64,000 nt of DNA from Takakia lepidozioides (lineage: Eukaryota > Plantae > Bryophyta): assembly GCA_030704615.1 (NCBI GenBank), contig CM060731.1, positions 67,270,001 to 67,334,000 of the forward strand, written 5' to 3'. This document shows positions 1-64,000 of the stretch, piece after piece. Position numbers and translations under genes: made by a program. Numbering within the stretch: position 1 is the first letter of the stretch; every line of letters begins with the position of its first letter. The notes beneath the pieces were generated by a model. The model had not been told where the DNA came from, made no database searches, and saw only the letters and a program-made list of their open reading frames with translations.

Positions 1-632
1 TCCTTCTCTCTTACAGGCATTTGAAAGCTGTCCTTGTTTGTCCTGGGCAAAGACTGTAAGTTTGTCTGGCCAATAGAGGTTGCTCTATCAAAAGCTCGCG
101 GACTTCCTAGTGGCTCTGCAATAGAGTAGCATGGAGTCCTCTCCCAATCTATCTGTGTCTCTTTTTCTGGCATGTGGACCTGTTTTATGATTGGTGCAGC
201 TGAAACTCCTCCAGAATGTCCATCCTTCTCTCTTACAGGCATTTGAAAGCTGTCCACGTTTGTCCTGGGGAAAGACTGTGTGTTTGTCTGGACAACAGAG
301 GTTGCTCTGTCAAAATCTCGCGGACTTCCTTGAGTGACTAGTGGCTCTGCAATAGAGTAGCATGGAGTCCTCTCCCAATCTATCTGTGTGTCTGTTTCTG
401 GCATGTGGATCTGTTTTATGATTAGTGCAGCTGAAACTCCTCCAGAATGTCCTTCCTTCTCTCTTACAGGCATTTGACAGCTTTCTACGTTTGTCCTGGG
501 CAAAGACTCTGTGTTTACAGTCTGCACAATAGAGGTCGCTCTATCAAAAGCACCCAGACTTCCTCGAGTGACTACTGGCTCTGCAATAGAGTAGCATGGA
601 GTCCTCTTCCAATCAATCTGTGTGTCTGTTTC
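1..632 (-). repeat. In-frame coding tandem repeat, about 3 units of 222-234 bp (74-78 aa), inside the B3 gene
   Basis: tccttctctcttacaggcatttga recurs at 1, 223 and 454. Spacings of 222 and 231 are multiples of 3. Unit reads ETDTQIDWERTPCYSIAEPL..FDRATS..QMPVREKDGHSGGVSAA. Confidence 0.9.
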
Positions 633-1718
633 CCAGATTGAGTCACCTACATAATTGATCAAATGTTCATGCATCTCTGCTTGTGGTGACTGGCTATATT
701 TGTGACACTTTTCCAGGATCCTTGGCGGAGTATGCAGATTTGTCGTCTCAATTGGTTTCACAGTACTGATCATTACAGGGCTGCCTCCATTCAGGAGTTC
801 CTCTACACTTGTGTCCCTGCACTTCTGTTTAGCAAGAATGATTGCCCTCACTGATTGACCAAGTTGAGAGTTGGGATTGTCCCTTGAAACTTCTTCCTTA
901 ACCAACAGAGTGAGTCTGGGCTTTTCTTCGGAAAAATCCAAGTATGGTGTGTCCTCTTCCTCATAGATGTGTGTTGTTGCTGATCCCAAAGGCTTACTGT
1001 CGGGATTTCCAGGCCAACAGGGAGTCCTGGTGACAGACTCCATTTTGTGCGAAAGGAGGGTCCGAGAAGAAGTTGGAGGAGCCAATACTGCAGACTTGAA
1101 GGCAGACATAGGTACCCCATCAAGGCCTGAGTGCTCAGTCTTCACATAGGGGGAATTAACATCCATAATCTCTGTCCACCCTGCAGTGCATTTTGCCTTG
1201 ATATCAATGTTTCTCTCCCCAAAAGTAAGAGTCTCACTGGCATCAGATGACCTCTTTGTTTCAGCAAGGAGAGACCCCGTGAAGAGGACTTTGGAAGACC
1301 TCTTTAATTCTGCAGAGAGAGCAGCCTCAAAGTCTCTGTCCTTCCTCTTCCCAGTCAAAGAGCCACTACTGCAACCTTTCTCCAGCATGCCTGTCCCCAA
1401 TAGAAATGGAATGGAACAAGACCTAGCTTTTGTGGGACCGCCACAATTTTTCTGAGGTGAATTATTCTGCCTCTCGCAGCCAAATCTATCAAATATACGT
1501 ACTGAGAAGTGTGACTTGGCGATGAGTGTGAAAAGTAGCAACTCTCCTTTCTTAAGAAGATGGTAAGAAGCGAAAGCCTTCCACCCTTTTGTGAAGGCCA
1601 CCGTAGAGTAGCAGGGGCTTTCAAGGCACACGTTGAAGGTCTGCCCACATGGTCCTTGAATCAAAACGATCTCCTCTACATTCATTCCACTGCGTTTTAC
1701 AAACACCGAGGGTATTTG
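1..1718 (-). CDS. B3-domain (REM/VRN1-like) protein, one long exon running off the window's left end
   Basis: Manual translation from splice acceptor tccag|CAA at 1718 is open to position 1 (>570 codons). It begins QIPSVFVKR..VLIQGPCGQTFNVCLE..VAFTKGWKAFASYHLLKKGELLLFTLIAKSHFSVRIFDRFGCE, the B3 signature (IP.F / GW..F...H.L..G..L.F / V.IF...GCE). Upstream exon(s) not resolved. Confidence 0.85.
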
Positions 1719-2896
1719 CTGGACAAAAGACCACAAACGAGCTTGATTTAGAGACCATTTACACATCCCAATCCCCTAAAGAGAACCGTATTAAACTAAG
1801 ATCCCAACACTTGATCCCATCCATACTGTGGTAACATTTGAAGTATAATTCAACATCCACTTGTTATGAATAACAGACTAGAGAGGGATAGACGAGCGAA
1901 TAGAAATTCTCCTTCCTATCACTGCGCGCTGCAATACTAAGCTGTAATTAAGTTCTTTGTAGGCATGCTTAGCCCCTCCGCTCTAACACGGCCATGCGTG
2001 GGTTTCTGGGTCACTCAAATGTGAAGTTGAGGTCTGATCATTGTCACTCAGGCAAGATTGTGGAGAAGTGCGAAAATATTCTTACCATCAATACCGGTCA
2101 CAATAGTCGTGTAAGATTAGACGAATAGATCCCACTATTTGACAACAATCTGTCTCTCAGGATGCGCTACAATATGAGCTGTAAAGAAATGGATACGTAG
2201 CATGCTTGGCCCCTCCCCCTTAGACGGACTGTGAAATGGAAGGTTGACTGCAACATGTGGAAATGGAAGATGAGTACACTTTTGAGAACAGGCAGAGGTA
2301 GCCATCGCGTGGGGCCAACCCACGCCCCGAGACATTTGTTAAGTCCGTAGCGAATGTCTCGTCACAACTCAGATACAACCAACTTCAACCGAAGAACAAC
2401 ACGTCAGGAAAAGATACAAGACAGAAGAAGAAAGAGGTTTGTTGCGTATATGGACACATGTGGCTAGATTGAAGAAATCGTACCATCCTGCAATAACCGA
2501 TGCGATATACAGCACTTTCCACCATAATCTTGTAAAAGCAGAGCGGCTGAGCTCCTCCAGCCTCCTCCACAGTTTGTGCCTCTCCACTGATGCATTCCGT
2601 TACCTCAATCATCGTATACCGAAGAAAATATCTCCTGCAATGTTGAATCAGTCGTCGCACCAACGGCTTCTTGCTGCTGCCTGAAGTGAATCGAGCCGTG
2701 AGTCCCGTGAAATAACTCAGACTGCACTTTGGCAGGTGAGGGAGTCGATTGAACAACTCAATTACACAACAGAGGCATGTTTGACAACACACCGCGTTCA
2801 CCTTACTGCTGCTGCATTACAAACTAGAATTGGAGGCTTTGGACAGGGACCTATAAGTACATAGACCTGCTGCACAGTACAGCAGCACGGCCTCTC

Positions 2897-3392
2897 TGCT
2901 GTTTCAGAGAAACATCTCCAAGCTTCATTCCGGATGGCGATCATGACTAGGGATAGAACAGGGAGCACAATTAAAGATCACAGAGAGTACTGTGGGAGAG
3001 CAAATGCAAAACAACGGCTTCCAAATGTGTCCTATAATGACATCTTCAGATGGATTCACAATTCCTGCAACTAGACTTGCTGTTTCAGAGAAAACATCTC
3101 CAAGCTTCATTCCGAAGGATGTTCAGGACTACGGAAGGCAGGGAGCAAAATTAAAGATACTAGAGAATACGATGGGAGAGAAAATGCAAAACAACGGCTT
3201 CCAAATGTGTCCTATAATGACATCTTCAGATGGATTCACAGTTCCTGCAATTAGACTTGCTGTTTCAGAGAAAACATCTCCAAGCTTCATTCCGAAGGAT
3301 GTTCATGACGGAAGGAACAGGAGCAAAATTAAAGATAGTAAAGAGTACGATGGGAGAGAAAATGCAATACAACGGCTACCAAATGTGTCCTG
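2897..3392 (+). repeat. Direct tandem repeat, about 180-bp unit x ~2.7
   Basis: tgctgtttcagagaaa(a)catctccaagcttcattccg at ~2897, ~3078 and ~3258. ORF 2992-3522 shows the 60-aa repeat. Confidence 0.9.
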
Positions 3393-4736
3393 TAATGAAT
3401 GCTTCACTGGATGCATTCATTCACAAATCCTGCAACCTTTGTTGTTTTCAAGGGTAGAGCGGAAGCGGGGCCGTGGTACGCGCGAGAACGGGAAAGCGCA
3501 GGCCATGAATGCGCCGCCATAGCATCTGTGTGTTGATTGCTGTGCTCAGTTGGCCTCCGTAGGGCCTTTGCCTATATGTATGTACATCTTATGAGACGTT
3601 CGCACGTGTGAATCTCCTACGCCCGCGAGTACGGAGGTAAAGGTGGATGACTCTTGTTATGTATCATCATACAGATGAACGATAATATATTTTCTATACA
3701 TCTTATCAAATATGATATCTATTGGTTTTCAGATCTTAGAACTTATTTATAATTATTTGAATAGGAGGATAACTGTAGTTTACTAATGTATCATCATAAA
3801 AGAGGGACGAGGGCGGGCTGCGGGGGGCGAGGAGAGGGCGGCAGGGCAATGGCGCGCAGCCCAACCTCAGGCCGAACTCCGGCCGGCTCCGGCCAGCAAT
3901 GAGGCGTGGGGCCTCAATAAATGCACTGTAATCAATGCTAATTGATTATCAGTGTTCTCTAGGCTCCGCCAATTAGAAATTTCCTTAAGTTGTGCCGGAG
4001 TGTTTTGTTGTAAAGAAAATAAATATTCGGCACTTCACTGCCGGATCAGCCTGCCCAGTACCGTAACTTTAACTTTGTGTTCAAATCCTCCGGATCCGGG
4101 GTTTTGGAGATTTTCGGTTTCTGATATCCTGCCGGTCGGCAGCAAATACAAAATTTCCCTATATGGTTATGGACGAATGGAGTTTATGTCGGGATGACCT
4201 CCCGCGGTTCACTATCTGGTTATCAATCAAATCCATTTTTGTTTTAATAAAATAGAATAACCCAAACATCAAGATCTAATGTATTAAAAGTATTAATGAA
4301 AAAATAGTTACAATTATTAAGGTAGAATATGTTGGAAATCAACTCCTTATCAAGGTTACTACTACGTAGAGTTAGTGTGACGACAAGTGAGATTGCAATA
4401 ATAGCAGTGCTGACAAGTCACAGTTAACAATAGACATAAGCCAACTGGCTCCTAGTTACGTCGCCCCGGCAAGACTCTTCTCTCATAAGCCTCACTTAGT
4501 TAAAGTTAGCTTCAATTTCACAGTTAACAATAGAGATAAAACTCAATTAGTTTCAATTATTAGTGACTCAAATCATAGTACCAGAATAACAATTGGAGAT
4601 AAGTCAAGTTGAGCATGCACTTATGCCAATAATAATATTTTATGATATTTGACGCCTCCCGAAGGAAGCGTAAATTATGGTGCCTCTTCATCCGAAGGAT
4701 TATTGCCTTCTGCTAGGAAGGTGGACACCCCAATGT

Positions 4737-4912
4737 GAATGACTGAGGAAGCCTGGCCTTACGGCTTGCCTCCCCACGCTATGGATCCAACTTCATCTTC
4801 GCACCCCGTGGCTCAGGAACTCGTACTACTCCTCGAGTCACTGCCGCAGCCGACTCCACTTGAACTAGTAATAGTGCTGCCCGGCACTAGTGGTAGTGGT
4901 GCCCCACCCATA
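4737..4912 (-). mobile_element. Isolated fragment of the family A gag-protease linker
   Basis: Reverse-complement match to ~18740-18940. ORF 4813-5010 (MGGAPLPLVPGSTITSSSGVGCGSDSRSSTSS) mirrors ORFs at 18503 and 18634. Confidence 0.85.
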
Positions 4913-5635
4913 ATGATGCGCGCGGCAAGGGTGACGGCATATTTAGCTAGGAGGGGTCGTGGCGAGTAGTGGTGTGAGTTGGGCGCAAAGTACCACCCAC
5001 CCGGCTGCAATTAGTGTAGGGGTCCGTGGTTTTTATAGTGGCGGGTACATATAATGTCCTAATTCTTACCGACAACGAAGAGTTTAGATTCTCTACTTCA
5101 TAAGGCGATTTGCGTTCCTAAGTTCTACGATATTTTTAGTCTTGTAATTGTTAATTATAGGCCTAAACCCCCAAAGCTTTTATAGCCGAGACACATTTTA
5201 AGTCCCTTCACAAAACGCCTTACCGGGCTTAAGGCGAACTTCCATGTCCCGGCCATCCCGGCCAAATTAGCCATTGGTGGAGTATGGCCGACTGGTGGCA
5301 TACGTGCATAGGGTTCGAAAGCAAACGGGCAGTAGGCCTGCCTCTGTCCAAGGCCCGGACCAGTTGAGCCGGTCACTTGGCGGGTCCCGGCAAGCAACGT
5401 GCACAAAGATAACCCCTTAAAATGGCAAGTTCAATGTCCGCTGGACAACTCCTACCCCGCCTAAGAGCCGCCGGTCCGTCAGCTGGGCTTTTAACCAACA
5501 GTCTATGATGATATCCCCTCCCTAATGTCTTTGCTGCACGCGTGGACTACACCGTCCTTTCTATACGACAGCAGTCAACGTGGCCCCCCACGTCGCGCAG
5601 CGCCGATACGCGTGGCTGCGGGATCCATTTGGCTA

Positions 5636-7001
5636 GGCAAGTAATAGAAGAGGCCCGGGAGTTGAATGCGCCCGGGCCCGGTAAGCGTACGTGGCCCACG
5701 GCCGAGCCCCCCTAGTCTGGCGCCTCTGATCCGCGCGGTCACCGCGTCGACGCCCATGTCGTGGTAGGCCCCACGCAGTCTAAGTCCTGAGTCGATGCCC
5801 ATCTTCACGCATAGTCATACATGTATGGAAATACATGAGAAATACATGGTCATGCATGTGGGGTCTCAGGTTCGAGTACCAATTAGTGTATGATGTCAGA
5901 TAATACTAGAGTTTTTGTTTGATTTTGCAACTTCAAAAAAGTTCCAAGTTTAAATGCTCATAGTTGTACATGAGAAATAAATGGTCATGCATGGAAATAC
6001 ATCAGTTGTCTTTAGACAGAAGTCTTGCATGGACACACATCACATCGTATGTTATGTTTGTATGTATGTATTATTTTTCAAGTAATAAGAATAAAAGAAT
6101 TCTATTAGTAGAGATATTAAGATTCATACTCATCATCTCATTCATTGTTATATGAACCCATTCAAATCATGTATGACTTTGCAACGATTGAAAATAAAAA
6201 GAATGATATTAGTATAGATATGAAGATTCATAGTCACCATCTCATCCATTGTAAATTGAACCCGTGAGTTCACGATTTTTATGCATAGAGATAAAGTATT
6301 GATACTACATGGAAATACATGGTTTGAAGTATGATATACTTGTCATACATAATTATAATATATACCATTGAAGACTTGTGCATGAAGACAACTCATGTAT
6401 TCATGCCTGACCATTCATTTTCTCCTGTATAACTATTTTCGAAGATGGTCATCCAAGTATAATCACCATGTAACTACTTTCGCAGGGACTTACAATTTTT
6501 TTGAAGTAGCAAAATTACAAAGATTGGGAGCTTATCGGGAACATGCATGTCCATATATTTCTCATGTATTTGCATAATACATGAGATTTGAAAGTATGTC
6601 AACCTGAGACCGGGCCCACAACCCTATATTTCTCATGTATTTCCATAAATGTTTGACTATGCGTGAAGATGGGCATCGACTCAGAAATTTTTTTGAAGTA
6701 GCAGCGCAAAAAGCCTCAAATGCAGAACTGTTCAGGTTCGACCCTGAGACCTCAGATTTCAAGAAGGAGCGATCGCACCACTGGGCTGCGTGCTACTACA
6801 TAATAACCCGAATTTAATGTTAGTTATACAGAAAAAGGGAGTCTAGACTGTGTGGGGCCTACCACCACATGGGCGTCGACGCGGTGACCGCGCGGATCTG
6901 AGGCGCCAGACTAGGGGGGCGCGGCTACGGGTGGGCGGCGGGCCACCTACGCTTACCGAGCCCGGGCGCATTCAACTCCCGGGCCTCTTCTATTACTTAC
7001 C
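5636..7001. mobile_element. Non-autonomous Mutator-like (MULE/foldback) element with long TIRs
   Basis: TIRs GGCAAGTAATAGAAGAGGCCCGGGAGTTGAATGCG.. (5636) and ..CGCATTCAACTCCCGGGCCTCTTCTATTACTTACC (7001). Inverted homology extends over 300 bp. Perfect 9-bp TSD ATTTGGCTA at 5627-5635 and 7002-7010. Confidence 0.9.
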
Positions 7002-9022
7002 ATTTGGCTATATCTCCCTTAAGCCTAATGGCTATGGCCCAGCTTCCGCCCCCATTGCGGGCTGCAATGGCGGCTAGGCAGGTCCGACTTGTGAAGCAAA
7101 AAGAAAACACAAAAAGAAAAAAAAAACAAGCCCTTCCATATTTTTCCCAAGCTCTTCCTCTTGCTTAGGGATTAATGGGATTAGTATGGTCCTTTTGGCC
7201 TTTGGATCTGCTGGTCTTGCTATGATCAGTCCACTTCCGAGCTGTTTTTCAGCTCCACCTCTAACGAGAATAAAAGAAAATCAACACTTGCACATATAAA
7301 TCGACTGCCTTAAGCCTTTCCCTTGGTACTTGGTCTTATAAGGTCTGTACCCCTTCAATCATGAACTCTTTCACATATGGAAATACAAAGATTTCTCTCC
7401 TCTTCAAGAGGACTAGTTTTTCAAGCAATTAGAAACCAACCAATTCTTGGCTTGGCTTAAGATACAAATGAAATCTACTATCATTTAATATGAAAAAGTG
7501 AAGTTGTAAATCACCCTTTAAGCGCAAATGGTGCTTGTGATGCTCTACTAGCTCGATGGTATGGTAATCCTTGCGACCCTTCCTTGGTGCTCGTCAAGCT
7601 TGGTCCACCCTCGGCCTTCCTACTCGTCTCCAAGTCTCTCACTCCACACTTTGGCGTTCACAAATCATCCTTTATAAATACTAAAATGGCTCAATGGCCT
7701 CAATGAGCTATGACCTCTCCATTAGCTCTAAAATGCTTCCCTAATACTAGAGAGCTCAAGCTCTGCCTTCTAGGACCTAGGCTCTTTCTAGCCATACTAC
7801 CAAGCTAGATTACAACAACAAAAGCAAGAGGCAAGCAAATGAAACTAGGTGGCAAGAATGAAGCAAAGGTGAGAAGCAAGGGAGCCTTGCCTCTCTTTTA
7901 TACTACTATTTGGGGCTAATAAAAAACTATGAAATAACCATTAACATGCCCCATCTATTGGAAGACTTGTTGACTAAGAAATGAGATTAAACTAATCAAA
8001 TCTATTGGGAAACTTGTTGACCAAGCAGTGATAATTAATAAAATAGGGGAGCGATGGCGGAGCTGCGAGACGACCCCCAACGGTCTTCTGGGCACTTCCC
8101 CCATCTCTTTCAATACCTACGGGGCTCTCACTACCCTTGCAGACACCAGCATACTCAATCCCCCAAATCCAGCTTTCGCTAGATAGGCATATCATGTTTT
8201 CTCTTATATGTTATATTTTTTTCTCTCCATCTCTTCGTTATGGCAGTTCCTTCTATTGTTCTGATTCAACGTGATTCCTGTTCGAGGGTTCCACCTTTCT
8301 TCCGACTTTCCCACCACTCTAGCTTCATTTCATTATGTTCATCATCGGAGGAGTTTTTTTCTTAAATCCAATCTTGTTTTTTTTTTTTTCCATAGTTCAT
8401 CCCTTAGCCGGTCTCCCTCTTTCATCTCCTATAATCATTCAATACCCAAATGGATGTACTGGAGCCGTCTTTATTTATGAGACCCTCTCTCTTCAGTGCT
8501 TCCCGCTCTTCCCCGTTCCTCAGCTCGCCCCCTTCACTTACCCCTAATCCACCCTCTTGTTTATGCTCTAATCTTTTCTCGTCTGTTAGTCCAGTTGTCT
8601 CTTACTTATCTAACTACCACCATCGCCATCTTAGCTAGCCTCTGCCTTTTTCTTAGTCATGGGGGGTGAAGTTCAGCAGCGGGGTTCCTTCTCTTCAGTC
8701 AACTTTTACACTATCATTATGGCCTCGGGTTTCTACAATGCTCAGCACAGGGAGGCAAGGAGTCACGAATCCCCTACGGCGGTGTACAGCAAAGGAGACT
8801 CCAGCCCTCCACGGGGACTGGATTCTTCCAGGCCCACCAGGCGCGTTCCAGGCAATACTCAACCAATGCTCCAGTAAGACCCCCCCCCCCTTCACTTCAA
8901 GTCCCATTTCACCCATACATCCATTCTTCAAAATCCCGAGACTCGATTCCAATCCGGAGGAATTTCCTCACCCACTGGTTGATGGAGACTAGTCCAACGG
9001 CACAAGGGTACATCAGGAAGAA

Positions 9023-10857
9023 ATGGACAAGGATTACCCCTTGATTCTGTTGGATGTTGAGGACCTTCAGAAGAGGGTGGCAGCCATGGAGGAGCATGGA
9101 ATTCTGATTCATTTTCCAGGGAAAAAGGTCAACAGGGCCCATGTTCATGACTGGGCTATCAGACACCTTGGAGGCTCGAGCGAAATCAAACAAAGATTCT
9201 GTTATGCCAAAGGCCGAGGATTTTACTCAATAGTCTTCGAATCCAAGGAAGCTGCCAACCAAGCTCTATCATTCAACCCTCACACAAAGGGATTCAACGT
9301 AAATATCTTTCCGTGGTCATCTAAAATGGGCCATAGAAATGGGAAACTCTGGAGCCCCAGAATCATTTCGGTTCCATACATTCCAGATCAGTATTTACAG
9401 AACTTACCGAACATAGCCAACCACTTTGGCTCGTACCTGGGCTGCTTGGCTGTGTTTGATCCCCAAATGTGCACATTGAACCGAAGACATGACCCCTCTT
9501 GGGCTCTGTAACGATTGCATCCCGCCTCAACGAGACTGGACTTGCTAAGTTTGTGCTTATGATGCCCAATGAGGAAGCCTTACCGCAATATGTGAGGCTC
9601 CCAATAGATGAGGAAGACAACTACTTCACCATTCAACTCATTGAAGACACTACCTATTCTGGTTGCTTTAATTGCGGGCAACTAGGCCACATCAAGCTGG
9701 ATTGCCCATCAGCTAAGCGGAAGAGATCTCCTCAAACACCCCCTGCCACAATGCACAATCAAGGTTAGAGTCATGGACTGCCACAAGCATTGACTTCCAC
9801 CCTTGCGCTGGGGAACCGAGCCCCTCATCCACAACCAACAGCGGTATCTGGAGGTCAAACAATAGAGCCAGCAAATTTCTTGGACTCCCTACAATTCAGA
9901 CCCAGACCACATTCCCCCTCCAACTTGGACTCCACCCGAGACCCAATGCAAGACGAGGTCAGAGTTCATCAGCAAAAAAAACCCTCTAGTAGCAAAGACA
10001 AAGAAAAGATGGGAGAAGAATATTCAACAACACCTGTAATCCAGCTGACGAGCCCCTCTACCAAACGTGGTCCGCAAATAACTACATGTATCTCATGCGA
10101 TTCTTCCTTTGCTAATCTCTGCCTCAACACATGCTCATTTCCAAATCTGGATCTGCTCGGATGCTCTGCCTTGGAGACATTTGCTGCTCCCAAGGCCTCA
10201 TGCATCACACCGCTGATTTTCAGAAAAGGGAACCCCCTTGCAATCCTCATCACATCCGACGATTTGGAATGTGTTGAATCACTATGGGTCAAGACCAAGG
10301 ATGTCAAACAATTCATGAAAGCAAACCCGCCCAATAGCGGCCCGAAAATCTTGTTCAAATACAAGATTCAAGAATTTTTCAAGGCCATCCTGCCCCACTA
10401 CTTCTTGACACCTTCAACCAGAATTTCTTGGGGGGCTTACCTAGAAGATCATCCTGGATTAAGTTGCAGGCCATCTACCCAGGTGCTGGCCTTAATAGAA
10501 AAAACAGAGATATACAATACGCCTCCTCCTCTATGGGCAATATGGACCTACAGTCAATGGCTCTCAGCACCCAGGGGATGCCACCCACTTCAGATCAGGA
10601 ACCAAGACACCTTGGTTAATGGCTTCCAACTGTTATCGGCATTCATGGAGCTGGAACTAGATGAAGAAAACCACAGGATGGAGATACAAAGGACAAGGGA
10701 CTACATCAACGAAGTCAGGGCGGTAGACACAAACACAACTTTTTCGGCCTCCTCAGGGGCCAACGCGGTTTCCTCTCTAGACGACTTCAATGCTGACAAT
10801 GATCACCTGGCAGCAGCAGTTACCACCATGCACATCTCCCCTCCCCCCCACCAGTAA
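9023..10857 (+). pseudogene. L1 ORF1 (RRM-like + CCHC knuckle + ~350-aa extension)
   Basis: ORFs 9023-9511, 9499-9768 and 9790-10857. Confidence 0.75.
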
Positions 10858-11427
10858 CACAAGCCCCATCTCCCCACCATCAATCGTGGATGCCACTCAG
10901 CCACATGACAACATTCATCTTCCACTTGCAGTCCGTCAGCCCAGCCCAACACCCGACCCCCCCCCCAGGTTCTCTTCTCCCCCTCTCCATGTTTCTTCTT
11001 CCAAGTGCTTTCTAAAGACCCAGGCAGGTGCTAGATGCTTTGAGGAAAAGAAAAGTTCTTCTCGGGGAAAGCAAAGAGGCATATGCTACCAACTTTTGAC
11101 CTTGCAGATTGCATTCCCTCTGGTACACTTCTTGACTGACAGATACCCACAGATTGAGCCACTTTTTTCTTCGGGGTTTTTCCCCAAAGGAGTGGAGATT
11201 CAGTCCCTATCCATTTCCCGGGTGCCAAACGACCAGTTTCAGGCGGTGCCTCCCAACCCTCCCTCTGTCACCACTAGGGGCATCTTCATACAAATCGTTA
11301 AAAAAAAGCCAAAAACCACCACTCTCTTTTGTCTGGGTAACAGCCCTTAGACCTCGAAACCGCAAGGTTCAATTCTCCTCCCCACAAAATAGGCCATCAA
11401 ATTTGATACCATGTCCAAGCCTACCTA

Positions 11428-13700
11428 TGACTCCTGATGATACTCAATCTTCATTCCTGGAATCTTAGAGGCCTGGGGGCGGATGCTGCTTCCCTTAAAA
11501 GGGTTAAAATCAAAAACTGGCTGGCAACCTTCCTCCAAACTGACGCCATAGTCTTCCTGTAGGAGCATAAACTGGACTAGATCAAAATAGACTGCCTCAC
11601 AGACCACATGTGGCCTCTAGCCAACGCATTATGGAAACCAACTTTGGAGGGCACAAGGGGAGGAACAGCTATTCTACTTTCTCCCTCCCTTCAGACCTAC
11701 CTATCTGCTGATTCCATCTGGATCCCAGGCATAATCCAATTTTGCTCTATCACCCTTTCTAACAACTCCGGCACAATAGGCTTAGTGAACATTTACGTGC
11801 CAATTACACCAACTGAACGTGCTGAATTTTGGAGCACACTTAATTTGCTAGACTAACAGCTCAACCCTTTATTGACAGTTGGATCACTTTAATATGGTGG
11901 AAGTCCCTGGGGACAGAAGGGGCTTGGGTTCTTACAACCCCAATTCCGAGGAGATGGATCATTGGTTCTCATGTATTCAAAACCACAATTTGACTAAGGC
12001 TGTGCCAATCTTTGGCCAATCATCAAACCTTTCTTTCACCTGGACCAATAACAGAACACTTGTGGACCTCTGCGTGGCACGCTTAGACAGAGCTTATGTT
12101 TCACTGGATTTGGTTCAACTCTCTAGAAGGCTCCCCCAGGAGCCCATCCCTCTTGAATTTGACCATGCCCCAATCTCTCTTTCAATACAGTTTCCTGAAC
12201 CTCAGTGTCGTGGTAGGGGCTTGTATAAGATCAACAGCTTATTGCTAAAACTGCCATTATTCAAACTAGGACTTCAGCAAGCTTGGTTTCGAGCTAGGCT
12301 GAATAGTCAGAACCCCACAGACCGGTTTCTAGCAAAACTCAAAGCTATAAATATGGAGAGCCAGAAAATGAGTTTGAATCTCTCTATTATCAGGAAAAGG
12401 AAGGTAAAAGCACTTACAAAGAGCCTGAAAGTTTGTCAATCCAGGCTAGAGTCCACCCGCTGCGATGAGTTCACATACCATACCTATGTTGAAGCCAGAT
12501 GCAACCTTGATATCCACCACAAAATTCAAGAAAGAAAGCTCAAACTGCAGGCGGGAGTAAATTGGTCTACCAACAGCGAAAAGATGACAAAATATTTCTT
12601 CGATAAGACCAGATTACGCAGGGCTTCTCAGACCATCACAAAACTTATTGACCAATCTTCTGGCCCCCAAAGCCATGGCAGACCTATCCCGCAAGCATTT
12701 CTAGCAGTTGTTTAAAAGTGACATGCTGAGCCTCAATCCATCTCCCTCCCAAACCGCTTGCCAGGCCCACACCCCAACCATCCTCTCCGGTCAGAAAGCT
12801 TCATTACAAATTATGTCACCAAACATCCATCTCACCTGGTAGACTCAATGTTTGTCGATGACACCTTTCTTATGCTTCAAGCAACCCCAGGAAACGTGGA
12901 CAATGTTGGGGATACACTACAAACCTTCTGCCTAGCGTCAGGATTTAAGGTTAACTGGAACAAAACATCAGCCCTATTGGTTGGGGACCACTTAGTTTCC
13001 ACACTTGGAACCCCACCAACCTGGGGATCAGACAAAGGTCTCACTTGGCTAAAACCAGGAGAGTCCACCACCTTGCTTGGCTACACATTCGGTTTGGACC
13101 TCACAAACCACCATAAATTTGCCCCTATGATGGCAAAGCTCAAAAGGAAACTCACATACTGGGGTTCTAAACATCTATCCATTACAGGTCGTGTCTTAGT
13201 AGCAAACCAAATATGCCCGGCTGGCATATGTTTCTACTCATCATCCTGGAGGCCAGACTCTAAGCAACTCCAAGAGGCAAGACGTCTTCTTTGGAACTTC
13301 ATATGGGGGGCTCACAGTGCCTCTGTAAATAAACGGCCGCAGGTGGGCTGGAAGCAAATATGTCTTCCAAAAAAAAAGGTGGTCTGGGCGTTCTAGATCT
13401 GGAATCCCAAATCAACGCCCTACTTGGCAAATGGATCCCAAGGTTCTTAGGGCCCGAGGGGGGCTGCTGGAAATTCTTGGTTTATGATCACATTGTAGCA
13501 TCCTCTCCTCTCAAAGTTTCCACTTGGCAACCTTCATTACGCTGGATTACCCATGGGTTCAATCGTAAACCAGTTGGTTCAGCACTATGGAACAACATAT
13601 GGAGAGCCTAGGGCAAGCTCCGCAAACACCTGGTCAAAGCCCAACCCTCAACATTCTATGAAGTTCTTAGACAACATCTTTTTCTCAATACAAACATCCC
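11428..13700 (+). pseudogene. L1 ORF2 (AP endonuclease - partial RT)
   Basis: ORFs 11608, 11879, 12758 and 13360. The sequence jumps from the pre-RT linker (QTITKLIDQ) to the RT domain-4/5 region near 12660. Confidence 0.85.
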
Positions 13701-14550
13701 TAATCCTTCACAGCGTAACTAGGCGAAGCGCGGTCAGGCTGGGATTCTCGGGGCATCAGCCAAATTCACAATGTTTGGCAGAACAACACCCTCAGACCCA
13801 TAGAATCTATTGCTAAGTCAGTTGGAAAAACCAGGGCAGCCCACGGTTACTAGAACCTGATCAGCTCCATTGACCCCCAATGGCTGACCATCCTTCACAC
13901 AATGCTGTACCCTTGTGGCCACAGAAGCTGTGTAACATGTAGAATGTCCTCATACGACATTTTACAGCGGCCTTGTTGCCATTGATCCCACTCCCAGCTT
14001 GGACTGAACAAGCACAAGCGGGAACAGACACTACCTTTGGGGGGGCCCCTCTAGTAGTGGGCTTACTTTGATATAAAGGTTGAATTCTGTCAAAGATAGC
14101 ATATATTATGGTGTCACTTCACCCCCCATGGGCTACTGTCTTCCATTTGCCCTAAAGGCCGTAACCAGGGCAATGCAGTTGCCCAAACCTCCCCAAAGGA
14201 CTCACATGTACCCACACATTATCTGACCGGTTGACCCAATGACTCAAAAGGAGTTGTATGCTAACAAAATCTTGAGCACATTCAATATGTTACACACAAC
14301 TTCAAATTTGACATAGGTGAAATCACCAGCATATGCTTGGGCTATGTCACCTTGCTATACTATCCGAGTTCCCAACAAGACAGTGCAGGACACACCACTG
14401 ACTGTGTTGGCAACCCGCGGACAACTCTTGGGCTCTAGTTATCCTTCAGGGTCAACTGGCTATCCTCTTTGTTAAAAATGTGACCTCACAGCAGCTTACA
14501 GTTTTCTCCTTTTCCATCAACACCAATACAATGGTCCTCTCCCTATCCTC

Positions 14551-14867
14551 TGTCAAGTTATTTTATCACTAGTGTGAAGTTAGCTAGGAAATAGCTAGCT
14601 TTTATATATTGACATTTGGGATTGACCCAAGTGTCAATCCAGGGGCCAATACATGTTTGGGCACCTGACGTTGTTATCTTCACGGCAGATCGCGGTGGGC
14701 TCATCTTTCTCGAGTTGAGCCTCACCGCGTCTAGCTATGGCGCCGTAGTGTGGATTCCCCATGGCGTGGGGTGCACTTGGCTCGACTTAATATATGAGTG
14801 ATGTTTTCATGTGCAAGTATGTGAGTTTGAGAGAGCTTGTGTGATTGTATCATTTCTTTCCTTATCA
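14551..14867 (+). repeat. Terminal repeat 'A' (TGTC...TTATCA), a chain of stem-loops
   Basis: Homologous to 34613-34922, 31096-31412, 41846-42162 and, more distantly, 36862-37025. Confidence 0.9.
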
Positions 14868-14883
14868 CTTGAGAAAGATGAGC
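14868..14883 (+). promoter_or_regulatory. Putative self-priming primer-binding site
   Basis: CTTGAGAAAGATGAGC directly follows repeat A and is complementary to GCTCATCTTTCTCGAG at 14699-14714. It does not begin with TGG, so it is not a tRNA 3'-end PBS. Confidence 0.7.
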
Positions 14884-17098
14884 TCAAGTTTGTGAGTGCC
14901 AGGTTCGAGTTAGTTGTAGCACTTGTGTTTTCAAATCATGAGAAATGGTTCAGCCTAGAGTGCAGGGATCCGTGCATGAGCCTATCTAAAGTGGATAGAG
15001 TGCAAAGGTGACAGGTTGCAGGTTTGCAATGGATAGAGAGGCGGTCAGTGTTGCATAGCTCAACGCTATGGCAACTGAGTATGCGGTTCTAGTGTGAAGC
15101 GGAGGAGATGTTGGCCACGAGTGGGCGAACTGGTGGTCGTCTTCTTCAGTTGCAGGCCGAGTTAAGGAGCTATAGAAATGTGGGCTGCGTATGGGAAGTT
15201 AGCATGTTGCAGGTTGGAGATGATATGATCAGCTCCAGGTATTTCTGCCCGAAACTAGTTGTTGCGGGTAGATGAGGAGCAGCCGAATGGTGGAGCTGCG
15301 AGGGGATGCATCGCAGCCCGTTGGGAGCTTCAGCTCCAAACTCATGAAGAGGTATGAGTGAAGAGAGGGGGCAGGTCCCTCTTGTGTGCAAATCAGTGCA
15401 CTTGTGAAACATGTGCTGAGTTGGAGTTTCAATCTGAAACTCAGCAGTGTAAGGGCTCTTAGAGTGGCAAGAGCGGGGGCTGGAAGGGCAGCAACTAGGC
15501 GTCCTAGAGCCAGGGAATGTGCAGTAGAACTGCAGGTACACCAAGGTTGTAAAGGTGTGTATTTTCAGATTTGTTTTGTGAGCTTCATGAAGAAAATGGA
15601 GCTTGTTGGGCAGCATATAGCTGCTTGTTTGTTGAGTTGGGGGCACTTCTAGTGGGCCGTGAGAGCTCAGGAGTGCAGGGCGACGGGGCTGATGGCTCCG
15701 CAGAAGCCATAGCTCGTTGACAGCAGGTGCAGGAGCAAACCCCAGCTTGGGGAGAGCTCGGGAACGCGCGGGAATGCCTCGGGAACGCATGGGAACTCAT
15801 TGGGAGTTCCAGGGAATGCAGGGAATAGTGGCCGTGATGGGTCGTTGGGGCGGTATCACGAGATACCACGAGCCCAGGTCGTGACTGTTGACCGTGACCG
15901 TTGGAAACCGTGGTGCGGACACAACGGGTGGGCACGGTGACCAGATCGTGGGGATGGCGGGCCGTGAAGGCTCGTGGGAGTGGTACCACGGGGTATCACG
16001 GGGCAGCCCGTGGCCAACGAGCGCCTAGGGCGGGCCATGAGGAGTTGTGGCGGTTGGAGCCACGGAAGGCCACGAACAGGCAGAGTGCAGGCGGTCTTTT
16101 TTCACTCGTTTCGTGGGACCTTGATGGGGAGGTTGGGCTCTCTAGAACAACGGTTTTGAGCTAGCTGATCCGGCAGAAAAGTCGGAATTGCCTCCCTGTT
16201 GCGTTCTAACAAAGGGGATTACTCCCCTGCAGGTAATCTTTTCGGGTTTTCAGCCCAATTCTTAACTATGGGGGAGACCAGCCTGCAGGTAATTCCTTTG
16301 GACAGAATGTTGTTGGGGCCTATATGTACCTCTATTTGCTCCATTTTTGAGCCTTCAACGAATGGTGTGGTTTCCTGAGGTGGTTCCATTCTGAGGAATG
16401 GATGGTGGACATAAGGAGGCACTGGCGGACCCTGTGGAGGCTTGCTTGGGGCCTTGGAGGCCAAGTTCATGAGCTCGTGGAGGGCGGTTTGAGGAGTGTC
16501 TACAGGATGCTCTCATGGTCATGCAAGTGAGAGAAGAGAGGAAAAAAGAGGGTATTGGGATGAGAGCGTGTTGGGCATTGCTTTAGCTTCCCTTCCTCGT
16601 AGCTTTCCACTTTATCTGTAGGCCGAGACCTTTCCGTAGGTGGAGGCAAGAGTCAGTCCGGGTTTGGGCTGGGGTGTCCTTGCAAGAGCGACACTATGGA
16701 GTTGTTTTTGGTGTGGGGGAGTTGTTGTTTTCATTCTTGTGTTTGGATCCCCTCCACACCTGCATGCTTGATTGTGCGCCATGCTAGTTTTGTGTGGGCA
16801 TTTGATTTAGGTGGTTGACTCGGGCTTGATCGCCGATCCAACCCTAGAGCATGCTACCGATGGTGAGGCTGGGTTGACGACCAGTCATACCATCTTTGTT
16901 TCTCCTGTGGTGAGGTTGGAGGTGATGACCAACCAACCATAGGAGTGCCTGCGGTGGATGCAGGTGCAGGTACAGGTTATGTTAGGAACCTAGTATTCCA
17001 AACCACAAGCCGCATCAGGTTCTCTACCCAGATACCTTGTGGAGAGGGGGTTAGAGACAGGTTCATGACCAGTTGAGTGTTAGTTTGTCAACACAGAG

Positions 17099-19800
17099 GT
17101 GCCACTAGTTGCTGGGGAAAGTGCCGGTACGAGCACTAGCGATACTAGCGGGTATACGAGACGAGGTGTGCGGTTTATGCTACCTTCACCTCTTGTGTCT
17201 TCTACGGAAGGTTCTGATTCAGATTGTGAATCAGGAGGACTCACACCGGCGGTGCAAGTTGTTTCTTTGCCATTGTTGTGGGATACAATGGAGGAGATGT
17301 ATGGAGCCACCAAGGGGCCACGAAGGTACTCTGGGGTGGTGGGCACCATTGAGTTGGATGATTTTATCCAAGAGTTTGATAGTTGGTGTAACTTGCAGCA
17401 AATGCGCAATCCACAACTGTTTACACCTTCCATGGCATGGAAGGGGCTGTTTCAGCACCTTGTGGGGCCGCCCCTGGATGATTATCATGAGTTTAGGTGG
17501 GGGCACGATGTTGAGATCGAGGAGTGGAGGATGTACTGGTCACCCGACTATGTCTCCATCACTAGAGGCACAAGGGCAGCAGCCACACCGGCAGCTGCAC
17601 CAGCAGCAGCTATAACAACAGCTTCCACGAGCAGTGGAGGGACTAGTGGTACAGCAACTACGACGTCCACCCAAACTACTACTGCACCAGCACCTGTGGC
17701 GGTGCCTGCCTTCAACCCTGTTGTGGAGTTCTTTGAAGAGTTGAGAAGGAACTACCAAGGGGTGAGGACAGAGAAGTTGAGGAGCTTGCAAGAGTTCCAA
17801 CGGAAGCCTACTGAGAGCTTGAGGGAGGCTTTCACTCGTATGAGGCGCTTGATAAATGTAACCCAAGGGGTTACGGAGGCTCAGGCAGTCCAGTTCTGGT
17901 ACGGGATATTGGACAATGAGTTGAGGAGAAGGGTGCGGGATACAACTCTCCTATAAGCGGCCCAACCCACCTTAGCAAATGTGTTTTTGCTGGCAAAGCG
18001 GATAGAGCTCAACATGGCGGACGAACGAGTGGTCATGGTGGGATTTGCTAAAGAGGCACCACAGGGTAGTGGTGCTCCTAGCCAGCCACTACCTCAACCT
18101 GCTCAAGGCAACAAGGGGGCTCAGGTGAAGCCCAGGGAAGGGCAGAGAGGACCTCAGATGCAGGGGTCTATCCCTTCATTTGTTGGCCAACAACGGGCGG
18201 ATATGGTGTGCTAGACATGTGGAGGACCCCATGTCAAGAAGGATTGCCCAGAGGGAGGTAATGGTCTGGCACCGGCACAACCTGCACAGTTGCAGTGTGG
18301 GCATTGTGGCAGGTACGGGCATGGAGATGCCCAGTGCTATGGTTTGCATCCTGAGTTGCGCCCAGGCCAGTTCCAAGGGAACAATGGTGGCCAGGGGTGA
18401 GGTGGAGCAGCCCAGAGAGGACGAGGTGGCCAGGCACGAGGTGCAGGCCAAGGGCAAGCTCAACATGGCCAAGGACGTGGAGGTCAGGGTGGTGACCAAG
18501 GCATGGCCAACCAGCTTCAGCAGCTAGAGCAGAGGCTTGTTACCATGGCCACAGCTCAGGTGGTACCGGCTCCAAGGCCGGATGGTCCACCTCCTGCTCC
18601 TGAGGGAGGAGACATGGGAGGCATGGGATTCATGTGCGGGGCAGCACTACCACTAATGAGGGGTGCCACTACCACTACCACTATGGGTGGGGCGCCACTA
18701 CCACTAGTGAGGGGTGCCACTACCACTACCACTGTGGGTGGGGCACCAGTACCACTAGTGTCGGGCAGCACTACCACTACCACTATGTGCGGGGCAGGAC
18801 TACCACTAGTGCAAGTGGAGTCAGCTGCGGCAATGACTCGAGGAGCAGCACGAGTTCCTGAGCCACGGGGTGCGGAGATGGAGTTGGATCCACAGCGTGG
18901 GGAGGCAAGCCGTCAGGTTAGGCTTCCTCAATCATTCACATTGGCGGAGACAGTGTTGACGCCATCCATGGCACCTAATTCTCGCCCGACTGTTACCGAG
19001 GCGGAGGTTACTATGCCATTGGGGAGAGCTACATGGGCAGCACCACTACCTAGTGTTGCCAAGGCTACGGCAGCTAGTGTGCTGCTAGGAGCGGCCACAT
19101 CTATGTGCCAGGCTCCATTGTTCTCGGCTACCATGATTGCGACATCGGGGGTAAGACCAGCTGAGGTGTTCAGGCTAGCAGCTACACTTTGTGAGAGTGG
19201 GGAGGTTACTTCATCTTCTGCGGAGGTAGTGGGAGGTGTAGTGCTGGAGGGATCTTCGAATTTGAGGGTCAAGACTGCCACGGTGGCGCCATGGCAAGCT
19301 GCAGCTGCAAGGTTGATGGAGCTGCCAGCTAGGCCAGCCATTGAGCGCGCCATGGTGACACCTGGAGTTGTCATGTTAGACAACCAGGATGACATTTTCT
19401 GTTTGAGTGGACCGGCAGGCAAGAGGTATCGGCCACTGCGAGTCTTGTTGGACTCGGGAGCTCAGCCATTGATGTTGGGCAGAGCTGATATTGCAGGCTT
19501 GGGCCTCACTGAGGTGGATATGGAGCCGTGCCCTTTCCAGATATAGACATCTTTGGGAGGATCAGAGCAAGCTCGGGGCATGATACGGCGTGAGTTGGCT
19601 ATCAGACTGCAGCCGGATCATCCTACAGATGGCTCAGTGATGAGAGCCAAGGCCATTGTGACAGACGCGGTCTCGTACGATGTTGTTGGTGGGGCAATGT
19701 TGTACCCCATGGGCTTCACCCTGGATTTTTGGGAGGAGTCAGCTTCCTATAGGCCTGGATGGCAGTCAGGGGAGGGCCAGCATGTGCAGTTCCCTGTGAC
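17099..19800 (+). pseudogene. Family A Gag (retrotrans_gag, two CCHC knuckles) + aspartic protease
   Basis: LQEFQRKPTESLREAFTRM..FWYGI; C*TCGGPHVKKDC and CGHCGRYGHGDAQC (18210-18345); protease VLLDSGAQP. One frame with in-frame stops. Confidence 0.9.
18635..18815 (+). repeat. 51-bp coding minisatellite (GGAPLPLVRGATTTTT) x ~3.5
   Basis: Visible in ORF 18503-19546. Confidence 0.85.
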
Positions 19801-20159
19801 GTTCATAAGAGGAGTTGCGGTTGCCCAGCGAGGCAAGATGCCAACACTGGCAGTATTCACAGCTGCAGTGACTTGGCCTGGAGAGTTGTTGAATGGCAAC
19901 ACTCATTCAGAGGATGTGTCACCTCCGGGAGAGCAGTATGACATGTATGGTATGGCGGAGTTGTCTGCCATGGTTGCTCACACTCCATTGTGGGGCTCGA
20001 GCAAGGATTTACTGCGGGTTGCTGATCGACGTGTGCAACAAGCCTGGGTAAAGGCTTTTGTACCGTTAGGAGAGGAGGACAGTGCGGGGATTGCACCAGG
20101 ACCACCTCAGTTGTCACCATTGGACACCACACCAATCGTGTGGCAGTGTCCGGATGAAG

Positions 20160-21100
20160 ACATTTGCATTCTGGATTTGTTTGGCGGGATCAGCACCGGA
20201 TTGGCTGCTGTGCTACAAGCAGATGTATGGGTATGGCGTTACTTGTATGTGGAGAGGGATGAGACTGCACGACGCGTCTCACTCCGTCATGTTGCTCAGT
20301 TGGTGCAGCAGTACCCTGAGTTGTTGCCGGTGTTTGCGGTTCGTGGATATTAGCAGGCCTTGCCAGCAGACATTTTGTTGCTGGGGGCGCAGGATTTGGA
20401 GCGGGTTGGCTCCATTGATCTGGTAGTGGCAGGTTGGCCCTGCCAAGGGCATTCATCAGCCGGGCATGGCAATGGATTGTGAGACTTGAGATCGGGTCTG
20501 TTTTGGGAGATGGTGCGGGTTTTGCGCCACTTACAGCTTCATCAAGCTGTATCTCCAGCATATATCTTGGAGAATGTGCCGCTGATGGGCGATTCTCGGG
20601 CTAGGGTCATGGCCAGTGTGCATCACGTCCGGTCATGGCTTGGATCAGCAGTGTTGCTGGGTGCAACTGCAGTGGGGTCACGGGCTCATCGTCCATGGCT
20701 ATGGTGGACTAACTTGATGTCACCCACACTGCTCAAGCGTGCATTTGATGGGTGCAGCGGCCAGCACACCTCACAGTGGATAGCATTTTGGACAGAGGGA
20801 GGCAGTCTCAACGTGTGAGACACGATGACCGTTTGCCTTTGGCAGTGGTCAATAAGGTGGGTCAACCACGAGCAGCACTATCTACACTGCTCAGCTTCCC
20901 AGGATCACATGCTTTTCCGGGATAATGGACCTAACCTCCTGTGGGATGCTCAGCTGCAATAGTTAGTGGAGCCTAATGCCAACGAACGAGAGTGGGCTAT
21001 GGGTTTTTCCACTCGGACCACGGCGGTGCATTTTCTTGCTGAGGCATCACGTCGTCAGGTGTTGGGGCAAGCGATGGATCTCAATTGCTTGATCTGGATT
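20160..21100 (+). pseudogene. C5-cytosine DNA methyltransferase domain (DNMT3/DRM-like) inside the retrotransposon polyprotein
   Basis: Motif I ILDLFGGIS; II YLYVERD; III LPADI; IV IDLVVAGWPCQG (catalytic PC at 20438-20443); SGLFWE; VI YILENV (20570-20578); VIII AHRPWLWWTN; IX EREWAMGF; X RRQVLGQAMD. Same frame as gag/PR. Confidence 0.92.
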
Positions 21101-21499
21101 ATCAGCTTGGCTATACGTAGAGTGCGGAGTGCACTTCCCTTGACGGTCTCTCTGCCTACTAAGATGGTACAGACAGTGAGTGGGGGCGAGCCGGTGAGGA
21201 CCACGGGGTGTATACATCCATGGCACACGTGGGAGGTGCTCGAGGTTCAGAGGGAATTGACAGCCAAGGCGGCTGTGATGGATGAGGTTGGGGATTCTTC
21301 TCGGGTTGAGGAGGTCCTCAAGGATGAGATGATGGGGCAGGATTAGGCCTTATCATTGACTGAGCAGGCAGGGAGTACTGCTCATGAGGTTGCGGCATAG
21401 CAACCACGGGACGCGTCTCCTACCTCTAAGTCTGCTGGACTTAAGGTTGCAGTTACAGAGGACAATTGGGAGCCTGACATTGGACCCATTGTCACTGAA

Positions 21500-22390
21500 G
21501 GAGAGAGACAACGTATACGGCGGTTCCTGAGGGCTTACAAGAATTGCTTTGCCTTCAGTTTGAAGGATTTGGGAGCACTGAAGGGTCAGGAAATTTGTAT
21601 TGAGTTGGCCACGGACACGCCAATCTTTCGGAGACCCTATAGATACAGAGGTCTTTGATTCAGATGAGGACTCAAGATCTCTGGGAGGCTGGTTTGGTAG
21701 AGCTCTCTGGAGGAGAGTATGCTTCAGCCACGGTGATGCCAGCCAAGAATGATGTCTATGGCAATTGGATGGAGAGACGTATGTGCGGTGATTACCGGCC
21801 TGTAAATCGTCAGACCAAGTCCGATAAGTATGCCATGCCCACACCTGAGGAGATCTTTGATGCCATTGGGCATGCCAAGGTCTTTGGCACTCTGGACTTG
21901 CGGTCCGGATATCACCAGTTGCCGATCAAGGAGGCGGACAAGCAGAAGCGAACATTCTGGGGGATCAATGAGCACGGGAAGGATTGTCTATATCAGTGGC
22001 GGTTCTTACCATTTGAGCTTAAGAACGCTCCTGCAGAGTTCCAGAAAGTCATGGACAAGATTCTAACAGGGGTAGACTTTGTTTGTGCGCTTGAGAGTGC
22101 ATGGATTGAAATTACATCCGGAGAAGTGCAAGTTCTTCCACAACCAGATTGAGTATCTGAGCCACATGATATATCCTGGAGGATTGGGGGTATAGCAGAC
22201 TAAGATGGAGGCCATTGTACATATTCCACGCCCCACAGATGTGAGCCGAGTTCGAGCTTTCATGGGGCTGTCATAGACGGTTTCAAGGGATTTAGTACTA
22301 TTGCAAAGGCTCTAACTAAGACAAGGTTTGTCAAGGGAGCCTTTAGTAGCTATTGTCAAAGGCCTATTACCAAGCTGATACAGATTGGAG
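21500..22390 (+). pseudogene. Family A reverse transcriptase (YxDD segment deleted) and connection
   Basis: RMCGDYRPVN, TLDLRSGYHQ, LPFELKNAPAEFQ, then YLSHMI..G. Frameshifted. Confidence 0.9.
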
Positions 22391-22890
22391 NNNNNNNNNN
22401 NNNNNNNNNNNNNNNNNNNNNNNNNNNNNNNNNNNNNNNNNNNNNNNNNNNNNNNNNNNNNNNNNNNNNNNNNNNNNNNNNNNNNNNNNNNNNNNNNNNN
22501 NNNNNNNNNNNNNNNNNNNNNNNNNNNNNNNNNNNNNNNNNNNNNNNNNNNNNNNNNNNNNNNNNNNNNNNNNNNNNNNNNNNNNNNNNNNNNNNNNNNN
22601 NNNNNNNNNNNNNNNNNNNNNNNNNNNNNNNNNNNNNNNNNNNNNNNNNNNNNNNNNNNNNNNNNNNNNNNNNNNNNNNNNNNNNNNNNNNNNNNNNNNN
22701 NNNNNNNNNNNNNNNNNNNNNNNNNNNNNNNNNNNNNNNNNNNNNNNNNNNNNNNNNNNNNNNNNNNNNNNNNNNNNNNNNNNNNNNNNNNNNNNNNNNN
22801 NNNNNNNNNNNNNNNNNNNNNNNNNNNNNNNNNNNNNNNNNNNNNNNNNNNNNNNNNNNNNNNNNNNNNNNNNNNNNNNNNNNNNNNNNN
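22391..22890. other. Assembly gap (500 N)
   Basis: Run of n. Confidence 1.
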
Positions 22891-23627
22891 TTGATCATCT
22901 ATTCCTGTGGCTGGTTCTCCTGTTGATAACCGTGACAAGTGATCCGCCACAAGATGCTGTCTCCCAGGCTTGTAACAACCTCGACTCAACTCGTGCAAGA
23001 TTATCAACCATCTTGCTATTCTTCCGCTTATCAGAGGTTTGTTTACCAGGTATATCAGAGCCTGGTGATCCACATAGAACATAAACTTCTTTGCCCAACA
23101 GGTCATGCCTGAATTCTTCACTACATAGATCATTGCCAAAGCTTCTCTTTCCGTTGTGCTATAGCTTCCTTTCAGCACTGTTTCAATCACCGGCTAGCAT
23201 ATTAACAGGTGAATCTATATTTCCTGTAACTTCTGGGCTAACACGCTCCCAACGCTTCTTCTCCTGATCATCGCAGTGAACATGAAATACTACATGCCAG
23301 TGAGGGTTATTATCACAGGTGTAGTTGTTACTGGACAATGTAAGTTCCTCAAACGCCTGTTGACATTCAGCTGTCCAGGGCAAACCTGCATCTTTCTTCA
23401 GTAGTTTGCTCAATGGTGCTGCTTCTGTAAATAACTGGTTTTGCCCAAGGAATCTCCTTAGACTTTAAAATTCACTGGGGGGGAGAGGGATTTTTAATGG
23501 ACTATGTCTTGCTGGGATCCACAAGGAGTCCCTTCTTACACACAATGTGTCCCAGAAGCACCCCTGAGTTCACACAGAAAGTACCCTTTTCTGGATTCAG
23601 GGCCAGACCTCTCATCCTGCATCTGGC

Positions 23628-26222
23628 TCAGGAGAGAGAAAAAGGATGATGAGGACTCTGAGGATGAGTCAGATGAAGAAGAAGAGCAAGAACTAAAAAG
23701 AAAGAGTAAGAGAAAGGAGAAGTTGAAGAGGGATAACTATGAAAAAAGATTGGAAGAAATCTTGAAGAAGTATGCCACAGAGGCTGCAACACATTGGAGG
23801 AAGGGTGTATGGTGTGCAAAGTGCCAGAATGAAGGCCATACACACCCACAGAATGCCACATGAAGGAGAAACACTGTACTATCTGTAAAATGGATAACCA
23901 TTCTACTGAGAATTGTTACTACAACAGAAGGACAGCTGCAAGAGAACCTAGGCAAGTAAGGGTGCATCAGGTGCAGCCCCAGCCAAGAAGAAACACTGAT
24001 CAGGACCACTATGGTAGGTATGGTGGTTATAACAATGGCATGGAAGGGAGAGGTAATTCAAGAGGGAATTACCAAGGAAATTCCAGAGGCAACTATCAGG
24101 GTAATCCAAGGGGGAATTACCAGCCCGGAAATGAGGATTATAGAAATAATCCAAGAACAGACCAAGGGCGAGGACCCAATGGTGAAGAGCTATGTTACTA
24201 TTGTAATCAGCCAAGACATCGCAAGGCAACCTGTTCATTCTGGATAAGACACCAGAATGAGATGAGAGCTCCTGTGAATGAGGGCCCAGTGGTGGCAGCT
24301 CACATGGTTAGGCCAGTGTTTGTACCAGAAGTAAGTACAATGATAGTAACAAGAAGTAAAGCCAAACTAATACCTCCAGTAGTAGATGAAGAAGATGATA
24401 ATGAAGGTGGCAATGATATGCCTGAAGATGAAGAGACTTGGAGAGATGAGAAGGAACTGCACAAAGAAGTGGCAGATACTATAAGGGAAATGCAGAAGAG
24501 TACTGATATTCCTGTGGCAGATTCCTTTGATTCTGATGGAGAAGAAGAAGGGAGTGAGGAAGAAGGGAAGAAAGAAGATACAGACATGCAAAGTAATGAG
24601 GAGACTTTGGCTGAAGTAATATGCCAGACCAAAGCAGAAATTACCATTGGACAGCTATTAGCTGTGGCACCTTATTGTAGGCACAGGCTGTATCAAGCAA
24701 TCAATCGAATTGCCGAGGAGACAGGAAACACAGACCTGAACAGCAAGGTGACCAGTTATAATGTGAAGCCGGAAGGGCGAGAAACAGTCGTGGACTTTGA
24801 TGATTCTATGCCAGTAATCCAATTGAGAATTGGAAGCACAGAACTAACTGATGTACTCATAGATGGGGGTTCTGGAGTAAATATCATGACAGACCAATTA
24901 AGGAAGAAGCTTGGTCTAAGTAACATGAAACCAGCCCCATTTACAGTAACAATGGCAGATCAAAGAAGTGTACAGCCATTGGGATTAATAAGAGGAGTTA
25001 AGATACAGATACAGAAGATGATCTTTATGATTTGTAACTGTGTTGAAAATGGATGAAGTCATGGAGGCTTACTCCTTATTATTGGGACGTCCGTGGCTGA
25101 AACAGGCCAGGGTATTCCATGACTGGAATTCTCAGTTACTAACCGTGCATAATGGGATACACGAGATACAAATTACCACAAAGAAATCTAGTAGATTACC
25201 TACTACAAGAAGATCGAGGAGTCAGAGAGTATGACTGGAAAGGAGGACTGGATGAGGAGCAGGAAGCTACCCTATTTGCTGCACACCCAGAGTGGGAGCA
25301 GGTTGCAGAGATGCGGCTGGAAAGCCTAAGTTGTTTGAGAGGTATCTGCTGTGGTGTAGTGACAGCAACACCAACTGAAGAGGAAACCAGCGTTTACCCA
25401 TCACATTTCTATGAAGAAAGAGAAGGAGAAATGGGAATCCTAGAAGAACCAGCCACTGTGAGCTTACAGGATGAAGTGGTGACTGGTTGGACAATCACAG
25501 CTGATGAGCAGGTGAGGGAAGTAAATGTGGGAACTAAAGAGGAACCGAGGATGGTGAAAGTAGGAGCTGATTTGGAGCCGGAATTCTTCGAAGAAGCTAA
25601 AAGCTTGTTCATCAAATACAGAGATGTATTTGCTTGGAGCTATGAGGATCTAAAAGGGATACCACCTGAAGTCTGTCAGCATAAGATTGAACTGGAACCA
25701 GGGTCAGTACCAATCAAGCAGGCGAGGTATAGAATGAATCCCAACTACGCACAGAAGGTTGGAGAAGAGATAAAGAAGTTGGCTGAGGCTAAGTTTATAT
25801 ACCCAATAGAGTATACAACTTGGTTGTCACCCATTGTTATAGTTCCCAAGAAGAATGGCAAACTAAGAGTATGTGTGAACTATAAGAAGCTGAATGCTTG
25901 TACGAAGAAAGATCCTTTCCCTTTGCCATTCACAGAAGCAGTATTAGACACTGTGGCAGGCCATGAGATGTACTCATTCATGGATGGCTTCAGTGGTTAT
26001 AATCAAGTGCAAGTGGCAGCAGAAGACCAAGGGAAAACAGCTTTCATCACAGACTGGGGGGCTTATGCATACAAAGTCATGCCCTTTGGACTTTGTAATG
26101 CACCAGCGACCTTTCAGAGAGTGATAAGTGAATCTTTTCATGAGTATCTAGATGATTTCATGCAGGTATTCTTGGATGATTTCAGTGTGTACAGCTCTAA
26201 GAATGAGCACTTGCATAAATTG
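23628..26222 (+). pseudogene. Family B gag C-terminus (3 CCHC knuckles), protease and RT, inverted segment
   Basis: CAKCQNEGH, CTICKMDNHSTENC, CYYCNQPRHRKATC; LIDGGSGVN; LLLGRPW; FMDGFSGYNQ; FLDDF. Confidence 0.9.
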
Positions 26223-27545
26223 TTGCTCAATTCTGTTAGCAGTTTCAAATGCCTCCTCCACTGTATTATTGTTTAACATATCCACTTTCTTTTGCAACTC
26301 CGGTCTTAGTCCACTCACAAACCAAGTCTTCTGTAAACCGGGTGCTGGTACTGCAGCCAGCTTTTTCATCATCAATTCCATCTTCTCCATATACTCTTCT
26401 ACAGTTTCATGCTTCTTCTGCTTCAGCTGTTGTAAACTCCCATACACTTCATCCTCAGTTTTACTTGTCCTGAACCTATTTCGAAATGTTGTATTCAAGC
26501 CATTCCAAGTTAGGAAATGATTATCAGGGAATCTTGCATACCATTCACTTGCTTTCTTGATAAGTGAACAAGGAAACAGTCTCATCTTGGCATCATCGCC
26601 ATTCTCATTGTTCACTATACATATGTGCTCAAATTGGCTAATGTGTACATCGGGATCCCCTTTTCCTGAATATATTGGAAAGGGTGGTTTTGCCCGTGTT
26701 GGTTGTAACGCCATCTGTGGCCCTACCTTCTGCCCACTGACAGGTGCTGGCACCCTTGCTGGTGCTGGTCCTTCTGGACCTGTTGTTTTTGTGGTGGATC
26801 TTCCACCAAGTGGTGGCCCTTGAGCACTCCTTGCTTCTGGTCCCACGATATTCACAGTATTCCCAGCTTCAGTTGCACTACTTCCCACACTCCCTGTCCC
26901 CCCAGAGCCAGATCCAGGCAGCCCGCCTGATCCCCCTGAGCCGACACCTTCGTTGGCCTGTGATCCAAGTGCTCCACTTGATCCAGGTCCAACGGGTTGG
27001 GATGTCCTGGTTGTAGTCTCAACCTCAGCTGTTGGGTCTACTTCTTCATATTTTTCCTCTTCCAATTTCTTCTCTCTGTTTTCATCCTCCAAGTTCTGCC
27101 CTTGGGTTTCTTCTTCACTCATGTAACTCAACTGCAATGGTGTTGGAGAGTCTGAACTCTCCGTTGGCTCTGCCACATCCTCTCCTCCTTCTTCACCTTC
27201 CGCTTCAGAAACTGGAGTTCCTGCTTTTGGTGTTCCATGCCAACTTTTATCAAAGATTTCTGTCAAATCTTTTATCCAGGGATGTACCTCAGATCCTTCA
27301 CCTCGTGATCGATCTTCTTCTCGTACCAATTCCCTTAATCTTTCTCGCAAAGAAACAGATGGAGTGTCATTCAACTCTAGTTCTTCTGGTATGGGTGATG
27401 TACTCTTTGATCTTAATGGCGTGAGAGGTCCAGATGATTCCCCTATGTCTATTCCTCTCTCCCAAAGATATGGATAATTAGCTTTCAGATAGCTTTCTCT
27501 TTTTACTGAATATCTCTGGCGTCTAGCTTCTCTTTCATCACTCAT
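26222..27545 (-). CDS. Family B Gag N-terminal half (retrotrans_gag)
   Basis: YSGKGDPDVHISQF..LFPCSL..ASEWY..TWNGL..F..RF..LKQKKHETVEEY..FVSGLRPEL. Confidence 0.88.
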
Positions 27546-27566
27546 GTCCCATGTCTTTCATTTCTT

Positions 27567-28262
27567 TTAATGTGGCAATAACCAAAACTCTCTTCTGTAA
27601 TATCTCTCGTATATGCCTGGGTTTCTTTCAAGCTTCAATGCACCCTTGGCTATACTTGAAGTCTCCGTTACCATATAACCATATGGCAAACAAGTCTGGA
27701 AAGCTGTTCTTGGTGTGAGTTTGATCCACAAAATATCCTTTGGAATCCAATTCTTTACCAGTACAAGCTCTTCATGCATATGAGTATAAACATTCACCTT
27801 TCTTTCTTCCCAGCCTTCAAACTCTACTCTCTTAATGGATAGCAATGCTATCACATAAACCAATGTTGGTAACCAACATGCTCTTCCTCTACAGGCTACC
27901 TGATAATTCTTTATCACTCCTTTCTCCAGACCCCATTCCGGATCAGCATCATGCACTCGCTTAAGAATATTTTCTTTACAACCGTCTGGCAATTTCAAGA
28001 ACCTTTGAAAGAATTGTTTGGACAATCTTTCTTCCTTCGTTCCACAGGGAATTTGATTCACTTCAAATTCTTTAATGGTCCAACCACCATGATCCCACCA
28101 GATACCTGTCACATCTGGTTGTTCATGACTCAGTTCCCCAGTATGGTCGCCAAATGTCGCGCGGCTTTTACTCACCCATCCCTTCGTTATCCGAGGCGGA
28201 AACTCCAAGATAGAAGAGTTGGAAATCTCTAAGTACTCAGCCCGCGCAGAACAATCAGTCAT
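27567..28262 (-). CDS. Intact 231-aa accessory ORF immediately upstream of family B gag, function unknown
   Basis: ATG-initiated, uninterrupted, and stops ~20 bp before the gag ATG in the same orientation. Confidence 0.6.
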   Translation of the reverse strand: MTDCSARAEYLEISNSSILEFPPRITKGWVSKSRATFGDHTGELSHEQPDVTGIWWDHGGWTIKEFEVNQIPCGTKEERLSKQFFQRFLKLPDGCKENILKRVHDADPEWGLEKGVIKNYQVACRGRACWLPTLVYVIALLSIKRVEFEGWEERKVNVYTHMHEELVLVKNWIPKDILWIKLTPRTAFQTCLPYGYMVTETSSIAKGALKLERNPGIYERYYRREFWLLPH

Positions 28263-28799
28263 GACCTACAGCTAGTGTATCATGGGGGTGTTTCCTCTTT
28301 GTTTCCCTTTTGGCATTCATGTTAGCTACCTTACCATTGATAATTAAGTATCAGTTTGCTTCATCAATTTATCGGATTCCATCAACCCATCCATTCATTC
28401 CACAGCTTCACTCAGATCTCTCTACACAGTGTGGTTGTATCGTATAAGTATCAGATTATGATTTATCAGGTATCAGGCCGAAGCCATTGTGTCTCTAATC
28501 TGCTCTACAATATCACTACAGTTTTGCATATAACAAGCATCTACTAATCATCTCTCCTCCTTCACCGTGCTCTCCATCTTTGCTTCCGTTCTTACTCTCC
28601 GCCCGATCCTCTCTCTCTCTTGACGTGCTTCCAAGAATCATCCCCCAAAAAGCCCCTACTCAGTCCTTGCTTCTCCCTTTATCTTCCTACCCGTGGCTCT
28701 AACCGTTTCCCTCACTAACCGTCGTCCGTGAACTAACATGTTCCATTTGCAGGTGTTGTTCCCCACAGTCGTTCCCTGTCCTGCTCTCCGTTCCCTATG

Positions 28800-29068
28800 A
28801 TTGTGACAGTTGTGTCAAGCTGTGACTGGCTGTGTGAAACTGTGACGGGCTGTGATTGGTTGTGCGACTGTGTTTGGCTGTGTCGGGCTGCGACTGGCTG
28901 TGTGGCTGTGTCGGCTGTGACGGGCTGTGTTGGCTGTGATGGCTGTGTCGGGCTGTGACGAGCTGTGCTGACTGTGTCTGGCTGTGTCGGTTGTGACGAC
29001 TGTGACGGCTGTGACGGGCTGTGTCGGCTGTGACGACTGTGACGGGCTGTGTTGGCTGTGACGGGCTG
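28800..29068. repeat. Degenerate (GGCTGTGAC/GGCTGTGTC)n array in family B non-coding region
   Basis: Direct reading. A similar array lies at 29610-29790. Confidence 0.85.
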
Positions 29069-29609
29069 TGTAACCCCCCTCTACAGTGCGCTGGTCTCAC
29101 CCCTAAGGCTCCTGTTGGTCTCAGTCTGTGCAAAAATTAAGGGTACCCTACAGATCCCGTATAAGTGTCTAAGTCCCAGACAGTCCTCTAACACCTCATT
29201 GGGTAACTTCTTATTTTAACCCCCCTCAGTGGACTTTCCCCCCTGGAATGTCCACTAGGACAACACATGTGGCAAAAAACTCCCTTTTCTGTACTCGTAA
29301 AGGGTTCCGTTACCTTTGCCCTGAATGCATTAATGGGCCCACAATTAGTTTGGGTTGATGTACCGGGTAGGTATTTTGACGGCCCAATTTGTCTTCTTGC
29401 ATGATGACAGCCGCTTTTGCAATATATGCACTGCGGTGTGCTTCGCCCTGGCGACCACATGTTCATTTTTAGACCTGCCTCCGTCTTCCCCTGTCCGCGT
29501 GGCACATTCTCCGAGTTTGACTTCCAAGCTGTCTTTTCACCCGCCGGTCACTTTTTGGACGTTAACCCACGTCCACCTGTCACTAACCCTATGGACTGTG
29601 TAACCCGCG

Positions 29610-29790
29610 TGGGCTGTGTTGGGTTGTGACAGGCTGTGCCAAATTGTGACGAGCTATGATAGGCTGTGTGACACTGTGGTGTGCTGTGATAGGCTGTGTG
29701 ACACTGTGGTGGGCTGTGATAGACTGTGTGGTGCTGTGATGGGTTGTGATAAGCTGTGTGATGCTGTGGTAGGCTGTGATAACTGTGCGA
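29610..29790. repeat. ~30-bp GCTGTG-rich tandem array downstream of family B integrase
   Basis: gctgtgataggctgtgtgacactgtggt-like units. Confidence 0.8.
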
Positions 29791-30036
29791 ACACCCGTGT
29801 TCTCCGCTCAGGCCATACACATTCGGCTTAACGACAAGTGCTTCATGCTCCGTTGGTATTACCGGTGCAGCCCGTGACTGTTTTTGTGTTTCAATATGCA
29901 AATCGTGCTGCAATGGTTTGTCATGGATACCACTGTATCCCTTCAACTTATTGGCATTGACTCTTCCCAGCATCTCTTTGTTAATGGTTTGTAACATGGC
30001 GGTATTGTTATCATACATCTTCTGTATGACATAAGG

Positions 30037-30906
30037 TCATTTCCATGGAGATTTACCCTTCTTCTGCAACCACAGTACCAAATCTCCTGTTTTCAAAGTC
30101 TTTAATTTACCTTCATCAAACTGATCCTTCCTCTTCATCTGAATTTTGGTCATGTTATCTGCTGCATCAGCACGTACTTTTTTCACATGGTATAATTCAT
30201 GTTTCCTGACCTTAATTGAATCTTCCAATTCCATTCTCCTTCCCCATTCAGTTCTCATGGTAGGTAACAAGAATTCCACTGGAAGTAAAGCTTCCATACC
30301 ATAAACTAATTGGAATGGTGTATACTTAGTGGTGACTTTATATGAAGTCCTGTATGACCACAAAGCTGTCAGTAGCTTTGTATCCCAATCTGTTCTGTTT
30401 GCATTGACTATCTTAGCCAAGATAGTACATAGTATTTTATTGGTAGCCTTTGCCTACCCATTACCCTGTGGGTAATAAGTTGTACTCTTCCTATGCACAA
30501 TCATGAACTCTTTAGTCAATAGTTCTATGGTCTCATTAATGAAGTGACTTCCCTGGTCGCTAATAAATTCCAGGGGACAGCCAAATCTTGTAAGTATGTT
30601 CTCATATAGAACCTTGCTGTGGACTTAGCTGTGTTATCCCTCAGAGCTTTAGCTTCCACCCACTTTGTAGTATAATCAGTGGCTGTGATTATATACTTGT
30701 TCTGTGTATTTCTGGCTGGTGGGTGAATTGGTCCAACAAAGTCTAGTCCCCATTTCTGAAATGGTTCAGTAGGCATCGTAAGATGCAAAGCCATCTTTCC
30801 AGATCTCTGCAATGGTCCTAGCCTCTGACACTCATCACAACTCTTGCAATACTTGTGTACATCCTTGAACAATGTAGGCCACCAGTAACCTGCAAGTAGT
30901 ATCTTT
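30037..30906 (-). pseudogene. Family B integrase (core and C-terminus), downstream half of an interrupted pol
   Basis: [36 protein letters not shown]...L..ALWSYRT..TPFQLVYG. Confidence 0.9.
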
Positions 30907-31604
30907 TGTCGTGCGCATACATATCGCTACACAACTACATCGCTGTCCAAAAACCACACAAACATGTGCACACCACACACTAGTATACCACTAGTCCACC
31001 ATTAGTCCAGCCACTAGTCCAACCACTAGGCTACAACTAGTCAGTCACTAGGCTGCCACTATGCTGCCCACTATGGCAGTCACTAGTCCACACAATGATA
31101 AAGAAGAAGGATACAAGCACGAGCTCACAAATCTGAAGCATAAACTCATGCATATATAACCTCATCACTCAAATACAAGTCAAGCCAAGTGCACCCCACG
31201 CCATGGGGAATCCACACTACGGCGCCATAGCTAGGCGCGGTGAGGCTCAACTCGAGAAAGATGAGCCTTCCGCGCTTGCCGTGAAGCTAACCACTCCAGG
31301 GCCTAAATCTGCCTTGACCCCTGGATTGACACTTGGGCCAATCCCAAATGTCAATATGTAAAAGCTAGCTATTTCCTAGCTAGTTTCACACTAGTGGTAA
31401 AATAACTTGAAAGCTGTCGTGCGCATACATATCGCTACACAACTACATCGCTGTCCAAAAACCACACAACACATGTGTACACCACACACTAGTATACCAC
31501 TAGTCCACCACTAGTCCAACCACTAGTCCAACCACTAGGCTACAACTAGTCAGTCACTAGGCTGCCACTATGCTGCCCACTATGGCAGTCACTAGTCCAC
31601 ACAA

Positions 31605-31615
31605 TCGCCCCCCTA
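31605..31615 (-). promoter_or_regulatory. Polypurine tract
   Basis: TAGGGGGGCGA on the - strand directly before repeat B1 (TTGTGTGG..). Confidence 0.7.
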
Positions 31616-31863
31616 GCTGGTGCTTAGGTCCCTCTAAGTCCAGGTAGCCACAAGATGTGATAGTGACCATAGCCTCACTAAGTCCTCCACCACTATCCCT
31701 ACTACACTCAAACTCGATAGATCAAGAGGTCGGGTGCAAGAATTGCCCCATCGTTAGTCGCCGTCTTGCAACCTGTGAACTTGAGCTTGGGATCTCAAGT
31801 ATTGACTCCTATGAGCTTGGCCTCCCATGTCTTGTTAGCTGCCTCTAGTCATGTCCACTGCCA

Positions 31864-33075
31864 CTATCCCAAGCAGTGTGGACACAACCAATCTCCGTCA
31901 GGAACCTTCTCAAGAGGTGGTGTCAAGCATCCCATATGCCAACCCCTTGAGCATCGATCACACACCAGCATGGTGGCTGCCCCTTTGGCAGACCCACAAA
32001 GCATGTACCTCAAACCTGCAGGTACCACTGCCAAGTTTGGGTCAACTCTGCCATCGACATTGGGAAGGTGACATGGCGCACAATTACGCACATGGTCCTT
32101 CCAAGTCATGCCATCCCGACCCTCCAAGATCAGGACCCCTGAGGGCAACACCTCTCGAACCCTCAGAATAACACGCCTTGCAGTAACATCCAGAGTCGTA
32201 GGAGCAGTCTGCTGCAAATAAACATAGTCACTAGGGCTAAACCTCCGAACCCTAGGACGATATCCTCCACCACGTATAGTGGCATACCTCAACGTATCAC
32301 GGTGCTGTGCATTGGCAAGGTTCTCAAAAGCCATGGGCATGACTTTCTTGAACAACTCTGCACGTTGATCACATGCACGTACCCACACGTCCGGGTCGTC
32401 AAGGTTAAGGACTTGAGCAGTGTCCCTACGAATGGCTGCAGGCAAATCCGGCTCTCGGCCAAAGAGAAGGAAATATGGTGAGAAGGAGGCAAGTGATGCT
32501 TGTTTGCTGAACCTGTAGCCCATGGCTAACCAAGGAACCTGAAGATCCCAATCTCCTAGGTGTCCCTTCTGCAAGCCATACTTGCGCAAACCCCTCTTCA
32601 CCGTCTGAACAACTCTCTCTGCTAAGCCATCGGCCTCAGGATGATCCTGAGAAGTGGTGCGGTGGTCTATCAAGGCTTTATCACACAAAGCCTGAAACTC
32701 CCCCAAGAACTCTCTCCCTTGGTCCGTGAGTACCTCAGCTGGAGCACCAAATCGGCTAAGCACACGATCCAAGAATGCATACGCAACCCCCTCACTAGCC
32801 TTGTCAGGCAATGGAACCAACTCAATCCACTTGGAGAAGTGCTCCACCATCACCAACACATATCTGTGGTGGCGCATAGTCAGTGGCAACGGTCCTGCGA
32901 AGTCAAGACTCCACCTGTAGCCCAATCCCATGATTGGTAAAGGATGCAACTGTGGTGTAGGGGCGTTGAATGAAGCACGCACCCTGTCACACACCATGCA
33001 CCTAGCCACGAACTGTTGCACATCTGTATGCATACCACGCCACCAATACTGCCCCTGCAGTAAACTGTGAGTGCG
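31864..33075 (-). CDS. DDE integrase with C-terminal PHD finger (N-terminus deleted)
   Basis: YWWRGM..CMVC; D-D-E in WSLDFAGP, LTDQGREF, GLAERVV; PHD [Y]MLC..MLVCDRCSRGWHMGCLTPPLEKVPDGDWLCPHC (first Cys replaced by Tyr). Confidence 0.93.
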   Translation of the reverse strand, partial: RTHSLLQGQYWWRGMHTDVQQFVARCMVCDRVRASFNAPTPQLHPLPIMGLGYRWSLDFAGPLPLTMRHHRYVLVMVEHFSKWIELVPLPDKASEGVAYAFLDRVLSRFGAPAEVLTDQGREFLGEFQALCDKALIDHRTTSQDHPEADGLAERVVQTVKRGLRKYGLQKGHLGDWDLQVPWLAMGYRFSKQASLASFSPYFLLFGREPDLPAAIRRDTAQVLNLDDPDVWVRACDQRAELFKKVMPMAFENLANAQHRDTLRYATIRGGGYRPRVRRFSPSDYVYLQQTAPTTLDVTARRVILRVREVLPSGVLILEGRDGMTWKDHVRNCAPCHLPNVDGRVDPNLAVVPAGLRYMLCGSAKGAATMLVCDRCSRGWHMGCLTPPLEKVPDGDWLCPHCLG

Positions 33076-34922
33076 TCGCACTCCCCCTCACAGCCTCAAA
33101 GGCCTCAGGCACGGCCTGTCACAGCCCCTCACAGCCCATCACAGCCCCAAAGGCCATGGGCACAGCCCGTCACAGCCCCATCCATGGCCGCTCTGGCAGT
33201 TTAGCCATTTCTCCAAGGGGTTTAGCCACGCCAAGCGAGGGTTTGTGTCTCTTGGACTCTAGGCTTCTTTCCACCGAGCTATGGTGGCTGTGAGGAAATC
33301 AGCAAGGTATTCTTGCTCTTTCGGCTCCCACACACCACCATAGTAGCCCTAAGCCATGAGGTGGTTGCCACAAACCAAGCCTTCTTTCTCACTTAGCCTC
33401 CCCAAACACGCCACTAAACTCAATGGCAAACAACCAAGCCCTGCTGGTTCCCAGCCCTTGTGAGCACTCATTCAAGCACTCTCCTTGGCCATAGCATCTG
33501 TCTTAGAGCCTATTCCAGCCCCCTACACCTGCTGCTTCAAGAGTTGCGCTCCCTTCAAGCTTGAAGTTGAAACCCCAACTCACATAGGCCCTACAAGTGC
33601 TTTTCTTTCACTCCAAGTGGAAACCAGCCCTAGACCTTCCGTTCTATCTCTCAAAAGCTTGAAAACAAGAGCCTCAATGGGCTGAAGGCATGCTCCACAC
33701 ATGCCCCACTCTCACCATAAGAGAATCAGCTCCTTTGCTTCATTTTTTGCACCCACAAACCTGAAAATACAAGCTTCAGCAGGCTGAAAGCATGCTCCAC
33801 ATGCCCTACATGGAAACCAGCCCCTTCTTTCCTTTCTTGCACTCCCACACCTGAAAGTGCAAGCCTTCACCAGGCTGATAGCATGCTCCACACATGCAAC
33901 CTCTTCACACAAGAGATATCAGCCCCCTATCTTGGCTCCTTGGTTCCTTGATGCTCTCTAAGACAAGACTAAGCACTCCACACCCTTTGCCAAGCTCCTG
34001 AAACCCTAAGGCTTACATTTCCAGCCACAAGACACTTCTCTTGTGGTGCAAGAGCTCTTCTTCCAAGCTCTGAAACCCTAGGTGCACATTCCATGGCCTT
34101 GCCGCACCTCTTAGCTCCTGTTCCAGCCCTGCTCTCGCCATGACAAGAGCCCTCTCAATGCTGAAGCTCGAGATTGAAACCCAATCTCACCATACTCCAC
34201 AAAGTGCACTGATTTGCCCCAAGCCAAATCAGCCCTTTCGCTTGGTCTTGCAATCCTTCACACAATGAAAGCTCGCATTCCCAAGTCCAGTTCTCAACTT
34301 TGCCACCAAAGCCACTATAACCTGCTCTTGACTGGTCCTCTTCCCAATCGTGCTTGCTCATGCATGTACACAATCTGAAACCATCAAGGTGCTCTGGAAT
34401 TACCTGTAGTATGGTGCTTTCATCTCTGAAGCTGAAGATCGAATGCCAAGGTTTACCACCTCGTAACCCACATCGCCTCCGCTTCTAACAACCAAGAGCT
34501 CCACGGTGCTCCTTGCATAACAACTTGGTTTCTCTCATTCTCAAGCAAAAACCACAAGTGCTACAACTAACTCGTATCTAGCACTCATAGATACGAGCTG
34601 ATCTTTCTCGAGTGATAAAGAAGAAGGATACAAGCACGAGCTCACAAATCTGAAGCATAAACTCATGCATATATAACCTCATCACTCAAATACAAGTCAA
34701 GCCAAGTGCACCCCACGCCATGGGGAATCCACACTACGGCGCCATAGCTAGGCGCGGTGAGGCTCAACTCGAGAAAGATGAGCCTTCCGCGCTTGCCGTG
34801 AAGATAACCACTCCAGGGCCTAAATCTGCCTTGACCCCTGGATTGACACTTGGGCCAATCCCAAATGTCAATATGTAAAATTTCCTAGCTAGTTTCACAC
34901 TAGTGGTAAAAATAACTTGACA

Positions 34923-36860
34923 CTTTCTACTGGTAGTCTCTTCTCCAAAATGACCTCCAGCCACTCCTTTATGAACTTCCTCCAAAACTTTATTTACTTC
35001 ATGGTGGTACAAGCATCGTTTAAGTACTCTATCAGGTCCTAGCTTATACATTCTGCCCCCTATCATAGTATAGGGTAAAGCCTTGATAGCTATTCTCTTC
35101 CTCTGCTCCTTCCCATAACTAGGTGGGCACTGACCATGAGTAAGGTAGTATCTGATTGGCCACTGCCAATCTAACCAATCATTTGCACTTCCCTGCACCT
35201 CCAGTGCAAATAAACTCGCATTAGGTAGTTGGTCGTCTACTCCTGTGGCGGGCTCTCCTGTCGATAGGCGTGACAAGTGATCTACCACAAGATGCAAACG
35301 GCCAGGCTTGTAAACAACTTCGAACTCAAACTCGTGCAAGATTATTAACCACCTTGCTATCCTTCCACTTATCAAAGGTTTGTTCACCAGATAAATCAGA
35401 GCTTGATGATCCACATAAAACATAAACTTTATTCCCAATAAGTAATGCCTGAATTTCTTGACTGCATAAATCATTGCCAATGCTTCTCTTTCAGTTGTGC
35501 TATAGTTCCTCTCAGCACTGTTCATCAACCTGCTAGCATAATACACAGGTGAATCTATGTTTCCTGTAACATTTTGGGCTAAAACTGCTCCCAATGCTTC
35601 TCCTGAGGCATCACAGTGAACATGAAACACTACATGCTAGTGGGGGTTAATTAGCACAGGTGTAGTTGTTACTGACAATGTAAGTTCCTCAAAAGCCTGT
35701 TGACATTCAGCTGTCCATGCAAACACTGCATCTTTATTCAAAAGCTTGCTCAATGGTGTTGCTATCTGTGCATACCGTCTGACAAATCTTCTGTAATAAC
35801 TGGTTTGTCCAAGGAATCTCCTTAGACTCTTAACATTTACTGGTGGTGGAGAGGCTTTAATGGCCTCTGTCTTTCTGGGATCCATAAGTAGTCCCCTCTT
35901 ACACACAATGTGTCCCAAAAGTACCCCTGAATTCACACAAAAAGTACACTTCAGGCCCAGACCTCTCATCTGCATCTGGCCAAACATAACTCCAATTTAT
36001 GCAAGTACTCATTCTTAGAGTTGTACACACTGAAATCATCTAAGAACACCTGCATGAAATCATCCAGATACTCATGGAAAGATTCACTTATCACTCTCTG
36101 AAAAGTTGTTGGTGCATTATTAAGTCCAAAAGACATGACTTTGTATGCATAAGCACCCCAGTCTGTGATGAAAGCTGTCTTTCCCTGGTCTTCTTCTGCC
36201 ACTTGCACTTGGTTATACCCACTGAAGCCATCCATGAATGAGTACATCTCATGGCCTGCCACAATGTCCAATACCGCTTCTGTGAATGGCAAAGGGAAAT
36301 GATCTTTCTTTGTACAAGCATTCAACTTCTTATAGTTCACACAAACTCTCAGTTTACCATTCTTCTTGGGAACTATCACAATGGGTGACAACCAAGTTGT
36401 ATACTCTATCGGGTATATAAACTTAGCCTCAGCCAACTTCTTGATCTCTTCCCCAACCTTCTGTGCATAGTTGGGATTCATTCTGTACCTTGCATGTTTG
36501 ATTGGTACTGACCCTGGTTCCAGTTCAATCTTATGCTGACAGATCTCAGGTGGTATCCCTTTCAAATCCTCATAGCTCCAAGCAAATACATCTCTGTATT
36601 TGATGAACAGACTCTTAGCTTCCTCAAAGAATTCTGGCTCCAAGTCAGCCCCTACTTTCACCATTCTCGGTTCCTCCTCAGTTCCCACATTCACTTCTCT
36701 CACCCGCTCATCAGCTGTGATTGTCCAACTAGTCACTACTTCATCCTGTAAACTCACAGTGGCTGGTTCTTCTAGGATTTCCATTTCTCCCTCTCTTTCT
36801 TCATAGAAATGTGGTGGGTAACTGCTTGTTTCACCCTCAATTGGTGTTGCTGTCACTACA
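34923..36860 (-). pseudogene. Family B RT - RNase H - integrase N-terminus (5'-truncated copy)
   Basis: ORFs 35966-36856 (RT, near-identical to 25152-26220), 35637-35987 and 34764-35630 (CDASG, YSTTEREALA, HKGVAGGHFG). Confidence 0.92.
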
Positions 36861-36861
36861 T

Positions 36862-37025
36862 TCGAGAGAGATGAGCCGCACGACTGACGTTCTCGTGAAG
36901 ATAAGACGGTTCAGGTGTCAAACTAAACTTGACACCTGACTTAATACTTGAACTAAATCCAAGTGTTAAATACAAATAACTAGATTTATTCTAGTTAGTT
37001 TCACACTGTGTTTATTTAACTTGAT
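36862..37025 (-). mobile_element. Divergent, truncated A-type terminal repeat of a sister family
   Basis: Reverse complement TATCAAGTTAAAT..GTGTGAAACTAACTAG..TTATCTTCACG..GGCTCATCTCTCTCGA is colinear with 14551-14714. Confidence 0.75.
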
Positions 37026-37045
37026 ACTCCAAACAAGAGATAGAC

Positions 37046-37570
37046 ATGCTGGAGGATGCTGGGTTTCGACTTCCAAGAGGCCCAACAGTCCTAACACCAA
37101 CATCATCTCGTGGTACGCCATCCGCATTCCCTACACGTCCACCACATGGGAACGACTGGCCAACGAAAAGGAATGGAAAACCGGTTCGTCGTGTTGAGGC
37201 AAGTGCAGATAACCAGTGCAAAATTGAGTCTGCGAGAACCCTGCAGTATCGGGTTACCCAAATTGTTAATGTCCCCCCTCCAGGCTATGGGTGGGTGTAC
37301 AGTATGGTGACTTCGGGATCGATTCTTCATGATAGGACTTATGAGATTACTATTGGGAATTTTCCTAATTGCACATGCCCGGACTTCGACAACACGATAA
37401 ACAGCTCCATTGGAAAGAGAGGTAAATTTGTCCCATACAAACATCTTTACTACATCTACATTCATAGGATGTTTTGTGATCCTCAACGAGACACATGCAT
37501 TCACCAATGCACAATGGGTCCCAATGACGTTCAAACACTTCTGCAGAGAGATAGGGTAGTTGACATCTGA
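37046..37570 (+). CDS. SWIM-type zinc-finger ORF fragment, probably transposon-derived
   Basis: YEITIGNFPNCTCPDF...VP[Y]KHLYYI matches CxCxnCxH with the third Cys mutated. Confidence 0.6.
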   Translation: MLEDAGFRLPRGPTVLTPTSSRGTPSAFPTRPPHGNDWPTKRNGKPVRRVEASADNQCKIESARTLQYRVTQIVNVPPPGYGWVYSMVTSGSILHDRTYEITIGNFPNCTCPDFDNTINSSIGKRGKFVPYKHLYYIYIHRMFCDPQRDTCIHQCTMGPNDVQTLLQRDRVVDI

Positions 37571-37624
37571 CGTGTTTTGTCGGAGTTCTGTATGTGTCAA
37601 TGACTCCACTTTGCTGAATTACTT

Positions 37625-38017
37625 TGATATGCTCCACTATCGCGAGTTCACCAATGTTTCTTAATTTGTCCACTATTGGAAATGAGACCAGTCACTCTTC
37701 ATGGATCCACTTTGATCAAGTAAACCCAAACCTTTCCCCATTTTTGGGCTTTTATTTATTTATATTTTTGTCTCTTATCGTATTTGGTGAAATTCCCATG
37801 TCTAAACAAGGCATGGGATTAAGATGTCGTTGACGACATCTTAATTCGTGCTTCCCTGAGCAGGATTACAGCTCCCCCCTATGGTTCTCTCCAGCCAATC
37901 TAATTTTATATGCTCCACTATCGCGAGTTCACCAATGTTTTAATATATCCACTAATGTAGTCAGTCTTCATGGATCCACTTTGTTCAAGTAAACCCATCC
38001 CTTTCTCCATTTTGGGG

Positions 38018-38089
<72 letters not shown>

Positions 38090-38600
38090 GATTTATCCTG
38101 TTTGGTGAAATTCCCATTTTCAAAGAGGGTAGAGGATTAAGATGTCGTTGACGACATCTTAATTCGTCATTCCCTGAGGAGGGTTACAACTTCCCCCTAT
38201 GGTTTTTTCCAGGCCAGATTTATTTTCTTGCAACGATTTCCATGCGTTCATTTATCATGCTGAGCATGCGATTTAAGATGTCAACCTTAATGCCTAGTGC
38301 ATGCGCTTGCTGATCCCTCACGAGACATTCATGGATCCACTTTGTTCAAGTAAACCCAAGCCTTTCTTCATTTTTGGGCTTACATATATATAGGGCAGGG
38401 GATTAAGATGTCGTTGACGACATCTTAATTCGTCATTCCCAGAGCAGGGTTTCAACTCCCCCTATGGTTTTTTCCAGGCCACATTTTTCTTCTTGCAATG
38501 ATTTTCATGGGTTCATTTCTCATGCCGAGCATGCGATTTAAGATGTCGTTGACGACACCTTAATGCTTGGTGCATGCGCTTGCTGATCCCACAGGAGACA
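37625..38600. repeat. Complex tandem array (~270-320-bp units) with repeated 28-bp palindrome and a (TA)n microsatellite
   Basis: ATTAAGATGTCGT-TG-ACGACATCTTAAT at 37818, 38136, 38402 and (degenerate) 38538; (TA)n at ~38020-38086. Confidence 0.85.
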
Positions 38601-38934
38601 TGCTCATACAGTCCTCCATAGTCCCCTCATCTGGACAACTTCTCATCCGTGCTTCATCCAACGTTCATCCATTACACTTTTACGTTCATCCCAAATCCAT
38701 TCATCCGTGGATGTATCATCGTGCATTCGTGCCACTTTGTCATCATGGAGCCTGTCTCTCTTCGGTCCGATGGAGCGGAGACTGCGTCTTTGCAGTGAAG
38801 TTGGCGTCCACGGAAATAGGCCCACTTGTCCCCACGGTTTTGGGGTCCGCAAGCGAAATTTGCTCACGCTTTGATTCTGCTCACGAATCCAGGAATCTGC
38901 TCACAGGTTCTGCTCATGGCTTTGCTGCCATCTT

Positions 38935-41900
38935 CGAAGAACTCCACAATAGGGTTGAAGACAGGCACAGTCACTGGTGCTGGTGCAGCAGTAGCTTGGG
39001 TGGACATTGTAATTGCTGTACCACTAGTCCCACTACTACTCGTGGAAGCTGTTGTTGCAGCTGCAGCTGCTGGTGCAGCTGCCGGTGTGGCTGCTGCCCT
39101 TGTGCCTCTAGTACCTCTAGTGATGGAGACATAGTCGGGTGACCAATACATCCTCCACTCCTCGATCTCAACATCATGCCCCCGCCTAAACTCATGGTAA
39201 TCATCCATGGACGGCCCCTCAAGGTGCTGAAATAGCCCCTTCCATGCCATAAAAAGCGTAAACAGTTGTGGATTGCGCATTTGCTGCAAGTCACACCAAC
39301 TATCAAATTCTTGGATAAAATCATCCAACTCAATGGTGCCCACCGCCCCAGAGTACCTTGGTGGTCCCTTGGTGGCTCCATACATCTCCTCCATTGTGTC
39401 CCACAAGAATGGCAAGGAAACAACTTGCATTGCCGGTGTAAGTCCTCCTGATTCACAATCCGAATCAGAACCTTCCGTAGAAGACATAGGAGGTGAAGGT
39501 GGCCTAAACCGCACACCTCGTCTCGTATACCCGCTAGTATCGCTAGTGCTCGTACCGGCACTTTCCTCGGCAACTAGTGGCACCTCCGTGTTGACAAACT
39601 GACACTCAACCGGTCATGAACATGTCCCTAACCCCTCTCCACAAGGTAACCGGGTAGAGAACCTGATGCGGCTTATGGTTTGGAATACTAGGTTCCTAAC
39701 ATAACCTGCACCTGCACCTGCATCCACCGCATGCACTCCTATGGTTGGCTGGTCATCACCTCCAACCTCACCACAGGAGAAACAAAGATGGTCTGATCGG
39801 TCATCAACCTAGCCTCACCATCGGCAGCATGCTCTAGGGTTGGATCGGCGATCAAGCCCGAATCAACCACCTATAAAATCAAGCGCCCATACAAAACTAG
39901 CATGGCGCACAATCAAGCATGCAGGTGTGGAGGGGATCCAAACACAAGAATGAAAACAACAACTCCCCCACACAAAAAACAACTCCACAGTGTCGCTCCT
40001 GCAACCCAGCCCAAACCCGGACTGACTCTTGCCTCCACCCACGGAAAGGTCTCGGCCTACAGAGAATGTGGAAAACTACAAGGAAGGGAAGCTAAAGCAA
40101 TGCCTATCCCCAGCACGCTCTCGTCCCAACACCCTTTTTTTTCCTCTCTTCTCTCACTTGCATGACCATGAGAGCATCCTGTAGACACTCCTCAAACCAC
40201 CCTCCACGAGCTCATGAAACTTGGCCTCCAAGGCCCCATGCAAGCCTCCACAGGGTCCGCCAGTGCCTCCTTATGTCCACCAGCCATTCCTCAGAATAGA
40301 ACCATCTCATGAAACCACACCATTCGCTGAAGGTTAAAAAATGGAGCAAATAAAGGTACATATAGGCCCCCAACAACCTTCTGTCCAAAGGAATTACCTG
40401 CAGGCTGGTCTCCCCCATAGTTAAGAATTGGGCTGAAAACCCGAAAAGATTACCTACAGGGAAGTAATCCCCTTTGTTAAAATGCAACAGGGAGGCAATT
40501 CCGACTTTTCTGCCGGATCAGCTAGCACAAAACCGTTGTTCTTCAGAGCCCAGCCTCCCCATCAAGGTCCCACGAATCGAGTGATTTTTATTTATTTATT
40601 TATTTTTTTTCACTCTGCCTATTCGCGGTCTTCCGTGGCTCTAACCGCCACGACTCCTCACAGCCCGCCCTAGGCACTCGTTGGCCAAGGGCTGCCCCCT
40701 GATACCCCGTGGTACCACGCCCACGAGCCTTCACGGCCCGCCATCCCCACGATCTGGTCACCGTGCCAACCCGTGGTGTCCGCACCACTGTTCCCACGGT
40801 CACGGTCAACGGTCACGGTCAACAGTCACGGCCTGGGCTCGTGGTGTCTCGTGATGCCGCCCCAACAGCCCATCACGGCCACTGTTCCCTGTGTTCCCTG
40901 GAACTCCCAACGAGTTCCCATGCGTTCCCGGACGTTCCCACACGTTCCCAAGCTCTTCCCGAGCTGGGGTTTGCTCCTGCGCCTGCAGCCGACGAGCTAT
41001 GGCTTCTGCAGAGCCATCAGCCCCGTCGCCCTGCACTCCTGAGCTCTCACGGCCCACTAGAAGCGCCCCCAACTCAACAAGCAAGCCATATGCTGCCCAA
41101 CAAGCTCCATTTTCTCCATAAAACTTAAAAAAACAAATCTGAAAATACACACTTTTACAACTTTGGTGTACCTGCAGTTCTACTGCACAATCCCTGGCTC
41201 TAGGACGCCTTGTTGCTGCCTTTCCAGCCCCTGCTCTTGCCACTCCAAGAGCCCTTGTGCTAGAGTTTTAAATTGAAACTTCCAACTCAAGCACATGCTG
41301 CTTCACAAGTGCATTGATTTGCACACAAGAGGGACCAGCCCCCTCTCTTCACTCATACCTCTTCATGAGCTTGGAGCTGAAGCTCCCAACGGGCTGCGAT
41401 GCATCCTCTCGCAGCTCCACTATTCGGCTGCTCCTCATCTACCCGTAACAACTAGTTTCGGGTAGAAATACCTAAAGCCGATTATATCATCTCCAACCTG
41501 CAACACGCTAGCTTCCCATGTGCAGCTCCTTAACTCGGCCTGCAGCTGAAGAAGACGACCACCAGTTCGCCCACTCGTGGCCAGTGTCTCCTCCGCTTCA
41601 CACTAGAAGCCCAAACTTGATTGCCATAGCGTTGAGCTATGCAACGCCGCTCTTCAACATAGGCTACCCGCCTCTCTATCCATTGCAAATCTGCAACCTG
41701 TTCGCCTTTGCACTCTATCCGCTTTGGATAGACTCATGCACAGATCCCTGCACTCTAGGCTAAACCGCTTCCCATGATCTGAAAACACAAGTGCTACAAC
41801 TAACTCAAACCTGGCACTCACAGACTCGAGCTGATCTTTCTCGAGTGATAATGAAAGAAATGATACAAGCACACAAGCTCTCTCAAACTCACATACTTGC

Positions 41901-42162
41901 ACATGAAAACATCACTCATATATTAAGTCAGGCCAAATGCACCCCACGCCATGGAGAATCCACACTACGGCGCCATAGCTAGACGCGGTGAGGCTCAACT
42001 CGAGAAAGATGAGCCCACCGCGATCTGCCGTTAAGATAACAACGCCAGGTGCCCAAACATATATTGGCCCCTGGATTGACACTTGGATCAATCCCAAATG
42101 TCAATATATAAAAGCTAGCTATTTCCTAGCTAACTTCACACTAGTGATAAAATAACTTGACA
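38935..42162 (-). mobile_element. Family A copy 3: A repeat, PBS, 5'UTR, gag N-terminus (3'-truncated)
   Basis: Reverse-complement homolog of 14551-17740. Terminus ..AATAACTTGACA at 42162, PBS at 41834-41845, gag ORF 38864-39583. Confidence 0.93.
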
Positions 42163-45109
42163 AATCCTACATCCAAAAGGAATGGGTGGGGGCTTGAAAA
42201 GTGACCTATTCATCCTTTTAGCCACAATGTGATTGCTTCTCAGGCGGAATTTCGCAATGCGAAATTATCCATGAGAGATTTGTTTTTTAAAAAAAAAAAC
42301 AAGGGAAAGGACCTTAAAGTTGAGGTGAAGCCTCACCGCCCACTCTCCCGCCTCTTATGGAGAAAAAGCCACGCCTATAGGGTAAAATGTTCATTAGGTA
42401 TAGGGGCTACTTGTTCTTTATGTGTTAGTTTCGCATAATTGTTAATTTCGTCAATTTCATTTCGCTGTGGAAATTTCCCGAGAATTTGGGGATTATGCCC
42501 TTGTGCTCCCGTGGGCATGCTCACTCGCTACCCAACCTCTGGCCCCTTTGGGGGGTGGGCCCTATTGAACAAAATGTACGAGTATTTTTTGCAAAACTCT
42601 GTAGCCACTCGTGCTCTCGGTTTCCAAATTTCTTAAAAAAGCACTGCCTGCCAAACAGAAAAATTTAAAATTTAAAAACAAAAACAAAATGCTAATGGTG
42701 TCAAAGTTGTACCTTTTAACCCCTAATTGCCCTAACCGATTAATTTTTCACCTGCAATCTAGATGGTTCCTTAAAAATTACAACAAACAAGACTGATTCC
42801 AGTTGTAGGCCATGGGGAGCTGATGGATGTTCCGGTAAGTTAGAGAAAACCATGGGTCAATTTGGCAGCAATTAGGCCATGTGGGTGAGAACACCTTAGA
42901 GTGCTGAGGTTGTGGTATCTTCACACACAACTTTGTGTTGGTTAAACTGTAAGAAATAATCTTCTGTGCAAGTTCAAGATGGATTTGGACCCCTTGCTTT
43001 GGACCTCACTCAGGTAAATCTCACCTGACCTGTTTGAAATGATGATACTTACCCACCTTCCCATTCTGACCCATTTAGGCGTGCGATTGGTAAGGCAGCA
43101 GAAAGGGGGACCTCACTTGGGAAGAAAGAGAGAGAACAGTATTTTGATTGTTGAGACCCGGCTGGTAGGTGTTGAAAAGCAAGCATATATTATGTACGTT
43201 TTCCTGGGGCAGTATTGTGCATTCTGAAAGTGGAAGTATCTAGTATCTACCCCACGTGAGTTACTCCTTATAACATGGGTGATACATTTTGATGCAATAT
43301 GTTAAGGTTGTAAGAGACTCTTGCATGCAGGGGCACCTGCATGAGAGAGCAGTGATTTAGGGTTTGCTCAGTGAGTCGTTTTCGAGGATAAATGAGTTGG
43401 GGCCCCAAACATGTTTCATGTCTGACAAACTAAATAGGAATTTTGTGAAAGGATTTATTCAAGTAAGCAAGAAGATTTAAGGGTTCCCTGTGAATCTTCA
43501 CCATGAGTACTAGTCATTCTGGATCATACTACCATCAGTTGAGGAATCTCAACATGAAATTGCTTCCCATGGCAATAGCAATGTGGTTACAGAGAAGGCT
43601 GGGATTGTCTGGGATTATTGAGTACAGCACTGCAATTTACAAGTGTCCCAAGTGGGCTGCCATTTCCACACCAGTCACACTGGAATAGGGCTCTAGCTGA
43701 GAGGTCTGATTAGAAAAAGCTGTCTTAATTTTCTTCAATAAGACCAAGCCTGATTTGACCAAGCCTGATTTGTGAAGATTATACTTTATACCAAAAGGAC
43801 ATGTTTCAGCAGTGGGGATATCGCAGTATCCCAGGCTCCAAGTAGTAAAGGATTAGAACATTGTCACCCTAATCCTAGAAGTCTCACCTTAGATGCCTCC
43901 ATGTATGTTTGCCTTGCCCTCACACAAGAGTGTGGCCGACAAGAGAGGAGGGATTATGCACAACCCTCGAAGGCAACACGTAAATGACTGGGTTCTCGTT
44001 CCCACGCATCAGGGTTGAAGACTGCTCCTTACGGGAGTCTTGTTTTGGAAAAAGGCCTGTTGACTTTGCCTTTACAACTCATCCCATGCGTGCTGGGCAA
44101 AATCTGTGTCTAAAGCATCTTTGGCCAGAACTGACACGACACTTTGAGCAACAGCTCAGAAAACATCCCTTCGCTGCAGTGTTTTGGCAGTGTAGAAATG
44201 AGCACTGAAAAGCCACAGGGACTTCAGGGAGGATGTGGGGGGGCTTGCGATAGGGGTGGTTATGACTTGAATTTTTCAATTTGGGGCGCGGGCGCCTTTC
44301 TTTCAGTTGTTGGGCGACATTTCCTGCGTAAGGAGGTAACAAACGTCAGCACAGTAAACTTTTTCACACGAAGCAGGCTACAGTAATCTAGACATGAACT
44401 ACACTTGTATGATCACACCTAATAGTTTGGTTCATGATAGAATCCTGTACTAGAACCAAATTCATTGAAACACAGATACCTGGCAATTGAAATAGAACAA
44501 CATGGTCAAATGAGAGTTTGTCATTTGGGTGACTGGACTATCACAAAATCTACGAGAATGCCACTCCTAGAGATTGTGTGCTCTGTCAGCATTTTTTGGC
44601 ATGTTCAGTCGGACGGTTCCTCCGTCCACAAATAAAGGAGAAGAGAGATTTGCACATACCTTTAAACCTTGAGTCACGGAAAAAGGCCTTGACAGCAGCT
44701 AGGGTGGTGCGGGCAGCAGCCCCACGTAGAATCTGCCAGTGCTGCCCTCCTCTTATCTTCATTCATAGAGCCATGGCTACACCCCACATTCATCTCTCAA
44801 ACCCCCATCTCTCTCTCTCTCCCTCTCTCAGTTTCTCTCTCCCTCATAGGCTACAGAAAACAAAGTCTTATGAGTACGTCTTTCTCTCATAGGCTCATTG
44901 CACACCACGTGCCAGCATGGTTGGCACTTATTTCCTTGATGAAATAGATTGTACTCATAAGACATTGTTTGCCGTAGCCTTGTGGCCATTGACCCCGCGC
45001 TCAGTTTGAGCGGGAACAAAAGGGACAGAACCTACCTCTGTCAGGGGCTGACGTTGGTAGTAAGACTTACCTTCATATATAGAATTAATCTGGGTTTTCC
45101 AGATATCCT

Positions 45110-45480
45110 CTAGATTCCCTTCACACAAGCGTCAATCTGCTGTGTGTGATTTGCCCAAAAACTAGGCCTCAGGAGGGCCTGGGCTTTTGGCTCAGCCTCG
45201 AGACTTTCAAAGTTGGTAAACAGGGGTACAGGCACAATTCCCTTGATAGAGTTGAAGAGAGCGTCTCTTTGGTGAGAGAACCCCGGACAGTGTATCAGAA
45301 AATGAATACTGTCTTCAGATTGCCCACACAACGGGCAATTGCACTCTCCCTTTCCTCTCTGCTTCTGTTTGCTGTTCAAAGGTAGGCTTCCTGCCCTGAG
45401 TTTAAATTTCAGTCTAGTGCCGAGAGTGGGTAGACCCTTGAGGTCATCCAAGATGTCCTCCCCCATGTCACTGACTGGAA
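45110..45480 (-). mobile_element. 3' fragment of a non-LTR retrotransposon ORF2 (C-terminal CCHC finger)
   Basis: KFKLRAGSLPL..CPLCGQSEDSIHFLIHCPGFSHQR. Confidence 0.7.
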
Positions 45481-46382
45481 ACAAGTTCAGGGAATGAAAT
45501 AGAAAGGAAAAAGATGACATAAGCATCAGTATAGAGGTGCACACAATTGAAGGTGGTTGACATTCATCACTGAATATGGCCACCTTCATGTGTGAGCAGC
45601 TGTGATATGCAGTGAAGTGAAAATGAGAGGGGCCAGGAAAGGGAGTAGACGTAGTTGGTGGTTAGGATTGTGACGCCATGCTTTGACATGCCTGTTGCAA
45701 TGACCTGGGGCCAACTGATAAAGAGGTGACTCAGAAGCAAGAGGGAGAAATGAAATGAAATGAAATGGTGCTTTATAACGTCCGCGGAAAGAGAGAGAAG
45801 CTTAAAACATCCACCAAAGAGAGGAAAAACTTCACTGCATATCAAAACCAGTAGTAGCTCAGAACAGAGGGAGCTATACTTTAGATCAGAGGGAGCTACT
45901 ACTGTCATTCGGAGACTACCCACACTTGACAGAGGCATTTGAGTGCTCGCCTCCTTAACTTCATGAGGCACTCTGTCTTTGCGCACCCATGTACACTTTA
46001 TTTTGTTATGGAATCCTTTTTTTTTATTTCATTGTTTGTTTGACACTCTTGGCCCATAAGCTCCTATGGATGTAATAAAGGTTTCTCTCTGTCTGTCTGT
46101 CTGTCTGTCTGTCTGCATAAGACAAACCTTCTAGGATCATCTTGGTAGGTTATCGATGCAAAAAATACGGCTGGTGAATGTGAATATGGTGAATGCAGAT
46201 TAGAAACCTTTACATAAGTACTGACATAACATGAAAAAAGCAAATCTCCTACCCAAGTGATCAATCCATCCAAAAGTCTGTACTAAGGATTTGGTAGCAT
46301 GGTGACAGTTGTGATTAAGAAACATACCATGAATAGTTTCCAGCACTTTGGCAAGAAGTATTTCATCGGAAGGACTTAGAAG

Positions 46383-47262
46383 CTACTTCTCAGCAATGCT
46401 AGGTGTGTCTCCTCCACTTGAATAACCATCACCGTCACTGTCACTGCTGTCACAGGGCACAATGACACAAGCTAAGAAACTTGACAATTCAATTGGTATG
46501 AGCTGTTCCAGATTCTCAGTCCCCTTCCTGAAAAGTGTAATGTCCCCAATACACCCCCCTCTCTCTCGCTCTCTCTCTCTCTCCGCGGACGTTATAAAGC
46601 ACCATTTTGATTTCATTTCCCCTCTTTAAAGTACCATTTCATTTCGTTTCATCTCTCTCTTCGCATGATGCCCAAAATTTCTTTCATTGTTTGTACGCTG
46701 ACAGGCTCTCGACTATGTTTATCTATGGGATGTCGACCAGAATCCACCAGTTTAGACTCAGATTTCTCATCCTCCTGCGCACTTTTCAGAAGTGGCTTGT
46801 TGTCCACTACAGCAGTTACTGGTGGCTCCAACATTACACCTTCTCCTGCACCCCCAAGTCGTCGCAAGCCTGAACTGTACACCTAGGGATCCACAAAAAT
46901 TCAACTTATTATTAATGCGAAAGGGCAATAGTTAGTGTACAAAGCCATGAACCTAAAATCCGAAAAAGACCTTATGCTAGTCAGAAAAGGTCCCTGCCAC
47001 TCCCTCACCCTAAAGACCATTTGAAGCATAAGGTGAAGCGTCCTGTAAATAAGCATCTGCTAACCTTCCGGTACGGATCAAGCTCAATGCCAGCGCTAAC
47101 AGCTGGCCCTCTGCTTGAAATAACACTCCGTCTAGACCGTAATGTAAATGTATCCCCAGTCTCATGACTTGACACATCTCTTGTTGTGTTTCCAACTTCC
47201 ATGCCCTCTGCAAGAATGCCACTATGCATTTGGCAGGTTAGCAAACCCCACTGCACTAACTG
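46383..47262 (-). other. Possible exons of an unidentified gene or pseudogene
   Basis: AG-preceded open segments at ~47260-47008, 46883-46660 and 46528-46383 (ends ..GGDTPSIAEK*). No recognisable domain. Confidence 0.25.
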
Positions 47263-47864
47263 CAAGAAATATCACCATGTGAGATATAATGAAGATGCAT
47301 ATGCATACTTAATTTGTCTGTTGCTCCCCAATATGAAAACGAAATGGGGCGGACAGGGTGAAGCAATCCAGAAGAACAGGCCTGCTAGTCCCAAGGATCT
47401 CTCAGTGAAAGACTACAAAGAAAAACTTGAGTCAGGATGGGTGCTCTACCATCAGTCTGAGTACCCTTGGTGTCAGGAACGCCAAGCCACACCTGGGAAT
47501 CAGGTAATTGGCCACAAGCATTCTCAGCATTATGCATCGGAGGTTACAACAAATGGTTAGAATTGCAGCTTCGAGAGGATCTTCCCATCGATAACTTGCA
47601 GTAGCTCCACGCTGTAAACCTTGTGAGCAAATCCGAAGTTACTTCACGAGTGAATCCAAATCCGCCCGCAATTGAATCCCCCGCCAGGTATACTGATTGG
47701 CACCGCATGTAACACGAAACCTGCTCTCGTGTGCTTTGGGTCTAGGAGCTTCATGAGAGAGCTCATAAGAGGGTACTTAGAATGTTGTTGAAAAAATGAA
47801 AAATTTGGCGTGGGTGGGTCCAAAGGACCCTTATTGTGTTTTTTTGTTTTGTTTTGTGAGGCCC

Positions 47865-48323
47865 TTACGGGGTCACTGGAGCAGGAGGTGGCGACTTCAA
47901 GTGCCCCACCTGCCCCTTGTTACTACTTCTCTTGGCTTCCCCAATTTCCACCGAGGCCTTGTGGGCTCCCGAGGAAGTAGTACCCGCCAAAAGAGACTTG
48001 AAGGACAGTTTGGCCGCGTTCTTCTTTGGCTTTCCCTTGCCATCTCCCAATTCCCGGGAGACCTTGTGGGCTCCCCACGAATGAGATCCCGGCAAGAGAG
48101 CCTTTAAGAAGCGCTTAGCTCCTGCCTTCTTTGACTTTGTCTTGACAGAACCGATCCATCCCCCGGAGGCCTTGTGAGATCCCGGGAAATGTCGACCCGT
48201 TGTAAAGAGATAGTCCAAATGCATCTTTGCTTCCATTGCAATCTCGTAAGAGGTGTTCACCTCAAATTTCTTCCACAGCCTAGCATCCCTGGCAGCCTTG
48301 TGAGATGCGAGAGAAGAGTCCAT
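47865..48323 (-). CDS. 152-aa basic ORF with GxHKxS repeats, unknown function
   Basis: ATG start, TATAAAT ~50 bp upstream, three GSHKAS/GAHKVS/GAHKAS motifs. Confidence 0.35.
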   Translation of the reverse strand: MDSSLASHKAARDARLWKKFEVNTSYEIAMEAKMHLDYLFTTGRHFPGSHKASGGWIGSVKTKSKKAGAKRFLKALLPGSHSWGAHKVSRELGDGKGKPKKNAAKLSFKSLLAGTTSSGAHKASVEIGEAKRSSNKGQVGHLKSPPPAPVTP

Positions 48324-48331
48324 TGCAAGAA

Positions 48332-48637
48332 AATTGAGAGAAATTAAGGAGAGGATGGTCCCCTAGGTCCATTTATAGTTTGATATCATCATCCACTAAA
48401 TTCATCCATTCACAAACGAGCATAGGGTGGCCCTTTAATTTGGCGGGCTAAGAGAACACACCCCTGCAGACGTATTACCATCTGCTGCAGGCGCAAGTAA
48501 ATTGAGAGAAATTAAGGAGAGGATGGTCCCCTAGGTCCATTTATAGTTTGATATCATCATCCACTCCATTCATCCATTCACAAACGAGCATAGGGTGGCC
48601 CTTTAATTTGGCGGGCTAAGAGAACACACCCCTGCAG
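48332..48637. repeat. Tandem duplication (~138 bp x2) of the TATA-containing segment
   Basis: aattgagagaaattaaggagagg...cacacccctgcag at 48332 and 48500. Confidence 0.9.
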
Positions 48638-50212
48638 TCTTCTCGTGAAGGGGGCGTTCTTCTAATTTGCAGTCTCATGAGAACCGAGGATTTCACCGGT
48701 CCATGATTCTGAGCTTACTGTTGTTTTACGTGGACGCTTGAATCTTGCTCAAAGATGATTTGATTGCCTCGCAAGGGTTTAATTTTTCAAACTTCGAATA
48801 GGGATGATGGAGGCTCAGGTATCGATTCACATGGAATTTTAAGCTTGTTCTCTGGTTTCGTTTGCTGCTAAGGTATGTGATTGTGTACACACAAGCGCCT
48901 TAGTGTAGAGAATGGTACAATCAAGTTGAAGTTGAAAAGATGCAAACACTCATGCACTGAGAATGGTGGTCCTCTGGATATTTAAGCAGTTTATGTATTA
49001 AGACCCTCCTGCAAGTTATTTCTTATGAAGGGTTTGCCTGCCCCCTTTTGCACACAAAGATGGCAGTGTGTGCCAACGGATAGAATCGTGTCGCCATAAT
49101 TTCATGACCAGGCAACCACAGCTAGAATTGCATCAATCTCACGCCCACTGCTTCTTAGAAATCTCCAATCAAAGACATAATTTCTGAATTGTTAGCACAG
49201 AATACTTCTGAGCCAGAACACTCGAACGGAAATTGTGTGGCAGAAAATCTGATTGTCTGCAGAAACAGCTGGCATGTCGCTGAGCTGCCATCAGCAAACG
49301 AGGTTACAGGGAAAGGGCGTGATTACCCAAAGCACAAAGGCTGCCAGCAACCGACCCATACACCCATTCCCATTCGAAAATGGCGGACTGTTATACAATT
49401 AGTGAAGAGCAGTGCTGCCAGCTCGTGTTAAGTATGTACCAGCTTTCACACAAAGTAAGCTTCACCACCGTCCTTGCAAAGCAGTAAGTGCTGTGAATGT
49501 CGTGCAACGTCAACATCAGAGTAGGGATCAGCTCTAGCAGCGTTGTATGGATTCATTGCATCATGCCCATTCTGTAGCTCTTTTTGGTGAAGTCTTGCAG
49601 CCTCAACTGCTGACCCAAATTGAGAGACTTCCCTCAATGCAAAGTAGTCTCGCTCACCACTACGCATGCCTCCTTTGTGACATCAAACTCTGGGAGTCCT
49701 GCCTCTTCTGAGAAATTGCTGCTCAGAAAAAATCGTGCCACGACGTGGTCCCAGTGCTGTCTCTTGAGGTGGATTCTCTTTTCCCCAGCATGATATGCAG
49801 ATATGGGGCCCTTCAATGTCAGTGAATGTCACTCGAGTATGCCAAACTAGACCCCAAAACTGGTGAGTTTGATATGGTGGAGGGAAACCCAGAGAATGAA
49901 TTTGGATGTTTCTCCCTGGCAGTACCAGGAATGGGTCTCAAGTGTAGAGAATCCAGCTAATCCCCAGTCCCTCTTGAAAGAAATTTTCATTGCAAAACTG
50001 TCAGCTTCTGAAACATCAGGATTTTGCCAACTACCATAGAAACAGCAGGTGACAACTCCTCTGCCATAAGGTGGTCTGTGATAGTACTGCTCCAGTGATC
50101 ATCACCCTGGGCACGTCACATATTGTACAGTCTGACTTTTCAACTCAACCTTTCTCAAATCGCTTAGAACATTATGATTCCCATGGACACTCATTCATGC
50201 GTGTTGCTTCTT

Positions 50213-52630
50213 TCACCAGTATTCGCCACAAGAACACACCCCATCTTGGAAGTGGTGAAAGCGGTTGGCATCCCGTACAACAATTTCTCGCCCAACAAGT
50301 TTTGAGATGAACTTGGTGGCGGTGTGACAGTCACCGCACACACGAAGGTTCTTGATGATGCGGAGAGGCGTCCCAGGCGGTGTGCTGATGAGCCCAAAAG
50401 CAATGGCCAGCTTCTCGCTGTGGTGGCAAAGGGAAAGTTCCTTTTGTTCTTCCTCCACGTCATGCAACACAAAACGAGTGTCAGGCACATATCCGGCCTC
50501 CTTCATATGCCCAGATAATCTCTTCAGCTCAGCATGGATTTCCTCAATTTGTGGATGAAATGTGTCTTCTACAACAAATTTATGTACACTTTTGTCCACT
50601 TCAATGCAACTGCACCCTGGCTCCTTTCTTAAACCTCTGTCCTGCATCATTTTCCTCACCTTCGCTGCATCTTCCCACCTCCCCACTGCAGCATAGATGT
50701 TTGATAGCAGCACATAAGTTGCAGCATCCTGTGCATTGAACTTGAGAAGGAATTTTGCTGCATGTTCTGCTATTTCCACATTGCCATGAATTCTGCAGGC
50801 ACCAAGCAAGGCCCCCCATGTCGAAGCAGCTGGCTCAATTGGCATTTTGTTTATGACGTCCTCTGCCTCATCCAATCGTCCTGCACGGCCAAGCAGGTCC
50901 ACCACGCAGCCAAAATGCTCCACTGTAGGAGTGAAGCCATGATCTCCACTAATGGACTTGAGGTAATGAAGACTTTCATCGACTAGGCCCACATGGCTAC
51001 ATGCACAGAGAAGACATGTAAAGGTGATACCATCTGGCTTCAAGCCTTCCTGCTGCATTTGTTCAAATAGATCGAGGGCCTCCCTACCACACCCATGCTG
51101 ACCATATCCTGTGATCATCACATTCCATGCAACCACATCTCGTACATCCATATTGTCAAACACTCGGCGTGCATCCTTCATGCTTCCACATTTGGCATAC
51201 ATGTCAACGAGAGCATTCTCCAGAATGATATCTGATGCAATTCCAGCTTTGATAATGTCAGCATGCACCTTTTCCCCCTCTCCCAGGGCCGCCAGGCTGG
51301 CACACGCATTGAGTATGCAAGTGAAGGTAACATTGTCAGGTGTGCCCCCTTCCCGCATCATTTGCTCATAAATCACGAGAGCCTCCATACCACATCCATG
51401 CTGAACATATCCGGCCATCATCGCACTCCACGAGACCACGTTCGGCTTGAAACCTTCATGTTGCATTTGTTTGAATATCTGAAGGGCCTCCTTACAACAC
51501 CCATGCTGACCATATCCTGCTATCATTGCATTCCATGACACCACATCCCGTTTAGCCATATTGTCAAACACTCGACGTGCATCCTTCATGCTACTGCATT
51601 TGGCATACATATCAACAAGGGTATTCTCCAGAATGACATCTGATACAATTCCAGCTTTGATAATGTCAGCATGCACCTTCTTGCCCTTTTCCAGAGCTGC
51701 CAGCCTGGCACATGCATTGAGAACAGAAGTGAATGAAACCTTGTTGGGCGCCACCCCTTCCCATACCATTTGCTCATACATTGCAAGAGCTTCCATAGCA
51801 CCCCCATGCTGAGCATATCCTGCAATCATCGCATTCCATGAAACCACATTTCGTTCAGCCATATTGTCAAACACTTGACGAGCATCCTTAATGTACCCGC
51901 ACTTAGCATACATGTTGACAAGGGCCGTATCAAGAATAATATCTGATGCAATTCCAGCTTTGATGATGTCAGCATGAACTGTTCTTCCCTTCCCCAAGTC
52001 TCCTAGGCTCGCACATGCTTTCAGAACGCAAATGAATGTCACGTTGTTGGGCATCACTCCTTCCTCCATCATTTGCTGATAGATCTCAAGAGCCTCACTA
52101 CCACGCCCATGGTTTGCATATCCTGCCATCAATGTAGTCCATGTAGACACATCTCGTTCAGGCATATTGTCAAACACAAGCCGTGCATCCACAATGCTAC
52201 CGCACTTGGCATACATGTTGAGAAGAGTGTTGGATAGAAAGATGTTTGGTTTGAATCCAGTCTTCATAATGTGGGCATGTACCTGCCTGCCCTCTTCTAC
52301 GCCTTTTGTCTTGGTGCACTCCTGCAAGAGGTAGATGTAAGTATTGGAGTCTGCCGACATAACTCCTTGGTTCATAATGTGCAGAGCCTCGTTCAGATGT
52401 CCTGCCTTACATAATGTCCTCACCTCCCCACAAGTGCCAGAAGAGTTCCTGTGGACTCCCTCTCTCAATCCTCTTTCAAACGCAGTGGTCATGGTGGAGG
52501 TGCCTGATTCAAACACCTGTGTTACTGTTGCTTCCAGTTGACCATCTATCCATGCAGGTTTCCTGCAGCTGTCTATCAACAATGCCTGGCTGTTGTTCTT
52601 GTGCTTGGAATCTGGTGCTGTGGAATTCAT
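50213..52630 (-). CDS. PLS-class PPR protein with E1/E2/DYW deaminase domain (organellar C-to-U editing factor)
   Basis: Intact, intronless P-L-S array; PG box PGCSCIE; HSEKLA; KNLRVCGDCH; RD..RFHHF..G.CSCGEYW. First ATG at 52630; the ORF-track start at 52678 is GTG, and an upstream exon is possible. Confidence 0.97.
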   Translation of the reverse strand: MNSTAPDSKHKNNSQALLIDSCRKPAWIDGQLEATVTQVFESGTSTMTTAFERGLREGVHRNSSGTCGEVRTLCKAGHLNEALHIMNQGVMSADSNTYIYLLQECTKTKGVEEGRQVHAHIMKTGFKPNIFLSNTLLNMYAKCGSIVDARLVFDNMPERDVSTWTTLMAGYANHGRGSEALEIYQQMMEEGVMPNNVTFICVLKACASLGDLGKGRTVHADIIKAGIASDIILDTALVNMYAKCGYIKDARQVFDNMAERNVVSWNAMIAGYAQHGGAMEALAMYEQMVWEGVAPNKVSFTSVLNACARLAALEKGKKVHADIIKAGIVSDVILENTLVDMYAKCSSMKDARRVFDNMAKRDVVSWNAMIAGYGQHGCCKEALQIFKQMQHEGFKPNVVSWSAMMAGYVQHGCGMEALVIYEQMMREGGTPDNVTFTCILNACASLAALGEGEKVHADIIKAGIASDIILENALVDMYAKCGSMKDARRVFDNMDVRDVVAWNVMITGYGQHGCGREALDLFEQMQQEGLKPDGITFTCLLCACSHVGLVDESLHYLKSISGDHGFTPTVEHFGCVVDLLGRAGRLDEAEDVINKMPIEPAASTWGALLGACRIHGNVEIAEHAAKFLLKFNAQDAATYVLLSNIYAAVGRWEDAAKVRKMMQDRGLRKEPGCSCIEVDKSVHKFVVEDTFHPQIEEIHAELKRLSGHMKEAGYVPDTRFVLHDVEEEQKELSLCHHSEKLAIAFGLISTPPGTPLRIIKNLRVCGDCHTATKFISKLVGREIVVRDANRFHHFQDGVCSCGEYW

Positions 52631-55600
52631 CTGCACCCACACTTCATCCCTGCCTCCTTCAGCTATCCCTGCCTCCACAAAATAAAGATTAGACCCTTTC
52701 CTTATATGCCACTGGCAACCTGTACTTTACAGCATCCCCTCTCCCCGACTAGACACTAGTTCCTATGCTGAATTGGTGGCAAGAAGGAATGGATCTTCTT
52801 AGATCCACGAAAAGCCCACAAAGGATCTTGGAACACCAGATACAAGACTACCTGGGACAGTAGCACGGACCACGGAGACTGTATGTTGATGGTGTGTGGG
52901 AGAAAGAGAGGGACAGTATCAACTTGCAAGCGAACACTAAAAGACACTCTTGAACACCAATTACAACTGGATACTAAACCTCCCAGGGTCGTCCGCGGAG
53001 TTTCAACCCGCAAGGGCATCGAAAAGTAGGCCAACATTGTCACACTGCTGGGGAACACTTAACAAACAATCCAACTACATTCCAGCCTCTAGCTCTAGTT
53101 TGCAAGAGATATGATGAATGCGGTTATTTAGTCACAGGGAAGTGAGCTGAGGAATTCTACGCCAGTGCCCACATACTAGAAAAGCTGGATACAGCAAAGC
53201 TCTATTATACCTCCAGCTTGCAACACAAGTGGATGTGTGCACTCCCAGTCAGATTTGTTAGAGAGAGAGCGAGACACCGTGGGTGGCATCATTACTTCGC
53301 GAGAAAATTTCTCAATTCCAACTGTTATGTGCTAGCATATTTCCTAGATTGTCCCACCACTGACTGGAATTTAAGAAAATATCCCAGCCAAAATTCCTCC
53401 TCATCCGAATTTCGACTCTTTGCATGTTCGCCTGTGTTCGCAACTTCTTCACTGAATGTGACTATGCGCGACCGCGACCCACTCATTTTTCTCCACATCC
53501 AGGTGCCCATGAACCTCTTCATCCTCTACCGCTGTCCATTGCCCTTGGAAACCATTCCAAACTATTCTCACTACAACATGGCTTGAAAGAAGCATGGGAG
53601 CCCAGAAATCGGATAGACCACCCCTTCCTGAATCTTCCACCCCAGAGCCAGGCAGCTTCTCAACTCTCAACCCTCTCAAGAGAGAGCGAGAAGGTCCCCA
53701 TGTAAAGAGCGCGATCCCTTCGTGATGGTCATGGTCGCTTATGGAGAATTCTTAACAATCGGTGTCCGGAATCTCAACATTACTCCACTTTCACTGTGGC
53801 AACTCAAGATCATGGATTTTTTCTTTCTTGATCGAATCCGTGATGCGTATGCCAGAAGCGAGGATCACAGTTTGGGGGCAGTAACTGTAGTAAGGGCCAA
53901 GAGTGACTGTTCAGTCATATGAAAGCTCCACGAGAAAGTCAGGGTAGTGGTGAAAGGAGCTCAGTTTACTTTTTGGCTGAGCAAGGGAAACTACTTACGA
54001 ATGTTGTCGCTCACATGATTTGGAATTCTGTGAACTAGTTTGAGCTGCATTCAAAAAATTTAATGTCCTGTTTAGCGGCGTCCATAGTTACAATGTCTGT
54101 GACTTGAAACCTCTGTTGCACTTCAAAGGACAGAGACTAATCATGCCTAAATGCTTCTGATTGCGTTAAAGTTAGTTGGGCAACCACTGTATTCTCTTCA
54201 TTGCGCATTTCCTCTTCGATATATCCACTGTGGCGTACAAGATCGTTACTGTGGGTCTCAATGGGATCACGCCTGTATTTCCAGACCATTTACAAGACAA
54301 ATCACAACATTCAAACCACCAATACTTGTTGAATTTTTGGGTGAATTATACGCTGTGGTCCCTGTCACCGAAGTTGAACGTACACTCTTCAAGTTCAATC
54401 ACGACGACGTCTGCGATTAGACACATTGTCATCTTACAAAGGTTTGTCACCGAGCTAGGATTAGAGAGATGCTGTCCAAGAGAGGACTTTGAGCACTGAC
54501 TGGTTCTCATCATGCTAGGCATGTTACTGGTTTCTAACATACACTGTATGTGTGAATATTTTGTCAAAAATTTGTTGGGCTGTCAGGCTTTTGGCGATGG
54601 CAGTTTGCTTAAAAAGTAATTGTCAGTCCACTAATAGTCAATGAGCACTTCAATTTTTTAAAAGACCTTTATACAATGGTCTGAAATTTGCCAATTGACA
54701 TATTCTGTACAAAACATGGAAGTCTAAAAATTGAACCAGACTTTAGCCACTCCTGTTTGGATACTGGCATCTAAACATTGGAGCTGCAGCAGAACTGAAA
54801 TAGCATGGATTTAACCTAATGCTACATTGGCTAGTGGGGCACATGCCACAGAATAATCATTTGAAGGGTTGATGGGAAAGCAGGAGCTGCATGGGGTACG
54901 CCATAGCTCATGGGTACCCACCCAAGGAGCCAAAGCGGCATCAACAACTGATGCAGCTCCAACTGCTGGTGACTGTAAGACACCGAGCAGCTTGAGAAGC
55001 ACAATGATCAGCTTCCAAAGCCAAACAGGTACTTCCCGCCAAATGTCAGTATTCACTGCCCCTGGATCTGCAGCACTGTTGACAAAAATGCAACATTAAG
55101 CACTCGATCTGTAGGGAAGCAACTAAAGTTGAGGAGTGGGTCTGAAGAGAAGACCATACACGACTGAGATGTGAGAAGAGTCGTCACTTGAGTGCAGCCG
55201 AAGGTGAAGCTCATATGAGAAGAGGAGTAAACACGCTGCACAACACCCCACCATCACTCATTTGAAAAACAATACAAAGACAAACACCTTCAGTACTATT
55301 GGTCATGTACACCTTCATCCCCCACCCACGGAAGTAGCAACAGAGTTACGGCAGCCTCAGTATGGTGCAGCCTTGCAGCCTCAACCTAAAACACGAGTGA
55401 CAGCACTTCAGGAAAACAGCCAGGAAGGAGGCAACCTACTTTTGGAGCTCTCATAGATTTGCACTAGGCTCTATGAATTGCCACAAGAGGTTGTCTGCAT
55501 TGTGCCTTTGACCAAGTGTCCTTCATCTATCTGCAAGCTTTGCACTGCATCACAAAGAAGTCCCTTACAGAATCAGACCTCTTCAGCCAAACCTCTTGGA

Positions 55601-57029
55601 GCTGTTGAGTCTGGCAAGAACTGCGTCAAAGACTACTACAGAGAAATAGGATCCTAAATGCAAAAACTTGGGAAGCAATTAAGAGAATCATTGGATTATG
55701 CGTACCAGAGTGATGGGTGAAGGAGACAACATTAACAATGCGGGCCCAAGGGGCACTCTTCTGCAGCAATGGCAGCAGCTGCTGAGTCAGCAAGTATGGC
55801 CCCAAGTAATTGCTCGCCATCATGCTGCCCCATGAATCCCACATGCACATGTTCATCCAACAATGCAATAGTAACAAACAACTCCGATGAAGCAAATACC
55901 CCTTCCACGTAGTTTAACAGTACATGTAGCACACATACATAGGACTGTGGGGCACCTGGCCCAACTTGAGTAAAATCTGGAGAGGAAAATGAACCATAAT
56001 TGAGGCCAAACAATAGCTTTAGTGCGTGAATAGGTGCTGAGGAATTGACCCAAGCGAAAAGGTGAAAATGACCATTGCCGACAGATTCTGTAAATTCACA
56101 GGCAGCAAACACACACCAGGTTTACAAGAAGTTGGGGGGAAGGATGCATACACACCAATCGAATCCATCAGAGGTCCACCGCTGGGATGCAGCCAAAATC
56201 CCCGCATTGTTGACCAGTAGCTGTAGGTTACCTGGTGGATTCTCTCCTTCAAACAGCTCTCGAATGGTCTTTGCAAATGTCAGAATGGACGAAATGGAGC
56301 ACAAATCCAGCTGTAGAGCCTGAAGGGACACACCCTGATGCAGTGTCTCTATTTCCGCTACCACCTGAAAGGCCAGGAAAACAGTTGTAGTTGTTGACCA
56401 CTAGGGAATACTGCCACTATACAAGTTCCGTGAATATTCAAGCCTGAAAGTGGCCCACTTCCTATTTTACAGTTCCCCCGTCTAATGAATCTATCTCTCG
56501 CTCCCAGTCCTTTGTGGTCCATCAAAATGGTGGCCCGGGGTAGAAAGAGAGGACCACATGTTGAGGGTAAAGGAAATGAGAAATGAAGAACATACCTCCT
56601 TCAAACGCTTAGCAGAGCGACCAGCTGTAATTCTCCCAAACCCAGAAGCCACATCCCCAAGTCAGTCGCATCATCTTTTTGTTACAATTACAACTTTGCA
56701 GAAACGTTTTGGAACAAACCTGTACACTGAGGGTAGCAGATGCTGCATTCACATCACAAACCTGGAGTAAATTGTGTTAGAAAGTTCCACATTCCACCAA
56801 CTATTCATACTCCGAAACCAAGCCAGGTCGCTGAAACGACATCACTATTTAATGCCAAGCAACGACGAATGTAACGGAAAAGTAGGGTTTAAGGTTTAGT
56901 TTTAAAAAGGTTAGTTTGATAGAGGAGCGTTCACAGTAGCTTCAGACCTTCAATCCCAATGACCGGAAAACCCTATTCGAAAGTGTCATTCTTACAAGGT
57001 ACTGTTGAGGTCCTGTTGACCCAATAAGA

Positions 57030-60000
57030 CTTTATTTACAACATGTACAATGGATGAACGTGCATATGATGTGAAGTTCCCAAAAGGGGGGGGGAGGAGC
57101 AAGAAACAAGAGAAGAAAACAAAAAGCTATAGTAAGCTAATCAGCTAGAGAAAAAAACAAAAGTTATAGTAAGCTACTCAACCAGCGACGAAAACAGAAG
57201 CTATAGTAAACTACTCAAGCAGAGCTACCCTCCCAGCCAACAGCCTGGAGGAGATCAGGCAAGGAGATAGGCAAAGTGTCAGGCAGAGGCGGAAGACGAG
57301 ATGACGCGGAGCTAGCCACATCAGTCCGATGCAAAATAGAAATGGCTTGTGCTCTCTGCAAAGCAACTGAAACACGTTGTCGATAGTAGGCGACAAGGAC
57401 GGAGGCATGTGGGATTCCAGTGGACCCGCTCTTGGCTGCATGATGTGCACATGTCCGCAGGAAATCGTCGAAGTGCCGGTGCAATGAGCCAAATATTTCG
57501 ACCGCCAGTGGAAGAAATGTGTCGGTGGGGTGACGATCGCTATAGTCGCGCTCCTTGGCCTGGGCTGCTACAGTGGCTGCCGTGCCTGGTGTGGTAGCTG
57601 CGCGAGATAGCAAATCCGCTCGAGTGGGGTCGGCGAGAACGACATCTGCTAAGGTACACAAACCATCTCTAGATAGGACGATGTCAACACGGCGGCGTGT
57701 AGAGTGGGACGTGAGCGTGGGTTGTAGATGTGGTTGCTCACGCAGTACATGATACCCTGCCTCCCGAGCAATAGATGCCACTGCATCGCGAACCATATCA
57801 TGAGACGCAGTGCGCTCACCACCACATGGATAACAGAGGAGATGGATGACAAGGTCATCGATGGGCTGAAGACAGACGCAGCGCTGAAGGCCCAATGCCG
57901 AAGGATGAGGCAAACCAAGTCGAAGGCGGAGCGCAGTAGTGAAAATAGGGGATGAGAGGCGAAAATGTGCGATAGTGGGTCATGCTGTCAACCATGCCCC
58001 TGCTCCGGGTCTTGCGCATGATAGAAGTCGGGCTCGATGCAACTCAGAAGAAGCACTTGAGAGCATGCCGAAAAAGGAATGACAGTGCACGCGCTCGGAA
58101 ATGGACTCCTGAAGATGGTCGAGGCCTTGAGCAACCAATTGCTCAAATGGTGGTAGACATGATCGCGCCGGTGCCGGAAGAAGATCTCGTGCAGAGCAGA
58201 GATGCTGCTGGAAGGATAAAATGTCACTGTCGACATGTGCAACGACGTCCATAAGAATGGGACGAAGGTCACAGAGAAATCGTGAAGCGAGGGCTGGCGC
58301 CACCAATGCCCAACTGCCGAGGAAAGCTGACAGGGCGGTAGTGACAGTGGACAAAAGACCCACACCACCGGAAGAGACGGGCAAGGTGGCTTGCTGTCGT
58401 GGCAAAAGTCCCTAAGCACCCTCCAGAGCTCCTGGTCCTAACAATCTCCCGAAGATAGTCATCATGGTAGTATCAAATCCAGATAAGAAGTGTAGGAAAT
58501 CTGGGCTGGGTGGAACAGTGCGCAAGAGATATGAGGGACGCTGAAGGAAACATTTGGTCAAGACTCCATATGCTACCTGTACATCTCCAAGCCTCGGAAG
58601 GAGATCGGCGTGGGTGGCATCCTGGTGGAGTGCATCTTCCAAGAAGGACGTTGTGAACTGGATGGTGCCAAAAGGGACTCCCAGGATTCTGATGCCATTG
58701 GGCGGAGCAATGAAGTGAGCAGGGAGGACAAAATCTGCAGGGAGACCGGACGGAGACCACACCGCACATTTGCGAGGTTGCACTGAAAGGCCCACGGCAG
58801 AGAGTTGGGTGACAAAATGATAGTAAGCTGAAAGTACCTATGAGGCAGGGCCTACAATGTGCGTGTCGTCTGCCACCGACGGAAAAAGACAAGATGAGTG
58901 AACTTGTGCAGAAGCCGTGAGGGCGCGGACATGAGCCATGGCAAACAAAGGTCCTCCTAAAGGGTCGCCTTGGCGGGTCCCAACCTCGGACTGAATGATG
59001 GAGCACTCACCTAGGCGAGAATGATGAGTGTAGTATAGGGGAGTGGTGGATGCATAGAATAATCGAACAAATGGAATGAGCTGGTGGAAATCTCCTCCGG
59101 CTGAACGGAGCTCCTGAAAGATAGCCACTCGTGACACAGTATTGAAAGCGTTGGTGACGTCGACATGGAGAACCACCCAATCCGGATGAAGATCAAGAGC
59201 TGCACGAATCCCCTGAACCACCGCCTCGCAACCACCTAGAGTGGCGACCCCGAACTGGTGCGGAAAGAGGTGTCCGGAGAAGGCATCTCGAAACTGAAGA
59301 CAAAGTGAGCGGCTGACAAGGCGGTAAAGAACCTCTCCAACTGCGATAGGGCGGATGCCAGTACCTGAGGGTTTGCTCATAGCCAACAATCTGGAGGCCC
59401 CAAGGAGACGGGCCACTGGGGCAGGGATACGGCCAGCAGCAATAAAGGAGCAAATCTGAAATAGCTGAGAGAAGCCACTAGCAGAGTCATGTAGAGAGAA
59501 ACAGTCGCGTAAGTGCTCATACAGGAGACCGGAAGGACCTGCCGCTGCAAGATGGGGACCGCGCGTGAAGGCCTGAGTGAAGACCTCCCGATCTAGCTTG
59601 AGATCCTGGTCTGGCTCGAAGTCCTCAACAAAAAGCGGCAGAATATCCTGAGCTGATGGGTGAAGGGCTTCGAGGGCAGTGACAGTATCCGGTGATGGAG
59701 GCGCTGGTGAGGAAGGTGCTAAAGCCTTGGCCGCGCGTGAGTACTCGCCAACGCGGCCTAACATGAGACTATGACGAAGTCGCCTGTGGGCCGATGAGGG
59801 TGGCTGTGTGGAGGAAGCGGGAGGGGCGTGTGCCGCAAGGGCTAGTGCCTATAATTGATGCTCATCTTGCAGACTCTCCCAATCTCCAGATAAAAAACGG
59901 CGAAGACGGATGCGCATCTCTCTGTGCCGTGACTGACCACCACGAGGAGGAAAACCCAAACACCACTGAGGAAATAACAAGAAAAGATACCATGCTGGTA

Positions 60001-61060
60001 TATCATCAGGATCACGAGCCAGCCTGTCTAAGGGTAGACGGAGTGCCAGTTGGACCTCATGACGTAGTGCCACTGGAATTCTTGTATAAAGACGAGGCCT
60101 TGGCAGTCCTAGCTGAAATGCGCCCAGAACATCTAGCGCTGAAAGCCAATGCCAAGCAGAGGCAGGAGGTGGCGCGTGCAAGACACTGGGCTGAAATGGA
60201 GAAGTACCATTTGTGTGGGACTGATGAAGAGCCGCACACGTGCGCTGGTGTCGCGCAAGCCCTCTGATGCGCGCAAAAAGATGACCGCAAGCTGGGCATG
60301 GGGTACGGTCTGATGGGAGAGGCGTCTGCTATTGGGGTAAGAGTGATGGGGTCGGCAATGCAGGCTGCACAAGTGGAGAAGAAGGCACGTGGAGAGGCTC
60401 ATGACCAAGAGGAGTTGGGCTGCCTTGAAGCCGCTGCCAAGAATGGGATGGAGAACCTGGAGGAGAAATGACTGGCGTGGGACCTCGAACCCTACCTGAG
60501 AGGCGCATCGGGGGAGGGCTCAACAGACACCATGGGAGTTCTTCGGTCGGTGGGGTGCCAATGGAAGAACCTGGAATCAGCGGTGGAGAAGACCGTTGTG
60601 AAGATGACGACTCTTCTTGAACTTGGTGTCTGGAGCTTGGACTCTGGTGCGCATCAAGAACATGTGAGCTAGGGGTAAGGGTACGTTGGCGTTGGGGTCT
60701 TCCAAGAGGAGCAAGTCTTCCAGTAGGAGCAGTTGCGGCTGTGTTCAGCACCTCTCATTGCTCTGGGAAGCGAACCGCTAGGGATGGTGGAGTAGGCAAT
60801 AAAGGGGTTGTGGTGAGGGCTGGAGTTGGCTGCCTGTATGGCATCGGGGCTGAACGAGCAGGGGGACGAGCCGATTGAGGCCGCCTGACCGGCGTAGGGC
60901 CCACTGTTGCACAGCGGCCGCTTGCTCGCTTAGCGCTACTACCGCTGTCACTATTGCCCACACCTCCACTAAGTTGGCGGCGCTGCAGGCCTTGCCAAGG
61001 TCTGGCGGCGACGCCGCTCATCGTACTTCACGTGTCCACGCTCGTCAGATTCAAAAAGCC
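57030..61060 (-). mobile_element. Near full-length CRE-clade (RLE-type) non-LTR retrotransposon in an SDR intron
   Basis: Single frame 61021-57215: Zn finger CPAC..LARHQRTC; RT (AAGPSG, IRPIAVGE, QFGV..GCE, D..NAFN, RQGDPLG, VADD, ILGVPFG); RLE (CVC..H, SHD.VRD..E..RVDIV..D..AKERDY..FLPLAVE.FG..RVSVALQR). 3'UTR repeats and AATAAA near 57030. Confidence 0.9.
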
Positions 61061-61179
61061 CCGTTGTTCACGTGCAGGAATTGCGTTGTCGAGCGCAGCG
61101 TCACGTTGGAGTAAGTAAGCAAGCAAGTCAAGTAGCTCTTGTGCGCAACCCACTCCCTGGGCGCGGAGAAGAAGAGCAG

Positions 61180-61210
<31 letters not shown>

Positions 61211-61488
61211 GTCGAGGGTATAATTGTTGAGGTACTGTTGATCTACTAACAAAGACACCATGTAGACGAACAGTGAAGTTGTGAACCCACCTAAGATGAC
61301 GTGGAAGCCTTGCGGAGTGAGTGCAGCAGCTGTGGCCTTCCTGATGCCTGACGTTGCCTCCCCTCCCACTCATCCAGACAATGCTTTACATTTGTGTGTG
61401 TCCGTGTGTGCGTGAGTTCTCTTAAGCTGGATGCGCTTACATTGAATGCCTATGCCAGGCAATCGGCGACGATGTTAAACATATCAAA

Positions 61489-61496
61489 CGTGTGTG

Positions 61497-61553
<57 letters not shown>
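61489..61553. repeat. (GT)n(GA)n compound microsatellite in SDR intron 1; further (GA)n at 61180-61204
   Basis: Direct reading. Confidence 0.95.
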
Positions 61554-61556
<3 letters not shown>

Positions 61557-62391
61557 TCTCTTAAGCGGATTACTTCACAATACATCAAAAGTTGTGCAAT
61601 GGACTTTTCCCGACGCAATTGATGACGATGTAAGCATATCAAACGTGTGTGAAGACAGGGAGAGAGTACCCCAGTCACAATACATGCAAGCCTCCAATGG
61701 GATGGGGGCAAAGAGCGGGGGAAGCGTGAGGCCGAGCGACGCAATCGGTCATAAAGAAGACGAAGGTAGCAGCAGAACAGCAGCGGGAGCCACAGCAGCG
61801 CCAGACGTCCTAGATTGCCTAACCTCATCACATTCCATGCCGCCTCCCCCATCTCCTTCACCCTTCTTCACGAATTCTGTACACCTCTCAGTCCCGATCC
61901 TTACAACCTCACGATTCACAAACCCAACTTCACAATCGAGAAAAACCCAAGACGAGGATGTGAAGCTAATCATCATTGTAAGCTCTATAGAACTTGTTAT
62001 CACTGTAAGAGGACGCTCAGTGAAACCAATCACAAAGCTACAGCAGGGCATCATCACATTCTGATCATCCAGGTACAACACTTATGCATAGTGACTTAAA
62101 ACACACTGCCAGGAGCTTCATCATCTTCCATTATATAATCAAGTGAAGGTAAGCTAGTCAATCCTGAATGGATAGCCAGCTTACAAGACCTGAATCACTA
62201 GAGCACCAGGCTGTCCTTATCATATGATTGTTGTATAATACAAGTATGGAGTAACCAAAGGTAGGTAGGCCTCTCATTTTTTAATAATTGGGACTTGAAT
62301 GCACCTATGGCCCCGCCACTACTGCCCATGGGGTGAGCTCATGAACCCAACCCCCTTTCAGAGGGTCTAGATTCTGAATTTTTTCTAAGTC

Positions 62392-62745
62392 CTAGTTCTT
62401 TAACGGCGGCGGACCTTCTAGCGGACTAGCCAAACCCTCAACAGAATGACTCCGACTGGCGAGCGGACTGACCGGCAGAGTGACGAGCGGACTGGCGATT
62501 GGCGAGTGGACTGACTTAGTCTGGCGGACTGGCGATTGGACTCACCAGACTGACGATTGATGAGCGGACTTACCAACAACGGAGTCCAAGTGGCGAGCGG
62601 CCAACTCCGACCAGCAGACTGGCGATTGGCAAGCGGACTGACTTAGTCTGGCGGACTGGCGAGCGGACTCACCAGACTGGCGATTGACGAGTGGACTAAC
62701 CAACAACAACGGACTCCAACTGGCGAGCGCCTAACTCCAACCTTC
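62392..62745. repeat. GACTGGCGA/GCGGACT motif array, probable subterminal repeats of a DNA transposon
   Basis: More than a dozen gcggact/gactggcga motifs with a ~125-bp higher-order duplication. No matching second end found. Confidence 0.55.
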
Positions 62746-63349
62746 AGACCCTCCTCAAACAAAATATATATTTATAATTAACACACATTACCGCCACAAT
62801 GTCACCTACCAGGATTTGAGCAGCAAACCTCGCGTTCGTCACATGTTGCTATTTACCATCACACTAGCCGTTGCTTTCTGCAAATCCTCGAAATAATTAA
62901 TTACTAGGGCTTCGCGTTGCTCCGCACTACTAGCGACGAATTCTGAGAACTAGGTTCAATTTTCACGAAAAGGGGGTGGGTCATCCCCAGTGTGTTACAT
63001 GCAGAGATCATGTGTTTTGTTTTTTTCTGGAAGATTTTTCTGGAAGAAAAAATGGCGGATCTCACAAATGGCGGATTTTCACAAGCCGCATCAATCAATA
63101 TCAACATACCCAAATACCCTTACATTCACTACAGGGATGCCTCGGCGTGAGCCTGGTCACGTGAGCGCGTGAGCGCAACTGCGCTCACGCCACGTCACCT
63201 TGCGCAAATGCCACGTCACGGGGCTCACTCCACGTCATCACACGTGAAGGCCGCGTCACCACGCGCCCAGAAAGAAGTGGAGTGTATTCCCGCGGATTGG
63301 CACCCTTTACCGCGGAAACAAGCTGGACGACATAATAAAAGGCATTGAA

Positions 63350-63705
63350 TAAAGGATGGATGAATGTACAGTTGGATGATAAACAGATGGATGAGTGTGA
63401 AAAATGAATGTAGATGGATGAATGAGGGATGGATAAGAGTAAAATGGATGAATGTATAATGGATGTTGAGCAAATGACAAAAATTCATGACAGGAAGATG
63501 CATGACCAAAACTTTTGACGAATGCACAACGTATATGAAATGAGTGTGGAAGGTTTGTGGGGTGGATTAAAGAGTACAGAGGATGAATGTACAATGGATG
63601 TTGAACAAAGGAAAAAATTCATGAATGGAGCACGCATGAATACACTGTAGATGAATGCACAATGGATATGAGAAGAGTCAGGGAGGTTTGTGAAATGGAT
63701 TCATA
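63350..63705. repeat. GGATG(A)-rich degenerate array; same motif (CATCC) at 38640-38715 and 48385-48415
   Basis: Direct reading; likely the end of a dispersed TE family. Confidence 0.55.
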
Positions 63706-64000
63706 CATATTGCAATTTAAATGAAAGTTGATTCTGTGATTATTATTTGTTCTAAAGGAACAACTACGGTGGAGGAAGGGGATTCAACGTTTTCCAGATA
63801 GTATGAAAATGAATATTAAAAGAATACAGTTCAGTCTGACTCAGAGTTAGTACAATGTATCCCCGCTTCCTCTGCATCTAAGTCTATATATTTTAGAACA
63901 CCGGATCCACGCTGGATACACCTACGGCTGGCCACTAAAAAGTCAGGGGATAGGGACTCGGCCGCGTGAAGTGTCATTGCTTCGGCATAAACAGGAAGCA

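Follow-up and report, generated by a model that had tools for sequence, protein, structure and literature searches.

An unpermuted DNMT3-type methyltransferase in a land-plant Gypsy retrotransposon family, encoded ahead of a conserved stop in a readthrough-type context

The window analyzed here, the whole stretch of 64,000 nucleotides, contains a decayed Ty3/gypsy retrotransposon in which a DNMT3-type C5 cytosine methyltransferase lies between the protease and the reverse transcriptase, and which belongs to a family found with the same domain in liverworts, mosses and algae. In the clade of the window copy the methyltransferase is followed by a conserved stop whose context matches a viral readthrough signal. 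We propose, with a probability of roughly 0.55 for the reading as a whole, that ORF1 encodes Gag, protease and DNMT3, that a minority of ribosomes would read on into reverse transcriptase, RNase H, integrase and a PHD finger, and that enzyme packaged in excess would methylate the element's own cDNA.

Several lines of evidence identify the domain at 20156..21115 (+) as an unpermuted DNMT3-type methyltransferase that is closer to DNMT3 than to DRM, DNMT2 or bacterial enzymes. The seven C5-methyltransferase motifs listed in the preliminary description all lie where it had placed them and in the canonical I-X order: LDLFGGIS at 20171, VERD at 20249, GWPCQG at 20432 (Cys at 20441), ENV at 20570, HRPW at 20687, EREWAMGF at 20984 and LGQAMD at 21062. 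Against PF00145 (cut-off 22) the translation, read with X for each stop, scores 44.5 bits with an E value of 1.8e-11, and the domain is 60% identical to the family. In a search of solved structures, human DNMT3A was the only protein matched at E<=0.001 (16 of 16 sequences). A ranking profile built from ten intact relatives and the window sequence scored the catalytic forms of DNMT3A/B/C at 71-81 bits, DRM2 at 45-55 and HaeIII/HhaI at 33-41, and the predicted structure of one relative (pLDDT 90) matches DNMT3A over its full length with an E value of 2e-19 and a TM score of 0.72. The DRM2 match is permuted, with profile positions 2-132 falling on DRM residues ~229-353, in the C-terminal part, whereas the order in the window is unpermuted, as had been claimed. 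Of the original label "DNMT3/DRM-like", the DNMT3 half is thus retained and membership in DRM is rejected. The absence of introns from the domain is also supported. Among the family matches that cover each position, 90-98% retain the catalytic residue: Cys in 199/203, Glu in 217/229, and the two Arg in 207/230 and 210/226. The enzyme is quite probably catalytically active in land-plant copies.

The window copy itself is dead, with stops, two compensating frameshifts and a lost catalytic arginine. It begins with an LTR-like repeat A (TG...CA; 14551..14868, +) whose TGTC start agrees with two sister copies and whose end was set by comparing the two A repeats of the sister copy at 30907-34922; only the first A is present, and the 3′ end is lost at the assembly gap. 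Gag, which opens ORF1 at 17288..18004 (+) with one decay stop, is 57% identical to the Gag of a Calypogeia cluster and reaches Retrotrans_gag at E 4e-4, below the cut-off; a start at 17099 had been suggested, and the homologous start is 17288. Translation places two CCHC zinc knuckles at 18209..18337 (+), the first interrupted by a stop, and the aspartic protease region at 19343..19807 (+), with LLDSGA at 19445, is 59% identical to the family protease. The relatives match Asp_protease_2, and the 73-aa protease piece of the window searched alone against Pfam gave no match. The stops at 20351 and 20480 on either side of the PC motif were confirmed, and additional ones lie at 17954, 18212, 18398, 19544, 20960, 21344 and 21398. 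The methyltransferase had been described as sharing one frame with gag, the zinc knuckles and the protease; the net frame is indeed shared, but it is interrupted where compensating frameshifts at ~20749 and ~20920 shift roughly 57 codons into another frame. HRPW and EREW have arisen by decay from the H-R-x-R and ERER of the family, the second arginine of motif VIII is missing, and most differences from family contigs are C-to-T/G-to-A changes of the decay type. The reverse transcriptase (21482..22273, +; RVT_1 E 2.6e-10, also found by tblastn and translation) carries a frameshift near 21645 and has lost its YxDD stretch; it is followed by the gap at 22391-22890, beyond which lies another Ty3 family.

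Two further copies lie on the reverse strand. That at 30907..34922 is internally deleted, with the order A, integrase-PHD, PPT, B, A, B; its A repeats are 100% identical over 268 nt, rve, H2C2 and PHD are all matched, and it is flanked by a 4-bp target duplication. It is young and non-autonomous, and sits in another Ty3 element between RNase H and integrase. The second, at 38931..42162, is 3′-truncated (A, leader and the start of Gag) and 90% identical over a blastn alignment of 3261 nt. The only host genes recognized are an intact, intronless PLS-E-DYW PPR gene at 50216-52726 (-) and a B3-domain gene at 3-1775 (-); the rest of the window consists of nested retroelements. The N-terminal stretch of the PPR protein is matched by 6 of its 150 top relatives (five Diphasiastrum, one Sphagnum) at ~30% identity; its C-terminus is nearest to Ginkgo (69%), and relatives in gymnosperms and Sphagnum are otherwise 53-55% identical, so that the PPR gene points in part to the clubmoss Diphasiastrum and in part to gymnosperms and Sphagnum. 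Two LINE-like elements with RVT_1 matches lie at 57200-61400 (-) and 8657-13400 (+), the former presumably with a reverse transcriptase of CRE/RLE type. A search for tRNA genes across the window found none. The PPR and B3 genes and the place of the element among liverwort and moss copies show a land-plant host, as first proposed.

That the domain belongs to the polyprotein of an element family and is no captured host exon is borne out by relatives in several genera, the same Gag-protease-DNMT order being present in Marchantia, Calypogeia, Sphagnum and Closterium. Homolog searches returned 31 longer homologs (among them Marchantia, Calypogeia, Sphagnum fallax and Closterium), 59 polyproteins including Monoraphidium and Hariotina, and 295 near-length matches, of which the 120 listed include Riccia, M. 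paleacea, S. troendelagicum and Chromochloris and no vascular-plant name; no Klebsormidium-named sequence was among the matches returned. Marchantia polymorpha has many loci, with one cluster of 18 members, and 80 of 323 metagenome loci were kept. Streptophyte-type copies have the order Gag-PR-DNMT-RT-RH-IN-PHD, while in the group that includes the named chlorophytes the DNMT follows RNase H (RT-RH-DNMT-IN-PHD); every complete relative has a PHD integrase. A Monoraphidium protein of the post-RNase H type (P0071) has a Tudor-like domain behind the PHD finger, and a DIRS-like polyprotein (P0031) combines a Dam domain with its C5 DNMT. Loci L046-L078 form a second, distant peat-moss-type DNMT3-Gypsy family, ~39% identical and encoded in one open ORF, so that two DNMT3-Gypsy lineages coexist in peat-moss-type samples. 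Three members of this plant/algal element (L111:2235-3209, L112:3001-4011 and P0161) are filed in bacterial MAGs, one of them annotated as a bacterial DNA cytosine methyltransferase; contamination during binning is the likely explanation. In run X1, 53,554 of 3,038,600 contig records map to the 8-kb element stretch, a count that is not a copy number; X1 may be the window's own source. All 30 element bins are covered in that run, and the DNMT bins fall within the range of the Gag and RT bins with no dip.

Phylogenetic analysis suggests that the methyltransferase has been inherited together with RT. The DNMT tree (LG+G4, rooted on a DIRS-like protein) has 50 rows, selected out of 157 near-complete domains and 80 loci; the RT tree has 32, with the short second RT fragment of L041 (38% filled, on a long branch) disregarded; some deep joins carry long-branch warnings. 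In the DNMT tree the window copy lies inside a clade of liverwort and peat-moss copies supported at 100/100, and its sister group (97/96) consists of stop-bearing copies. The RT tree recovers the same grouping at 100/96 and 100/99, and the post-RNase H group is supported at 96/91 (DNMT) and 91/93 (RT), so the two trees are congruent in their main groups. The rows of both trees are element-borne sequences, with no host DNMT3 and no Klebsormidium copy among them. The selection analysis, run between lineages rather than within the host, gives dN/dS values for the DNMT domain of 0.10-0.13 between the window copy and four peat-moss-type loci (dS ~2), 0.10-0.14 within the sister clade and 0.10-0.17 between lineages overall, which shows purifying selection between lineages. 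The ratio rises to 0.25-0.58 when young decayed peat-moss-type copies are compared with one another, and there it equals that of RT. Synonymous sites are near saturation relative to the peat-moss-type copies, so the window is not from Sphagnum and its element is no recent transfer from that genus. DNMT3 probably entered the lineage a single time, in an algal ancestor of the green plants, and has since been passed on with RT; the stop ending ORF1 would have arisen later, in one clade.

The methyltransferase had been described as part of one polyprotein continuing into the reverse transcriptase. That view is not supported for the window's clade, in which a conserved stop with a readthrough signal closes ORF1 behind the DNMT. 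Because this stop separates the DNMT from RT, the DNMT forms the end of ORF1 (Gag-PR-DNMT). The in-frame stop with its CAR-YYA context (21398..21406, +), a likely readthrough site, is a feature of the family and not decay: it is kept in relatives, and four runs list no difference of at least 8% across these positions. The stop at 21344 is private to the window copy, with >99% of the depth in runs differing. ORF1 proteins of Marchantia and of the Calypogeia cluster end 94-100 aa past motif X, and the conserved stop is the only one in the PR-to-PHD frames of L031 (1731 codons), L035 (1728 codons) and L111 (6.2 kb). The exact UAG-CAR-YYA is present in these three loci, in L037 and in the window, and the degenerate bases and second residues differ among them; of the 5484 stop triplets in the window, only 13 have the CAR-YYA context. 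Among peat-moss-type junctions, 27 of 28 (19/19 in-frame loci and 8/9 found by motif) carry a stop at this site and continue into RT in the same frame. The context there is CAA CCC, which departs from the consensus at one base and has an ATG after it, and 6 of the 19 in-frame copies have UAA. In the second peat-moss-type family 7 of 16 junctions are stop-free and the others have scattered stops, and Closterium-type proteins have no stop between DNMT and RT; the stop arrangement is therefore not required. At one locus (L023:6960) a tyrosine codon replaces the conserved stop, tyrosine being the residue that TMV inserts at readthrough.

In MLV the leaky gag-pol stop is placed before the protease. 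The same position is described for Tca2, whereas here the stop follows both protease and DNMT. The sequence CAR YYA is a plant readthrough signal, with reporter efficiencies of 6-32% (6-10% in transgenic Arabidopsis and 32% in transient assays)(PMC2754532), and UAG-CAR-YYA is the type I signal of TMV, where it determines how much of an extended, polymerase-bearing product is made relative to the shorter one (PMC2754532, PMC4132726). The present case differs from TMV in that the host of the signal is a retrotransposon, the stop stands behind a protease and a DNA methyltransferase, and readthrough is predicted from sequence. With the same context retained in distant copies, it is quite likely that ribosomes read through the conserved stop in a minority of cases.

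The same element might instead bypass the stop by splicing, or start translation of the RT ORF separately. Ogre elements splice around a stop, public gene models of two relatives jump the stop via predicted introns (P0010 in Marchantia, P0025 in Sphagnum), and the ATG of peat-moss-type copies, two codons past the stop, would suit separate initiation. However, the two models skip at different places, and the ATG is missing in the window, L031, L035 and L037. The reading frame is continuous over the stop, with an offset of 1272 nt in intact loci, and the exact CAR-YYA has been retained across lineages despite saturated synonymous sites. In addition, a 2173-nt contig from a run guessed to be RNA crosses the junction unspliced, and a skip is seen in only one DNA contig. 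We therefore regard bypass without readthrough as unlikely. A different proposal, that a dead copy here picked up, as a single event, a recent host DNMT exon or a bacterial or phage methylase, draws on the decay of this copy and on matches to 30 viral loci and two prokaryote-genome loci. It is refuted by the family-wide occurrence of the domain: the nearest relatives are all carried by elements (52-61% identity in liverworts), DNMT and RT trees are congruent, and dN/dS is ~0.1. The viral matches are partial and generic, spanning only motifs I-VI/VIII at 31-48% identity with RT or integrase nearby in 0 of 30, and both prokaryote-genome matches are retrotransposon contigs of 9-10 kb with RT, RNase H and integrase; a viral or prokaryotic origin is rejected accordingly.

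Where the enzyme acts is the question on which the main rival to cDNA methylation turns. An active DNMT might work in trans on chromatin, at the insertion site, on sibling copies or on competitors, with the PHD integrase as guide. Enzyme made at Gag level would far exceed the need of one cDNA, a PHD integrase is present in all complete relatives, and the element is not depleted in CpG. In the test for CpG/CHG depletion, the observed/expected CpG ratio is 0.47 for the element and 0.57 for its DNMT, above the 0.18 and 0.24 of two DNMT-free Ty3 pieces in the same window, and so there is no self-methylation footprint. Against action in trans stands established retroelement biology, in which Gag fusions are directed to the particle, and on balance we consider it rather improbable. 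For methylation of the element's own cDNA, which we judge slightly better than an even chance, support comes from the position of the domain and from analogy with SymbioDIRS-Dnmt3, a related TE-borne Dnmt3 that methylated CG in yeast (PMC5890265). The closest characterized enzyme, KnitGypsy-Dnmt3, gave no methylation in yeast, a result its authors judge inconclusive (PMC5890265).

The termini of the family are TGTC...GACA, 4-bp target duplications surround all 7 of the 7 copies for which the two flanks were read, and the repeat order is A-coding-PPT-B-A-B, the A-coding-B-A-B arrangement being seen in the sister copy at 30907-34922 and in L029, L041, L054, L055 and L064. Of 30 loci scanned, 10 have an att-like palindrome, GACA-NN-TGTC, at the inner B|A joint, and in the sister copy this palindrome is slightly decayed; at the A|B joint the end of A is fused directly to the base after the PPT. 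A circle of two LTRs joined end to end and opened at one B|A site would leave such a B-A-B end. On this model A-B-A-coding-B insertions are expected as well; none were found among loci with both ends, and an A-coding-B form (L017) is equally explicable by B-B recombination. An arm of 10-17 nt just 3′ of the first A complements a site 145-180 nt inside A, and arms of at least 10 nt are present at 7 of 8 5′ ends, in three families of unrelated sequence. In the window this arm occupies the primer-site position (14871..14883, +) and is a 13-nt perfect complement of 14699-14711. The priming region folds at z -4.9, and we infer self-priming of reverse transcription. A primer-site arm complementing an LTR-internal site is likewise found in the self-priming chromoviruses Tf1/Sushi and Tcn1 (PMC6317226), and a PHD finger occurs in another green-lineage Gypsy, Gypsy-7a_cRei of Chlamydomonas (bioRxiv 2022.06.16.496473); the accessible descriptions of these elements report neither a DNMT nor a B-A-B end. 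No chromodomain was found in the window's family. Membership in DIRS/Ngaro is rejected on the basis of the rve integrase and 4-bp duplications, as opposed to a tyrosine recombinase without target duplication.

In the mechanism we favor, ORF1 would encode Gag, protease and DNMT3 and end at UAG-CAR-YYA, and readthrough would yield the RT-RNase H-integrase-PHD extension at a fraction of the Gag level. The DNMT, likely produced at Gag level, would enter the particle in excess and presumably be released by the protease. Its likely substrate is the double-stranded cDNA, which it would methylate, probably at CG, ahead of integration, so that insertions would already carry the mark; the integrating form would be the two-LTR circle with joined ends, opened at the internal B|A palindrome. 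Taken to its full extent, this becomes a more tentative scenario, possible rather than probable, in which a Gypsy lineage spanning the green plants captured DNMT3 once and kept it from algae to land plants, in this case perhaps a vascular one, one clade came to encode it together with Gag before a leaky stop of viral type, and particles loaded with DNMT mark circular cDNA before the integrase opens the internal att site, giving pre-methylated insertions.

The nearest described system is KnitGypsy-Dnmt3 of Klebsormidium nitens, a Ty3/gypsy element with an intronless, unpermuted Dnmt3 under purifying selection and DIRS-like A-coding-B-A-B repeats (de Mendoza et al. 2018, PMC5890265). All of these features are shared by the window's family and support the kinship suggested at the outset, a likeness by description and not by sequence. 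The differences are the land-plant host and the conserved stop with its readthrough signal. According to the authors in the peer-review file, the KnitGypsy-Dnmt3 DNMT lies in one ORF with RT and RNase H (PMC5890265); such a single open frame is found in the second peat-moss-type family and in Closterium-type proteins and not in the window's clade. The accessible text on KnitGypsy-Dnmt3 is silent on PHD, protease, priming mode and target duplications. SymbioDIRS-Dnmt3 of Symbiodinium also has a Dnmt3 in a retrotransposon polyprotein with split direct repeats, but is a tyrosine-recombinase element, whereas the present family has a DDE integrase, TG...CA ends and a 4-bp target duplication. The species table of PMC5890265 includes Physcomitrella and Selaginella and lacks Marchantia, and later papers cite the Klebsormidium finding merely as "streptophytes" (PMC12344493, bioRxiv 2026.05.21.726589). 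The accessible parts of PMC8226279, bioRxiv 2021.11.30.470311 and 2021.02.12.428880 hold nothing on the DNMT3-Gypsy family. A Gypsy-borne Dnmt3 is thus known from Klebsormidium, and the land-plant family and its conserved readthrough-type stop appear to be new, no report of either having been found in the literature searched, which excludes subscription papers and Repbase.

The role of element-borne DNA methyltransferases has been open since 2018 because their hosts were dinoflagellates and one alga. Since many near-intact ORF1 copies are present in Marchantia polymorpha, a model for genetics in which methylation mutants exist, that role becomes testable; Mp4g09160 and Mp5g06330 are examples of naturally intact ORF1s there. 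Bryophyte annotations list family ORFs, unrecognized, as "hypothetical proteins", and DNMT3 counts can be inflated or confused by them. The leaky stop leads to a sharp prediction for the biology of the family, namely that the enzyme would be made at the level of Gag and not of RT.
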